From NCBI RefSeq assembly GCF_031769215.1, contig NW_026782072.1, forward strand, positions 1 through 64,000: a DNA stretch of 64,000 bases. Direction: 5' to 3'. Below, piece after piece: positions 1 to 64,000 of the stretch; within the stretch, counting starts at the first letter, position 1; the number at the start of each line of letters is the position of its first letter. The notes under the pieces were generated by a model, which had not been told where the DNA came from, ran no database searches, and worked only from the letters and a program-made list of their open reading frames with translations. The stretch is from Ylistrum balloti (lineage: Eukaryota). The translations under genes were made by a program, and so were the position numbers.

Positions 1-450
1 GCCAGCTCCCAAGGCTTAGGTATGTCGAGATAGAACTTTATTACTTATTTGTAAAAACGAATTCAGCATTTAATTATTTGTCTTCGATATTCTTCTGATA
101 ATAATAACTTAGGTATGTTTCAAATTTAACAACATCCCTTAGCTCGGTATAGTTTGCAAAGGCAGATGATCTTATTTTGAAAACATAAATATGACGGTTC
201 CAAACCAGATTAATCCTTTATATTATCAATCATGAGCTTTATTGCTATCGATGTGTCTCACGTTTGAAAACAAATTATTTGATGAGATTTAATAGCCTTA
301 GCTTATATAAAAAGAACATGTCTACATATCATGTTATGAATTGGATTCTTACTAATGTATTATTGTAATTACATAGAAACGTTGACGGCAGTTTCTTACA
401 ATATAATATACAAATTGTTTAACTTGAGGTATGGTGTATTTACATTTCAG

Positions 451-3400
451 CGGCTAAAGGTACTACCTGTCCTGATGGAATATGCCAACTTGGACGCGAG
501 TGTGAGTGTGGCGACTCTTGTCAGTGCAGTGACGGGATGTCAGTGTCCTCAATGTAAAGCCGGATGCAAAAGTGCAGGTAGAGTGTCTCATTTGTTATGC
601 ACAGTTAGCTTTAATCAGGACAATAAAAAGAAACTCACACCAGGTAGTCTTTAATTACTAGAGACGGAAATTCTTCGATTGGTGAGAATTAGTTACTTGT
701 AACTGCGCATCCGGTAAATGTATGATTTTTTTGTTTTTTTTTTTTTAAATAGACTTATTTATACAGTTATTATCTTGCAAATATGTTAGAGTATCATAAA
801 GATCGAGTGCATATGAGGATAAGAAATTTCTAAATATTTGTAAATGAAATAATGATTTTTTTTTCACAAATAAGACAATTATTTCCCTTTTATGCATTTA
901 TTTCAATCAATTTACTACCGGGTAATCAAAACATCTGCCCCATTTCTAATATAGTATTCAAAGGTGTAACAGGATCATGCTGTTATACGGATGTTATAGT
1001 TTGATTGGTGACCTTTAACGTACTTGCCTGTTGTCTGATTTGTTCGACAATAACTATCTATATAATAACATAATATTTATAATTTGGTCAAATAAGGTAT
1101 TTATCGACCTTTTCGTCCATTAATTATTTTCTATATCTGCGTAATAGCTGTGTCAGACACAAGCTTTATTTGTTCACCTCCATTTTACTTTACTCTGTCT
1201 CCTTGTTTTCTCCCTTCTAATTCAATCATTGTTATCATTCTGAAGATTTTATTGATCAGAGACCGGATAGTTCAATTCTGCATTTGCTACTGTATTCTGC
1301 GTTATGATGGTAAACAATTTTATCAATGCTGTATTTGTACATAAGAATTTACTCTTATCAATGATGAAGCAATTTGATAAACAGACTACATTAACTAACG
1401 TTCCTGCATATTAACTTATTTCTCCTGTAGCCGTGTACTGCGCCAAGTGTCCTGGAGGGAAGTGTGGTTGTACTGGTGCAGACTGTTGTACCAAAAACTG
1501 TAGATGCCCCGGATGTAAGAGCGGATGTGGATGCTTCCGTGAGTTGCTATATGACATTAATATATACAATTTCTTCATTTTAAAAGATAATTATCGGTAG
1601 CATGGTTTATATTTGATAATAGTGTCTGAAGTTAATTCAATAACAATAAATATCTTATCCTTAATATAGATATTACGACAGTGTTCAAATTTCTCTAGTG
1701 TTTTTTCCATGTCAGGATAATGCGAGGATGTTTTATCACATATATACCGCTTTGTATAGATTTTGTAAAATGGAAATTCAGTCATGTTATCAATCACTAT
1801 TTATCAACTAAATTTTTGATAATCTTCTTTTCATATAGCGAAGAAAGGTGGCTTCTGTCCTGGTGGACAGTGTCAGGTCGGACGTGCGTGTGAGTGTGGA
1901 GATTTCTGCACGTGCAGTGACACTTGTGAATGCTCTGTCTGCAAGGCTTGCTGCAAGTGTGGAGGTAATGTTGTTTAATGGTAGTGTACACTTGTATTAA
2001 ATGTTAATGCTATCTTCACATTAGAGGTTTCCGTATCCGTTACACGACTAAGTAGCAGTAGGAACGAAAGGGATGGGACATTTTATAGCATACTCCTTGG
2101 CTGTGTTGCATATCATTTGATACTGCGAGTAGTAACATTGAAAAATTGAGGGGTTTGTCACTTGTTGCATATAAGGATTTCGGGTAGATATATACAAAGA
2201 CTTAGTTGTCAGTAGTGATAGTTTGGATCTCTCCCAACTGTATTCATTATAAAAATACATAAAGTCGACCAAAGTGGTTTGCAAATTAAAATTTCTCTAA
2301 GTCGGTTGGTAAGCTTGGTTGTTCTACAGATAAGATATAGAGGTACTCCTTTGCACATGTCCTCAGGTTGATATTTTAATGGGCGATAAATCTTACCAAC
2401 ATATCCATTCGCTGATTCTATTATTCTTACATCCCAGGTGCCAATGTTGTATGTTCTACGAACTGTCAATCAGGACAATGCTGTGAAACTAGTGCTTGTC
2501 AGGGCAGGTGCAAGTCGGCTACAGGTAAGTACTCTTATTATATTAGACGCCACAATTTGAAAACAACGAGTATATTTCTATTTCAATGCCATGATTTATC
2601 GAAGTATATTCGATCATTAAGATTCCATTCAACGTTCTGCCAACATCTTATTTCCTTCTAACATATTATATTGATTATATCATGTTAAACAAAGACAATA
2701 TGACTAAGAATGGTTACGCTACGAGTAACGAAATTGCTGTCGATTACCAGAATTTTGTTAATATTTACTTCTTTCACAGCTGTGTTCTGTGCCAAATGTC
2801 CCGGGAGGAGGTGTGGTTGTACTGGTGTGGATTGTTGTACGAGCAAGTGTAGATGCCTCGGATGTAAAGTCAACTGTAGATGTTTCTGTAAGTTGTGACA
2901 CCACTTAATTTCAATAATCATTTTGGTGAAAAGACTCTTCATACCCTCCTTTTTTGATAAGTCCATGATATTTTTCTGCAACTACGCCTTAATATCACTG
3001 GATATTTTATCAGACGTATGATCTTTTATTATTGTAATTTTAACTGATTACAGTGTAATAATAAATATTAAATAATATTATTCTAATTCAGCGGCTAAGC
3101 GAGCTACTTGCCAGGATGGAGCTTGCCACAAAGGGCGTGCATGTAGGTGTGGCTGCAAATGCAGTAGCGCATTCCAGTGTCCATCCGGCAAAGCTGGGTG
3201 CAAATGTGCAGGTAACATTGTTATATATTCATTTAGGTGATTTAAAATCGCTATTTGTTCCTTTCTGTTCTATGAAAATATACGTAGTTTTGATGAAACA
3301 CATATAAATCGTTATCAACAACAAAGTGTTCGACATACCTATAAAATGTGCCCCATGTTAATGTGTTTTAATATCCACTCTTTCAGACTGCAATTTCGTG

Positions 3401-5573
3401 TGTTCTGCAGAGTGTGGATCTAGGCAGTGTTGTGGAACAAGTGCATGTAAATGCAACGGCAAATGCGCATGCCAGAAGTGCAGATGCACCTGCGCATCTG
3501 GTAAGAATTTCAAATAGTGCATGTCAATAAAAACAAACAGAGTTTGTGCTGTTAAAACTGGATAAGAGTTGTATTTTTAAGCTTTCCTGAAGATGTTGTG
3601 TACAATATGATTTTAACAGCTGCACAACTACTTTAACTAAACTATTTGGCTCATCATGTCAGTTTTTTCCACAAAAACGGTGTGTGCTTTGTTTGTTTAT
3701 TGTTTTCCCCCCTCTTTTTAATTATAGATATACATCTAAATTTAATAGAAAGATCGCAGTAGTTTCCACGACTTCTATAGCCTGAAGATACACTGAACTG
3801 TAAAGGATGATCCTCGGTATTTGCTTTTTTACTAAGCTGTAAATTAATCACTTAGACTTAATACTTAAACCATATGTCTCATTTTAGGGAATTGCACTTG
3901 TAATAGAGGATGTACTGGACCCTGCACTTGTAAATGTGTTGCAGAGTGTGGATCTAGGCAGTGTTGTGGAACAAGTGCATGTAAATGCAACGGCACGTGC
4001 GCATGCCAGAAGTGCAGATGCAACTGCGCATCTGGTAAGCATTTCAAATATTGCATGTCAATAAAGACAAACAGATTTTGTGGTGTTAAAACTGGATAAG
4101 AGTTGTACTTTTTTTTGCTGAAGATTTTGTGTACAATATGATTTTAACAGCGGCACTACTACTTTAACTAAACTATTTGGCTCATCATGTCAGTTTTTTC
4201 CACAAAAACGGTTTGTGTTTTGTTTGTTTATTGTTTTCCCCCTTCTTTTTAATTATAGATATACATCTAAATTTAATAGAAAGATCGCAGTAGTTTCCAC
4301 GACTTATATCGCCTGAAGATACACTGAACTGTAAATGATGATCCTCGGTATTTGCTTTTTTACTAAGCTGTAAATTAATCACTTAGACATAATACTTAAA
4401 CCATATCTCTCATTCTAGGGAACTGCACTTGCGATAGGGGATGTACTGGACCCTGCACTTGTAGATGTGTTGCAGAGTGTGGATCCAGGCAGTGTTGTGA
4501 AACAAGTGCAAGTACATGCAACGGCAAGTGCGCATGCAACAAGTGCAGAAGCAACTGCGCATCTGGTAAGCATTTCAATTATTGCATGTCCATGAAGACA
4601 AACAGATTTGATGGTGTTAAAACTGGATAGGAGTTGTACTTTTTTGCTGAAGATGTTGTGTACAATATGATTTTAACAGCTACACTACTACTTTAACTAA
4701 ACTATTTGCCTCATCATGTCAGTTTTTTCCAAATAAACGGTTTATGTTTTGTCTGTTTTTTTTTTTGTTTTGTTTTGTTTTCCCCCTTCTTTTTAATTAC
4801 AGATATACGTTTAAATTTAATTAAAAGATCTCAGTAGTTTCCAAGACTTATATCGCCTGAAGATACACTGAACTGTAAATGATGATCCTCGGTATTTGCT
4901 TTTTACTAAGCTGTAAATTAATCACTTAGACATAATACTTTAACCATATCTCTTATTTTAGGGAACTGCACTTGCGATAGGGGATGTACTGGACCCTGCA
5001 CATGTAGATGTGTTGTAGAGTGTGGATCTAGGCTGTGTTGTGGAACAAGTGCATGTAAATGCAACGGCAAGTGCGCATGCAACAAGTGCAGATGCAACTG
5101 CGCATCTGGTAAGCATTTTAATTATTGCATGTCCATGAAGACAAACAGATTTGATGGTGTTAAAACTGGATAGGAGTTGTACTTTTTTTGCTGAAGATGT
5201 TGTGTACAATATGATTTTAACAGCTACACTACTACTAAAACTAAACTATTTGGCTCATCATGTCAGTTTTTCCCAAACGAACGGTTTATGTTTTGTTTGT
5301 CTGTTTTTTGTTTCTCCCCTTCTTTTTAATTATAGACATACATTTAAATTTAATAGAAAGATCGCAGTAGTTTCCACGACTTATATCGCCTGAAGATACA
5401 CTGAACTGTAAATTATGATCCTCGGTATTTGCTTTTATCATAAGTTGTAAATTAATCACTTAGACATAATACTTTAACCATATTCTTTCATTTTAGGGAA
5501 CTGCACTTGCGATAGGGGATGTACTGGACCCTGCACTTGTAGATGTGCTGCAGACTGCACATGTAAGCAGTAA
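451..5573 (+). CDS. MT: Giant multi-module metallothionein MT-A; 5' end lies upstream of the window; first visible exon is frameshifted (gene or pseudogene unresolved)
   Basis: AG/GT-bounded Cys-rich exons, all phase 1-1: 451-577 (type III, 127 nt, +1 G at 534-536), remnant of IV at ~693-713, 1431-1538 (II, AVYCAKCPGGKCGC..), 1839-1964 (III), 2438-2524 (IV, shortened to 87 nt), 2780-2887 (II), 3092-3211 (III), 3387-3500 (IV), 3888-4034, 4419-4565, 4962-5108 (147-nt chimeric V/IV), 5497-5573 (V, GNCTCDRGCTGPCTCRCAADCTCKQ-TAA). Exons from 1431 on splice into one open frame of ~393 codons with 115 Cys. AATAAA near 5788. Confidence 0.85.
3387..5573 (+). repeat. ~535-bp intragenic tandem repeat (exon + intron); four copies of the same intron
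   Basis: Donors at 3500/4034/4565/5108 and acceptors at 3888/4419/4962/5497 give periods of 531-543 bp. Intron text recurs nearly verbatim (e.g. gatcctcggtatttgc, gaagatacactgaactgtaaa). Confidence 0.95.
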
Positions 5574-6010
5574 GTGGTGACGTCATTGGATGGATAGTCC
5601 CACTTTTTCTCAGTTTCTGCGGACATCATTATTGACATTTACGTATTCAACGTGTTATTCAGAGTTTTATTTGTATTTAAACGGAAAGTATATTACCTGG
5701 TGATTTCAATGTAATCGTTCGCTTAACAATCAATTGTATTCCCAATCATTGTCATATCTCGAAGTTGTGTTATTACAGACGAATTTAAATAAAATATGGC
5801 TTCTACTTTTTCCGGTGTTGATAATTTATGTGTATGTTCTATACCCTGATTATCTCCTAATCCTTTTTACAGTAAGATCTATAGTCTTTACATGTTTAGA
5901 AACGATTGAAAATAGGCGCCTTCCTTTTATTTCCATTGTCTACGTACAAACCGACGACGTTTTAAGTAAAGACTTTATAATCAGCCATACCAACATCAAG
6001 AAACTGAGAC

Positions 6011-6205
6011 ATTGACTGGAAACCTGTAGTACCTGGTTATCTTCTCAATGGACATATTGACTGGCAACCTATAGTACCAAGTTATCTTCTCAATGGACAC
6101 ATTGACTAGTAACCTGTAGTACCAGGTTATCTTCTCAATGGACACATTGACTGGTTACCTGTAGTACCAGGCTATTTACTAGACTAGTTACTTGCAGTAC
6201 CAGGG
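6011..6205. repeat. 45-bp minisatellite, ~4 copies
   Basis: Unit attgactggaaacctgtagtacctggttatcttctcaatggacat, decaying at the right end. Confidence 0.85.
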
Positions 6206-6639
6206 TTGATACCCAAGGAAATTTCTATTTGAAAATTAGGAGGTGACTGCTGAAAATCTAATTTGACTGAGAGAAAGATCAAAGTCTAAATGGGGAGGTG
6301 ACTAGCCCAATAATGACATCTAGTTCATCATTTCCATATATATGATAACGTAAGGTGTATACAGAAATTAAGTTACCTAATCTACTTTCACAACACTTGT
6401 TGGGTATAACGGAAATATTAAAACGACTCAATATTTATTCAATATTTACTTGACTGACCTCAATATGAACATCTGAACTGATCTACTATATATGTTATAA
6501 CTGGTCAATAGCAATGAGAAATGCTTTACAATAATTGTTAACTGATTATTCTACCTGATATTCATCTGATTTTTCTTGTCCGCATGGAGTTTTATTGTCT
6601 GAGAAAAACCGAAGTATTAGAAGGAAAATTTACGTGGTC

Positions 6640-6727
6640 CCCACACTTTCCATGTTATGTCGTAGAATCGAACCCTAGACGTTTAGGTAAAATGAGCGTG
6701 TGTTGCCTTTGCACCACCCGATTATCC
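6640..6727 (-). mobile_element. Degenerate tRNA-derived SINE head (Pol III A/B boxes)
   Basis: Minus strand reads ggtggtgcaaaggcaac...gggttcgattctacg: A-box-like GGTGCAAAGG and B-box GGTTCGATTC at tRNA-like spacing, with no full cloverleaf. Confidence 0.4.
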
Positions 6728-8928
6728 AAAGCATTTTTCACATGTTTATTGGAATATTTGAACTGTAGCAATATGAAGAGAGACGCTATTGATACAGTGT
6801 TTCCTATTTCAAATCACATACATGAACTGGTGACATAATAAAAAATACATTCACAATCGTATATACCCATCATATTTATAAATCAATGAACAATGATTGA
6901 ATTTTCACTCTTGTGAATTTTCTATTTACTGATATTAATATCCTTTGTTCACCTAGGGTACATGTCATAGCTGAATGAATATTCAATGTCGTGTTCAAAA
7001 TATCACGATATTTGTGTAAGATGTCGACAACTGACAAATACACAACACCGGTTTCAACAGGTGCAGGCTGTTGAAGATAGTAAGTCTCGCGGTCATTACA
7101 AGGATTGCAATTCCGTTTTTGCTAACTTTGTTCTCTTTTTGAAATGTGACATATTTTGTTTTTCGGGAACACCTGCTCTTATTCTCCATGGTTTCCGTGC
7201 AAAGCTTGTTTTTGTTCAAGTTTTGCCTTAGTGTCATCGAATTTGAGATTGAGTTAAAATGATGTTAACATGTCTGTATTTTCTTTGCTTTTAGCATTAT
7301 TATTTATTTGATGCAGCACTTCTTAATGTCGCTTGACTTTAGAAAAAAATAGTTTATTCTATATTGAAACTGATGCATTCCTCTCTTGACATACATGTAT
7401 AACTGGTTACCTTGGGGCAGGTCATTTTTTATAGTAATATTCTGATCATAAATATATTGGCATCTAAAAAGAAAAAGCACTTGGTTACGTCGGAGTACAG
7501 TGTAAACAACATAATTGATGTTGAGTTTGAAAGTTACTTGTCTTTTTATTTTAAATGCAGGCAAACACATCAGTTATTTCAGTCAGTTGTCTTATTTTCT
7601 GCTTTCTGGCTGTAAGCAAAGGCACTTTGATGAGTATTACAAGATTATAAATGAATATGACGCGTTCTAGGAACTACACGTTTTCTGAATAATTTATACC
7701 TCAAGGGAAGTAACTCTTTACGACACGGTTTTTCCATGTGTGCACGAAAGCTCAGATTTTTTTTAAACTTAGTTACTCTGAAGTAGAAATATGGAAGAAT
7801 GGCCTTCCAAATAAACTAAATGTTGTAACCTTTTTGTTGTTCAAGAAAGAATTACAAGCATATATTTTGCTTTAGGTATGGAAAACGCCTCGTAGTCAAT
7901 ATTTGTACTCATTTTATCAGGTTTGTCTGTGTGTATTTTACAGAGTGCATGAAATGCAACTAAATGTTTCCTGAAACGTATACACATTTATTAGTTTCAA
8001 AATCTTGTAATTAGATTTTATGTATTCTTAAGTTTAATTATTTTATTAGTATATGGTTTTTATTAACATTGATTTATTTAATTTAAGGGTAATGTCATAG
8101 CGAACTATTCATATCATATAAATGGGTTAGGTATTATACTCCTAACAGAGAAGGTGTGTGTGCATATGTATGTGTTAACCATGATATCCAGCTGAGATAT
8201 ATAAATTGCCAACATTGTATCTAAAGGAAGCTGACTGATTGTTAGTATGTATCAACGTGGTGCAAGCAACTGAAATATGATTAAAAAACGATGATAATGT
8301 TGTTTATTTACAATGCCAAACATGGGTTATATATGTATATACAAGACTCGCTCGCAAACACATAATCACTCACTCCTATATCAAGAAATACGAATGTTAA
8401 TGTAGCTAAGCATAGATCCTGAATAATATTCTAATACACCTTAACTCATTAACAAGGATGTAAACACTCCACTCAAATATGTTTTAAATAGGTATTAATA
8501 ATGTATGGCTCGAGTTTAATTAGGAGATTACATTGAATTTCACACCTCATGGTTTCAATACATTTTCCACCCGCGCGCGTACCCACTGTGTTCAACACTA
8601 TGACAAAAGAGACGTTAAACGCACGATATAGACTACATAATTGCATATTGAACAATCAAGTATGCATTTATCGCCCTTATACAATAGTAGAACATACATA
8701 CTTTATGCATAAAAATTAGCATAAAAACGACATGAATAGAACTCATTTCACCTAAGTAATACACAATGATCTAGGTTGTTTGACCCGATGGTAACACTGT
8801 ACAATGCAATATCAACTAAAATAGAAAGTTAACTTACCACAGTCTGTCTTTTGTGCCTGTTTCACATGCTGTAAAATAGCGATAAATTCTTATTGGATGC
8901 ACGAGGCAAATAACAACAGCTCACCAAG

Positions 8929-9401
8929 TGCACGCCTGCCCGTGACGCATTTCCACCGATGCCTAATTATTAAGGTTACTTACCTCGGCAGTGATAAAAA
9001 CAAAATACACAATCAATTCAATATACATGTACTATCAACAATAAACGTGCTTGCGTGGTAGTATATCTGTGTATAACTTATCCTTTAAGGGGACCATTTG
9101 AAAGATTAGTATAGTTGCTACCCTCGAAAAAATTATTATCATGTATGTGCATAAATTGTGTAGACAATGTGGATGTATTTTACATTGTAGACGTAAATAG
9201 TATTGTGTCAATTATCAGAAAGATAAACAGAAAAATATGGCATACCTTTGATTGACCTTCACATAGTAATACTTTGTTTGAACGACCTCTGAAATGACGG
9301 TTTTGGTCTAAATTAGGTAGAATACCAACAGGAGAGTCGTCATGTTATTTTCTTTGAGATTTCGTATCTCAAGTGATAACATCCAGACCATAGGATTGAT
9401 G

Positions 9402-9448
<47 letters not shown>

Positions 9449-9675
9449 AGTCACGCCTAGTAATTGGAGGCTGAATATATACGTCACTTAGAAATAAAGA
9501 TATGATACATACATAATCAACTAAGCATCGTGTGCAAAATTCCCTTCTTACATTCTTTTGATTTGCACACGATACGGTTTTGCATACGGCTGCCTTCACA
9601 TGTATTTTGTACGATTCACGTATACCTCCTTTAATGCACACGATTTTGGTTTGCTCACGCAATGTCCCTATAACT
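8929..9675 (+). promoter_or_regulatory. MT-B promoter: metal-response elements and a TATA-like box
   Basis: MRE core TGCRCNC at 8929-8935 (TGCACGC), 9530-9536 (minus strand), 9564-9570 and 9635-9641 (TGCACAC). cctataac at ~9667, ~85 bp upstream of ATGTCCGAAG. Confidence 0.7.
9404..9445. repeat. (TA)n microsatellite, ~21 units
   Basis: Direct reading. Confidence 0.98.
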
Positions 9676-9755
9676 AGCGTCATATTTTTTTATCAATAAT
9701 GAGCTGAAGAGACACATTCAGTCGTTTTCAGAGCGTTGAAAACTTTCCTCATGAG

Positions 9756-11470
9756 ATGTCCGAAGGCATATATTATTCGTTTATTATAAATCAGTTAAAT
9801 AAATATATCATTTCATTTATCTTTTTATCTATTTTTGTTTAATTTTTTTATTATTTATTTAAATAAATTAGACAATTATCGGTGATTAGTATTTCTATGT
9901 TCACATATGGCCTTGGATTTGGTGTAGAATTTTCCTTAAATTTCAGTGACTTCTAAACTGCCTGTCTGCATCAGAGACATCATACAAGTAATGAACACTT
10001 TGGTTGCAAACAGTTTAGATCAATAAACTGAACTGGATTTTTGGTAAAATGACCATTGCAAATAACTAATATTTTTAGTTAAATGTAGTCGGTATTACCG
10101 TGTTAAGAGTACCCGATTGGCCATTACAGAAATGAATTAAATAAAGACCTGGGTTCTTTCCTTATATCATAAACGTATGTAATATTTTATTATTATTATC
10201 TTAATAATCATAATTATCATAATCAAAGTCTAGCATTATGTATTAATCTGCCTCTTCCTTTTGATTATTGGTCTTATTCCTCTATCATATTTTAATTTAG
10301 CTTCCAGAAGTATGTACTCCTTCTGTTCCAAAATGTACATTAATGGATATTTATAAAATTAATTTGTTTAAAACGGCTATTTTTTCCGTTATCCTGCACT
10401 TCACTTCACTTAAAATGACAGAGCAATCCGTTTAATTAATTTGTTCTAAAATTACTTTTTTCTTGAGTGGGTGGTAATTATAAATATGGATCCATTACAC
10501 AAATTATATCAGGTACGGAAACAGAATTTAGAGGAGAAAATATTTACAAATTTAGGTTTTTATTTCGTATTCAGTCGTGTTCTTTGCCAAGTGTCCCGCT
10601 GGAAGGTGTGACTGTACTGGTGCGGGCTGCTGCACCAACAACTGTAGATGTCCCGGTTGTAAGGTCGACTGTGGATGTTTCTGTAAGTTGGAAACAAAAT
10701 TCAAAAATTCAAAATTAAAAACAAATTTTCTCTTGTATTTGCTAAAGAACCAGTCTGATACTTTGGAAAGTATACTTAAACTTTAATGACAAGACGTTGA
10801 TGGCTGTGATCTTACTTGATTCTGAAGATGAAAGCATTACACCATCATGTCAATAACACTGGACAACAAATTATATTGAAACCAATTAAATAAATTACTA
10901 TGTAGCACATGTATATTTATAGTATAAATTGTATCTTTGGTTAAGTCGCGAGGGCTGCTACCTGTCCTGACGGAATCTGTCATATGGGAGTTGCTTGTAT
11001 ATTAGTATCAATAATCCGCTTTTGAGTTAGTGACAAACCTTGTCGATACACCATTATTTAACCTGTTATATATCGATACCAATAGATCAAAAATATTTTA
11101 AATGTTCATTTTATTTTAACGAACAGGTAGAAGTATAATGATGGTGTACTTTTGATAATAATGTACATTTCTTCACGTCTTTAGTACATCGCTGATTAAA
11201 ATCGTTGTGTATCAAAGAAAAAGATATATTTCAAAATGAAAACCCATATAAAAATAACTAATCTTGTTCGAGTATTGACTAAATTTACCAATATAAAAGC
11301 TACTTCTCATGTTTTCTTTGTCAGGGGCTAACTTAGTGTGTTCCGCGGACTGCCAGTCTGGGAGGTGTTGCGGTACTAACGCCTGCCATTGCAGTGGTTG
11401 GTGTGGATGTCCAACGTGCATAGGCAGCTAGAACTTGTAGGTGTTCTGCAGCTGTTCGTGTAAGTAGTAA
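9756..11470 (+). pseudogene. MT: Metallothionein pseudogene MT-B
   Basis: Exon I ATGTCCGAAG 9756-9765 is followed by GCATAT instead of GTAAGT. Exon II 10575-10682 (first Cys->Phe). Exon III is truncated (10946-~10998, ..TCPDGICHMGVAC, no donor). Exon IV starts at 11325 and hits TAG at 11429-11431, then fuses to a frameshifted remnant of the exon V end (acttgtaggtgttctgcag-ctgttcgtgtaagtagtaa, 11433-11470). Confidence 0.85.
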
Positions 11471-14400
11471 GCGGCTACGTAATCGAAAATCCAATTCCGA
11501 TCTTGGATGGAATGTCCTACACTGCTCTCTAACTGCCTGTTGACAAATTGATAGATACAATTAAATTATTTTGTTGATTCAAAGAGCTTTATATATTTTT
11601 CAAGCTGTCTTAAAACTTTATTAACTTTATTTTATTAACAACTAGATCTACATTTATATTATAAATAATTTCTGTTCTCTTATTCCTAACATATTTTCAG
11701 GATGTAAAAGTAATAAATATGAAAAAAAGCATAAAATTTTGAGTTTTGCTGTATACTTATGAACCATGGATTTGATAACAAATAGTATGCTAAAACAACA
11801 AAGAAAATACGCACATTTCAACAGAGCCTTAAGTCGTGAAATTATGACAAAATATGACCAAAAGAAAGATTTACACGCAGATCGAAGAAGTGAACTTTTA
11901 GCGGGGCAAAGACTAATGATGTTTGTTAACGAATAGCTCAATCTCAATACCGAATCATAATCAAAAACATGCAATATCTGGCATTGAGTGCCAAGCTAGG
12001 GCTTTGCAAAAGATATGTGTCAATCATATCATATACCAAACCTCCATTAATATTAGGTGGAATGAAGGCTTAGAAGTCAATAAAAATTACAGAAAGCGTT
12101 TTTTTCGAGGTGCGAGAAGGACACAATGGAGTGCAATAAGATCTTAAATCTTGGAAATTATACTTTTTACGATCAAGACAATTGATAGTTGAACTTTGAT
12201 AGTATAGTGGTTTTTTTCCATGTTCAATAGTTTACAAAACTTTGTGGTACAAACATATTCAGTTTCGGTAAAACATAGTTCTAGCAATTGATACACATTA
12301 ATTGTGTGTCCCCAATGTTCGACCCGCTGCCAAAAAGTGTTTATTACTCATGAAGATATTACAACCTTTGTTTGCACTGTGACATTAGTAATAAAAGACC
12401 TTTGCATGTGATGCAAATTGATTCCAAAGCATCCATGATCATTTATTTTCATCGAATAAATTACGTAGAAAATAATAACCAAATTATCCTTTTCAATGTA
12501 GTATCTCTCAGCATGATTGATATAAATTATAAATACACTTACATATGTAAAACAGAAACAAGAGAACAGAATTTTAATTCAAAGCACATATCGATGGACA
12601 GGGTAAAAATAAGAACAACAACAAAAATACACGAAGACGCTATAAAAGGAACCATTCTATGTTCAAATATCATTAAAAGGACAAACAAATGAATCCCACA
12701 TTTTAATGAAATTCAGAGTTAGATACAGTGGATCCAAATAATGAACAAAACAGCATTATAGGGTTGTTTCATGCTTCTTTGACTTTTGAGTTATGCTAAG
12801 GGTCCAAGTTTGGAAGTCTAGATGGCGACTGAGAAAAATCCAAAGTGACCTAAAGTAGTCAAAATGTCGACGGGGAGGTACTCTAGCCTCATAAGACAAT
12901 ATATTTCGTAATTCTCATTTATCTAATTTTAGAAGAACATCAAATACATGTGTATATTCTGAACAGTGCCACAAATCGATTGAATTAAAACTGGGCATAC
13001 AGTTGAGGACTAATAGTCCTCTAGCAATGTCTACCACATGCAATCTCGAAGATTGTACCAAAGACACAAAAATTAATGGCACATTTTAATAAAATTTAGA
13101 GTTAGATGCTGTAGAGTTGCATATGGTCTGTAAAACCTCAAACGTAGGACGTTCCAATATTCAGTTAGTGTAAAGATTCTAATTGAACCACAATATTAAT
13201 TTGATTTTCATCAAATTGCCTTATTGGCAAGCCGGGTTTCAATTTGATTAACCATCTACTGCAATACAGTACATCAAAGCGAAACGATACAATATACTGT
13301 ACATGTGGATACTTGTAATTATGCTGTTAAAATAATCCGTAGTTACATATCAGCTACATCGAAGTAGGTACTGAAGAAAATCAAAATTTGTCGAAAGAAA
13401 TCTTAAGATTTAGATGGAGAGGTGCACTAACTCCATAATTCAATAACTTTGATAATATTCTCATCTCGAATGATTTGATAGGAACGTCAAGCACGCGTGC
13501 ATATTCTGACCGTATTACTCTTCATATCAAAACATGTCATACAAGTTACAGTGGGGTGTTCTCTGAATGTAAACATTTTTATACAAGAATGTGTTGCTTT
13601 ATGATACAATGGCAAGTCAATTATATACTGTTTCATATAGGATGTATTTCTTCACCTGGATTGTTACCTGATATTTACCGGTTCCTCACAAAACATTTCT
13701 TCATATTTGATGTATTACAATTTTAAAAAAACATTGAAATGTTGTTATCAAAGCAATTTAGATGTATGAAAAATGTTGATATAAAAATGTGAATAATTAA
13801 ATTTGACAATTCAGCACTAAATTATATTTGAAAACATCGAACTATTATATTGGATGATACCGTTATATACAACACACTATAAATTTAATTGTTTTTTTTA
13901 TTATTATTATTATTTAAAATAAGTCATTGAATCAAAGAAAAAAGCGCATAATAATGTTGTAGGCTACAAGCACGCATACCGGTAATAATACTGAACGTCA
14001 AGACTTGTACGTATTGTAATTATATCCAACAAAAAGAGGATGACTTACATATTTAATCATAATTCAAAATTTAGGAGTTACTGTTAGGTTTTTAAATAAT
14101 TTACCATGCTACATGGTTGATCGAGAACTTGACATAAGCAATTCCACTTTTAAATGATACAAAAAACAGGAAAATTGAATAATTGATTAAGATTCTAAAG
14201 AAAGACGGCATACTGTTATAATTTATAATGAAGTATTTATATATGATTAAATAAAATTTTAGTGTTCAAAAAATTTCGGTTCCATAGAAATATTTTTAAA
14301 TAAAATTGTCTGGTATATGCAGGATTTTCAATTTTGAGAAAGTACAATAGATAAAACTTGGTAAGCAGATATTACATTTCGATTTTACATAAATTGAATA

Positions 14401-15394
14401 GCGATTTTTTTTAATTTTTCGATATCAGTTTGCTTTAGATTACATGAAAACGCATTGTGATTTTAAAAAGATACTTTGATACTATTAAATAATCACACAA
14501 GAAACTTACTTTGTATTTAGAGCAAGTAACCATTAATTCATAGTGGAAACTGGCAAACGGAATGATGCAGGATACCAAAATAAAATTGTCTTCATTTTTA
14601 ATCAAATGACATATATGTCCAAATATATCAAGTTGAAAGCTAATGTCAGTTATCAGCTGAACATAAGAAAATTATGAAAATACCACTAGATATGTCCAAA
14701 TGCAATTAAGTTGATAAAACTCAGGAATTTCAACCATAACAAAACCTTAAAATAATGATAGAACATGAGATGTGAAATGATGCATTTGATTTCTCTTTAT
14801 TTCATATGGCGAAAAAGAACAAAAGTATTCATTTTTTAACATATATCCGAGATATTTAGGTAACACCAATAAAAAAGTATCTCAGGTTGTGAACGTTACG
14901 GTATTATGTGATTAGTCCTCCAAAAATAATTATCACTTTCAAGAACACATTATTGATGGACATCTCAACAGTAAGAGAATGTATCAATAGATTATCAAAA
15001 CATCATCTGCATGGAAAGAGAAGTCATTTCACTCTCTCTGTCCTTATTCTTAGATATAATAGTAACGGTTCATAGTTGTAACAAGCAACAGTAATATTGA
15101 AACATAGTATTACATTTCCAAAATACACAATATAAGGAAATTATAACTTTATATCACAACATATACTAGATAATACGAAAATAGAGATCCGCTTTGTTGT
15201 ATGATTAAAGTTGAACATTAATTTTAAAACATCAGAGTCGGTAGTTGAAGACAAAAAAAATATCTTTATTGATATCTGGCGAGATTGCATAAGCCTTACA
15301 AAGTTACAGCTGATGATGAAAAAGTATATGACATTTATGTAGAATGTCATTACCGGGAATATACACACACTATATTTTAACAGTACATATATGT

Positions 15395-16215
15395 TGCACA
15401 CGAACATGTAATGAGTGCACACGATGATACACAAGCATCACTGCACACGGTTGATTTTGTATTACGTATAAACAAAATACATATCTATTTTTAAAAAAAA
15501 ACAATCGTGCTATCTCCTATTGTTTCTATCTCTGAAATAGGTTGTAACAGACAAAGATTGTATAATTATCCATCAGGAAGTATTGACATGACAGGGGATT
15601 ACATCTTTTGGGTGTGTTTACATATTCGGAAAACATATGCGTCTTAGCTTACGTCATTTATACCGACATAATGAAATGTTGCATTCAGTCTAATCATGTC
15701 GAGTTACATATCAGTCACTCCAACAAAGTTGACAATAAACACGTTGTAACATTAAGTATGTGGTGTTACAGGCAAACGTACAAATCTCTAAATGATCATC
15801 CCGAAAAAAGTCAGTATGATACTTCCTTATATATCTACTGTAGTTCACGTCGTCGCTTAATAATTTGATAATCTGTAACACTCCTGGTTCATTTAATATC
15901 TACTATATTTTTTTTATATTCTATTGTAAGTGGTTGACTTGATAATGACTACCTTTTATATATCTATGATCGAGCTCTAAAATTAGTAATCACATATTTT
16001 ACTTGGCAACGAATGTAATTAACGTAAGTATAACACTCCTATTGCAGTTATAATAATTTCCTTGTCATCGCTGCACACCACCCTGGTTTTGCTAAGGGCT
16101 ATCTTCACATAAATATTTTGCGCGTGGTTCTACCTATTCATGTCAATTCACACGATACTTAGTTTGCACACGCATCGTCCCATTTTTGCACACGCATCGT
16201 CCCATTTCCTATAAG
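15395..16215 (+). promoter_or_regulatory. MT-C promoter: distal and proximal MRE clusters plus TATA box
   Basis: TGCACAC at 15395, 15416, 15442 (distal) and 16072, 16165, 16187 (proximal). TATAAG at 16210-16215. Confidence 0.85.
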
Positions 16216-16336
16216 TATTGTCACATTTTGCAATTGGACAATACCCTGACAATTGATCTATCCAGTAGCGCTGAGAAGATTTTCCGGTTCTGAAGGTACT
16301 CTATAGAAGATCTGAAGGTACTCTATCGAAGCCGAA

Positions 16337-18444
16337 ATGTCTGAAGGTAAGTAGAGTGTTTATGTCATGATTACGAACGGTTTCATGTTAGTGTTAAAGT
16401 AAATAACATATTAAATTGGTAGCTCTTACCATTGTTTTGGAAAGTACAAAACGTAAGAATATAAGTACGTTTGATAATATAATTTCCAAAAATCGTATTT
16501 CCTCGTATTGAGACCAAAACTTGTAGTTGAAATTCATCGGTTGTTCGCTTAAATCTAGGAGTTGAAATTTTGTGATACCTAATTTTTGTAAGTACTTCTC
16601 CCGTTTGATTTTTTCACACATTTTTGACATTGATAACCGCATGGTAGTGGTAGGTAGCTATTTTTACTTTGCCTGTCTGCAATTATCATTGTAGATAAAC
16701 AGGTAGTTGATTGCTGATGGGCCATCCGTCTCAGATATAAACCCCAATTTTCACCGAAAACTGATTTTATTTCCGTTTTCAGCATTCCACTATATTTGGT
16801 GATCTTTTTTCAGAATGCTTTCGAACAATAAGACATCGACTTTTCTTTTACGTCTTATAAGAACCCTCGAAGAGTACTGAACGATCGATATGATCATACG
16901 GTGCGGTGAAGATGTTTCTACATCTTAATGAAATGTGGAGTATAAAATATTCAGTAAGGGTAGTTAAACATATTAGTAGTATCTGACGACATGGGGATTT
17001 CTGTTCAATAGTCTATTGAAAAAGAAACATTTTCCTACCCAACAGTTGCGTTCTGTGCCAAGTGTCCTGGTGGACAGTGCGGCTGCACAGGTGCTGGATG
17101 CTGTACTACGAGCTGTAGATGCCCCGGATGTAAAGTAAACTGTGGATGTTTCTGTAAGTTAAAAGTGAATAGTCTTTTATAATAGGACAGTGGAGGTTTC
17201 ATGAAATACCGACGCTAAGAATAACAGGAACTGCAATCCTACAAAACATTTAAAATTCTAATTGTGCTTTTCTGTGTTACTTGCTTGTTGTATTTGTAAC
17301 AACGTTGGGGCGATATAGATCTGTACTATGGATACTGTTCAGTTAGATCACTTTGTGATATCATGGTGACAAAAAAGTATCTGTCACTGTCCAAGGCGCT
17401 GGGAACAAGCTGAAGGATACATATATCACGTTAATACTGAAGAGGACTTAAACTGATTTACAATACTTTATGTTTCTAATTTAGCGGCAAAGGCCTCAGT
17501 TTGTCCCGACGGAATCTGTCAGATGGGAGTTGATTGTGAATGTGGCTGCAAGTGCAGCAGCGCATGTACGTGTCCCAACTGCAAGGCCGGATGCAAATGT
17601 GCAGGTAAGTACATTTAACTTCCTTCGCATATAATCATAATCATAGTTGTCAGAGTTACCTTTCTCGCTTTATATTGTCAGTTATACTCCGTTATACCAT
17701 AAAGGATTGGAAGGAATCCATCAGATTTTATCTGGTTAGTCTAGAAAACATTTTGTTATAAAAGTGAAGCTTTTATGTGTAGAGTTTATTTTTGTATATT
17801 TTACTGACAACTTGATTTCATTTCAATTCATTTCACAAATAAATAAGGAACATTATACATGTACAAATAGTAATAAATGTATTGCCTATAATGTCTCAAC
17901 TTTTACTTGGTGGTACTATTTCTTGTTTGTCAGGTGCCAACTTCGTGTGTACCGCGGACTGCCAGTCTGGGATGTGTTGCGGTACCAGGGCCTGTCAGTG
18001 TAGCGGCAAGTGCGCATGTCCAAAATGCAAGTGCAACTGTGCCTCTGGTAAGTACCGGAGTTCTTAGGAACAGGACCTGTCATTGGCTGTTACATAATAC
18101 CCTATTTATTTAAGGCAAATAGCATGAAGAGTACAAATTCCTGAGAACTTCAGTTGGTACAATGATCCAAGAGTCATGTAATATATCTGGATATATTACT
18201 CCGTTGTTTAAAGTTGTATATCTATAGAAGTTACAGTTAAACACAAAAAAAAATTTCAGTATTCAAAAGTGCTTAAGTTATATCTTTACAGGATAAATTT
18301 GAAAAACATGTGAAATTTTCTCGTCAGTTTTTGATATCGTTATTTATCAATCAATCATACCTTACAGGGGCATGTGCGTGCGGTGTGGGCTGTACCGGAC
18401 CTAAAACATGCAGGTGTGGTGCTGGATGTAGGTGTAAGCTGTGA
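16337..18444 (+). CDS. MT: Metallothionein MT-C, 142 aa, 40 Cys, 5 exons
   Basis: Exons 16337-16346, 17046-17153, 17485-17604, 17934-18047, 18368-18444 (429 nt, open, TGA). Protein: MSEVAFCAKCPGGQCGCTGAGCCTTSCRCPGCKVNCGCFSAKASVCPDGICQMGVDCECGCKCSSACTCPNCKAGCKCAGANFVCTADCQSGMCCGTRACQCSGKCACPKCKCNCASGACACGVGCTGPKTCRCGAGCRCKL. AATAAA at 18693. Confidence 0.95.
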
Positions 18445-21400
18445 AAAATCACATCTTTGGAGAATATGACACCATACCGGATGGACTGACCAATTCTTTA
18501 TCAACTCTTTACGGATATATTGATTAACATTTAAATTTGAAACTCCTGCTTGAATCCCTCGTTTTGTGATTGTCAATGACTTTATTTTGGTTATTTTACA
18601 CACAATTATCTTATTCTAATATAAAATGATTGTTGACAATTGTCATCTTGTTCTCTATCCTTTGGAAATCTTTGAAATGTAAATCTAATAACAATAAATA
18701 TTGGTATCTGCTTCAATGAGAGTTTTGTAGATTTATTTATGGACATGATGTTATTTTTGTCTTTAACCTCTGAATCCTGCAGGACTAATAGATTGGTCGA
18801 AAGAAATGTTTAGATTTAGATGGCGAGGTGCACTAACTCCATAATTCAATAACTTTGATAATATTCATATCTCGCATGGTTTGATAGGAATGTCAAACAC
18901 GCGTGCATATTCTGACCGTACTACTCTTCATATCAAAACATGTCATACAAGTTACAGTTGGGTGTTCTCTGAATGTCAATAAAAGAAGAATGTGTTGTTT
19001 TATGATACAATGGCAAGTCAATTCACCTGGATTGTTACCTGATATTTACCCGTTCCTCACAAAACATTTTTTTATATTTGATGTATGACAATTTTTAAAA
19101 AACATTGAAATGTTGTTATTAAAGTAATTTAGATGTATGAAAAATGTTATTATAAAAATTGGAATAAAGAACTTTGACAGTTCAGCACTAAATTATATTC
19201 GAAAAACAATTTACTATTAAATTGGATGATACAGTAATATGCAACACAAAGAAAGACTATAAACTGATGTTTTTTCTCTAGAATAAGGGAACAAAAGTAA
19301 TTGAAACAAAAAAAAGCGCATAATAATGTTGTTGGTTACAAGCACGCATACCGGTAATAATACTGAACGTCAAGACTTGTACGTATTGTAATTATATCCA
19401 ACAAAAAGAGGATGACTTATATATCTAATTATAATTCAAAATTTAGGAGTTACTGTTAGGTTTTAAAATAATATACCACGCTCCATGGTTTATCGAGAAC
19501 ACGACATAAGCAATTCCACTTTTAAATGATACAAAAACAAAAAACAGGAAAATTGAATAATTGGTGAAGATTCTAAAGAAAGACGCCGCACAGTTATAAT
19601 GCATAATTAATTATTTATATATATCATTAAATAAAATTTAGTAGTCCCATATTTTGGTTTCATACAAAATACTTTATAAAAATATATATTAAATAGTTTT
19701 TAAAAAGATATATTAAATATTTTTTTAAATAATAAGTGAATTTGGTCTGATGTATGTAGGATTCTCAATTTTGAGAAAATATCGTACTTCGGTGATTAGA
19801 ACTTGCTAAGCAGATTTCAGTTTTACAAATATAGAATAGCGATATTTTTCTATATCACTTTGCTATATTCTATATTAAAACCTATTATAATTTCTTAAAA
19901 TTACTATTAAATGATCACACAAAAAACTTATTTTGTACTTAGTAACCATTAATTCATAGTGGAAACTGGCAAACGGAATGATGCAGGATACCAAAATAAA
20001 ATTGTCCTCATTTTTATTATAATGCCATAGATGTCCCAAATATATCAAGCTGAAAGCTAATGTCAGTTATCAGCTGAACATAAGAAAATTATCAAAATAC
20101 CATTAAATATCTCCAAATGCAATTAAGTTGATAAAACTCAGGAATCTCAGTCATAATAGAACCTTAAAATAATTCAGCAACGTATGATATGATAGAACAT
20201 GGGATGTGAAATGATGCATTAGGTTCCTCTATATTTTTCATGGTGAAAGAGAACAATTTTTTTTTACATATATCCGAGATATTTAGGTAAGGTTATTGAA
20301 CAATTATTATAATGGAAATCAGCATTGGAAATTTATTTATAAACAATTATTTGAAATCTGATAAAATCAATCAATCAAATAATATTTACGAAGTCAAAAT
20401 TTGATTTTAAGTTTTAAAGGTAAACTTAACTGCTGGAATGGAAACTAATTAAGGGAAAAGATTATAATCCCTGTCAAAACTAATTGCCCTGTAGGGAAAT
20501 TCCAAATGCTGGCTTTCAGAGATACTCCTCAAACCTGGGGAACCACTAGGAGAGTCTCCGACATGAAGTCTCAAAAATTTGGAACCACCTTATATAACTA
20601 CTTAACCTATACTGAGAGCTTGAGATGTCTTATCTGTTGAAGGCCGAAGGCGGAGTGGATGTGAAATAAATACGTATATGAATAAAAAAGAACAAAGCAT
20701 GTCCTATGGAAATAAAACAGAGCGTTTTAAAGTGTCAGAACATTACACTATATTGCGAGTGTTGTCCTGTTATCATCTATCTTATATTTCAAATACAGAT
20801 CTACAACAATCCATTTTTCTTGTTTCACCAATAGCTGAAATTGCATCAATAAATAACTGTTAACAAGACGAAATAAAATACACAAAGCACAGTTCAAAGC
20901 ATGGAATGATGGGTGATTTCTGTTCTTAAGTGTGTATATAGAATATACTTTATATAATTACTAATTCACTGTATAATCATCCCGTGTTCGTGATATAACA
21001 GTCTTGCCAACATGAATCCCCATAACAATACAATGACATTGCAATTATGTACCTTTAACCATATTAAAGGATGCTCGTTTGCAATAATCAAGGGAAGTGA
21101 TTAATGCTCTTGGCAACTGATGTGCTAGTGATCAAAACATTGCGTGCCAATATTACTGTACTTAGGTCTCTGGTTCGGTGACTATGCTCATATGAATTTG
21201 GCTGTGAAAAAAACTGTCAAAATCTGCTAATCGAGTCCTTAATTTCTCAGGTACCTATTTTAATGTTGTATTACCATATGACACTTGGATAAAATAAATT
21301 TAAAATACCTATAAATGTCAACAGGTTGTGAACATTACGGTATCATGTGATAAGTCCTCCAAAAATAACGATCACTTTCAAGAACACATTATTGATGGAC

Positions 21401-21845
21401 ATCTCAACAGTAAGAGAATGTATCAATAGATTATCAAAATATCATCTGCATGGAAAGAGAAGTCATTTCACTCTCTCTGTCCTTATTCTTAGATATAATA
21501 GTAATGGTTAATAGTTGTAACAAGCAACAGTAATATTGAAACATAGTATAACATTTCTAAAACACACAATATAAGGAAATTATAACTTCATACCACAACA
21601 TATACTAGATAATACGAAAATAGAGATCGTCAGACCCGCTTTGTTGTATGATAAACGGTGAACATTAATTTTAAAAATTCACTGTCGGTAGTTGAAGACA
21701 AAAACATACATTTATTGATATATGGCAGTTGTTTCGGCAAGATTGTATAAGCCTTGAAACTAATGATGAAAAAAGCAAATGACATTTATGTAGAATGTCT
21801 TTATCGGGATTATACACACACTATAGTTTAACAGTACATATATGT

Positions 21846-22644
21846 TGCACACGAACATGTAATGAGTGCACACGATGATACACAAGCATCACTGCACACG
21901 GTTGATTTTGTATTACGTATTAACAAAGTACATATCTATTTTTTAACAAAAACAATCGTGCTATATCCTATTGTTTCTATCTCTAAAGTATGTTGTTACA
22001 GACAAAGATGGTATAATTTTCCTCCATCAGGAAGTATTAACATGACAGGGTTTTATCTTTTGGGTGTGTTTACATATTCGGAAAAAATATGCGTCTTAGA
22101 TCACGTCATTTATACCGATATAATGAAATGCTGCATTCAGTCTAATCATGTCGAGTTACATATCAGTCACTCCAACAAAGTTGACAATAAACACGTTGTA
22201 ACATTAAGTCTGTGGTGTTACAGGCAAACGTACAAATCTCTAAATGATCATCCCGAGAAAAGTCAATATGATACTTCCTTATACATCTATTGTAGTTCAC
22301 GCCGCCGCTTAATAATTTGATAATCTGTAATATTCCTGATTCATTTAAAATCTACTTTATTTTCTATATTCTATTGTAAGTGGTTGACTTGATAATGACT
22401 ACCTTGTATATATCTATGATCGAGCTCTAAAATGTAGTAATCACATATTTTACTTGGCAATGCATGTAATTAACGTAAGCATATCACTCCGAGTGCAGTT
22501 CCTATAATTTCCTTGTCATCGTTGCACACCACCCTGGTTTTGCTATGGGCTATCTTCACATAAATATTTTGCGCGTGGGTCTACCCATTCATGTCGATTC
22601 ACACGATACTTAGTTTGCACACGTATCGTCCTATTTCCTATAAG
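21846..22644 (+). promoter_or_regulatory. MT-D promoter: MRE clusters plus TATA box
   Basis: TGCACAC at 21846, 21867, 21893, 22523, 22616. Minus-strand TGCACTC at 22491-22497. TATAAG at 22639-22644. Confidence 0.85.
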
Positions 22645-22765
22645 TATTGTCACATTTTGCAATTGGACAATACCCTGACAATTGATCTATCCAGTAGTGC
22701 TGAGAAGATTTTCTGGTTCTGAAGGTACTCTATAGAAGGTCTGAAGGTACTCTATCGAAGCCGAA

Positions 22766-24842
22766 ATGTCTGAAGGTAAGTAGAGTGTTTATGTCATGAT
22801 TACGAACGGCTTCATGTCAGTATTAAAGTAAATAACTTATTGATTTGGTAGCTCATACCATTGCTTGGAAAGTACAAAACATTAGAATATACGTACGTTT
22901 GATAATATAATTTCCAAAAGTCACTTCACGCCAGAGCGTGTTTGCTAGTAGTAAGAACAAAACTTGTAGGTGAAATCAATCTGTTGTTCGCTTAAGGCTA
23001 TGAGCTGAACATTTTTGATACCTGATTTCTGTAAGCACTTCTCCCGTTTGACGTCTTCACACATTTTTGACATGGATGAACGCATGGTAGCGGCTATTTC
23101 GGTTGGCATGTCTGAAATTGTTATTTTAGATAAACAGGTAGTTGATTGCTCATGGGCCATCCGTCTCAGAAATAAACCCTAACTTTCACCTAAAGTTATA
23201 TTTTCGTTTTCAGCATTCCTCTACTTTCGGTGATTTTTTAAATGCTTTCGAACAATTAGACGTCGATTGTTCTTTTGTGTCTTAATAGTACCATCGAAGA
23301 GTACAAAACGATCGATATAACAACAAGGTGCGGCGAAGATTTATCTAATATTCAGTAAGGGTAGTTATATTAGTAGTATCTGACGACAAGGGGATTTGTG
23401 TTCAATAGTCTATTGAAAAAAAAACATTTTTCTACCCAACAGCTGCGTTCTGTGCCAAGTGTCCTGGTGGACAGTGCGGCTGCACAGGTGCGGGATGCTG
23501 TACTACAAGCTGTAGATGCCCCGGATGTAAAGTAAACTGTGGATGTTTCTGTAAGTTAAAAGTGAATAGTCTTATATAATAGGACAGTGGAGGTTTCATG
23601 AAATACCGACGCTAAGAATAACAGGAACTGCAATCCTACAAAACATTTAAAATTCTAATTGTGCTTTTCTGTGTTACTTGCTTGTTGTATTTGTAACAAC
23701 GTTGGGGCGATATAGATCTGTACTATGGATACTGTTCAGTTAGATCACTTTGTGATATCATGGTGACAAAAAAGTATCTGTCACTGTCCAAGGCGCTGGG
23801 AACAAGCTGAAGGATACATATATCACGTTAATACTGAAGAGGACTTAAACTGATTTACAATACTTTATGTTTCTAATTTAGCGGCAAAGGCCTCAGTTTG
23901 TCCCGACGGAATCTGTCAGATGGGAGTTGATTGTGAATGTGGCTGCAAGTGCAGCAGCGCATGTACGTGTCCCAACTGCAAGGCCGGATGCAAATGTGCA
24001 GGTAAGTACATTTAACTTCCTTCGCATATAATCATAATCATAGTTGTCAGAGTTACCTTTCTCGCTTTATATTGTCAGTTATACTCCGTTATACCATAAA
24101 GGATTGGAAGGAATCCATCAGATTTTATCTGGTTAGTCTGGAAAACATTTTGTTATAAAAGTGAAGCTTTTATGTGTAGAGTTTATTTTTGTATATTTTA
24201 CTGACAACTTGATTTCATTTCAATTCATTTCACAAATAAATAAGGAACATTATACATGTACAAATAGTAATAAATGTATTGCCTATAATGTCTCAACTTT
24301 TACTTGGTGGTACTATTTCTTGTTTGTCAGGTGCCAACTTCGTGTGTACCGCGGACTGCCAGTCTGGGATGTGTTGCGGTACCAGGGCCTGTCAGTGTAG
24401 CGGCAAGTGCGCATGTCCAAAATGCAAGTGCAACTGTGCCTCTGGTAAGTACCGGAGTTCTTAGGAACAGGACCTGTCATTGGCTGTTACATAATACCCT
24501 ATTTATTTAAGGCAAATAGCATGAAGAGTACAAATTCCTGAGAACTTCAGTTGGTACAATGATCCAAGAGTCATGTAATATATCTGGATATATTACTCCG
24601 TTGTTTAAAGTTGTATATCTATAGAAGTTACAGTTAAACACAAAAAAAAAATTTCAGTATTCAAAAGTGCTTAAGTTATATCTTTACAGGATAAATTTGA
24701 AAAACATGTGAAATTTTCTCGTCAGTTTTTGATATCGTTATTTATCAATCAATCATACCTTACAGGGGCATGTGCGTGCGGTGTGGGCTGTACCGGACCT
24801 AAAACATGCAGGTGTGGTGCTGGATGTAGGTGTAAGCTGTGA
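22766..24842 (+). CDS. MT: Metallothionein MT-D, 142 aa, 40 Cys (differs from MT-C only by V4A)
   Basis: Exons 22766-22775, 23443-23550, 23882-24001, 24331-24444, 24766-24842. All splice sites are canonical and the frame is open. AATAAA at 25091. Confidence 0.95.
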
Positions 24843-27800
24843 AAAATCACATCTTTGGAGAATATGACACCATACCGGATGGACTGACCAATTCTTTATC
24901 AACTCTTTACGGATATATTGATTAACATTTAAATTTGAAACTCCTGCTTGAATCCCTCGTTTTGTGATTGTCAATGACTTTATTTTGGTTATTTTACACA
25001 CAATTATCTTATTCTAATATAAAATGATTGTTGACAATTGTCATCTTGTTCTCTATCCTTTGGAAATCTTTGAAATGTAAATCTAATAACAATAAATATT
25101 GGTATCTGCTTCAATGAGAGTTTTGTAGATTTATTTATGGACATGATGTTATTTTTGTCTTTAACCTCTGAATCCTGCAGGACTAATAGATTGGTCGAAA
25201 GAAATGTTTAGATTTAGATGGCGAGGTGCACTAACTCCATAATTCAATAACTTTGATAATATTCATATCTCGCATGGTTTGATAGGAATGTCAAACACGC
25301 GTGCATATTCTGACCGTACTACTCTTCATATCAAAACATGTCATACAAGTTACAGTTGGGTGTTCTCTGAATGTCAATAAAAGAAGAATGTGTTGTTTTA
25401 TGATACAATGGCAAGTCAATTCACCTGGATTGTTACCTGATATTTACCCGTTCCTCACAAAACATTTTTTTATATTTGATGTATGACAATTTTTAAAAAA
25501 CATTGAAATGTTGTTATTAAAGTAATTTAGATGTATGAAAAATGTTATTATAAAAATTGGAATAAAGAACTTTGACAGTTCAGCACTAAATTATATTCGA
25601 AAAACAATTTACTATTAAATTGGATGATACAGTAATATGCAACACAAAGAAAGACTATAAACTGATGTTTTTTCTCTAGAATAAGGGAACAAAAGTAATT
25701 GAAACAAAAAAAAGCGCATAATAATGTTGTTGGTTACAAGCACGCATACCGGTAATAATACTGAACGTCAAGACTTGTACGTATTGTAATTATATCCAAC
25801 AAAAAGAGGATGACTTATATATCTAATTATAATTCAAAATTTAGGAGTTACTGTTAGGTTTTAAAATAATATACCACGCTCCATGGTTTATCGAGAACAC
25901 GACATAAGCAATTCCACTTTTAAATGATACAAAAACAAAAAACAGGAAAATTGAATAATTGGTGAAGATTCTAAAGAAAGACGCCGCACAGTTATAATGC
26001 ATAATTAATTATTTATATATATCATTAAATAAAATTTAGTAGTCCCATATTTTGGTTTCATACAAAATACTTTATAAAAATATATATTAAATAGTTTTTA
26101 AAAAGATATATTAAATATTTTTTTAAATAATAAGTGAATTTGGTCTGATGTATGTAGGATTCTCAATTTTGAGAAAATATCGTACTTCGGCGAATAGAAC
26201 TTGCTAAGCAGATTTCAGTTTTACAAATATAGAATAGCGATATTTTTCTATATCACTTTGCTATATTCTATATTAAAACCTATTATAATTTCTTAAAAGT
26301 ACTATTAAATGATCACACAAAAAACTTATTGTGTACTTAGTAACCATTAATTCATAGTGGAAACTGGCAAACGGAATGATGCAGGATACCAAAATAAAAT
26401 TGTCCTCATTTTTATTATAATGCCATAGATGTCCCAAATATATCAAGCTGAAAGCTAATGTCAGTTATCAGCTGAACATAAGAAAATTATCAAAATACCA
26501 TTAAATATCTCCAAATGCAATTAAGTTGATAAAACTCAGGAATCTCAGTCATAATAGAACCTTAAAATAATTCAGCAACGTATGATATGATAGAACATGG
26601 GATGTGAAATGATGCATTAGGTTCCTCTATATTTTTCATGGTGAAAGAGAACAATTTTTTTTTTACATATATCCGAGATATTTAGGTAAGGTTATTGAAC
26701 AATTATTATGATGGAAATCAGCATTGGAAATTTATTTATAAACAATTATTTGAAATCTGATAAAATCAATCAATCAAATAATATTTACGAAGTCAAAATT
26801 TAATTTTAAGTTTTAAAGGTAAACTTAACTGCTGGAATGGAAACTAATTAAGGGAAAAGATTATAATCCCTGTCAAAACTAATTGCCCTGTAGGGAAATT
26901 CCAAATGCTGGCTTTCAGAGATACTCCTCAAACCTGGGGAACCACTAGGAGAGTCTCCGACATGAAGTCTCAAAAATTTGGAACCACCTTATATAACTAC
27001 TTAACCTATACTGAGAGCTTGAGATGTCTTATCTGTTGAAGGCCGAAGGCGGAGTGGATGTGAAATAAATACGTATATGAATAAAAAAGAACAAAGCATG
27101 TACTATGGAAATAAAACAGAGCGTTTTAAAGTGTCAGAACATTACACTATATTGTGAGTGTTGTCCTGTTATCATCTATCTTATATTTCAAATACAGATC
27201 TACCACAATCCATTTTTCTTGTTTCACCAACAGCTGAAATTGCATCAATAAATAACTGTTAACAAGACGAAATAAAATACACAAAGCACAGTTCAAAGCA
27301 TGGAATGATGGGTGATTTCTGTTCTTAAGTGTGTATATAGAATATACTTTATATAATTACTAATTCACTGTATAATCCTCCCGTGTTCGTGATATAACAG
27401 TCTTGCCAACATGAATCCCCATAACAATACAATGACATTGCAATTATGTACCTTTAACCATATTAAAGGATGCTCGTTTGCAATAATCAAGGGAAGTGAT
27501 TAATGCTCTTGGCAACTGATGTGCTAGTGATCAAAACATTGCGTGCCAATATTACTGTATTTAGGTCTCTGGTTCGGTGACTATGCTCATATGAATTTGG
27601 CTGTGAAAAAAACTGTCAAAATCTGCTAATCGAGTCCTTAATTTCTCAGGTACCTATTTTAATGTTGTATTACCATATGACACTTGGATAAAATAAATTA
27701 AAAATACTTATAAATGTCAACAGGTTGTGAACATTACGGTATCATGTGATAAGTCCTCCAAAAATAACGATCACTTTCAAGAACACATTATTGATGGACA

Positions 27801-28244
27801 TCTCAACAGTAAGAGAATGTATCAATAGATTATCAAAACATCATCTGCATGGAAAGAGAAGTCATTTCACTCTCTCTGTCCTTATTCTTAGATATAATAG
27901 TAATGGTTAATAGTTGTAACAAGCAACAGTAATATTGAAACATAGTATAACATTTCTAAAACACACAATATAAGGAAATTATAACTTCATACCACAACAT
28001 ATACTAGATAATACGAAAATAGAGATCGTCAGACCCGCTTTGTTGTATGATAAAAGGTGAACATTAATTTTAAAAATTCACTGTCGGTAGTTGAAGACAA
28101 AAACATACATTTATTGATATATGGCAGTTGTTTCGGCAAGATTGTATAAGCCTTGAAACTAATGATGAAAAAAGCAAATGACATTTATGTAGAATGTCTT
28201 TATCGGGATTATACACACACTATAGTTTAACAGTACATATATGT

Positions 28245-29043
28245 TGCACACGAACATGTAATGAGTGCACACGATGATACACAAGCATCACTGCACACGG
28301 TTGATTTTGTATTACGTATTAACAAAGTACATATCTATTTTTTAACAAAAACAATCGTGCTATATCCTATTGTTTCTATCTCTAAAGTATGTTGTTACAG
28401 ACAAAGATGGTATAATTTTCCTCCATCAGGAAGTATTAACATGACAGGGTTTTATCTTTTGGGTGTGTTTACATATTCGGAAAAAATATGCGTCTTAGAT
28501 CACGTCATTTATACCGATATAATGAAATGCTGCATTCAGTCTAATCATGTCGAGTTACATATCAGTCACTCCAACAAAGTTGACAATAAACACGTTGTAA
28601 CATTAAGTCTGTGGTGTTACAGGCAAACGTACAAATCTCTAAATGATCATCCCGAGAAAAGTCAATATGATACTTCCTTATACATCTATTGTAGTTCACG
28701 CCGCCGCTTAATAATTTAATAATCTGTAACATTCCTGATTCATTTAAAATCTACTTTATTTTTTATATTCTATTGTAAGTGGTTGACTTGATGATGACTA
28801 CTTTGTATATATCTATGATCGAGCTCTAAAATGTAGTAATCACATATTTTACTTGGCAATGCATGTAATTAACGTAAGCATAACACTCCGAGTGCAGTTC
28901 TTATAATTTCCTTGTCATCGTTGCACACCACCCTGGTTTTGCTAAGGGCTATCTTCACATAAATATTTTGCGCGTGGGTCTACCCATTCATGTCGATTCA
29001 CACGATACTTAGTTTGCACACGTATCGTCCTATTTCCTATAAG
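28245..29043 (+). promoter_or_regulatory. MT-E promoter: MRE clusters plus TATA box
   Basis: TGCACAC at 28245, 28266, 28292, 28922, 29015. Minus-strand TGCACTC at 28890-28896. TATAAG at 29038-29043. Confidence 0.85.
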
Positions 29044-29164
29044 TATTGTCACATTTTGCAATTGGACAATACCCTGACAATTGATCTATCCAGTAGTGCT
29101 GAGAAGATTTTCTGGTTCTGAAGGTACTCTATAGAAGGTCTGAAGGTACTCTATCGAAACCGAA

Positions 29165-31243
29165 ATGTCTGAAGGTAAGTAGAGTGTTTATGTCATGATT
29201 ACGAACGGCTTCATGTCAGTATTAAAGTAAATAACTTATTGATTTGGTAGCTCATACCATTGCTTGGAAAGTACAAAACATTAGAATATACGTACGTTTG
29301 ATAACATAATTTCCAAAAGTCACTTCACGCCAGAGCGTGTTTGCTAGTAGTAAGAACAAAACTTGTAGGTGAAATCAATCTGTTGTTCGCTTAAGGCTAT
29401 GAGTTGAACATTTTTGATACCTGATTTCTGTAAGCACTTCTCCCGTTTGACGTCTTCACACATTTTTGACATGGATGATCGCATGGTAGCGGCTATTTCG
29501 GTTGGCATGTCTGAAATTGTTATTTTAGATAAACAGGTAGTTGATTGCTCATGGGCCATCCGTCTCAGAAATAAACCCTAACTTTCACCTAAAGTTATAT
29601 TTTCGTTTTCAGCATTCCTCTACTTTCGGTGATTTTTTTTAAATGCTTGCGAACAATTAGACGTCGATTGTTCTTTTGTGTCTTAATAGTACCATCGAAG
29701 AGTACAAAACGATCGATATAACAACAAGGTGCGGCGAAGATTTATCTAATATTCAGTAAGGGTAGTTATATTAGTAGTATCTGACGACAAGGGGATTTGT
29801 GTTCAATAGTCTATTGAAGAAAAAAAAAATTTTCTACCCAACAGCTGCGTTCTGTGCCAAGTGTCCTGGTGGACAGTGCGGCTGCACAGGTGCGGGATGC
29901 TGTAATACAAGCTGTAGATGCCCCGGATGTAAAGTAAACTGTGGATGTTTCTGTAAGTTAAAAGTGAATAGTCTTTTATAATAGGACAGTGGAGGTTTCA
30001 TGAAATACCGACGCTAAGAATAACAGGAACTGCAATCCTACAAAACATTTAAAATTCTAATTGTGCTTTTCTATGTTTGCTTGTTGTATTTGTAACAACG
30101 TTGGGGCGATATAGATCTGTACTATGGATACTGTTCAGTTAGATCACTTAGTGATATCATGGTGACAAAAAAGTATCTGTCACTGTCCAAGGCGCTGGGA
30201 ACAAGCTGAAGGATACATATATCACGTTAATACTGAAGAGGACTTAAACTGATTTACCATACTTTATATTTCTAATTTTAGCGGCAAAGGCCTCAGTTTG
30301 TCCCGACGGAATCTGTCAGATGGGAGTTGATTGTGGATGTGGCTGCAAGTGCAACAGCGCATGCCAGTGTCCTTACTGCAAGGCCGGATGCAAATGTGCA
30401 GGTAATTTTAACTCTCTTGGCATATAATCATAATTACAGTTGTCAGAGTTACCTTCCTCGCTTTTTATTGTCAGTTATATTCCGATATGCCCTAATGGAT
30501 TGGAAAGAATCTATCAGATTTTATCTGGTTAGTGTGGAAAACATTTGGTTATAAAAGTGAAGTTTATTTTTGTATATTTTACTGACAACTTAATTTTTAT
30601 TTCAATTTATTTCACAAATAAATGAGGAACATTATACATGTACAAATAGTAATAAACATATTGCCTATATTTCGCAAACAGAGAAATGTTCCAACTTTTA
30701 CTTGGTGGTACTATTTCTTGTTTGTCAGGTGCCAACTTCGTGTGTACCGCGGACTGCCAGTCTGGGATGTGTTGCGGTACCAGCGCATGTCAGTGTAGCG
30801 GCAAGTGCGCATGCCCAAAGTGCAAGTGCAACTGCGCATCTGGTAAGTACCGGAGTTCTTAGGAACAGGACCTGTCAGTGGCTGTTACATAATACCCTAT
30901 TTATTTAAGGCAAATAGCATGAAGAGTACAAATTCTTGGGAACTTCAGTTGGTACAATGATCCAAGAGTCATGTAATATATCTGAATATATTATTCCGTT
31001 GTTTAAAGTTGTATATCTATAGAAGTTACAGTTAAATACAAAAAATAAATTTTATATATTCAAAAGTGTTTATAGTTATATCTTTACACAGATAAATTTG
31101 AATAACGTGTAAAAATTGCTCATCAGTTTTTGATATCATTATTTATCAATCAATCATACCTTACAGGGGCATGTGCGTGTGGTACGGGCTGTACTGGACC
31201 TAAAACATGCAGGTGTGGTGCTGGATGTAGGTGTAAGCTGTGA
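29165..31243 (+). CDS. MT: Metallothionein MT-E, 142 aa, 40 Cys
   Basis: Exons 29165-29174, 29845-29952, 30282-30401, 30729-30842, 31167-31243. Seven non-Cys substitutions versus MT-D (T>N; E>G, S>N, T>Q, N>Y; R>S; V>T). All 40 Cys are kept. AATAAA at 31492. Confidence 0.95.
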
Positions 31244-32471
31244 GCGATCATGTCTTTGGAGAATATGACACCATACCGGATGGACTGACCAATTCTTTAT
31301 CAACTCTTTACGGATATATTGATTAACATTCAAATTTAAAAGTCCTGCATGAATCCCTCGTTTTGTGAGTGTCATTGACTTTGTTTTGGTTATTTTACAC
31401 TCAATTATCTTATTCTAATATAAAATTATTGTTGACAATTATAATCTTGTTTTCTTTGCTTTGGAAATCTTTAACATGTAAATCGAATTGCAATAAATAA
31501 TGGCATATGTTTTTATGAGAGTTTTGTAGATTTGTTACGGACATGATGTTATTGTTGTCTTTAACTTCTGAATCCTGCAGGATTCGGTTTCAGTATGAAA
31601 TGTAGACGCTCAGGTTCTTCCCTAACCAGTTTGGTGTACTACAAAAACGTACAATAAGTACAATGTGCACCATTTAGACTATTACCTTTGTATTTTGGTG
31701 TAATCATAGGCGAGTCCATAAAGGAGGAGAGGGGCACCTTCTAAAACTTGTAAGCGATCATCATTTGCAAGAACAGTAAGCTTTAATTCCATTTCAAATG
31801 CAGAGACCTATGGCACTTTAAATCACATAAAAGTGAAAACATTGTCTATGAGAAAATAGACGTTGGAAAGTAAATTGTAATTAGCATTACCCTTGAGTTA
31901 TTTCGCTGACAAATCTTAATCAACCGTATCGTAACGTATATGCATCACAGTCCGTTTAGTTCTTGAATTTATTGGTAAACTTACCGTATCAAAATTACTC
32001 TACCTTGTATTTTTTAAAGTTCTGGATATTGTCCTCCACCACTGTGTACAATGCAATCGGTGATTATTTGTTTAATTCGAAGCTAGTACGATTATCAAAT
32101 GTATATGTATATAAATTTGGAATACAAAAACAAAACAAAAAAAGCAAATGGAATGGAGACTGTACAAAATACAAAGAGGGTTATTTATTAGTTAACGAAA
32201 ATATGTGAGTCGTGTAATCCGAAATCCCTGGTCCTCGCTTTTTAATGTTGTTAAATCAGCCATAAACGAAGAAATGGGGTGTCGATGGAAAAGCTGCGTA
32301 AATAATGACAGCCTACATAGCGACTTTTAACCAAATTGTAAGATTTTAAAAAGTTTGATTGTGAAAAAGTGTCATGTTGACTTTGAAAATACGTCTGCAT
32401 GTACGACAACATTTTACATGGGATATACAAGAAAAAATTACCATTGTTATGTGATATCTGACGATAAGCAG

Positions 32472-32568
32472 CACACACACGCCACCACCACTACCGCCAA
32501 CACCATTACCACTACACACACCACCACCACCACCACTACCGCCAACACCATTACCACTACACACACGC
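32472..32568. repeat. CAC/ACC-rich low-complexity tract with a ~41-45-bp duplication
   Basis: caccactaccgccaacaccattaccactacacacac occurs twice. Confidence 0.85.
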
Positions 32569-34995
32569 ACATAAACAAAAGAAAGAAAAAAAATCATATC
32601 ACAGACTTCATATTCATATGAAATGTTTTGTCAGTTCTTCTCCAAATACGACATTTTTTACAGAAATCATGCCGTTGAAAAGAGTGGCATTCAAGCTCAT
32701 TGGAAGAATTCCGGAAAGTTTTGACTTGATTTAAATAACGTGCAGATGATGAACTTTTCATACACATACCTAATCAGGGGCGTAGATATCTAAGTCCCAG
32801 CCTGAATAAAATACATAGCCAGTGGATATAGTTCATAGAGTGGTGGTCAGGTGCAGAGGCATTCTTTACGGACCCCAAAACAAATAAACACAACAAAACC
32901 GTTGGTCCTCCTTCTATTATCCAATGAAAGTTTTTATCTTCTAATGTATGCGGTTTTTCTGTGAAAAGTCAGTTGTACGTGGAAAACTCTGTCCATATTG
33001 TCTTCTGAGAACTATATATCAAATTTTTAACCAACTCATTCTTCGCCTTTTGCGCAAAATTTTACGTGTATTCCTAGGACTTAAACTATTTTAAGTCCGT
33101 GATGTTGCTTGTAAATTATCTGTCAATATCTATATAAAGTTTTATATTTGATCATTTTTACATAATGTTGCGTAAACAATCATGTTACGGCATGATTAAG
33201 ATTCTTTGATGATGCCATTATTTTTCCCCCTCGTAATATTCCGGACACCGTTCACCGTTTCCTGTACAAATATTATAAGCAATATAAAAAAAATCGGTGT
33301 CACTTCCGTGTTTGACTCGCACTACGAAGTTTACATGGATGCCTTGATAACAACCGTCAACAATGTGTCAGCTCTTAAGGTTTATCACATGATAAGGATA
33401 TTGTTTTCTTTGCACTAATGAAAACCAGGGTAAGGTCATTAGCATGACAATTGAATATGATTTGATGTTAACAGTATTATGATCACATGTGCGGTCTTAA
33501 AAAGGTGAAATATACGTGATGCACTAAAACCCGCTGCCTTGTCAAGTCAACGTATTCTAATTCTAATGTGTTTTATCAAACGATAAATCTATATCTGATG
33601 AATGTAACTTATCTAGTTAGAAATGTTACTTATAAAATAATGTAAATTAGAGGTCTTTGTCTTCTCTCAGTTACGTAATGCCAAATATGCGTCATAGATT
33701 ACTTAATACTATGTGTGGAAGTTTCGTGATGTCAATACATTGTAACCAGTTAACGGATCAGGCTTCGACGTCTTTGACTCTGTTGGCAGGGATCACAGAT
33801 TATCATTATAGACCATGCTTGGTTCCAGTTTGGAACGACAAATATCTATCTTACCCGTCCTGTCACAGATCATGACCAAAAATCGACTTATGTCTACTCA
33901 TACAGTGGGTCTATATAAAAAAGAACTCCTGTATGTATGCAGCTTGATGTAAGGTCCTACATTGTGATCTATATCAACATTAAGTTTTTTATTACAGCTT
34001 AATAAGTGTTACAGCAGCAGTTCATTGTAGCTTGTACATAAATGCAGTCTCCATCACTCACCTGGTTCTGTTGACAGTGTCATGGATTATCATCCCGGAG
34101 ACCCAGGTTCAAATGCACTTAGCAGGAATATGTTTTTCCCTGCTTTTTCACATTAGTACCCATTGAAATCCCACAGGTTGTGTTGCTGAGAGCCTTGGAT
34201 TGAGATTTAGACAATCTCTTTTTAAAAACACAAACGGGAGGTGTATAAAGAGTGAGTAATTGTGACTCTCAACTGACAGAACATGTTTTTTTGCTTAGTT
34301 GGAAGTGCTGTGAATTATAACATCAGACATCTTCGTTCAATTTTGACTGGGGCAGTTTGAAGGAATGTTTTTCCCTGTTGTGTCACATCGACACCAACAA
34401 AATCCTACAGGTGGTGGTATTTTGAATCTCTGGTTGAGATTTAGATAATCTCAAGAAAAACAGGGGGAGTAGTATAAAAGAAACAGGTCAGTGTGATTTA
34501 TACAGTGATAAATAAGATATATGTCACTCACCTGAGAGAGCATGCTGATTTACCTCAGTTGGCAGTGCTGAGGATTCCTGCTGGGAATTTGATAGGAATA
34601 TTTTTTCCCTGTCTTTTCACAGAAGAATTAAAACAAGGAACTTTCAGACTTCAACGATGTCTTTGTATGACAAATATTTTAACAAAGTTATTTTTTAAAT
34701 GTGAAACATCAAATAATCACATTCATCCAAAACTATTAATTGATAACCTAAAACCAAATTACAAAATAAAGGCCAAATTGATCCTGTAGATTCTCTGACA
34801 TGGGAAAGACGGAAAATAATATGAAAACTTTGGGATTGTTTTTTTTATTGAATTTGACAGTTGTTTTCTCAAAACGGAAATGCTTCATCATTAGACTTAT
34901 CAAATGAAATATCAATTTTGCTTTGTCTTTTTGTTTAGATGGAGTAGAGAAGGGAAGGAAGAGGGCTGTCTCTATGGTGAGTCACAGCTATTGAG

Positions 34996-36460
34996 ATGAG
35001 TACAAACGGCACAACACCAGCAGCTGAATCTGATGGTAAGAAGTTTTTTGACAGATTGTTTTGATGTCTCAAAAGTAATTCTTGGTGAAATGTTTTGCAA
35101 AAACATAAAAAAGATCAATATCTCATCATATAAATGCCGTGCTTGCAATAAATATATTGCCTTATTGTGTTCTGTTTAAATATCTCAATTAATACATGTA
35201 AGTTTTTTTCAGCTGTGGTGCTAAGTGGAGGCGTGATATTTATCATAATATTTGGTGCCACCTCAATATTCTTCTTCTCGATAATGACAGTTGTGTGTGT
35301 GGGAGAATTTAAGGAGTATAGGTCAAGACGAAGAAGACCTTCAGGGCCTGTTGAGGTTAGTGAGAAAAAATATTCAGACAATTTTGTTTTGATGAGTTCT
35401 TGACAATGATTTCATATGAAAATTAGTTACAATCTAACTCTTCCGATCACAATAGCTTTCTTGTGGCTTTTCGCAACAGATAGGAAATTTGTAAGAAAAT
35501 CAAATCTAAAACAAAGAAAAAAATGACAAACACATTTGGGATGGATGCTATCCTTTTGAATAATGCATAATGTTTGAAATTAAGGTCATTATCTAAATAT
35601 TCTGATAAGCTTGTTATTGTTATCTTATTTATTTTAAAAACTGTTTGTTACATCCTGAGTTCATTATGGAATGGACTGAAATAAGTTAATTAACATTCAG
35701 GGCACATATCAACCATTGACTAACATGTATGTTGATATCAGAAATCCTTTTTTTTCATTTTGAATGTTTTGTAAACATTTATCATAGTTATTCTCTTTTT
35801 CTAACAGAATATAGTATTTATCAGAAGTTTAAACATACCTTGAGGAATATTTGTTTCCAAACATATCGCTGGCATTAGACTTCTATTTTTTTTTTTTTTT
35901 TTTATCAGACTGAGCGAAGTTACATATAACATTTACTTTTTTCTCTGAGAAGTCACTAGAATGAATGTATATATTATTGTTTGTATTGTTCTTTTTAACA
36001 GAATGGTAATTATCCTAGACAACCACCTCCACTTACTGTGCCCCCAGTAACTAACCCCACAGTTCAGGGAGCAAACTATCCAAGGCAACCAGGTTCAGGG
36101 GCAGATAACCGTAGTGACAATAATTCTGTAGGGAGACCAGTAGAAGAAATTGTAACATCTAATCAACCAAATGCTGTGAATAAATCAGTGATAGTGAGTG
36201 AGGAGGGAAATCAAGGAACCAGCACAAATGGAGACATAGTTGTACTTCACGAAACACCTAAGAAAAAACACACTCAACTGAAACCACTGGAACTGGCCAA
36301 ACCAGGGACAGATAACACTAACCCAGAGACTATATTTTCACCAAGACCAACAACAATGGATGGTTTGAGTACAGTGGCCTTTATCCAACCTACACCTCCC
36401 CTACCATCCATATCTTCCAACATCAGCCAGTCAGATGTCACCCCTGTTGTCAGCTCCTAG
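34996..36460 (+). CDS. Single-pass membrane protein, 213 aa, short N-terminal ectodomain, no signal peptide, long disordered Pro/Ser/Thr/Asn-rich tail
   Basis: Exons 34996-35035 (MSTNGTTPAAESD; acceptor at 34938), 35213-35355 (TM VVLSGGVIFIIIFGATSIFFFSIMTVVCV, then KEYRSRRRR) and 36002-36460 (contains listed ORF 36038-36460 in frame). Phases 1 and 0 are consistent. Possible non-coding first exon ending at 33429 (CAGG|GTAAGG). Confidence 0.75.
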
Positions 36461-36769
36461 AAGTTTTGACAAAAATACATTGGGATCAATGTCACTTAAG
36501 TGTTTGATTTATTTAAACCTATACCATATATGTCATTATTTCATGTCATATTTTCTATATATAGGTGTCCTTGTATTGACATCAGACTTTATTTCATTTA
36601 GATGATTATACAAACAGTTGAAAATGACATTACTTCCATTATAATTGAACAAAATCAGTAAGATGTGGTTTTGTGGAAGGATTTGATTAGTAACTGATTG
36701 TGTTTTATTGAAACCTGATTAGTATGATAACCTCTTCAGGTATCAGCACTACCACGCACCATAGTAGGT

Positions 36770-37495
36770 GTAGATGTCCTTGTACTGAAGCAGATATTAT
36801 GGTAGTCTGCAGGGCATATGCTCCTAGACTGTAGGGGAGATTGAGGTAGACAGAGGGACACTTGTCCCTGTACTGTAGTAGAGATTTAGGTAGTCCAAGG
36901 GACAGTTGTCCCTATATCATAATTGAGACTGAGTAAGCTGGAGGGACAGGCATCCCTGTAGGGTAGTAATGATTGAGGAGGTCAGGGTGACACTTTCCCA
37001 TTTACTTATGTGGAGAGTTAGGTAGTCAAAGGGACACTTATCCTTGTACTGGAATGGAGATGGAGGTAGTTAAGAGAAACAGTTTCCCTCATACTTTAGT
37101 GGATATTTAGGTAGTCAGAGGGACACTTGTCCTTGTACTGTAGTGGAAATTGGGTATTCGGTGGGGCACTTGTCCCTATAGTGTAGTGATGATAGAGGTA
37201 GACGGAGCCACACTTGTCCCTGTACTGTAGTGGGTATTGAGGTAGTCAGAGGCACACTTGTCCCTGTACTGTGGTGGGTATTGCGGTAGTCAGAGGCACA
37301 CTTGTCCCTGTACTGTAGTGGGTATTGAGGTAGTCAGAGGCACACTTGTCCCTGTACTGTAGTGGGTATTGAGGTAGTCAGAGGCACACTTGTCCCTGTA
37401 CTGTGGTGGGTATTGAGGTATCAGAGGCACACTTTTCCCTATACTACAGTGAAGATTGAGGTAATAGGAGGGATACTTGTCCCTGAACTGCTGTA
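36770..37495. repeat. 44-bp minisatellite
   Basis: Unit gtagtgggtattgaggtagtcagaggcacacttgtccctgtact. Homogeneous at 37210-37430 and degenerate to the left. Confidence 0.9.
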
Positions 37496-38204
37496 GTCTT
37501 TCCGGCAATCCATGAAATACAGGTATTCAGGTGTGTTATTGCCATGTTGTGTTTAACATGTTTTAACTACTTTTTTAAGATACAGCTATTAGCAATTTTG
37601 ACCTGTTTATTAAACATTCCAGAGAAGAATGATTATTTGTATAAAACAAAAATTGTTGTGTATGAATATTTTAGTCTGTTATCCACTTTATTGCTCATCA
37701 GCAGCAGATGGTGAGCTTTTGATTTTGATAATAATCAGAAAAGAATTGGTCAACAGGGGACCATATTGGATTTGGCAGTTGAAGATTATAATTGCTATTC
37801 TATTTCTTGTAAGGAATTTTCAATTTCTTAGAATTAAGTACAAAAAAAGAGTGAGGAAAATGAAAGAAAATGCATGATTCTTTTAAAGAACATATAAAGT
37901 TGAAACGATGGTGGGCACCAAGATCTCTCTGGGATCTCATATTTTAATTTTAGGTTTCTAATCTTTCCTTTATTTATCCAAAGTTTGGGTACTGTGATAT
38001 TAGAATTCTATTATTGTGAACAATATTCATTTGTGTGTCTGACCATCTTATATAATGCATAATAATTATGAATATGAAAGATAATTTTTACTATGTTTTT
38101 CCTTTTAATTTCTTCAGAATATCTTGTCTTGGTAGAACTTGTGGATGTTCTTTCCAGTTCTGTCATAAGATCATGTGAAATCAACTATATTTAAACATTG
38201 TTTA

Positions 38205-39375
38205 AGAATAAGGTCCTTTAAACAACTGCAATGTATTTTGGAGAACAAGGTCCTTTCCACAACGACAGTTTATGTTTGAAAATAAGTTCATTTAAACAAT
38301 TGCTGTGTATGTTGAAGAACAAGGTCCTTTAAACAGCAGCATCGAATGTTAGAGAATGAGGACTTTTAAACAATGCCTCTGTATGTTAGAGAATAAGTTC
38401 ATTTAAACAATTGCTGTGTATGTTGAAGAATAAGGTCCTTTAAACAATGCTGGTGTGTGTTGGAGAATAATGTCCTTTCAACAAAGGCAATGTATTTTTG
38501 AGAATAAGTTCATTTTAAAAGTGTCTATGTATGTTGGCAAATTAGGTCATTTAAACAATGACTATGTATGTCTTTGAATAAGGTCCATTAACCAGCATCA
38601 GTGTATGTTGGAGAATAAGGTCCTTTAAACAGCATCTGTGTGTGTTGGAGAATAAGATCCTTTACACAGCACTATTGTGTGTTGGAGAATAAGGTCCATT
38701 AACCAGCATCAGTGTATGTTGGAGAATAAGGTCCTTTACACAGCACTATTGTGTGTTGGAGAATAAGGTCCATTAACCAGCATCAGTGTATGTTGGAGAA
38801 TAAGGTCCATTAACCAGCATCAGTGTATGTTGGAGAATAAGGTCCTTTACACAGCACTATTGTGTGTTGGAGAATAAGGTCCATTAACCAGCATCAGTGT
38901 ATGTTGGAGAATAAGGTCCATTAACCAGCATCAGTGTATGTTGGAGAATAAGGTCCTTTACACAGCACTATTGTGTGTTGGAGAATAAGGTCCATTAACC
39001 AGCATCAGTGTATGTTGGAAAATAAGGTCCTTTACACAGCACTATTGTGTGTTGGAGAATAAGGTCCATTAACCAGCATCAGTGTATGTTGGAGAATAAG
39101 GTCCTTTAAACAGCATCTGTGTGTGTTGGAGAATAAGGTCCTTTACACAGCACTATTGTGTGTTGGAGAATAAGGTCCTTTAAACAGCATCAGTGTATGT
39201 TGGAGAATAAGGTCCTTTAAACAGCATCTGTGTGTGTTGGAGAATAAGGTCCTTTACACAGCACTATTGTGTGTTGGAGAAAAAGGTCCTTTACACTGCA
39301 TCAGTATGTGTTGGAGAATAAGGTCCTTTAAACAGCATCTGTGTGTGTTGGAGAATAGAGTCTTTTAAGCATTAT
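38205..39375. repeat. 37-bp minisatellite, ~31 copies, three interspersed variants
   Basis: Unit tggagaataaggtcc + variant 3' half. Confidence 0.95.
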
Positions 39376-40759
39376 TGTATTTTGGGACATTAAGGTCATT
39401 TAAGTATTGATAGCTATTATTTATTAGATTTCCCTGATGAAATATTGTGATTGGTTTTCTTAGTAGTGGATGTTTCTTTCTGAAATTGCATTTGTAGGGT
39501 CCCCTTGATCTTTAAACAGCATGGTTGATACACAGCTATCATGGATTTGATAGAAAAAGATAATAATTTTTATATTTCTAAAGTGGAAATTTTAAATGTC
39601 ATATCAGTAAAAACAAAAACAGAGTAAAAAGCAAACAAGAAGGGAGAAGATCCTATTATTTAAGAACAAAAAATATGAAACAAATGTGGTCACTAAGATC
39701 TTTCTGGGATCTCTTATTATACTTAAAATTCTAAGCTGGATTGTAATTCAATATTTCCCATGGAGCATCGTCGGTATGGATGTTTTGGATAACCTGATTT
39801 CCTGTTAAAAGGTTTGAAATAAACCATAGTGTTCAATATTTCACAAACGCTATTTAAATTGAAATTCTCCCTCCACATCAAAACCAATATCTAGTCGGAG
39901 GAGGATCAATTGATCTTGTTAACCTGATATTGTTACATTGTAATACACTTTATTTGAAAGATTTTGCTGATTTCTCATATATTTACAATTGTTCATCTCT
40001 TTACTGCACTAAATTCTGATACAAACGGGACTTGGTATTGAAAATATTATATTAATTTTTTAAATGTTTTTAGTTGATATTGAAATTTGATATTAAAATC
40101 CACTTGGCTTTATCGATTATTTCATTCCTGTCACTCTTCCTGTACATTGATGATGGACTATTTACCATTACAGTGTAGTCTTGATTTACTTGTGATGTGA
40201 GAAATGATATGTGTGGGACTAGAGACTGTAAGAGATTTTGTAAATATACAATTGGTAAATTATATTGTCAGTTTAATTGTTTGTTATGATATCAACCTCT
40301 CCTGTAAAGTTGTTCATATTTAGAAATGGTTTATCAGTGTTATAACATGTTGGGCTAGTAAATTAGAGTATAAGGTTTCTTTTTGCGTGTTAATTGAAAA
40401 ATTTTGAGAGCTGTAATCTACAATATATACATTTGTATATATACATATACGTATACGTACCATAATCATGTGTCCAAGATACATTTCATAAATATGTTTG
40501 TATTTAATGTCTTTTTTACACCATTTGTTAAACTGCTGGGTTGAAAGTACAAGTATTTCAAAAACCTTGGATTTTATCTAGAGTGGATAGACTGCATTGG
40601 TTTTGATGTTACCAGTTGTGATAAATATTAGAAAGTCATAAAGATGAATTAGTTCTCATGTAACTGGAATGTAAGATGCACATGGCATTTAAAACAATAA
40701 GTCGAAAGTCTATAATTCACTTGCTTCCTTGGTGATGAGCTGTTTCATTAAGCAAGGTT

Positions 40760-42481
40760 AGTCACATACTGAATGGTACCTGGGTTATTGTAACCACATA
40801 CTTAATGGTGCGTGGGTCATTGTAACCACATACTGAATGGTACCTGGGTCATTTAACCACATACTGAATGGTACCTGGGTCATTTTTACCACATACTGAA
40901 TCGTACCTGAATTATTGTAACCACATACTGAATGATACCTGCGTTATTGTAACCACATACTGAATGGTACCTGGGTCATTGTAACCACATACTGAATGAT
41001 ACCAGGGTTATTGTAACCACATACTGAATGGTACCTGGGTCATTGTAACCACATACTGAATGATACCTGCGTTATTGTAACCACATACTGAATGGTACCT
41101 GGGTCATTGTAACCACATACTGAATGATACCAGGGTTATTGTAACCACATACTGAATGGTACCTGGGTTATTGTAACCACATACTGAATCGTACCTGAAT
41201 TATTGTAACCACATACTGAATGATACCAGCATTATTGTAACCACATACTGAATGGTACCTGGGTCATTGTAACCACATACTGAATGATACCAGGGTTATT
41301 GTAACCACATACTGAATGGTACCTGGGTCATTGTAACCACATACTGAATGATACCAGGGTTATTGTAACCACATAATGAATGATACCTGGGTTATTGTAA
41401 CCACATACTGAATGATACCTGGGTTATTGTAACCACATACTGAATGATACCTGGGTTATTGTAACCACATACTGAATGGTACCTGGGTCATTGTAACCTT
41501 ATACTGAATGATACCAGGGTTATTGTAACCACATACTGAATGGTACCTGGTTATTGTAACCACATACTGTATGGTACCTGGGTCATTGTAACCACATACT
41601 GTATGGTACCTGGGTCATTGTAACCAAATACTGAATGGTACCTGGGTCATTGTAACCACATACTGAATGATACCTGGGTTATTGTAACCACATACTGAAT
41701 GGTACCTGGGTCATTGTAACCAAATACTGAATGGTACCTGGTTATTGTAATTGCAAACTGAATGATACCTGGGTTTTTGTAACCACATACTGAATGGTAC
41801 CTGGGTTATTGTAACCACATACTGAATGGTACCTGGGTTATTGTAACCACATACTGAATGGTACCTGGGTTTTTGTAACCACATATGAATGGTACCTGGG
41901 TAATTGTAACCACATACTGAATGATACCTGGGCTATTGTAACCACATACTGAATGGTAACTGGGTTATTGTAACCACATACTGAATGGTACCTGGGTCAT
42001 TGTAACCACATACTGAATGGTACCTGGTTATTGTAATTGCAAACTGAATGATACCTAGGGTTTTGTAACCACATACTGAATAGTATCTGGGTTATTGTAA
42101 CCACATACTGAATGGTACCTGGGTCATTGTAACCAAATACTGAATGGTACCTGGTTATTGTAATTGCAAACTGAATGATACCTAGGGTTTTGTAACCACA
42201 TACTGAATGGTACCTGGGTTATTGTAACCACATACTGAATGGTACCGGGGTTATTGTAACCACATTTGTATGGTACCTGGGTTATTGTAACCACATATGA
42301 ATGGTAACTGGGTTATTGTAACCACATACTGAATGGTACCTGGGTTATTGTAACCACATTTGTATGGTACCTGGGTTATTGTAACCACATATGAATGGTA
42401 ACTGGGTTATTGTAACCACATACTGAATGGTACCTGGGTTATTGTAACCACATATGAATGGTACCTGGGTAATTGTAACCT
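40760..42481. repeat. 32-bp minisatellite, ~54 copies
   Basis: Unit tgtaaccacatactgaatggtacctgggttat. Confidence 0.97.
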
Positions 42482-43619
42482 CCCTATATCCAGAATGAAG
42501 TCTAATGCATTTCACAGGCGTACAGATAGGCCTAAATATGAAATAATTTTACAGAGCATTCATATATCAGTTGATGAATACATCCATTATGCTGGAGAAC
42601 CAAAACGTATATATGATAAATGTTATAATATTTTACGTTATTTTTTTTTACATGTTACAACAACATGGTAGTTTCTTTTATATTATGTGTTCTTTTTAAT
42701 TCGTTGTGAAACAAAAACAACCACAACAGACATGCTTTTGAAATGATGTCAAATACTGTTTGTGTGGTATCCAAATATATCCCGTAATTTAAAGGAATAT
42801 ATATATTTATGCCATATTGTAGTCAGGTTGATATACAAATTGATTCAGTCTTCAATTCACAAGGTACTTTAACATTAGAATTGCCGGTCAAATTTCATTA
42901 ACTTACCTTTAAGTGGTAGCTAACTTACAAAATACTTTCTACAACAACTTTCGTTTAAGTCATATGGCCGAATGGGATGTTACAAATCATTTTATTCCTT
43001 GCTTGACCTTGAGTAAATATAAATTCTTACTAAATCTGAGGGAATTTCTGAAGGGGTCTTAAACATAAAATAAACAAGTTTTTGATTATGGTCACATCGA
43101 TAAAGAATTATTTCATCTATCAATAAGTACAATTATTCATGCTTAGTTTTAAAATAAAACAGTTGCAGAATTTGGCATTAGAAAAAATCGTTCTTATTTG
43201 GAAGTTGTTAATCAATCAGATTAAACCTTCATTACAGTTGATCCCTACTAAGAGATCCCAGTACTAGTAATTTGTCACTAGTATGGAGAACATAATTAGT
43301 CATTCTTAATGATTAGCACTTAAAAAGCTGATCATATGAATGAGATGTAAATCATACAATATTATAGTATGGCAGACATCCAAGCATATCACAAGGAAAA
43401 AATCCAGTAATTTTACTATGTAAAAACATCCCATTATGTTGATATGAGACAAACGTTAAACGATGTCACTAGATGAGATAATCCACTTGTATCACTAGAT
43501 AAGCTTTTAGTTACATCACTAGGTCATAAACATCGAGTCATACCGTTTTGTGAGAAACATTCGATCATATTTATATCTGTCTAATTATGTCACAAGGTTA
43601 CAAATAACATTCAATCATA

Positions 43620-44840
43620 TCATTAGGTAACACATGTGCAATAATATCACAAGGTGAAAAACATCCAAACATATCACAAGATAAACATATCCGATCGCAT
43701 CACTATAGACGAGACACCCAATCATATCACAAGGTGAAAAACATCCAATCATATCACAAGGTAAAAATATCCAATCGTATCACTATAGACGAGACATCCA
43801 ACCAATTCACAAGGTGAAAAACATCCAATCGTATAACTATAGGTGGAACATCCAATCATATCACAAGATAAAAACATCCAGTCGTATCACAATAGGTGGA
43901 ACATCCAATCATATCACAAGGTGAAAAATATCCAGTCGTATCACTATAGGTGGAACATCCAATCATATCACAAGGTGAAAAATATCCAGTCGTATCACTA
44001 TAGGTGGAATATCCAATCATATCACAAGGTGAAAAACATCCAGTCGTATCACTATAGGTGGAACATCCAATCATATCACAAGGTGAAAAACATCCAGTCG
44101 TATCACTATAGGCGAAACATCCAATCATATCACAAGGTGAAAAACATCCAATTATATCACAAGGTGAAAAACATCCAGTCGTATAACTATAGGTGGAACA
44201 TCCAGTCATATCACAAGATAAAAACATCCAGTCGTATCACTATAGGTGGAACATCCAATCATATCACAAGATAAAAACATGCAGTCGTATCACTGTAGGT
44301 GGAACATCCAATCATATCACAAGGTGAAAAACATCCAGTCGTATCACTATATGTGGAACATCCAATCATATTACAAGGTGAAAAAACATCCAGTCGTATC
44401 GCTATAGGTGGAACATCCAATCATATCACAAGGTGAAAAACATCCAGTCGTATCACTATAGGTGGAACATCCAATCATATCACAAGGTGAAAAACATCCA
44501 GTCGTATCACTATAGGTGGAACATCCAATCATATCACAAGGTGAAAAACATCCAGTCGTATCACTATAGGCGAAACATCCAATCAGATCAAAAGATAAAA
44601 ACATCCAGTCGTATCACTATAGGTGGAACATCCAATCATATCACAAGGTGAAAAACATCCAGTCGTATCACTATAGGTGGAACATCCAATCATATTACAA
44701 GGTGAAAAACATCCAGTCGTATCGCTATAGGTGGAACATCCAATCATATCACAAGGTGAAAAACATCCAGTCGTATCACTATAGGTGGAACATCCAATCA
44801 TATCATAAGGTAAAAAAAATCCAATCATATCACGAGGTGA
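43620..44840. repeat. 54-bp repeat made of two alternating 27-bp monomers
   Basis: acaaggtgaaaaacatccagtcgtatc + actataggtggaacatccaatcatatc. Confidence 0.95.
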
Positions 44841-45789
44841 GACATGTTAAATCTATGTGTTACTACTTTTATACCAGCCGGCCAGGACATGGTTGTTGTC
44901 ATTACTACATGCAGGATCAGTTAGAAAATACTGGTTTCAAGCAAACTGAATTTGTGTATGTTATTCTAATATTTCACTTAATCACACTGCTATTCAAATA
45001 CCAGTTGTTCATGCCAATATCTAGGTACAGATTAGGAAGTCGATTCTAACACCAAACAATAGCAAAGTAATCGAAACATTTGTATGTGGTGACACTAGCC
45101 ATATGTAAAGTGATATACAGAACGTAATTAGGGTTTGGTTTCGATAATATCGCTTGCTTAGAAATGTTTGAAATCCCATTGCAGGTTGTTCGTTTACATG
45201 AAATCCTATGGTCAGCTTTATGATGTTAGTATTATAAGACGTAGTCACGTGTACGCCGACATGAAACCCCATCGCCAGGTGTGCAAAATGTTCTAAAACG
45301 TGACCAGGTGTGCGGTAACATGTTATCACGTGGCCAGGTAAACGGTGCCATTTTTTCTAGTAGCAATTTCATCAATTATAAGAAATGACTATTTTTGTGA
45401 TTTAATTTTCGTAATCTATATCAAATAAATTGTGAAAAATGTACAAATGTGGTTTTGTTATTTGTTTTAAATTATGAAAATTTTAGTAAGATTGTTCAAG
45501 AGACACGTGTTTCAGACACTTTTCTAGTGTTTGTTGTGTTTGTGTTGTTTTCTACTTTGTCGTCATTGTTTCGTTGCTTTATTGATATGATTATTTTTAC
45601 AAAAACAATTCTATCCCTGTTGTCACAGTTTGATAACTAATTATTTACTTTCACCTGTTCCCAGTACATTTCTAACACCTCACGAACCCTCTATTCCGGT
45701 GTTCGATTTTTGATTTCTAAAAAGATACAACACTTAAAGTAGGCTGTACCTTAGTAATCTCGTTTTCTACTCATTGTGTCATTTTTTAA

Positions 45790-46578
45790 CAGGCTGGGGG
45801 GCACTATAGTAGGCTGTAAATAATCTAAATCTTACTCTGTGTCTAACGGGCAGGGGGGCACTATAGTAGGCTGTAAATAATCTAACTCTTACTCTGTGTC
45901 TAACGGGCAGGGGGGCACTATAGTAGGCTGTAAATAAATAATCTAACTCTTACTCTGTGTCTAACGGGCAGGGGGGCACTATAGTAGGCTGTAAATAATC
46001 TAACTCTTACTCTGTGTCTAACGGGCAGGGGGGCACTATAGTAGGCTGTAAATAATCTAACTCTTACTCTGTGTCTAACGGGCAGGGGGGCACTATAGTA
46101 GGCTGTAAATAATCTAACTCTTACTCTGTGTCTAACGGGCAGGGGGGCACTATAGTAGGCTGTAAATAATCTAACTCTTCTTACTCTGTGTCTAACGGGC
46201 AGGGGGGCACTATAGTAGGCTGTAAATAATCTAATTCTTACTCTGTGTCTAACGGGCAGGGGGGCACTATAGTAGGCTGTAAATAATCTAACTCTTACTC
46301 TGTGTCTAACGGGCAGGGGGGCACTATAGTAGGCTGTAAATAATCTAATTCTTACTCTGTGTCTAACGGGCAGGGGGGCACTATAGTAGGCTGTAAATAA
46401 TCTAACTCTTACTCTGTGTCTAACAGGCAGGGGGGCACTATAGTAGGCTGTAAATAATCTAACTCTTACTCTGTGTCTAACGGGCAGGGGGGCACTATAG
46501 TAGGCTGTAAATAATCTAATTCTTACTCTGTGTCTAACGGGCAGGGAGGTACTGTAGTAGGCAGTAAACAATCTAACT
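45790..46578. repeat. 57-bp minisatellite, ~14 near-identical copies
   Basis: Unit gggcaggggggcactatagtaggctgtaaataatctaactcttactctgtgtctaac. No unique spacers. Confidence 0.97.
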
Positions 46579-47949
46579 CTAACCTAAAGGTCAAGGGAAT
46601 GACTGGTCGCAGTAAGTACAAAGGTGTTTTTTTGTGCTGGTCATGAATTTGACCGTCCTATGAAAAAAACAATTTATGTATCAATTACAGATTTAAAAAA
46701 AGGATGGAAGTTTCCACAGGAATTGATATGTACATTTGTTAAAAACAGTAGTAAATGATTCATATCACGGAAATAATAATAAGAAGAAAAATCAGTTCAC
46801 TTCGTTGGCAATTTCTAGGTAATTGTCTTTGTCTCTTTGTGATTGATAACATTCTACGGAGTAGTAAAGAGTGTTTTCAAAATTGATATATTCTTCGGAC
46901 GTCTGTTCACCCCTACCTAAATGAAAACATGTTCCGCCATCTTTACTAACAGACACAACACAACAGCTCCCACACGACGATTTAGCATACCTTTAACAAA
47001 TCGTACATCGACTATCTTGATAAGAAACTATTTAAAGTAATATTAGTGTACCGAAATTTATGTTTACCATGTTACGGCTATTTATGGATATACTGGTTAA
47101 CAGCCTATTATAAATGAAGTTCCGGGTCAGCACCAGTTGAACAGTATATTAGTATATCTCTGCATAAAACTGTACAGGTTTGTCGTCATATATTTATAAA
47201 GGGAAAAATTATTGTTATAATATTAATAGCTTACTGATAATGATATATCGAGTTATTTTGTTGATAGTCTCTGTAAGTTGAGGGTCAATATGTAGTATTA
47301 TCCTAATTCATTGTAGGGAAGCTATCAATCCTTCTAATCCCTGATCTGTTCTGCCTAAAATTCTGTGTGTGATCTTCTGTTTTTTAATGATAGGTTAACA
47401 TATAGACTAAAACGTATTCCTTTCTAACATATTGTCAGTGCAGCTGAGGGATTGGACTCGAACAAATGAGTTGACAGTCCTACAACACAACATTAAACAA
47501 TACATACGATAACACGTGATCATTATTCATTTTAAATACTGATATGAAAGAGAATGAGGAAAAGGAGAAAGAGAGGGGGCGGATGACAGGATACCAGCGT
47601 TTAGAAGACTTCATTTTTTTAAAAAATGATATGCATCTTCATTACAATTACTGCATGTGCAATGGTAAATAGGTGATAGGCATATACACTTGTGTCTGAT
47701 GACTGAGAGAATCGGAGACATTTAGGTAAGATGGGCTGTTATGGCGATATTTTCATACTAAATAAATGCTGAAAATGAAGATTTGTATTTCAGAATTGTC
47801 GAGTCTATTCAACAAGCTAATTGTAGAGGGGGAATGATGTTTAAATACCTCTAATATTGGCAGTTGGTAGTTAACTGGATGAAGGGGCTGACGACTTCTA
47901 ACTGGACTTGTTCCAATTTAATATGTATATGTGGCATTACGAAACAAAC

Positions 47950-49181
47950 CTGGTGTCTTATCATATTTGTATCTCGTATCAGTAAAATATGTCTATCATA
48001 AAAGTATACCCCCTTATAGTATTTGTATAACCCCTTGAGATCAATAATATACATGTAACTCCATCTGTTTTACAGATTTGCTCTATATAAATTGGGTTGT
48101 TGGTCAGTCAATTGGTCACAAATACCAGGGGTACAGGACCGACAGCTAGACAATCTTTATTTCCTCTTTGCATAAATTAACATACAGAATGCCTTTTAAA
48201 TACATTGAATATATATATGTTACATTAATATAGTAGAGATTTCTGTGACTTGCACTGGTACCAGGTCAGCAATATTAACCATCATTGAAGCCCACTTGTC
48301 TCACTCAAGATGTATATTATTTTCCTTTCTAAGTAAAAAAATTAACATGTCTTTCACCTGATACGTGATCGAATTAGAGTACTCTGATACCTCTAAGAAA
48401 TTTAAGAAATCAGAATGTAGTATCTAGGGAACAATTATCTTGTGTATGAGGGATACGTTTATTATATCCATCAGAAAAGTAATTAAGGGACGATTGTTTG
48501 ATATATTAGGTGATACATGTTGATGGCCAAGAGAATAGTATCTAAGGGACGATTGTCTAATATATGTAAGGTATACATTTATGATGGTCATCAGAATAGT
48601 ATCTAGGGAACAATTATCTGAAATATTAGAGGGATACATTTATGATGGCTATCATAATAGTATCTAGGGGACAATTATCTGATCTATTAGGGGGGTACAT
48701 GTATGATGGTCATCAGAATAGCATCTAGGGGACAATTATCTGATATATTAGGGGGTTACATTTATGATGGGCATCAGAATAGTATCTAGGGGACAACTAT
48801 CTGATATATTAGGGGGTTACATTTATGATGGGCATCAGAATAGTATCTAGGGGACAATTATCTGATATATTCGGGGGTTACATTTATGATGCTCATCAAA
48901 ATAGTATCTAGGGAACGATTGTCTAATATATGTAAGGTATACATTTATGATGGTCATCAGAATAGTATCTAGGGAACAATTATCTGATATATGAGAGTGG
49001 ATACATTTATTATGGACATCAAAATAGTATATAGGAACAATTGTCTGTTACGTTATCTTTGTAATCGTCTTCCTCAAATTAACCTTGTACAATATGAATT
49101 GGAAAAAAATGCTAAGGGGGATACAGATACTATAAGGGGGATACTTTTATGATGGGGGACATAAATACGATATGACACCAG
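47950..49181. mobile_element. MITE-like element with terminal inverted repeats and an internal ~60-bp tandem array (48418-49045)
   Basis: Left end CTGGTGTC..ataaaagtataccccttatagtatttgtataacccctt (47950-48037) is the imperfect reverse complement of aagggggatacagatactataagggggatacttttat..GACACCAG (49115-49181). aacaaa flanks both ends. Confidence 0.55.
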
Positions 49182-49458
49182 AACAAAGTACTAAACAGAA
49201 GTAGAACTAGTCGTTAGGATTTTTAATTAAACCTGAATATTTGGATAAGCTTTAACATTAAAACTCCTAAAAGGCAAGAGAATGACCGCAAGAGCTTACC
49301 GTTGTTGATGTAATAGAACAAATTTATGCAAATGCTACCAATAAGTAGGTATTTCTCTCGAACACTCATTTCCTGGCTATATAACAACATTTCTAAATTA
49401 AACGAGTGATTTCATTTAGAGTTATATGTGTGATAATTTTATTTATATTCTTTTGAAG

Positions 49459-52400
49459 ATTGTTTACCGAATGGCTACCATTCAGACCCCATGTCTGCCC
49501 TTCTGTGGACCCAGGCTCAAACGAACAGTATACTATGGTTCAGACCCACAAAATGCATTGTAGGTCTTCTGTACAAAGAATTTGCTATCATTATCACCAA
49601 GACCACAAGACCAGGAGAGGCGGATTTCACCTGTCTACCATGTACGTTTAATATTTTCAATAGCAACTATGCTGCATCAGCTTCTAAACGTGATGAAATG
49701 GGGAGGGGTAGAGTGTGTGAATTAGTCATGCATTATACACATTTAAAATTTACTAAATTTACTTTTGACGCATAGTCTTACAATGTTGATATGGATAAGA
49801 CTTCAAATGAATTGTCTATAGCAATAGAGAAATACCTTTAATTATTAGGAATATTAATTTTCTATAAGATATGATTAGTGTTACATTTAATCGCTATAAT
49901 GTTCTGACGATGTGTTTCGACTTCAATATGAAAGCCAAATATAACGAATATGAATACCATTCCATACAATCTTAGAAAGTGTTGAGTAATAACAAAGTGA
50001 AAGTAAAAACTCTCTATGATAGACATTTTGTGTTGGTATATTTTGTACACAGCTACAACGGACATTGCTCTGGTAATATCACGACATGTTCTAACTTCGA
50101 ATGTAAGCGGTCCTGTGTGGACGGATATCATCGTGATTCTAACGGCAAGTGTGTCAATACAGGTAAGTCAACGAGTGTGTATACACAGGTTAGTAGTCTA
50201 CAGGAGTATTTCTACAGATATGTTACCAGGTACAAAAATTGTACTAATGTAAATCTAAACGTTCGGTGGCAAAAATACGATCAAACCTCAAGTAAGATAC
50301 AAGAGAAAGTTTCTTCCTTTTATTAGCTGTAAATAAACATATTGTTTTCTGACTATCAAATTACAGAAATACTGGGATTGTCATTAGTACTTTTTTTTTG
50401 AAGTCGCACTGACGTGTTTCAATGGTGGATCACTTAATCTTAACTTGACCAAATGTGTTTGTCCTGCCAACTTCACTGGCGACCAGTGTGATATCCGTAA
50501 GTATAACAAGGTTTTCCTGAGATATTTTTTGAAGTATTGTGTGTATTTGGTCAATGTGACATTACTGTAAGCATTCTTCTGATGGTCATCATCAATTTTG
50601 AAATTAACATTAAATTTTTCTATTTGACAAATTCATACTTTTACCTAATAGCAATCTGCAGTCCAAGCTGTAAGAACGGAGGAGTGTGTTCCCTGCCTCC
50701 AAATTCTAGGTGTCACTGCCCAGACTACCTTACCGGAACCAGATGTGAAATACGTACGTCCACCTGTCACCAGAACCATTACTATCATTTTCACGTGAAT
50801 AAACAACAGAAAAGGTTTACAAAATCCTACAGTCTTCGGTGATACTTTTTTATGGACTCAGTTATGGAAGAATACGTCATTATTGCTTAATATAAGTGTC
50901 GAAATCAAAGCATTTAACATCTAGCATATTTTCAAACACACATCTCTTAATTTCGTGATTAAGACTCCTTAATATAAACTTGATATGATTTACACAATAT
51001 ATCGACTTGTCATGTGATATTTCCCATTGTCTTTCTAGCTTTGTGTGGCACAGGCTGCCGGAATGGGGGAGAGTGTGTCTTCACAGGGATCACCTCTCAA
51101 TGTGTCTGTCGTCCCGACTTCACCGGGCATCGCTGTGAAAGCTGTAAGTACTAGCAAATAATATGCATTCCTCGTCCGAGCTACACTGGCTAATGGTGTA
51201 AATAAGTACTGTACTGGAAAGACCTTGAAAGGGATACTGGTATGGCAAGCCAAATAGAAAATACGATACTGTTGGATATTTCATTGCTGGCTTGCCATAT
51301 ACTTTAATATAACGTCTTTGGGTGACGTCATGGAATATTCTTTATTTAAATGGCGAAAGTGCTAAAATAATCGTAAAAAAGACACACACCTAAATGAAAG
51401 TGAAGTAAAATAATGAATAAAACCAGAACATACAGCATATATGTCCTCCTAGGACTTGTCAGTGATGCTGTGGTGCAGAAACCAAGGGGACGACAAAAGA
51501 ATGTCAAAACTTCGAAAGAAATGTCATTATCTAGATGGGGAGGTGGATTAACCTTAAAATCAATATAAATTTCATGATTATCAGTATCAAATACTTTCAA
51601 AAAAACGCTCCTATAGAGCTCATGTATAGCTGAATATACTATTCAAATGAACTATATAATTACGGCAAACCTCGGGGACATCAGTCCAACAGCAATGTCT
51701 AGCACCTGCAATCTTAACGATTACGCAAAAGACACGAAGGCGAAAATAATCTTTCAATACATATTGAGAATTAGAAAGGTGATTATTGAAACCAATTCGG
51801 GTGATAGATTCTGAAACAGGACAAAGTAATTGTTATTTATATCATGTATTGTTATTACGAAAAATGTGTATGATACAGCTTAATTCACTGTAAGGCCCTG
51901 GTGTGTGCTGTAGCTACCTCTAAAATGTTATTAAAATATGCTGTTCAATTATGCGTCTTTTGTACAATTTTCAAGATTGCAGGTGGTAGGTTTGCCGTCA
52001 CCTACATGTCACATTTAAATTACTAAAATTGAATGGTAGGGCTTGTGCATCTCGCCTTCTAAAGTTTGGCTATTCTAAAGATTCTTTAAAATTTTCCTCA
52101 ATCGCCTGCTAGGATTCAAAATGTAGACCCCCTTGCATCACTGACGAGTCCTAGAAAGGCGAAAACAATGTGTGATGCTGTTTAATTGCTTGGAAGCAAG
52201 TACGTCATAAAGGTGTACATATGCATAACGGTTGGATATGTACAGATACATCATAAAGGTTAGAGATTTACGCGTACATTATAAAGGTTGGAGATGTACA
52301 GATACATCATAAAGGTTAGAGATTTACGCGTACATTATAAAGGTTGGAGATGTACAGATGCATTTTAAAGGTTAGGGAAGTACAGGCACATTATAAAGTT

Positions 52401-55400
52401 TGGGGAAGTACAGGCACATTATAAAGTTTGGGGAAGTACGGATACATTATAAAGTTTGGGGAAGTACAGGTACATTACAAAGGTTGGAAATGTACAGATG
52501 CATTATAAAGGTTGGGGAAGTACAAGGTACATTATAAAGTTTGGAAATATAAAGGTACACAATAAAGGTGTGATATGTTCAGATATATTATAAAGGTTGT
52601 GGATGTACAGATACATTATAAAGGTTGAGGAAGTACAGGTACATCACAAAGGTTGGAAATGTACAGATGCATTATAAAGGTTGGAGATGTACAGATACAT
52701 CACAAAGGTTGGAAATGTACAGATACATTATAAAGGTTGAGGAAGTACAGATACATCACAAAGGTTGGAAATGTACAGATGCATTATAAAGGTTGGAGAT
52801 GTACAGATACATCACAAAGGTTGGAAATGTACAGATGCATTATAAAGGTTGGAGATGTACAGATACATCACAAAGGTTGGAAATGTACAGATGCATTATA
52901 AAGGTTAGGGAAGTACAAGGTACATTATAAAGTTTGGAAATATAAAGGTACACAATAAAGGTGTGATATATACAGATATATTATAAAGGTTGTGGATGTA
53001 CAGATACATTATAAAGGTTGAGGAAGTACAGATACATCATAAAGGTTAGAGTGTACAGGTACATTATAAATATTGTTAATGTACAGGTACATTATAAAGG
53101 TTATGAGATGTACAGATACATTATACAGGTGGTGGATGTACAGATGCATCACAAAGGTTGGAGATTTAAAGATACATCATCAAAGTTGGAGATGTACAGA
53201 TACATTATAAAGGTTGTGGTTGTACACGTACATCATAAAGGTTGGAGATGTGCAGATACATCATAAAGGTTGGAGACGTACAGGTAGATGAGATAGGTGT
53301 GGGATATTTGTATTGTTTATCAATAAATCCTGTCGTTATGCGAGTTATATCAGATGCCAGATGAACTTTGGACATGCTGATAGCAATTGTTTATTTACAG
53401 ATAGAACAGGAACAAACAGAAATACTATTGATCCCAAGTCAGGCCTAATCTTCCTTCATACTCAAACATTATATCGTAGAGTAGTTTGGTGACGCCCTTG
53501 CATGTATATCTAACTTATTGTTCTCGAGGAAATAAGAAGCATTTTAGTCTTCTATATCAGTTTCTCTAAGGCGACGTCAAATTACTGTCATAAATTTCGA
53601 AAAATATACGAAATCTGAAATGATTTTCATTACATGATTTACTTTGCTCTCAACATAAGGCAATGATTTATTCCAGACAATGACTACCTGCAAGAATGTG
53701 CTGCTAGTGACGAAGTTGATAATAGCACCATATGTTTCACCGACGAGCAATGTGGTGGCCTGGGATACTGTTGTAGTTTGTCCCCCAGGTCATATTACGG
53801 ACATTGCTCTATGCCCGAGAACAACATCACATGTATTCACTCGGATGGAGCGGTGGTGGCCAAAAATGACATCTATAACAGTGTGCGCGACTGCGAAGTG
53901 TGTGTATGCAGCGCCCCGGTGAACACTTCAGCCGAACATGGAGATATCCAATGTACATCCAGCGGCTGTTCTGGTGATTTCTTGTCCAATTCTATATGTT
54001 GTCCAAACACAACAGGTAGGTTCCGGGTTATACCATGGTAGCAAATATTAAGGATATTGCTTTCCATTTCTCAATGTAAATCATTAAGAAATGGGATTTC
54101 TATTTGAAATTGTTCAAAAGTATCAGGAGAGTGTATGTATTTAGCTCAGTATACAGATCCTTGACCCCATAAATATTTATGAAAATGACAACAATGTCAA
54201 ACGGTTGTACAAGCGAGTTAAGAACTTGGTATTGTATTTTGTAGAAAGCCAACCGGAAATTATAGCTACTGGAAATAACGACGGTGTTTACGTAAATATA
54301 TATTTAAGTCTGTTCTTGGGTGTTCTTTGGGTATTGGGTTAGAAAATAATGATTTTTCCCTATAAAAAAAATGCCATGAATATACTAATTAACCATTTAT
54401 TTTTTCTTCTTCAGACAACAAGCCTTGCCCACGTGAGTATGATATGAGCGATATAATGAGGAGAGCTGTGTGTGATTACAATATTGATACTCATAATTTT
54501 CATAAAACTATACAGAAATACTTGTTGGTATATACTTGTTCTATATTACTTTATTTGATTGTATAAGCTGTATTAAGCATGGTACAATTTCTATATTTAG
54601 ACATCCCTACTGTTTTCACAGCCGTTCTATATACTGTCTATATGATGCTTGGTACGTACATCTTTTTGCATTTTTTGTCTGTCACTCCTCCACTGGTGTT
54701 TCTTGCCTTCATCTTGACAATGATGGCCTTTGTAAAATCTAAATGACATATGTATTGCTACATCTTTATAACTCCTGTCATGTACTTACAATGTATTTCA
54801 GCACCTGTCATCAAAGGTTGTCCTGATAAAGATGAGATCCTACCCGTGGTGGTGTCGTCACACTACAACAATGCTCTTCTCGTCAACAATTTCGATGCAC
54901 ATAATTGCCTGGGGGACTTTTTACATGTCAAACTGGACAGAGTCTACTTTTCAGCTTGTGAATGTAGCACCCCGAGTACTTACACTGTAACAGCAACGTC
55001 TGAGAGGGACTTCAACAACAGACAGGGGACTTGTGACTTCCGAGTTGTTGTTAAAGGTATGATATTCTTGATTCTTATGAATCTTGGTTTATATAAATCA
55101 ATTGTAACATGAAAGAATGATTTTCGGACTCATGTTCAAACAAAAATACGGCATCAAACATTAAGTTGTTGGCTATAAATCATGCGATTCGTCTCATCTT
55201 GAATGTATAGATATTATGTTTATGTGATACTGGTTTCTGGGAAATGTGAGCATTTATTAACTCCACGCATGAATTGATCGGAAATGCCATATTACTCGCG
55301 GGCAAAGCCCGAGTCAAATATGACATCTGATGTCGAATGGAGCTTCATATTTTCCTTTTACCAGAACCATTTATAATCAAACAAACGCTATGAGTAAATA

Positions 55401-58400
55401 AGTGTTTAATAAAAAACAACATGATTAACATTTGGTTTATGACGGAGTCCTGCTATCCAGGGCTGCGATAGCTCAGTCGGTTAGAACAGTGACCTACGTA
55501 ACTTCAGGTAGCGATCCAAGGAGCGTGGTTCGATTCTACCTACAGTTCGGTTACGTCTACCAGCTGATGCAAGAAATCCCTGCCTCTTTTCATAGTATTT
55601 GGGTGTCCTTGTTTTCCAACATCGCATCGATTCCGTTTCCTCGTTAGCTCGTCTACCATTTATGCGAACAAATGGAAGGGAGGCAACTCCGCTGGATTTT
55701 GACGAAGACTTATGAATGGAGGCACGTGCTAAAGGGGTTACGATGATTGATGTCACATAAACAATCAGTGGCACCATTTCATGGACTAACTATAAATCTA
55801 AAAATGAAGTCCAGCAACTCGATTCTGTACGTTGTTTTCCTTTCAGATATTACACCCCCGATTTTCATTTCGTGTCCTGCTGATATCTACATCCGCCAAG
55901 GGGAGACGGTGAGCTGGAACAAACCGAAAGCAGCGGACAATGTCGGGATTAAACAGTTGAATCTCTATAATTCTAACATAAAAAACAACAGCATGGATGT
56001 CGGTCCAGGGGTGTATTTCCTCCATTACACAGCCATTGACTGGCAAGATAATATGGCCTTCTGTCGCTTTAAGGTTAATGTCTACAAAAACGGTACGTAT
56101 TGCATCATGCAGTATCAACAATACCTATACAGTAAGTGTTTGTATTGGATACTTCATAAATATAAATTACGACCACCTTTGGGATGGAAAAAAGCGCCAT
56201 AATGGTGGGTTGGTCTGAATAACGCCCAAGACGTCCCTTATAGCCACGTTTATCTATATTACACATTCATCAAATTATCTTTTTTTAATATTAAAAATAC
56301 AGCAATCGAGTATACGAGTAGCCAGTTTGACATCAAAATCCGACACCTTTTAAACGTTACAATACACACCAGGTTACTTTGTAAATGGTTCGTACTCTGA
56401 TAAATCAGGTGAAATTCAAAATTAGACTTCAGGACTTTTTGAAATAGGTCTCAATTCCGAAGTGAATACAGGGTACTATCTTGGGAAAATATGTGTTCTC
56501 AATAGTTTTAAAAATAATGCCATATGTAAATCTACGTCTAGATCTAAATTATTTTCCGTTCTGACCATGTGAATGGACTTACGTAACCAAGCCATGATAT
56601 GATATGTGTGTTTCACGGTGAAATATATTTGCCTGATTAGCATCCATTGCTTGAGGCACTACCTTAATTTTCGTAAGCTTTCCATGAAAATTGTACTACT
56701 TAGAACTCTGAATAATTGGATCAATCTCATAGGGTCGATAAGAGGAAAGGTTTCAAGAAATAAATGGAAATTCAACAGTATGAGCATTACATTATGATGA
56801 AGATCGATGTGAATAAAGCTGATGTATAAGAATCTGGAAAGGATATATGATGATCATGACCAATAATTATCACCTTATTTGAAAACATGCCATCGTTAGA
56901 AGGGGCACAGCTTGTATATTTCGGAATGTTACCAAAAATCTTACAAAAAATTACAACACTGGTAAATCTTTCTTCATATCGTATAGATTTTATTGGTGTT
57001 TTGTATTAATTGTTCTGTTGTGGATCCTGTTTCAGATGATTCTAAATACCCTCTTGAACTTAAAGAAAGGAAGACATCCGTATCCCCTGTGATCATAGGT
57101 AAGCTATTATATATCATATATAGGTGTCGTAGATATGTGTTTTGTGTGTACTGCATCAGAAATTAGAAAGTGATATATATAACTGACGGTGACAAAACAC
57201 TACGCTAGATCCTATGATTGTCCACTTTCTGTGTATTCACCTACTGACAGACACTTCTCTACATTTAGATACGCAAACAGTATATCATCATATAATATAT
57301 TATCATACTGACAGTAGGAGTTCTCTTAAAATTGTTCAATAAAGCTATTTTCTTAGTGATTTTGTTTTTACCACAACATGATTTCAGTATTGTAAATAAA
57401 GTTTATTAACTTGTATTTCTTTCTTAATTGCTTAAGATGATTTACAAAATTTTACCGATTTCTTGACTGCCATTGTTGTATTTGGTTTGTTTTTTCTGAT
57501 GTTTTGACTGTTATTGTTGTTGATTGTTAATTTCCTTGTAATTTCATTGTTATTGCTGTAAATGGTAACGTTTGATTGTAATATATCTTGGTGCTTCCAA
57601 TGCTTTATTTAATAGTCGTGGTTTCTTGGTTGTGTTTATTGTCGATGATTTATTTGATTGCCATGATATATCTCGAGTGTGATAGGTGTAGATGTTTGTT
57701 TAATTGAACTAAATTTTTGACTGTTGTCCATTCGACCTTCCACTATTTTGACCTTGAATCATGGGAAGTAAATAATTGGGATATTCTGGGCTCACTTTGA
57801 TGAAACGTTGTGTCGTATGTCAAAAGTAGGTCATTGTAACCTATATTTAAAATTTGACCTTCATCAAAGAAAAAGAATGTCTGAGCCCTATCTCTTGCAC
57901 TACTTATCATGAAAATTTCATACTTGATGTATGGAATTATCCCAGTGAGGCGGTGTGTAGAGGGACTATAATTCGCCTTAATGCCTTGTTAACTGTGTTT
58001 CTTTCTCTCCTTTGATTGTTGTTGTTGTTGGTTAATCAAATTGTACCAATTCTGTCATTGTTGTAGTTGGTTTATCTAATTGTATTTTTCTTGCAGTCGG
58101 TTTGAGTAATTGTACCTTGATTGTTTAAGGTGGCACTGTTGCTGGAGTACTTTGTGTTACTCTGATTGCTCTCGTGATCGCCTTGGTAAGAGTTTGGCAT
58201 ATTCGAAAAAAGCGTCTTCAAGATGTTCAGCGACGACAGCAACAACTCCAGCCTGTCGACATATTTAGTATCTATACTAACGATCCTCCACCATATGAAG
58301 TTGCTGCCAAGCACAAACTCCCTGAATACAGCGCTTCAGACAATCCTCCTACATATGATGACGTCACCAAAGAAGCTTACGATAACCCATCATACGCTTC

Positions 58401-58482
58401 AACAGAAGAAATCGCTAGTACGTCAGAAGGCATGCGCAGTGAAATGAGAAGTACGGGAAGCAAACGTGTAACGGTCGTGTGA
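49459..58482 (+). CDS. Type I membrane protein: Cys-rich segment, 3 EGF-like repeats, WAP-like + VWC-like module, 2 HYR domains, TM, PY/NPxY/PDZ-motif tail; 5' exons unresolved
   Basis: Exons 49459-49641 (frame ambiguous), 50053-50162, 50404-50496 (CFNGG..KCVCPANFTGDQC), 50652-50753 (CSPSCKNGGVC..CHCPDYLTGTRC), 51039-51143 (CRNGGEC..CVCRPDFTGHRC), 53677-54015, 54415-54432 (18-nt micro-exon), 54802-55056, 55847-56092 (DITPPIFISCPADI..WNKPKAADNVG, HYR-like), 57036-57098, 58130-58482. Phases are consistent from 50053 to the stop (560 codons). Candidate signal-peptide exon at 47240-47272 (MIYRVILLIVS|GTAAGT). Confidence 0.8.
52195..53290. repeat. 28-bp intronic minisatellite, ~39 copies
   Basis: Unit aaaggttggagatgtacagatacattat with variants. 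It fills much of the intron between the third EGF exon and the WAP/VWC exon. Confidence 0.95.
55166..55384. mobile_element. Imperfect palindromic (fold-back) MITE-like sequence
   Basis: Central hairpin ctcgcgggc-aaa-gcccgag at ~55295-55313. Arms atgccatattactcg / cgagtcaaatatgacat, tggtttctgg / ccagaacca and ttgttggctataaat / atttataatcaaacaa are mutual imperfect reverse complements. Confidence 0.55.
55460..55805 (+). mobile_element. tRNA-derived SINE (intronic)
   Basis: A box TAGCTCAGTCGG at 55469-55480 and B box GGTTCGATTC at 55527-55536. The 3' acceptor stem does not pair, and non-tRNA sequence follows. Confidence 0.6.
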
Positions 58483-59606
58483 TCAACTACTTTTTGAATG
58501 GACCATTGGTGCAAGATCTACCTTGTATTGTAAATTTGTATATTGTGTGCAGTGTTTTGATGATACATATAAAACAAAAATTGCACAGAAGTAATAAGTA
58601 TGAATCTACTGAGAAATGTAAAACATATTTCGTTACGATTATCCAAACTAATTTACAATCATTAACAATCACTAACGTTTTATCGACATTCGGACACAGG
58701 CGATACAAACTATTGTTCTACAATTTGCTGGTGAAGTTGTCTACTACAGATTGGCAATTGTGTGTTTTCGATGTAAGCGTGCCCTTTAATTGGTATTGAG
58801 TGATACGTATACATGATTATAGTAATATTTGGATATCTAATATGGCATAGTTAACAATGATGACTATCTTGTTCTTTCGGAGATTAATAATTTATCATTA
58901 TAATTTATTTTCGTTCATTGTAATTATTTGTGTCTTTGTTTCTATCGGTATTTGACAATGTTGTCATATTCGATCGTTAATAATTCGTTATTAAAAAAGT
59001 AACATAGCAAAACATATTCGACCTTGTCATTACACAAGATTGATATAAACCGTCATCTTTAGTTAGAAATCTAGTTTCAGTATTATTCTGTAGACATACT
59101 GATCTTTCTTTCCGCTAGCTTTAGGTCATCTGACTCGAAGGGTTAGGATGATAATTGCTATCGTGTTTCGTTCGTTACCATTTGCGCAAACGACTTTTTC
59201 TCAATAACCAAATGTCCCAAGGTACTGATATAAGGCCTGTAGCAGGATGGGGAAAAGGGCAACCAAATTTATTCATATGAAGAAACCTTAACCAATTTTA
59301 AAGGTCTTAAAATAATTAAACAACTTTGTTTCAATAACCAAATGGCGAATGATGCCGATGTTGGAAATTAAGCTCGCTTGGATGAAGGGATAAAATGGTT
59401 TCAATATCACTGGGGTTAAATGCGTTAAGAACTTAAAATTTCTAACGTTGACAAATGATAAGTCCAGTGTCATGGCATTTATTTGTGCATGAGAGATAAT
59501 ATTTTTCAAGTGTGCAGATATTGACTTCATATTCTTCATAAGTAATTCAGGGTCATTCGCTCTCTGACATATATCTGTATTTTAGTCAGATGACCATTAA
59601 AGCCTC

Positions 59607-60147
59607 TTTTTATGCCCCCGCCATTTATGGCCGGGGGCATATAGCGTTGCCCATGTCCGTCCGTCTCGTCCCGTCGCGTCCCGTCGCGTCCCGTCCCGTA
59701 GCGTCCCGTCCCGTCGCGTCGCGTCCTAAATCAGTATATACCACCTAACAACTTCATTCGGAAGGCAATTTTCATGAAACTTCCTACAAATATCAAGTAT
59801 GGAAAGACCTCATGCAGTGTTGAATTTCTCGGCATTCTAAAAAAAGATGGCCACCAGGGGGAGATAACTCAAAAAAGAGGAACATCATCTTATTTCTACA
59901 TAATTTGGTACTTGTGGGATTTAAGGCATAAGGAACTAATATACTCCCTCATTTTTTCCAGAGAACAAAATTCCAAATTCATGTACGTTAAATCAAATTG
60001 TCAATTTAAGTATGAAACTTAAGTTGTACATAGTTGCATACAAATTAACAAAATCATCTCTTTCAGACCTTTCATTATTATTTCACATGAAGGGGGGGTG
60101 GGGGGGGGGGCGGGGGCATTCATGTCTTACAGACATTTTCTGGTTTC
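59607..60147 (+). mobile_element. HINE/DINE-1-like non-autonomous Helentron-type element
   Basis: 5' hairpin tatgcccccg-ccatttatggc-cgggggcata (59611-59641), GTCC/GTCGC microsatellite (59655-59727), 3' subterminal copy gcgggggcat (~60110) and 3' hairpin atgtc-ttaca-gacat followed by a T-rich end. Confidence 0.7.
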
Positions 60148-61273
60148 AATGAGCGATGAGTCAAAGTATACTCAACTTTGATGTACTGTCAATAATGTTT
60201 AAGTTTAAGCATTACGACAGCTGTACAAATAAAAAGAACCTGAACATCGTAAAGGAAGCAAACATCTTTTATTTTCACAATTTGAAATTTCATCTTCTTT
60301 CACAAAGAAGGATATCTTTGTTCCTTATTAAGGTTTCTTTCCACTTTTTGGTTAAGCCATGCAACTCTATTTTACTACTGATTAAAAAGTTAACGTTATG
60401 CTATGAAGTAACAAACTACAAGCATCACACAGCTACAAAAATAATTACGTTTTAAGCTAAAAAGATCACAATCAAAATTTTGTCACTTATAATTTTGTAA
60501 TTTTAATATCAAGTCACTGCATCTTGATTATAAATCATAAACACTGCTATAAACATGGTAACGAAAGGAGAAAAGGGGATAACAAATATATGTCAATTCG
60601 CGTATTAGATGGACGTCATCAATGTTCCGGAGACATATGGTCAGTCCATATTTCTAATGGAATTCCCTGCTGGTCAGTGTTAGCGGGGTATAGTTAGTCC
60701 CTCTTTTAAATGTGGCAAGTGGTTGCGAAGTATGGTCATTCCCACTCTCGATTGCAAATTCTACCATATGCTGGAGATTGGTACGGGAAATGGTCAATGC
60801 CTCCTCCAAGCGCAGCTCCGTGCTGATCAATGTTAATTTATTGTTAATCTCTCCTTCTGGTGCTAATCCATACCAGCCAGAGGCAAATTATGCCAGTCCC
60901 TTCTAGAACAAGGTCTTTCTGATTAGTGGTATGGAATTGCCAGGCTGTTCTTTCATATCAATAGCATGATAAGTGTCAATGTATGGTTTTCCGCTTACTC
61001 GCATGTGAATTTTGTATCTTATGATGAAACAGTGTGTTCATATTATTTTACAAAGAGAGATTAAATATCAAATGTCTAAATGACTGCATCAACAACGTGT
61101 TAAATATTTTATTTGAACTGGATGTAATCGTTTGTCAGTACAGCGATCCCCTGTGTATGATATAAACAATCTTTACTGGTTAAATAGATTGAAAAAAGAA
61201 AATGGTTACAATTGTACACGTAAATAAAAATGACTACTCCGTAATTGATTATATGAACAAACTACATAATTTT

Positions 61274-63190
61274 CTACGTCGTTTTCCCCTGATTCGGCTC
61301 ATCGTAGACGACTTTGCTGGCCACAGATTGCACGTCTAACTGTTCATAGTGGTCGGGACTGGTGGGGACGCCACTGAAGGAAGGCGGAGGACTGTTTTCT
61401 CCCTCGCCCTCTTTGTTTGAGAGGACGGAAGCGGCTGGGATAGAATGGTACATACTTTCATCCATGTATAACTGGTTTTCAACACCGCTAGTCACAGACG
61501 ACACTGCGATACTTTCGTAGTCTGGCGCCGTGCTATTGGCCCGATAGACGGGAGGTGGAGTTCCAGGTTTATACGAGGGAGGTCCGCCCTTCTCTCCCTC
61601 GAAAGCGATGTTGTCATAAGGTGGTGGACGCACACCCTCAGAGTAGATTCCATTGTCGAAAGCGTTCGCCGTTTTGTCCTTTGTGACGGGAGCCTGTTGA
61701 GGAGGTGAAGATTTGCGGAGACTTCTGCAGTATAGCATCCCCAGTAATAGCAGTAACAACAGTACAGCAGCTCCTACACCTACACCTTGATTAAAAAGGG
61801 AGATAACAAGAAAGTGAAAAAAGGAACAAGCTAACATGCAATAACAAAAACACTTACATTTTATTTTAATTAAAACCCAAAATGACGAGATGAGAGCAAA
61901 ATGTGAACGAAAGAAAGAATTACAAGGTGCCTTGAAAAAATCTAATAAGAATACTTTCAAAACGATTAATCAACCTGTATTCCACACAGAAAGGTTGATA
62001 AGAAATACATCCTCTATCAAATAGTGAATGTTATCAAATGTTCTTCATAAAGATAATTAACCAAAAAACTGAAGCTAATTTGACATGACATACAAACCTA
62101 TGTACAAGTTGTGCTTGCTCCTGTCGGTCGACGACATTCTCATGCCGACCGGTAGTGAAGGATCGGTAGTACCTGATACATTCAAAACAAAAACGTGTGT
62201 TTAGTAACAGTGACCACTTCAAAGCTAAACGTTTACAATACTGATTGTATGTCTGCACAGACATCTTAAACTCAAACGTGGAAAAGTCAAATAAAATCAC
62301 AAAAATAGTCCAATTTAGTCAAATGGAGTATAATTTAACAAAGGTATATATATATATGGACTTGAACATATCTATGTAAATATATATAAGGTATATCTAT
62401 GGGCGTGGACGGACACTTACTTAATAAAAGTTCATCTATGGACTTGGAAGTATACATACTTAAGCGAAGGTCTCTCTATTGACTTGAAAGTATAAGTATT
62501 TAAACTAAGGCCTATCTCTAAAAATACAAAACAAAGGTCCATCTATGGACTTGAATATTATATGTGCTTGCGAGTAAATATAATCCAACAATGGCCTATC
62601 TATGGACATGGACGTACATATACTTCAATAAAGGTTTATACGTTAACTTGAACGTGTATATATTTCAACAAGGTTGTACCTATGTGTTTTGACGAACGTT
62701 TCGGTCTCTAAATATCTACCCTACCTCTTCTATAGAACTAGACAGGAACTCATACTATTACTTTGATATTTATGATGGATCATCAAATGATCTACTCATC
62801 GCTTCGACAGTTTATCATCGGCACATACCAGTAAACATACAAATAACCTGCCTCTGGTTTAACTGTCGGTGTCCAACTTATCAGTCATTTCTGTTGATGT
62901 CTAGGACCGGATTCCATAGTCAAGGGAAACTTAAGACATATATAACGTACCTCTGGTATAGACTGAGACGGGGATACGACAGATAGCGACGTTCTTATGA
63001 AAGTCCTTCGCGTAGTACTCAACATAATGTTTTCCTTCCGGAAACATGGTGTTGTTGGCATATTTAGCCCTGAAATTCATCTCCCGGACTCCGACGTTGT
63101 CAGAGACTGCAGGAGATCGCCATATTATTTTCTCGTCAGTGAAAGCGCTGATCATAGAAGGACAGTGACTAAATCTGGGAGAGTGCACGT
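61274..63190 (-). CDS. 3' part of a HYR-domain type I membrane protein with a Tyr/PPxY-rich tail; 5' exons lie beyond the window
   Basis: Minus-strand exons 63190-62951 (DVHSPRFSHCPS..WRSPAVSDNVG..CRIPVSVYTR, HYR-like), 62172-62098 (stalk) and 61785-61274 (GVGVGAAVLLLLLLLGMLYC TM, then a tail to TAG). All introns are phase 1 with GT-AG. Confidence 0.85.
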
Positions 63191-63269
63191 CTGTAATGGA
63201 GATAAGACTTATTGTATCAATATAAAATTTACACCGGAGAGAAAATCCAGACTGCGAAAACAAAAATGA

Positions 63270-63860
63270 CTGACGAAAACAAGGCCATGATCAGCTAAAA
63301 GAGCGAAAACAAAAAGGACAGGAAATACCAGGACACAGTTACACCATAGACTGAAAACAAAAAACAAGGAAAGGCAACATATATGGCTGCGAAAAAAAGG
63401 CAGACAAAAACAAGGACAAAGCAACACCAAAGACTGCTGAAAATACAAACGATAGACAAAAAACAAGTATAAAGCAACATCAAAGACTGCTGGAAACAAA
63501 AACGACAGACAAAAAACAAGGACAAGGCAACATCTAAACAAGTATAAAGCAACATCAAAGACTGCTGGAAACAAAAACGACAGACAAAAAACAAGAATTA
63601 AGCAACATCAAACACTGCGAAAACGAAAAACAAGGACAAGGCAACATCTCCGGCTGCGAAAAAAGGACAGACAAAAACAAGGACAAAGCAACACCAAAGA
63701 CTGCTGAAAATACAAACGACAGACAAAAAACAAGAATTAAGCAACATCAAACACTGCGAAAACGAAAAACAATGACAAGGCAACACCAAAGACTGCTGTA
63801 AACAATACAGGCAAGAACAAAGACAAAGTAACACCAAAAACTGCTGAAAAAGCACTGAGA
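63270..63860. repeat. Degenerate A-rich intronic tandem repeat (~50 bp)
   Basis: Recurrent aaaaacaaggacaaagcaacaccaaagactgctgaaaatacaaacgacagac. It is the source of the Phe/Leu/Val-rich spurious minus-strand ORFs. Confidence 0.8.
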
Positions 63861-64000
63861 CATAGTGAAATATAAAAAATAAAACAAAGATAAAACAGAG
63901 GGAACTGGAAAAGATTGAATAAAAAAGAAAAGAAGACATAAAACGAAAAGATTCGAAACAAAAAGAAAATCAACATATCAAAACAAAAAGGGAAAACGGC

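Follow-up and report, generated by a model that had tools for sequence, protein, structure and literature searches.

A probable gene for a very large multi-domain metallothionein in the scallop Ylistrum balloti, with two tiers of exon duplication

The first 64 kb of Ylistrum balloti contig JAUZWB010001322.1 (the window; the contig begins at window position 1) carry, at 451-5573 on the forward strand, a run of cysteine-rich exons. The question is whether these exons belong to one giant metallothionein (MT) gene assembled by two nested rounds of exon duplication, and whether such a gene is alive or decaying. Judged from sequence comparisons, 451-5573 probably represents at least the 3' four-fifths of a genuine multi-exon gene that encodes a very large multi-domain MT; a live 5' end of this gene is assumed.

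Structure of the locus

Ten exons were mapped from 1431 to 5573 (+), all in phase 1-1 with canonical AG/GT splice sites, and an AG acceptor with a preceding pyrimidine tract and a GT donor were found at every exon. When spliced, they gave an open frame of 393 codons that ends in a single stop, lacks Met and contains 115 Cys (29%); this reproduces exactly the 393 codons and 115 Cys counted in a sequence-only reading of this DNA. Across the 1,181 coding nucleotides the frame is neither shifted nor interrupted by a stop, and every splice site is kept. The exon order proposed in that reading (III*-IVremnant-II-III-IVshort-II-III-IV-(V/IV)x3-V) was confirmed and the coordinates of all exons were mapped:

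451..577, + strand: exon III*, 127 nt, degenerate upstream block; both splice sites intact
693..713, + strand: exon IV remnant, 21 nt (a multiple of 3), the 3' end of exon IV (…TGTAACTGCGCATCCG, then gtaaat); AG before, GTAAAT after
1431..1538, + strand: exon II_a, 108 nt, 11 Cys
1839..1964, + strand: exon III_a, 126 nt, 12 Cys
2438..2524, + strand: exon IVshort_a, 87 nt, 6 Cys; full exon IV minus 27 nt, in frame
2780..2887, + strand: exon II_b, 108 nt, 11 Cys
3092..3211, + strand: exon III_b, 120 nt, 9 Cys; F and G stand at two conserved Cys positions
3387..3500, + strand: exon IV_b, 114 nt, 12 Cys; repeat unit 1 starts with its 3' 94 nt
3407..5549, + strand: four units in tandem (534, 531, 543 and 535 bp), each of exon IV tail, IV-V intron and exon V head
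3888..4034, + strand: hybrid exon V/IV_1, 147 nt, 49 aa, 16 Cys
4419..4565, + strand: hybrid exon V/IV_2, 147 nt, 14 Cys; two Cys-to-Ser and one Gly-to-Glu replacement
4962..5108, + strand: hybrid exon V/IV_3, 147 nt, 16 Cys
5497..5573, + strand: terminal exon V, 8 Cys; ends ...CRCAADCTCKQ, stop TAA, with the full mollusc MT C-terminal signature
5788..5793, + strand: polyadenylation signal AATAAA, 215 nt after the stop

Exon lengths after III* are multiples of 3 in phase 1-1, and each coding exon is a cassette of a ~9-Cys beta-type core plus a trailing CxC, so that exons can be copied, fused or skipped with the frame kept. The spacers separating the blocks are intron-like and only 204-500 nt long.

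The 5' end of the gene lies off the contig, and exon III* and the exon IV remnant stand upstream of 1431. A surplus base in a G run near 531-536 shifts the frame of exon III*, which has an in-frame stop at 555-557; its alignment with exon III_1 of Mizuhopecten yessoensis covers 146 nt at 72.6%. Within 1-1431 there was no ATG micro-exon followed by a phase-1 donor, and within 1-5573 no cluster of MRE cores (TGCRCNC); a hidden first exon or MRE cluster was likewise absent from 1-1431 and from the upstream part of the M. yessoensis locus, and Rfam gave no match across 1-12000. The scan of 1-5573 bore out the claim that the gene has no ATG micro-exon or MRE promoter inside it and one stop exon: no internal promoter, ATG exon, second stop exon or Met codon was found across this interval, which argues that the giant locus cannot be several separate genes.

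MRE core clusters and a short ATG first exon are present upstream of all four neighbouring MT genes (B, C, D and E). Neighbours C, D and E encode 142 aa with 40 Cys, in agreement with the estimate that the giant is about three times their size, and neighbour B (9.5-11.5 kb), 4 kb downstream of the giant gene, is a decayed paralog. In the assembly annotation C and D are fused; the 256 aa of the joint product equal exactly the length of C exons I-IV plus D exons II-V. A neighbouring 142-aa MT paralog in Y. balloti is annotated as 'keratin-associated protein'.

Assignment to the metallothionein family

Residues 370-391 of the spliced product (CTCDRGCTGPCTCRCAADCTCK) match, by regular expression, C-x-C-x3-C-T-G-x3-C-x-C-x3-C-x-C-K, which we take to be the mollusc MT signature (Binz-Kagi family 2 pattern), and neighbour C and the M. 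yessoensis ortholog carry this C-terminal signature as well. The 142-aa paralog P0001 matches the Littorina littorea MT structure 5MN3 (E=2.6e-5) and 6QK5 (E=3.5e-5), a chain deposited as 'Cadmium-metallothionein' and presumably the Helix pomatia Cd-MT. Apo-MTs are disordered. A single hybrid exon (48 aa, a short and Cys-biased query) matched none of the protein representatives and none of the MT structures, Pfam had no match for any piece, and protein homology searches with queries shorter than the 393-codon product returned only P0001 and P0002, the deposited M. yessoensis model.

The 9-Cys beta1 motif, [CxC]x3-6[CxC]x3Cx5[CxC]x3-5[CxC] (PMC7826182), has one full match, at the C-terminus, where it spans the join of the last hybrid exon to exon V; of the three IV-to-V-type junctions that precede it, two show matches cut short before the final CxC, and at the other the motif is broken by a Cys-to-Ser replacement in V/IV_2. 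The giant product has 29.3% Cys, 40 CxC, 8 CC and 9 F/W/Y/H in 392 aa, in agreement with the composition given for beta1-containing mollusc MTs (15-30% Cys in CxC/CC motifs, few aromatics; PMC7826182). Exon IV reads C-x3-C-x4-CC-x4-CxC-x3-CxC-x2-C plus CxC, and exons II and III are analogous (read off the translations). With the beta2-like pattern definitions of PMC7826182, the layout is that of beta2-like x n / beta1, i.e., repeated 9-Cys beta2-like domains (C-C-[CxC]3-C-like) followed by one beta1. The C-terminal signature, the beta1 motif and the 142-aa paralog that matches snail MT structures support placing the giant gene in the mollusc MT family, as a member of the scallop 'beta2-like…beta1' type.

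A probably older tier of block repetition

The M. yessoensis ortholog (locus L002, contig NEDP02005552.1) has the exon order II-II-III-IV-II-III-IV-V, each exon being in phase 1; the frame likewise finishes in ...DCTCKQ before the stop, and the locus also runs off the end of its contig. It resembles the Ylistrum gene in the II-III-IV-II-III-IV-V order, the terminal exon and the 3' flank, but lacks the V/IV hybrid exons and has an extra exon II (II_0) at the place of the Ylistrum exon III* and exon IV stump; it encodes at least 285 aa with at least 86 Cys (392 aa and 115 Cys in the visible part of the Ylistrum gene). The deposited model P0002, named 'Tenascin-X', is wrong, with an internal Met start and a read-through of the last donor.

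Between the two species the exons align at 67-84% whereas the introns do not align, and the terminal exons match at 76% over 109 nt, extending beyond the stop codon. For the exons, dS is 0.66 to >2 where computable (saturated elsewhere) and dN is 0.17-0.40; omega (dN/dS) of the old exons is mostly 0.1-0.3 (range 0.06-0.54), and dN relative to an outgroup paralog showed no consistent excess on the Ylistrum branch. Because only exons align and dN/dS is low, these comparisons indicate that the old exons have been under long-term purifying selection.

Within Ylistrum, exons II_b and II_a align at 76% over 131 nt with a spacing of 1349 bp. The repetition of the II-III-IV block is probably old, since M. 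yessoensis also has II-III-IV-II-III-IV-V. Trees of exons II, III and IV, built to show that blocks a and b are orthologous to 1 and 2, respectively, were poorly resolved (IVshort_a and My_IV_1 group weakly, support 76/84; the exon II copies group weakly by species). The shared architecture, a 2-codon (6-nt) insertion 'GD[SF]' common to III*, III_a and My_III_1, and parsimony suggest that this tier is older than the species split; the likeness may, alternatively, reflect parallel duplication or gene conversion.

A young array of hybrid exons

The sequence-only reading had described a newer unit of ~535 bp. The four tandem units are pairwise 89.4-94.7% identical in alignments, and a repeat search found the same array independently (TRF missed this 531-543-bp array because its longest period is 500). 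The outcome of the array is three in-frame 49-aa hybrid exons with 14-16 Cys each. No exonic indels separate the four units, at least six intronic ones do, and the splice sites are all retained. A selection signal on the young units was absent from the comparison of exon with intron divergence, the exons diverging as fast as the introns (e.g., 0.054 vs 0.052; 0.102 vs 0.100), and for this reason no selection is claimed for this tier. Omega is ~1 in the IV-tail parts and ~0.2 in the V-head parts, and two Cys losses were observed against ~5 expected (binomial p ~0.08 by hand calculation, not significantly low). Judged by its absence from Mizuhopecten and by copies that differ only by 5-11%, the V/IV hybrid-exon amplification is young. 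The proposed two-tier history is thus supported, the first tier being present in M. yessoensis and the second absent there.

Is the giant gene alive?

The alternatives offered by the sequence-only reading, a very-high-capacity protein or a decaying gene, divide the evidence: an unbroken frame and old exons under purifying selection stand on one side, and on the other young units that evolve like introns, one copy minus two Cys, a frameshifted upstream exon, and a 5' end and promoter off the contig. The gene could have been functional for long and then have died recently, if the Ylistrum lineage lost the 5' part or its expression and the locus now drifts, the hybrid array being a neutral repeat expansion in a pseudogene. 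The frameshifted III* followed by an exon IV stump, the equal divergence of exons and introns in the young units with an IV-tail omega of ~1, the Cys lost in III_b (two) and V/IV_2 (two), the 27-nt shortening of IVshort_a, the clearly decayed neighbour B and the lack of a promoter in view would all fit such a death. However, ten exons have stayed intact while the introns of the units took at least six indels and 5-11% substitutions, the V-head parts keep an omega of ~0.2, the old exons have no excess of dN on the Ylistrum branch, and the sole frameshift lies in a homopolymer ~530 nt from the contig end, where consensus errors are presumably common. We therefore regard recent death as unlikely, though it deserves to be taken seriously.

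A live gene might also rarely or never make the giant product, with alternative splicing yielding shorter MT isoforms from subsets of the cassettes and the 393-codon product being an annotation ideal. The exons are all symmetrical and of one phase, and the annotated 256-aa fusion of C and D demonstrates that cassette-style joins are at least modelled in this cluster; yet the acceptors and donors all look equally good, and exons never used would not have remained open and Cys-rich over the Ylistrum-Mizuhopecten divergence, so that this explanation appears distinctly improbable. It is hardly credible that the locus comprises a number of short independent MT genes or reflects an artefact of assembly, for instance a repeat expanded in error: both the Ylistrum locus and the M. 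yessoensis ortholog lie at contig ends, and such arrays evidently break assemblies, but separate genes are opposed by the single stop exon, the absence of ATG exons, MRE clusters and Met from 1-5573 and the intron-like spacers between blocks, and the 5-11% differences among units, each with its own indels, are far above those of haplotype or mis-assembly duplicates. A single, live multi-domain gene remains the reading that we prefer.

Proposed history and product

The exon pattern points to growth in two steps. A II-III-IV block was repeated to give II-III-IV-II-III-IV-V, a pattern observed also in M. yessoensis and presumably of corresponding age. A tandem duplication then took place in the Ylistrum lineage, its breakpoints lying at TGTnCTGCAGA, a sequence shared by exons IV and V. 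It copied a 534-bp segment (IV tail, intron and V head) and thereby created an in-frame hybrid exon without a stop; later unequal crossing-over brought the number of hybrids to three. Transcription would start from an MRE promoter and a 10-nt ATG exon just beyond the contig end, where another exon II probably also lies, and the frameshifted III* would either be skipped or be an end-of-contig sequence error. The predicted product has at least 392 aa (~40 kDa apoprotein) and would bind Cd/Zn (or Cu) in thiolate clusters at ~3 divalent ions per 9 Cys, which would come to roughly 38 ions for the visible part.

The locus records how such proteins grow: repeats of a three-exon block, a single tandem duplication by which the stop exon's head is fused to the preceding exon's tail and the stop is removed, and expansion of the resulting array, all permitted by the uniform phase 1-1 cassettes. 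Scallops accumulate unusually high cadmium, and which protein carries it in the digestive gland is a matter of continuing debate; in M. yessoensis the high-molecular-weight Cd-binding fraction of this gland spans 35-66 kDa (PMC12357810). A mis-annotated MT of 30-40 kDa would escape database-dependent proteomics, and correct gene models for Ylistrum and Mizuhopecten make the carrier question directly testable. It is conceivable, albeit quite unlikely, that scallops carry a conserved 'giant' MT gene mis-modelled by annotation, that its Ylistrum form (>400 aa and >120 Cys with the missing 5' exons) is the largest MT of any organism, and that the ~40 kDa apoprotein (~44 kDa when Cd-loaded) makes up a major part of that fraction. 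Equating the 44-kDa Cd-binding band of M. yessoensis with the giant MT is retained solely as speculation, since a meprin-like protein was identified (PMC12357810) and the ortholog in M. yessoensis has a smaller size (at least 285 aa).

Comparison with known metallothioneins

The architecture had been called possibly undescribed, which holds in part: multi-domain mollusc MTs, including the 3-4-domain scallop AirMT1/2, are published, and the novelty lies in the size, the multi-block gene common to two scallops and the hybrid-exon module. AirMT1 and AirMT2 of Argopecten irradians are beta2-like x3/beta1 and beta2-like x2/beta1, respectively (PMC7826182). Compared by description, they share with the giant gene the repeated 9-Cys beta2-like (beta3-patterned) domains with beta1 last, and neighbours C, D and E (142 aa, 40 Cys) fit the description of the four-domain AirMT1. 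The giant gene differs in its at least ten coding cassettes and 115 Cys (against four domains) and in the repetition of whole II-III-IV blocks; the module of a beta1 head and beta2-like tail is not described for the AirMTs. The MT-II forms of Crassostrea virginica are alpha-n proteins derived from exon duplication (cited in PMC7826182); they too are bivalve MTs enlarged by duplication of domain exons within one gene, but alpha domains are repeated, beta1 is lost and the repeats are only few.

The survey of ~270 mollusc MTs reports a maximum of 319 aa and 85 Cys (PMC7826182). The gastropod Alinda biplicata has 9md-MT and 10md-MT with 287 and 319 aa, AbiMT4 having 85 Cys (PMC7084494, PMC7826182), and 10md-MT was called the longest mollusc MT so far described (PMC7084494). 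There, too, beta-type domains are tandemly repeated before one beta1 in an animal that handles much cadmium, although the repeats are of beta3 and the genes are intronless, whereas in the giant gene each module has its own exon and introns, a three-exon block and later a hybrid exon were multiplied, and the visible 392 aa and 115 Cys are larger. If expressed whole, the predicted product would be the largest mollusc MT on record. Across all organisms, the greatest MT length cited is 399 aa (PMC7084494), and the tunicates provide the same size class with OdiMT2 of Oikopleura dioica (399 aa) and BscMT1 of Botryllus schlosseri (365 aa, 105 Cys, ~36 divalent ions; PMC7084494, PMC8476144). Their logic of many tandem Cys modules, each binding metal autonomously, resembles that predicted for the scallop gene, but they belong to an unrelated lineage, with unrelated 12-Cys modules and without the mollusc beta1 signature; BscMT1, at about one divalent ion per 3 Cys, provides the experimental yardstick.

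Exon structure of the large metallothionein gene

The multi-exon metallothionein (MT) gene at window 451-5573 was re-derived exon by exon from the sequence. Window coordinates are those of contig JAUZWB010001322.1 of the saucer scallop Ylistrum balloti (assembly GCA_031769215.1), with which window 19165-41243 is letter-for-letter identical. Because window position 1 is the physical contig start, the DNA upstream of the gene is absent from the contig. Each exon is preceded by a pyrimidine-rich AG acceptor and followed by a GT donor, and all internal exons from 1431 onward are phase 1-1 with lengths divisible by three.

Exons of the large MT gene (_a and _b, first and second block)
451-577, forward strand, III* (frameshifted exon III), 127 nt, splice sites intact; extra base in a G run near 531-536, then a stop at 555-557
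693-713, forward strand, exon IV stump, 21 nt from the exon IV 3' end, flanked by AG and GTAAAT
1431-1538, forward strand, II_a, 108 nt, 11 Cys
1839-1964, forward strand, III_a, 126 nt, 12 Cys
2438-2524, forward strand, IVshort_a, 87 nt, 6 Cys
2780-2887, forward strand, II_b, 108 nt, 11 Cys
3092-3211, forward strand, III_b, 120 nt, 9 Cys
3387-3500, forward strand, IV_b, 114 nt, 12 Cys
3888-4034, forward strand, V/IV_1 (hybrid exon), 147 nt, 16 Cys
4419-4565, forward strand, V/IV_2 (hybrid exon), 147 nt, 14 Cys
4962-5108, forward strand, V/IV_3 (hybrid exon), 147 nt, 16 Cys
5497-5573, forward strand, V (terminal), 77 nt, 8 Cys

The exon order proposed in the sequence-only reading, III*-IV remnant-II-III-IVshort-II-III-IV-(V/IV)x3-V, was thus reproduced with coordinates for every exon, and all its numbers for the gene were borne out: splicing from 1431 to the sole terminal stop gives 393 codons followed by TAA, of which 115 encode Cys and none Met. 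Its statement that the gene contains neither an ATG micro-exon nor a metal-response element (MRE) promoter also held, as no ATG micro-exon with a phase-1 donor was found in 1-1431 and no MRE core cluster in 1-5573. Neither strand carries another sizeable ORF, or a match to an Rfam family, across the locus. About 440 bp past the stop lies a 45-bp tandem repeat (3.7 copies, 89% matching, window 6009-6175).

Family membership and neighbouring MT genes

The mollusc signature CTCDRGCTGPCTCRCAADCTCK stands at the C-terminus of the spliced product, together with a single full beta1 motif; Cys makes up 29% of the residues, CxC motifs number 40 and aromatic residues are very few. Pfam gave no match to any piece of the gene and a single hybrid exon matched no MT in the PDB, which we attribute to short, compositionally biased queries; the gene is placed in the mollusc MT family by these motifs and by its clear paralogy to P0001, a 142-aa Y. 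balloti protein that is deposited as 'keratin-associated protein 5-4-like' and was retrieved by a search with one open frame of the locus. Among solved structures, P0001 matched the Littorina littorea MT (E=2.6e-5) and 6QK5, deposited as 'Cadmium-metallothionein' (E=3.5e-5), the chain of which we take to be Helix pomatia Cd-MT. P0001 is the product of one of the neighbouring genes.

Neighbouring MT genes
9530-11470, forward strand, gene B, decayed MT paralog
16337-18444, forward strand, gene C, 10-nt ATG exon plus exons II-V, 142 aa, 40 Cys
22766-24842, forward strand, gene D, 10-nt ATG exon plus exons II-V, 142 aa, 40 Cys
29165-31243, gene E (P0001), 10-nt ATG exon plus exons II-V, 142 aa, 40 Cys

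Tandem units of ~6.4 kb (6429 and 6399 bp; window 15336-34500) carry genes C, D and E; C and D are 96% identical across the entire unit, D and E 95% over the first 3.4 kb only. MRE cores occur in the window at twice their frequency in shuffles, with clusters upstream of the four neighbouring genes. Extra core triplets (15395-15448, 21846-21899 and 28245-28298), ~600-700 bp upstream of the promoter-proximal clusters of C, D and E, may be distal metal-response elements. Read against published motifs (PMC7826182), neighbour exons II, III and IV each encode a 9-Cys C-C-[CxC]3-C-type core with a trailing CxC, and the beta1 domain straddles the IV/V junction; the 142-aa genes match the description of the Argopecten scallop MTs AirMT1 (beta2-like x3/beta1) and AirMT2 (beta2-like x2/beta1) in the same survey.

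An annotated 256-aa product (window 16337-24842, forward strand; L001:1-5678) begins before 19165 and ends at the gene D stop. Its length is exactly that of C exons I-IV and D exons II-V combined (771 nt); judged by this sum, it is a model fusing two tandem 142-aa MT genes by read-through, and its layout mimics the II-III-IV-II-III-IV-V of the large gene. Elsewhere in the window, a minisatellite of ~54-bp units (43600-44850, reverse strand) contains a long open frame in which ...CSTYSDTTGCFSPCDMIG... recurs.

A multi-block counterpart in Mizuhopecten yessoensis

A protein search with P0001 retrieved P0002, a 200-aa M. yessoensis protein deposited as 'Tenascin-X', the locus of which (L002:1-4421, NEDP02005552.1) also sits at a contig end. 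The deposited model is in error, taking a Met within exon IV_1 as its start and reading through the last donor. We identified eight phase-1 exons with canonical splice sites (II_0, II_1, III_1, IV_1, II_2, III_2, IV_2 and V), giving a gene of at least 285 aa and 86 Cys from II_0; no V/IV hybrid exons were found at this locus. Its terminal exon ends ...CKCAPDCTCKQ* and is 76% identical to the Ylistrum terminal exon over 109 nt, extending beyond the stop, whereas the neighbouring 142-aa genes end ...GAGCRCKL*. A normal 144-aa MT gene lies downstream on the M. yessoensis contig (L002:11915-14421).

Between the two species, blastn aligned the exons and a few flanking bases (67-84% identity) and never the introns. 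Codon analysis of the exons gave dN of 0.17-0.40, dS of 0.66 to >2 where computable and otherwise saturated, and omega mostly 0.1-0.3 (maximum 0.54, II_a against My_II_1, the prefix denoting M. yessoensis exons); comparison of each pair of counterparts with gene C as outgroup showed no consistent excess of dN on the Ylistrum branch. It follows that purifying selection acted on all the old exons, III* included, through most of their history.

The repetition of the II-III-IV block, as first read from Y. balloti, is therefore also present in M. yessoensis, but strict orthology of the repeats is less certain. A 2-codon insertion is common to III_a, III* and My_III_1 and absent from III_b, My_III_2 and the 142-aa genes, and IVshort_a clusters with My_IV_1 in the exon tree (support 76/84); exon II copies, however, cluster weakly by species and the exon trees are otherwise unresolved. 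Gene conversion or parallel duplication may instead account for the shared blocks.

Origin of the hybrid exons and selection on the young units

The ~535-bp unit described earlier as newly amplified was confirmed as four tandem units (534, 531, 543 and 535 bp) spanning 3407-5549; identity among them is 89.4-94.7% and is graded along the array. Each opens with the 94 nt at the 3' end of exon IV, continues through the IV-V intron and closes with the 53 nt at the 5' end of exon V. At the junction, the sequence is TGTGCTGCAGAC in exon V and, in the same codon phase, TGTTCTGCAGAG in exon IV, with TGTnCTGCAGA common to both; the hybrid exons read TGTGTTGCAGAG, with TGTGTTGTAGAG instead in V/IV_3. 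One tandem duplication with breakpoints in the shared TGTnCTGCAGA would have created the first hybrid exon and removed the stop, and unequal crossing-over between units may have produced the remaining hybrids. All four exon V heads (3888-5573) read CTGPCTC, with an extra Cys compared to TGPKT in the 142-aa paralogs and TGPST in M. yessoensis, which may make up for the missing CxC of the hybrid modules.

Selection on these units was not demonstrable from exon/intron divergence, dN/dS or Cys loss. Exon and intron divergence were equal in most pairs (0.054 vs 0.052, 0.102 vs 0.100, 0.061 vs 0.066), exon divergence being lower in only two of the six; dN/dS was ~1 for the IV tails, against ~0.2 for the V heads, and 6 of 19 exonic changes were synonymous (24% expected under neutrality). 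Two Cys-destroying changes, both in V/IV_2, were observed against ~5 expected (binomial p ~0.08, hand calculation). Counted toward constraint are the absence of exonic indels (at least six are intronic) and of stops, and the retention of all eight splice sites. The pattern fits a redundant array under relaxed constraint as well as a gene that recently ceased to be important.

Functional gene or recent pseudogene

The sequence-only reading had left open a high-capacity protein or a decaying gene, and this is the real choice. The unbroken frame of 1,181 nt over ten exons, the conserved splice sites, the conserved multi-block ortholog and old exons without lineage-specific acceleration favour a live gene, and the locus probably encodes a multi-domain MT that is functional and built broadly as described. 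Recent pseudogenisation is a good deal less likely, although III* is frameshifted, exon IV survives upstream as a stump, IVshort_a is truncated, four Cys have been lost and the young units are near-neutral. The adjacent paralog at 9.5-11.5 kb, gene B, is moreover clearly dead: behind an MRE cluster (9530-9641), its ATG exon at 9756 has a GC donor where GT is expected; exon II (10575-10682) remains whole, but exon III breaks off near 10945-11000, and exon IV, beginning at 11325, runs into a premature stop and is joined to what is left of an exon V tail ending ...CK*. The damage to III* may, however, be irrelevant, since all exons are symmetrical and splicing can leave it out without damage; at the equivalent position, M. 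yessoensis lacks any exon III or IV. Consensus errors are common in homopolymers near contig ends, and the extra base, in a homopolymer ~530 nt from the contig end, may be one.

Expression only as shorter cassette isoforms is improbable. Several separate short MT genes are excluded in practice by the lack of any Met, first exon or promoter, and are contradicted by the single stop exon and intron-sized spacers. An assembly artefact is unlikely, as the young units are 5-11% divergent, each with private indels.

Predicted metal binding and comparison with known metallothioneins

In beta-type MT domains, nine Cys bind three divalent ions, and the three-domain Littorina MT binds nine Cd. The tunicate BscMT1, with 105 Cys, binds ~36 divalent ions (PMC8476144); at the same ions-per-Cys ratio, a capacity of roughly 38 Cd or Zn ions is predicted for the 115 visible Cys, in an apoprotein of 39.9 kDa (visible part). 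Lys exceeds Asn (29 vs 19), which in gastropod MTs is linked to preference for Cd over Cu (PMC8476144) and is here a weak pointer only to a Cd preference.

Scallops hyper-accumulate Cd, which may give such a protein wider relevance. A recent study assigned the M. yessoensis digestive-gland Cd carrier, which elutes at 35-66 kDa, to a meprin-like protein (PMC12357810). Speculatively, a 30-40 kDa MT mis-modelled in reference proteomes would escape such Cd-fraction proteomics; corrected gene models make a possible MT role in scallop Cd carriage testable.

Multi-domain MTs made by domain repetition are, as the sequence-only reading noted, established in molluscs (Crassostrea MT-II, Alinda 9md and 10md, caenogastropod beta3 arrays and scallop AirMT1/AirMT2; PMC7826182, PMC7084494), and the kind of protein is therefore already known. 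What stands of the novelty then suggested is size and architecture. We found no published description of such a scallop gene, literature coverage being incomplete and not proof of absence. The visible part (392 aa, 115 Cys) is larger than the maximum among ~270 mollusc MTs (319 aa, 85 Cys; PMC7826182), and with more lying upstream it compares with the 399 aa of the O. dioica MT, the longest cited from any organism (PMC7084494). Apparently new, as read from the two genomic loci, are a three-exon block repeated within a single gene in two scallop genera and a hybrid-exon module in which the head of the stop exon is fused in frame to the tail of the preceding exon.

What the first reader, a model, noticed from the sequence alone, without database searches (positions are those of the whole stretch)
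3888..5108. Chimeric V/IV exon removes the stop codon and creates an expandable 49-aa, 16-Cys module
Seen: each 147-nt exon starts as terminal exon V (GNCTCxRGCTGPCTCxC) and switches to exon IV (AECGSRQCCGTSAC...CNCAS) with the exon IV donor. The switch falls in a shared stretch, exon IV tgttctgcagagtg versus exon V tgtgctgcagactg. Inference: one unequal crossover at this microhomology produced a stop-less phase 1-1 unit that can then expand or contract like an accordion. The unit joins the first part of the terminal beta-type domain to the second part of an internal domain, giving a Cys spacing absent from MT-C/D/E (16, 14 and 16 Cys in the three copies). This is a visible route to de novo MT domain creation.
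Basis: partly seen in the sequence, partly recalled or inferred. Interest (0 to 1): 0.85.

Follow-up and report, generated by a model that had tools for sequence, protein, structure and literature searches.

The report
Hybrid-exon repeat in scallop metallothionein gene
A large metal-binding (metallothionein) gene of a probable scallop carries three in-frame copies of a hybrid exon, made when the front of its last exon was joined to the back of the exon before it and the piece was then copied; it is a clear base-level example of how such proteins lengthen, but nothing here shows the exons are expressed.

Summary
Window 3407-5548 is a four-unit tandem array (units of 531-543 bp, 5-11% diverged). 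It carries three 147-nt phase 1-1 exons at 3888-4034, 4419-4565 and 4962-5108. Each starts like terminal exon V (46-51 of 51 nt) and ends like exon IV (86-92 of 96 nt). Each keeps exon V's acceptor, exon IV's donor and a full copy of intron IV.

They also share a C>T change there, so the hybrid arose once and was then copied. The spliced frame stays open for 392 codons with 115 Cys.

"One recombination at a microhomology, then expansion" is well supported. Crossover and replication slippage cannot be told apart. "De novo domain" overstates it: the module rejoins two existing domain parts and keeps a nearly complete beta1-type pattern.

Function is unproven:
- No start exon or metal-responsive promoter lies in the window.
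- An upstream exon is frameshifted.
- Copy 2 lost two Cys.
- Substitutions among the copies do not differ from neutral.
- No database protein or paper matched.

Repeat-domain metallothioneins are known, so this is a new variant of a known kind.

The parts
3387..3500 (+). Exon IV of the large metallothionein gene (114 nt, phase 1-1); parent of the 3' part of the hybrid exons
   Evidence: AG/GT borders and Cys-rich frame. Homologous to exon IV of MT-C at 73%.
3401..3414 (+). Exon IV side of the junction stretch, TGTTCTGCAGAGTG
   Evidence: Unique match in the window. Lies within the 41-nt in-frame similarity 3388-3428 to exon V 5531-5571.
3407..3940 (+). Repeat unit U0: 3' part of exon IV, intron IV, and the 5' (exon V-type) part of hybrid exon 1
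   Evidence: Anchors and four-unit alignment.
3888..4034 (+). Hybrid V/IV exon 1 (147 nt, 16 Cys)
3941..4471 (+). Repeat unit U1 (531 bp)
   Evidence: Only 4 private substitutions.
4419..4565 (+). Hybrid V/IV exon 2 (147 nt, 14 Cys; two Cys-to-Ser changes and one Gly-to-Glu)
4472..5014 (+). Repeat unit U2 (543 bp; T-rich insertion in the intron)
4962..5108 (+). Hybrid V/IV exon 3 (147 nt, 16 Cys)
5015..5548 (+). Repeat unit U3, ending inside terminal exon V
5497..5573 (+). Terminal exon V (stop TAA at 5571-5573); parent of the 5' part of the hybrid exons. Junction stretch TGTGCTGCAGACTG at 5544-5557.
   Evidence: AATAAA at 5788, 215 nt after the stop.
2780..3211 (+). Exons II (2780-2887) and III (3092-3211) of the same block, in frame with exon IV and the hybrids
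   Evidence: Spliced frame is open. pN/pS against MT-C is 0.2-0.33.
1431..2524 (+). Upstream block of exons II' (1431-1538), III' (1839-1964) and IV' (2438-2524), in frame with the rest
   Evidence: 392-codon open spliced frame with 115 Cys.

Best explanation
Shown: the last two coding exons of a multi-exon, mollusc-type metallothionein gene underwent one tandem duplication. Its breakpoints lay inside exon IV and inside terminal exon V. The ends joined in a 7-nt identity, CTGCAGA, which sits in a 41-nt stretch where the two exons are 68% identical because both encode Cys-x3-Cys-x3-Cys in the same frame. The duplicated piece ran from the 3' part of exon IV through intron IV to the 5' part of exon V. 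The result was a new internal exon with exon V's acceptor, exon IV's donor and no stop codon: 147 nt, phase 1-1. Two further duplications of the roughly 535-bp unit raised it to three copies.

Inferred: because each copy is flanked by full copies of the donor and acceptor pair that already worked in the parent gene, all three should be spliced in by default. Skipping any of them would keep the frame. They would add 147 residues and 46 Cys to a protein of at least 392 residues (about 40 kDa, 29% Cys) that binds Cd, Zn or Cu in thiolate clusters.

I rate the structural history as near certain and present-day expression and function as roughly even odds.
For: - Mosaic identities and unique junction strings.
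- Full-length homology of the four introns, with the outer flanks not repeated.
- The same junction plus a shared C>T change in all three copies.
- All variable sites fit one tree, ((U0,U1),(U2,U3)); no abab or abba patterns occur.
- The exon IV / exon V similarity beats about 99% of codon shuffles and is absent from MT-C.
- The spliced frame is open for 392 codons with canonical AG/GT at every border.
- Older paralogous exons show purifying selection, with pN/pS 0.21-0.37 at pS 0.44-0.83.
- The published beta1 Cys pattern is met at the C-terminus of this gene and of MT-C/D/E (pattern from PMC7826182).
- A polyadenylation signal lies 215 nt after the stop.
- The same locus holds a second, gene-scale hybrid of the same topology: MT-D is 5' MT-E and 3' MT-C.
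Against: - No start exon like ATGTCTGAAG|GT (found for MT-C/D/E), and no other phase-1 ATG exon, lies upstream in the window.
- No cluster of TGCRCNC metal-response cores lies upstream of the gene, whereas MT-C/D/E each have two clusters.
- The first exon of the gene visible in the window (about 453-585) is frameshifted.
- Hybrid copy 2 lost two Cys.
- The exon IV-type parts diverge as fast as the introns, with about 10 nonsynonymous to 2 synonymous changes.
- No protein in three large-database searches and no Pfam family matched the module, so there is no transcript or orthologue evidence.
- Unit U1 has far fewer private changes than the others (4 against 15-23; p = 3e-4). A simple stepwise history does not explain this.
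Confidence: 0.8

Rival explanations
1. The array is real, but the large gene is dead or dying. The hybrid exons would then be neutral by-products of a recombination-prone repeat and make no protein.
For: - No start exon or metal-response cluster in the window.
- Frameshifted upstream exon and a 21-nt exon IV remnant at 693-713.
- Two Cys lost in copy 2.
- Nonsynonymous to synonymous counts among the copies do not differ from neutral, p = 0.17.
- All protein searches blank.
Against: - The 392-codon frame is open across 10 exons, with every splice site intact.
- The older blocks differ at pS 0.44 yet keep every Cys of exon II, with pN/pS 0.37.
- The exon V-type parts show fewer nonsynonymous changes than neutral (p = 0.04, few sites).
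- The 5' end may simply lie before window position 1.
- Short Cys-rich genes are often left out of annotation, so blank searches weigh little.
Confidence: 0.35
2. The extra units are an assembly artefact, with a single IV-intron-V stretch wrongly expanded.
For: Tandem repeats are error-prone in assemblies. U1 looks consensus-like, with only 4 private changes.
Against: - The units differ by 5-11%, with many unit-specific substitutions and indels.
- The V/IV junction cannot be produced by mis-stacking reads of an unduplicated gene.
- There are no N runs in the window.
Confidence: 0.03
3. The three hybrids arose by separate recombination events between exons IV and V, or by gene conversion, and not from one founder.
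For: The in-frame similarity between exons IV and V could favour recurrent exchange at the same place.
Against: - All three have the identical junction and share a C>T change found in neither parent.
- Their flanking introns are copies of one another.
- The site patterns fit one tree.
Confidence: 0.04

Closest known systems
Oikopleura dioica OdiMT2 (repeat units of a trimmed 12-Cys domain plus a full 12-Cys domain; 3-7 units among populations; PMC8283569)
   Same: A large metallothionein built by internal tandem duplication. Its repeat unit joins a truncated domain to another domain. Unit number changes by recombination.
   Different: It is a chordate with unrelated Cys motifs. Its variation was shown across populations and its units were tested for metal binding. 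Here only one genome is seen, the breakpoints are mapped inside two exons, and nothing is known of expression.
Oyster multi-domain metallothioneins (Crassostrea gigas CgMT2 by exon duplication; C. virginica forms by exon and gene duplication; PMC4101491 and PMC5578137)
   Same: Bivalve metallothioneins lengthened by duplication of internal exons.
   Different: As those papers describe them, whole exons or domains are copied. Here the unit starts and ends inside exons, so the copied exon is a hybrid of two different exons.
Scallop AirMT1 and AirMT2 of Argopecten irradians (beta2-like domains followed by beta1; PMC7826182)
   Same: MT-C/D/E in this window (142 aa, 40 Cys, three N-terminal Cys modules and a C-terminal beta1 pattern) fit the layout described for AirMT1. 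The large gene is a paralogue of them.
   Different: I could not obtain the AirMT sequences, so this rests on the published description only. No scallop metallothionein with hybrid repeat units was found in the papers searched.
Alinda biplicata AbiMT4 and its engineered variants (PMC11645667)
   Same: [quoted passage not shown] That makes it plausible that a rearranged array still binds metal.
   Different: Those variants shuffle whole domains. Here partial domains are fused.
Hybrid elements made by unequal crossover between tandem neighbours (textbook anti-Lepore topology)
   Same: The new element has the 5' part of the downstream parent and the 3' part of the upstream parent, and lies between them. 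MT-D in this window shows the same topology at gene scale.
   Different: The exon-level event used only 7 nt of identity, whereas classical cases use long homology.

Membership tests
Mollusc metallothioneins (C-terminal beta1 type) | High Cys content (about 15-30%) arranged in CxC and CC motifs | tested here: met
   115 Cys in 392 residues (29.3%). MT-C/D/E have 28.2%.
Mollusc metallothioneins (C-terminal beta1 type) | C-terminal 9-Cys beta1 pattern, [CxC]x3-6[CxC]x3Cx5[CxC]x3-5[CxC] (PMC7826182) | tested here: met
   The regular expression matches only at the C-terminus of the large gene (positions 361/363) and of MT-C/D/E (111/113).
Mollusc metallothioneins (C-terminal beta1 type) | Profile match to a curated metallothionein family | tested here: inconclusive
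   Pfam gave no hit for any single exon translation. The pieces are 24-48 aa, and HMMER may discount Cys-rich matches (my inference). The spliced protein could not be submitted by reference.
Mollusc metallothioneins (C-terminal beta1 type) | Metal-responsive promoter (clusters of the MTF-1 core TGCRCNC) | tested here: inconclusive
   Clusters lie upstream of exon 1 of MT-C/D/E. None lies upstream of the large gene in the window, whose 5' end seems to lie beyond position 1.
Mollusc metallothioneins (C-terminal beta1 type) | Binds Cd, Zn or Cu in thiolate clusters | not testable with these tools
   Needs recombinant expression and metal analysis.
Domain-repeat (multi-modular) metallothioneins | Tandem Cys-rich units within one open reading frame | tested here: met
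   Three 49-codon units in frame between exon IV and exon V.
Domain-repeat (multi-modular) metallothioneins | The repeat unit equals one or more complete domains | tested here: not met
   The unit is the 5' part of exon V joined to the 3' part of exon IV. The full beta1 pattern is not met inside the repeats, and the pattern CxCxCx3Cx4CC is new.
Domain-repeat (multi-modular) metallothioneins | The repeats are present in the mature transcript or protein | not testable with these tools
   No transcript data. Protein databases gave nothing.
Tandem duplication with a hybrid junction element | The hybrid has the 5' part of the downstream parent and the 3' part of the upstream parent; the sequence between is duplicated; the outer flanks are not | tested here: met
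Tandem duplication with a hybrid junction element | One junction shared by all copies (single origin) | tested here: met
   Same junction and shared C>T change. One tree fits all sites.

The most novel reading that the evidence does not exclude
The 49-residue hybrid module is expressed and folds into a metal-thiolate cluster of its own, unlike that of either parent domain. Its copy number varies among scallops as a tunable cadmium store. The resulting protein of about 40 kDa or more, not found in any protein database searched here, could account for part of the high-molecular-weight (35-66 kDa) Cd-binding fraction reported in scallop midgut gland (PMC12357810). A peptide search would miss it if its sequence is absent from the reference proteome.
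Probability: 0.12. Interest if true: 0.7.

Novelty: new variant of a known kind. Interest (0 to 1): 0.45.

Why it matters
Metallothioneins are a standard model for how repeat proteins and new domains arise, but the DNA events behind domain repeats are rarely visible. Here both breakpoints, the short identity used and the later copies can all be read directly.

The locus also suggests a general rule. The regular spacing of Cys codons gives different metallothionein exons short in-frame similarities. Illegitimate joins between them therefore tend to keep both the reading frame and the Cys lattice, even where exon borders and domain borders do not coincide.

If the gene is expressed, it would be among the largest animal metallothioneins described in the papers read here. 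It would also be a candidate for the unusual cadmium retention of scallops.

Tried and rejected
Searches that came back blank:
- Word-index protein searches with the 48-aa module and with an 83-aa stop-free stretch around hybrid 3.
- A full HMMER scan of 1.84 billion representative proteins.
- Pfam on nine exon translations.
- A neighbouring 228-aa ORF, tried in order to name the species.
- Peptide strings in the paper library; the only hits were to the one string that also reads as DNA.
- Supplementary files of PMC7826182, which are not held.
- Rfam on window 1-12000.

Weak results: the solved-structure search gave one chance hit at E = 0.25. The ESM Atlas gave only metallothionein-like neighbours at 0.85, below its own reliability line.

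Readings I rejected:
- U1 as a simple U0/U2 recombinant. The two site patterns interleave about 17 times in the first 345 columns.
- The intron as a dispersed repeat. It matches only its own four copies in the window.
- An internal start exon. No phase-1 ATG exon with a good donor lies in 1-2779.

Full report
**What is in the window**

The window holds a cluster of Cys-rich genes on the + strand.
- Each has five coding exons.
- Exon 1 is ATGTCTGAAG followed by GTAAGT.
- Each encodes 142 residues with 40 Cys.
- Their C-termini meet the beta1 Cys pattern published for mollusc metallothioneins (pattern from PMC7826182; test).
- Each has two clusters of the metal-response core TGCRCNC upstream of exon 1. 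The window holds 45 such cores against 22 expected.

Their layout of three N-terminal Cys modules plus beta1 fits what that paper describes for the scallop proteins AirMT1 and AirMT2. I could not compare sequences. Notes of other agents in this scan call the genome a scallop; I did not verify this.

**The large gene**

Upstream of the three genes lies a much longer gene. From 1431 to 5573, ten exons with canonical AG/GT borders, all internal ones in phase 1-1, splice into one open frame of 392 codons.
- It has 115 Cys (29.3%) and a predicted mass of about 40 kDa, and it contains no Met.
- Exon order is II', III', IV', then II, III, IV, then three 147-nt exons, then V.
- Its exons are old paralogues of the MT-C exons: pS is 0.6-0.8 with pN/pS about 0.2-0.33. 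The two copies of exon II inside the gene differ at pS 0.44 with pN/pS 0.37 and keep every Cys. The gene was therefore under coding constraint for most of its history.

The three 147-nt exons are 3888-4034, 4419-4565 and 4962-5108.
- Their first 51 nt match terminal exon V at 46-51 of 51.
- Their last 96 nt match exon IV at 86-92 of 96.
- The reciprocal comparisons are at background level.

In the alignment of the four units, the sequence upstream of the junction in exon IV (intron III and the start of exon IV) has no counterpart in the later units. The end of exon V (last Cys motif, stop, 3' UTR) has no counterpart in the earlier ones. Everything between is repeated, including the whole 387-bp intron at 85-94% identity. 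The intron matches nothing else in the window.

**The junction**

Exon IV reads TGTTCTGCAGAGTG at 3401 and exon V reads TGTGCTGCAGACTG at 5544, each once in the window. The hybrids read TGTGTTGCAGAGTG, with one further change in copy 3.
- The hybrid has the exon V base at the first mismatch and the exon IV base at the second. The join therefore lies in the 7-nt identity CTGCAGA.
- All three hybrids share a T where both parents have C. That change predates the amplification of the hybrid.
- The identity sits in a longer ungapped, in-frame similarity: 3388-3428 against 5531-5571, 28 of 41. Only about 1% of codon shuffles reach this, and it is absent between exons IV and V of MT-C.
- I attribute the similarity to both exons encoding Cys-x3-Cys-x3-Cys at that point, so that Cys codons line up. 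That is inference.

**History of the units**

The units are U0 3407-3940, U1 3941-4471, U2 4472-5014 and U3 5015-5548.
- Every variable column is either private to one unit, or separates U0 from the rest, or groups U0 and U1 against U2 and U3. No conflicting pattern occurs. One founding duplication plus two further unit duplications suffice.

Two things do not fit a simple clock-like history.
- U1 has 4 private substitutions against 15, 18 and 23 in the others. Relative-rate tests give p = 3e-4 and 2e-5.
- The sites grouping U0 with U1 are almost all in the first 345 columns (Fisher p = 0.03).

Exchange among units is a likely cause, but I could not fit a specific scenario. U1 is not a simple two-parent recombinant.

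The same window shows that the locus recombines at a larger scale. MT-D is 97-100% identical to MT-E up to about 23476, and 99-100% identical to MT-C from about 23676. That is the same topology as the exon hybrid: the 5' part of the downstream parent joined to the 3' part of the upstream parent, sitting between them.

**Is the module a new domain?**

However, the first CxC of the beta1 pattern is encoded at the end of exon IV. Each 49-residue period therefore still contains the beta1-type pattern lacking only its last Cys, followed by the rest of the exon IV module. This is a rejoining of existing parts, not origin from non-coding sequence. Whether it forms its own cluster cannot be judged from sequence.

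**Is it in use?**

For:
- The long frame is intact.
- Every donor and acceptor is intact, and each is a copy of the pair used by the parent intron.
- A polyadenylation signal lies 215 nt after the stop, similar to 249 nt in MT-C.
- The exon V-type parts have fewer nonsynonymous changes than neutral (3 of 7, p = 0.04).

Against:
- Overall, the mapped changes are 13 nonsynonymous to 6 synonymous, not different from neutral (p = 0.17).
- The exon IV-type parts look neutral (10 to 2) and diverge as fast as the introns.
- Copy 2 lost two Cys.
- No start exon and no metal-response cluster lie upstream in the window.
- The first exon visible (about 453-585) carries a frameshift and is followed by only a 21-nt remnant of an exon IV.

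The true 5' end probably lies before window position 1. A transcript from there would have to skip the damaged exon. No database protein, Pfam family or paper matched the module, so there is no outside evidence either way.

**Comparison with what is known**

- Internal duplication producing long metallothioneins is established in oysters, snails, scallops and Oikopleura.
- In Oikopleura the repeat unit also pairs a trimmed domain with a full one, and its number varies among populations.
- Engineered rearrangements of a ten-domain snail protein remain functional.

What differs here is that the unit begins and ends inside two different exons, that the breakpoints and the short identity used are still readable, and that exon and domain borders are offset.

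I class it as a new variant of a known kind. The interest is moderate: a clear mechanism, nothing surprising in principle, and no evidence of expression.

Noticed in passing
window 21750-25000 (MT-D) compared with 15300-18600 (MT-C) and 28150-31400 (MT-E): MT-D is a clean mosaic. It is 97-100% identical to MT-E up to about 23476 and 99-100% identical to MT-C from about 23676. This is what unequal crossover between MT-E and MT-C would leave between them.
   Followed up: yes
window 15395-15448, 16072-16193; 21846-21899, 22491-22622; 28245-28298, 28890-29021: Paired clusters of the metal-response core TGCRCNC (mostly TGCACAC) lie about 150-270 and 900-940 bp upstream of exon 1 of MT-C, MT-D and MT-E. 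The small minus-strand 'Cys-rich ORFs' at 15380-15484, 21831-21935 and 28230-28334 overlap the distal clusters and may reflect them rather than coding sequence.
   Followed up: partly
window 453-585 and 693-713: A decayed exon block lies at the start of the large gene. An exon III-type exon needs a +1 shift near 533-536 to keep its Cys frame and has its last Cys replaced by Ser. A 21-nt remnant of the end of an exon IV, with its donor, follows.
   Followed up: partly
window 7738-11428: A further metallothionein-like gene fragment has an exon II-type exon at 10572-10689, a 36-nt exon III remnant at 10963-10998 and an exon IV-type exon at 11314-11420. Seven TGCRCNC cores lie at 7738-9641. No exon 1 or exon V match was found, so it is probably a pseudogene.
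   Followed up: partly
window 3941-4471 (unit U1): U1 has only 4 private substitutions against 15-23 in the other three units (relative-rate p = 3e-4 or lower). No simple duplication order or single recombination explains this.
   Followed up: partly
window 6009-6175: A 45-bp tandem repeat of 3.7 copies at 89% identity lies about 440 bp downstream of the stop codon of the large gene.
   Followed up: no
window 55747-56199 (+): This ORF has a HYR domain match (Pfam PF02494, E = 3.5e-6), probably one exon of an unrelated extracellular protein gene.
   Followed up: no

What the first reader, a model, noticed from the sequence alone, without database searches (positions are those of the whole stretch)
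22766..24842. MT-D is a 5'-E / 3'-C mosaic with a crossover in 23508-23670
Seen: the D promoter, intron 1 and exon II diagnostics (GCT codon 4, gcg, aca at 23507) match E. From 23671 onward (ctgtgttacttg; exons III-V; 3' UTR) D matches C almost base for base, while E differs. Inference: D arose by unequal crossing-over between E and C of two chromosomes, putting the C coding 3' part under the E promoter. The two spacers differ at an allele-like low level, so this is either very recent copy-number variation or two haplotypes assembled in tandem.
Basis: partly seen in the sequence, partly recalled or inferred. Interest (0 to 1): 0.7.

Follow-up and report, generated by a model that had tools for sequence, protein, structure and literature searches.

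The report
Hybrid scallop metallothionein gene copy
In a saucer-scallop metal-binding (metallothionein) gene cluster, the middle of three tandem genes is the front of one neighbour joined to the back of the other, as unequal crossing-over would produce, but the data cannot show whether the extra copy is in the animal or was made by the genome assembly.

Summary
Three 6.4-kb units carry intact 5-exon, 142-residue, 40-cysteine metallothionein genes: C, D and E. D matches E from 21322 to 23507 (99.2%, against 91.6% to C). It matches C from 23671 to 25182 (99.9%, against 93.4% to E) and on through the spacer to 27720. The single switch lies in 23508-23670, the longest tract where C and E are identical (163 bp).

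The whole pattern equals one 6.4-kb tandem duplication, 17111-23507 against 23508-29909. The two copies differ by 34 substitutions and 4 indels (0.53%).

Whether D exists in the animal stays open. The copies differ by as much as the two haplotypes that this assembly kept separately 3 kb upstream (0.12-0.61%). No second haplotype of the array exists elsewhere in the assembly. D's private letters are almost absent from four other animals. Only short-read contigs of other individuals were available, so depth and spanning molecules could not be tested.

My odds are about 55% a real, rare or young copy-number variant made by unequal crossing-over. I give about 38% to an assembly artefact and about 5% to gene conversion. 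If real, it is an ordinary kind of event, seen here at base-pair resolution.

The parts
14883..21321 (+). Unit C: homology block 14883-18784 plus spacer 18785-21321. Gene C lies at 16337-18444.
   Evidence: Self-BLAST and three-way alignment; gene model.
21322..27720 (+). Unit D: homology block 21322-25182 plus spacer 25183-27720.
22766..24842 (+). Gene D. Exons are 22766-22775, 23443-23550, 23882-24001, 24331-24444 and 24766-24842, all with GT-AG introns. The product has 142 residues and 40 Cys. It equals the C protein except V4A and differs from the E protein at 7 residues.
   Evidence: The same exon layout in E gives exactly the public RefSeq protein XP_060067672.1.
21322..23507 (+). E-type part of D: end of the spacer, promoter, exon I, intron 1 and most of exon II. 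It is 99.18% identical to E and 91.57% to C.
23508..23670 (+). Crossover interval: the last 43 nt of exon II and the first 120 nt of intron 2. C and E are identical here over 163 bp, the longest such tract in the 3.9-kb homology. D has one private letter at 23574.
23671..25182 (+). C-type part of D: the rest of intron 2, exons III-V and the 3' UTR with AATAAA at about 25091. It is 99.93% identical to C and 93.42% to E.
21846..22645 (+). D promoter. There are seven metal-response-element cores (TGCRCNC) at -920, -902, -899, -873, -275, -243 and -150 from the ATG, and a TATA-like box at -127. The layout is identical to E and differs from C in the proximal three.
   Evidence: The window mean is 0.7 cores per kb.
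17111..23507 (+). Copy 1 of the 6.4-kb duplicated segment: C 3' part, spacer 1 and D 5' part.
   Evidence: collinear with copy 2 over 6397 columns, with 34 substitutions and 4 indels.
23508..29909 (+). Copy 2 of the duplicated segment: D 3' part, spacer 2 and E 5' part.
27721..31582 (+). Unit E, the last unit, with no spacer homology after 31582. Gene E lies at 29165-31243.
285..13962 (.). Stretch also present, as a second haplotype, at the start of contig C1057 (reverse strand). That contig ends at window 13962, 0.9 kb before unit C.

Best explanation
D is the hybrid gene left by one non-allelic homologous (unequal) exchange in a tandem metallothionein array. The ancestral layout was C - spacer - E. 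Gene E on one chromosome paired with gene C on the other, and the exchange resolved inside their 163-bp identical tract at the end of exon II and start of intron 2. The recombinant carries C - spacer - D - spacer - E. D has E's promoter, exon I, intron 1 and most of exon II, then C's exons III-V, 3' UTR and downstream spacer. The gene stays in frame and intact. It encodes the C-type protein (one residue different) under E-type metal-responsive control, so the net effect is one more dose of a 40-cysteine metal-binding protein. Because the two copies differ unevenly and at allele level, the partners were most likely two different homologues, so the copies captured existing allelic differences. 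The variant need not be old and is probably rare. Shown here: the mosaic, the single switch, intact genes and the allele-level difference. Inferred: the exchange itself, its interchromosomal nature and its presence in the animal.
For: There is a single clean switch, with 172:9 against 1:97 informative sites (p = 3e-63). The duplicated length equals one array period, with no extra letters at either end. The switch lies in the longest perfect C/E identity tract. All three genes keep splice sites, frame, all 40 Cys, the TATA-like box, the polyA signal and 7 metal-response cores. The same cluster shows the same layout again: a 4-unit, 5.9-kb array on contig C1057 has edge units distinct at their outer ends and hybrid-like inner units 0.45-0.6% apart. 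That array has 30 single-unit sites against 10 shared 2:2 sites of all three patterns, which two haplotypes alone do not readily give. Pecten maximus has a tandem pair 94% alike, so such arrays turn over within species. The window has no N, and the join is seamless and in register. In one other animal (X1) a contig bridges 23432-24005 with only 3 letters different from D.
Against: The copies differ by 0.53%, the same as the two haplotypes of this very animal 3-16 kb upstream (0.12-0.61%, equally patchy). The assembly demonstrably failed to merge haplotypes there. No other contig holds a second haplotype of the array or of its flanks, as expected if the second haplotype sits in tandem. D's private letters at 21440, 22331, 22364, 22484, 22502, 23005, 23080, 23233 and 23574 are absent from contigs of all four other animals. 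Only 21656 is seen, in X1. The switch is also near the middle of the 3.9-kb homology block, where a repeat loop walked twice by an assembler would place it. The bridging contig is weak evidence, because short-read graph contigs can merge paralogues.
Confidence: 0.55

Rival explanations
1. Assembly artefact. The animal has only C - spacer - E on both chromosomes. The assembler walked the loop (homology block - spacer - homology block) twice, or chained the two haplotypes through the C/E homology. The middle block was then built from reads entering from the spacer on either side, giving E-type on the left and C-type on the right. Polishing sorted the two alleles onto the two copies.
For: The difference between the copies is at allele level and equally patchy. 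The haplotypes are left unmerged right beside the array, with contig C1057 ending at window 13962. No second haplotype of the array is found anywhere else in 648 Mb. The switch lies at 57-61% of the homology block. D's private letters are not seen in four other animals. The public protein set holds a 142-residue model only for E, not for C or D.
Against: The join is seamless, in frame and in the longest identity tract, as recombination predicts. There is no gap or contig end at the unit. The nearby haplotype overlap extends 6.8-6.9 kb on each side of its indel, which suggests (inferred, not measured) that single reads there may be longer than the 6.4-kb unit, so such a walk would be unusual. 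A neighbouring 4-unit array cannot come from two haplotypes of a 2-unit array. Substitutions outnumber indels 34:4, so the differences are real variants and not read errors.
Confidence: 0.38
2. An older three-copy array in which D was later overwritten by gene conversion, its 5' half from E, its 3' half from C, or both. No unequal exchange created D.
For: Gene conversion is evidently active in the cluster. All three 2:2 site patterns occur in the C1057 array. C-type letters appear in the promoter contigs of other animals where the assembly's D and E have E-type letters. C3'/D3' are much closer (2 substitutions in 2.7 kb) than the rest (32 in 3.7 kb).
Against: Conversion tracts would have to cover the whole 6.4 kb, including both 2.5-kb spacers, and end exactly at the unit borders. 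One exchange explains the same data without any further junction.
Confidence: 0.05

Closest known systems
Hybrid genes from unequal crossing-over in tandem gene pairs (haemoglobin anti-Lepore type duplications, red/green opsin arrays); from general knowledge
   Same: Two paralogues lie a few kb apart. There is a single switch of parentage inside a shared identical tract, and the duplicated length equals the spacing. The hybrid keeps one gene's promoter and the other's 3' coding part.
   Different: Those cases are proven on chromosomes and in families. Here the hybrid is seen only in one assembly. The hybrid protein is almost the same as one parent's (one residue different), so the change is mainly dosage and regulation.
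Metallothionein copy-number variation: Drosophila Mtn duplications (Maroni et al. 1987, cited in PMC3857721) and yeast CUP1 tandem arrays (PMC12637435)
   Same: Tandem metallothionein copies are gained and lost by recombination between repeats, and copy number varies between individuals.
   Different: In those systems the units are identical copies of one gene and the link with metal tolerance was tested. Here the parents are 6-8% diverged paralogues, and neither frequency nor phenotype is known.
Multimodular bivalve metallothioneins (beta2-like repeats plus beta1; PMC7826182, PMC9781358)
   Same: The C-terminal 9-Cys stretch fits the published bivalve beta1 pattern. Three upstream Cys blocks resemble the beta2-like pattern. 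The protein is 28% Cys.
   Different: Those papers deal with domain duplication inside genes. This finding is a whole-gene duplication with a hybrid junction. The public record names the protein 'keratin-associated protein 5-4-like'.
False (haplotypic) duplications in long-read assemblies of heterozygous genomes; from general knowledge
   Same: The two copies differ at allele level, the second haplotype is missing elsewhere, and an unmerged haplotype overlap lies next door.
   Different: Such errors usually sit at gaps or contig ends with arbitrary junctions. This one is inside a gap-free contig with a junction in register between two different genes.

Membership tests
Mollusc (bivalve) metallothionein | High cysteine content (about 15-30%), arranged as CxC, CC and Cx2-4C groups | tested here: met
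   The product has 40 Cys in 142 residues (28%), all conserved in C, D and E. The range is quoted from PMC7826182.
Mollusc (bivalve) metallothionein | C-terminal beta1 domain pattern [CxC]x3-6[CxC]x3Cx5[CxC]x3-5[CxC] | tested here: met
   The exon IV end plus exon V reads CxC x4 CxC x3 C x5 CxC x3 CxC (translation, pattern).
Mollusc (bivalve) metallothionein | Match to a curated metallothionein profile | tested here: inconclusive
   Pfam gave no hit for any single exon of 24-39 residues. The joined protein was not searched. PDB sequences gave nothing. The protein atlas gave only weak metallothionein leads, score 0.86.
Mollusc (bivalve) metallothionein | Few or no aromatic residues | tested here: inconclusive
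   There are three Phe in 142 residues and no Tyr, Trp or His in D.
Mollusc (bivalve) metallothionein | Metal-responsive promoter (metal-response-element cores) | tested here: met
   There are 7 TGCRCNC cores in the 1.2 kb upstream of each gene, against 0.7 per kb in the window. Binding and induction were not tested.
Mollusc (bivalve) metallothionein | Binds Cd, Zn or Cu; expressed | not testable with these tools
   No RNA run holds the stretch.
Hybrid gene from unequal crossing-over (tandem duplication by non-allelic homologous recombination) | Single switch of parental identity | tested here: met
Hybrid gene from unequal crossing-over (tandem duplication by non-allelic homologous recombination) | Switch lies in a tract identical in both parents | tested here: met
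   The tract is 163 bp, the longest of all C/E identity tracts.
Hybrid gene from unequal crossing-over (tandem duplication by non-allelic homologous recombination) | Duplicated length equals the parental spacing, with no filler at the junction | tested here: met
   6397 aligned columns with 5 gap columns.
Hybrid gene from unequal crossing-over (tandem duplication by non-allelic homologous recombination) | The arrangement exists on single DNA molecules of an animal | not testable with these tools
   Only short-read contigs of other animals were served. The identical tract is longer than their word size.
Haplotypic false duplication of an assembly | Copies differ as alleles do | tested here: met
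   0.53% against 0.12-0.61% between the kept haplotypes.
Haplotypic false duplication of an assembly | Second haplotype absent elsewhere in the assembly | tested here: met
Haplotypic false duplication of an assembly | Half read depth on each copy | not testable with these tools
   There are no reads of the assembled animal. The tool states that contig depth is not usable.
Haplotypic false duplication of an assembly | Sits at a gap or contig end | tested here: not met
   There is no N in the window. The unit is 14.9 kb from the contig start. Contig C1057 ends 0.9 kb before unit C.

The most novel reading that the evidence does not exclude
D is a real, segregating copy-number variant of a four-domain metallothionein in the saucer scallop. 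It was made by an exchange between homologues that re-paired the E-type metal-responsive promoter with the C-type coding part. It is one visible step in a cluster of at least ten genes on two contigs, where arrays grow, shrink and homogenise by recurrent unequal exchange. Copy number may then vary between animals and contribute to differences in cadmium handling, for which scallops are notorious.
Probability: 0.45. Interest if true: 0.45.

Novelty: new member of a known kind. Interest (0 to 1): 0.3.

Why it matters
Scallops hold unusually high cadmium loads (PMC12357810), and metallothionein gene dosage is a classic route to metal tolerance in flies and yeast. A base-pair-resolved hybrid copy would show how a scallop array gains genes and reshuffles promoters and coding parts. 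It would also give a simple marker (E-type intron 1 joined to the spacer) for surveying copy number in stocks. If it is an artefact, it is a useful warning. The public annotation of this genome would then count one metallothionein gene too many, and it already carries genes A and B twice on two contigs.

Tried and rejected
- **Depth and allele fractions.** The one reads call returned only Logan contigs of four other animals. Contig depths (spacer about 14-15, exon II-III contig about 20-30) lie between the 1.5 and 2.0 ratios expected for three and two copies, and the tool warns against using them. I rejected them as evidence.
- **Linkage across the switch from contigs.** The identical tract (163 bp) exceeds the 31-letter word size, and contigs merge paralogues. 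The X1 contig that is D-like over 23432-24005 therefore does not prove the junction.
- **An open frame spanning 23507 and 23671 for an exact-product look-up.** None exists. The exon V frame look-up found nothing, and look-ups of the window's own genome are withheld.
- **A second haplotype contig carrying a two-copy or three-copy array.** None was found.
- **Pfam and PDB on single exons.** No hits.
- **The joined 142-residue protein.** The joined model was not searched. Instead the public protein P0001, identical to my E model, was used.
- **Site 23503 as a sign of patchy repair at the crossover.** Rejected, because the outgroup shows it is a private change of E.
- **A genome paper naming the sequencing method for assembly GCF_031769215.1.** None was found in the library.

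Full report
**What is there**

The window is the first 64 kb of contig C215, which is 1.22 Mb long, in a 648-Mb assembly of 1372 contigs. Self-comparison shows three tandem units:
- C, 14883-21321
- D, 21322-27720
- E, 27721-31582

The alignment 14883-25182 against 21322-31582 is 95.4% identical over 10.4 kb. Each unit is a 3.9-kb homology block carrying a gene, followed by a 2.5-kb spacer. E is the last unit and has no spacer.

An older, 79%-alike spacer remnant (13386-14863) precedes C. The array is therefore (gene-spacer)n of several ages.

**Gene models**

Each of C, D and E has five exons with GT-AG introns. Each encodes 142 residues with 40 cysteines. Each has:
- a TATA-like box 127 nt before the ATG
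- AATAAA 249 nt after the stop
- seven metal-response-element cores within 1.2 kb upstream, against 0.7 per kb in the window

My E model is identical, residue for residue, to the public protein XP_060067672.1. That record is named 'keratin-associated protein 5-4-like [Ylistrum balloti]'. This confirms both the exon layout and the species (saucer scallop).

The C-terminal cysteine spacing fits the bivalve beta1 metallothionein pattern published in PMC7826182. Three upstream blocks resemble that paper's beta2-like pattern. Pfam and PDB sequence searches on single exons gave nothing.

**The mosaic**

| Region of D | Identity to E | Identity to C | Sites D=E, C differs | Sites D=C, E differs |
|---|---|---|---|---|
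| 21322-23507 | 99.18% | 91.57% | 172 | 9 |
| 23671-25182 | 93.42% | 99.93% | 1 | 97 |

Fisher p = 3e-63. D continues to match C's spacer as far as 27720.

The switch interval, 23508-23670, covers the last 43 nt of exon II and the first 120 nt of intron 2. It is the longest tract (163 bp) where C and E are identical in the whole homology block.

The D protein equals the C protein except V4A. It differs from the E protein at seven residues, none of them a cysteine.

Site 23503, where D sides with C inside the E-type part, is a change private to E. The Pecten maximus relative has the C/D residue there.

**One event**

Read differently, the data are a single 6.4-kb tandem duplication: 17111-23507 against 23508-29909. 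The two copies are collinear over 6397 columns, with 34 substitutions and 4 small indels (0.53%). There are no extra letters at either end.

An exchange between E on one chromosome and C on the other, resolved in the identical tract, gives exactly this. Gene conversion would need tracts covering both spacers and ending at the unit borders, so I rate it low.

The differences are uneven: 2 in the first 2682 bp and 32 in the remaining 3715 bp (p = 3e-6). A copy made from a sister chromatid that then aged should diverge evenly. Two different alleles captured at the exchange, or two alleles mis-assembled, fit better.

**Real or assembled?**

I found that contig C1057 (181 kb), reverse-complemented, dovetails with window 285-13962. 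The details come:
- substitutions are 0.61% in the first 6.9 kb and 0.12% in the next 6.8 kb
- there are 14 small indels and one 1.6-kb indel at about 7152
- the overlap reaches 6.8-6.9 kb to either side of that indel

These are the two haplotypes of genes A and B, kept twice. They give a direct local measure of allelic difference. It is the same size and just as patchy as the difference between the two copies of the duplication.

C1057 ends 0.9 kb before unit C. No other contig holds a copy at 95% or better of 13963-17200, of the D unit, or of 29900-36000.

The bookkeeping of an artefact therefore works: the 'missing' second haplotype of C3'-spacer-E5' could be the second tandem copy. A repeat loop walked twice would also yield a middle block that is E-type on its left and C-type on its right, with a switch near the middle. 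The observed switch lies at 57-61% of the block.

Against the artefact:
- The join is seamless, in frame, and inside the longest identity tract.
- The window has no gap.
- Substitutions outnumber indels 34:4, so the differences are real variants.
- The reach of the haplotype overlap suggests, though it does not measure, that single reads may be longer than the 6.4-kb unit.

**Other animals**

Five runs hold the stretch. All are stored as short-read graph contigs, from two studies, and none is RNA. I laid four of them on 20501-26500.

The locus is present at 95-99+% identity in all four. At D's private sites (21440, 22331, 22364, 22484, 22502, 23005, 23080, the 2-bp gap at 23233, and 23574) every run reads the letter of E or C. 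D's own letter appears only at 21656, in X1, beside the other letter. D as sequenced is therefore not an old, fixed paralogue. It is rare, young or not real.

One X1 contig covers 23432-24005 with only 3 letters unlike D. Because such contigs merge paralogues and the identical tract exceeds the 31-letter word size, this does not prove the junction.

In X1-X3 the only contig on 22055-22433 carries C-type letters at all 13 diagnostic sites. This suggests that 'C-type' and 'E-type' segments are exchanged between the genes in the population. I treat this as tentative.

Contig depths fall between the values expected for two and three copies, and the tool itself says not to use them.

**Cluster context**

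C1057 carries a four-unit array with a 5.9-kb period (reverse-complement coordinates 27357-50410). Its layout mirrors C-D-E:
- the first unit is distinct in its first 1 kb (promoter and intron 1)
- the last unit is distinct in its last 1 kb
- the inner parts are 0.45-0.6% apart

In the shared 4 kb there are 30 sites private to one unit and 10 sites split 2:2, in all three possible patterns. This points to real units with exchanges among them. Two haplotypes laid in series would not readily give it.

Pecten maximus has two 144-residue relatives 7.9 kb apart. They are 94% alike over 4.5 kb, while only exons align between the species. Such pairs are evidently renewed or homogenised within species. 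Recurrent unequal exchange is the natural mode of change for this cluster.

**Comparison and novelty**

The mechanism is the textbook one for hybrid genes in tandem pairs. Metallothionein copy-number change by recombination between repeats is classic in Drosophila (Maroni et al. 1987, cited in PMC3857721) and in yeast CUP1 (PMC12637435). Multi-domain bivalve metallothioneins are described in PMC7826182 and PMC9781358.

What is new is only the instance:
- a scallop case with the crossover mapped to 163 bp
- a gene the public record does not recognise as a metallothionein
- 142-residue models for C and D that are absent from the public protein set

**Verdict**

| Question | Answer |
|---|---|
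| Observation | Confirmed |
| Single-exchange reading of the sequence | Well supported |
| Real, probably rare or young variant | About 55% |
| Assembly artefact | About 38% |
| Gene conversion | About 5% |

Existence in the animal is unresolved. Reads of the assembled animal, or one PCR, would settle it.

Noticed in passing
window 285-13962; G000 contig C1057:1-15254 (loci L011, L017): Contig C1057 (reverse strand) dovetails with the start of this contig at 99.4-99.9% identity, with a 1.6-kb indel at window ~7152. Genes A and B are therefore present twice in the assembly as two haplotypes.
   Followed up: partly
G000 contig C1057:59591-82644 (loci L014, L015, L019, L020): This is a four-unit tandem array of metallothionein genes with a 5.9-kb period. 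The units are 0.45-2% apart, the edge units are distinct at their outer ends, and the site patterns need exchanges between units.
   Followed up: partly
window 29165-31243: Gene E is the public protein XP_060067672.1, named 'keratin-associated protein 5-4-like'. The scallop relatives are named 'keratin-associated protein 5-5-like' (Pecten maximus) and 'Tenascin-X' (Mizuhopecten yessoensis, 200 residues, 46 Cys). None is labelled as a metallothionein. No 142-residue model for C or D is in the protein collection.
   Followed up: partly
L030 (Pecten maximus LR736842.1:31104445-31126569): There are two tandem 144-residue relatives 7.9 kb apart, 94% alike over 4.5 kb including non-coding DNA. Only the exons align with the saucer-scallop genes (75-87%).
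   Followed up: partly
window 25545 joined to 23109 (run X1): One animal has a contig that runs from the spacer head at 25545, through 15 other letters, into intron 1 at 23109. In array terms this is a deletion of about 4 kb that removes most of a spacer plus the promoter and exon I of the next gene.
   Followed up: no
window 22055-22433: In three other animals the only contig laid here has C-type letters at all 13 sites where the assembly's D and E differ from C. The promoter types may not be fixed to their genes in the population.
   Followed up: partly
window 23408 (runs X2, X5): A contig matches D from 23408 onward, but its upstream 255 letters are found nowhere in the window or in the first 110 kb of C1057. 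This may be an insertion in intron 1 or a further gene copy in those animals.
   Followed up: partly
window 25420-26920 (and 19020-20520): This part of the spacer has 65-75% matches on dozens of other contigs, so it looks like an old transposon-like repeat inside the unit.
   Followed up: no
window 36775-37490, 38199-39403, 40763-42480, 43374-44840, 45735-46583, 48409-49050, 52192-53305, 63307-63850: A run of separate satellite-like tandem arrays lies downstream of the gene cluster.
   Followed up: no
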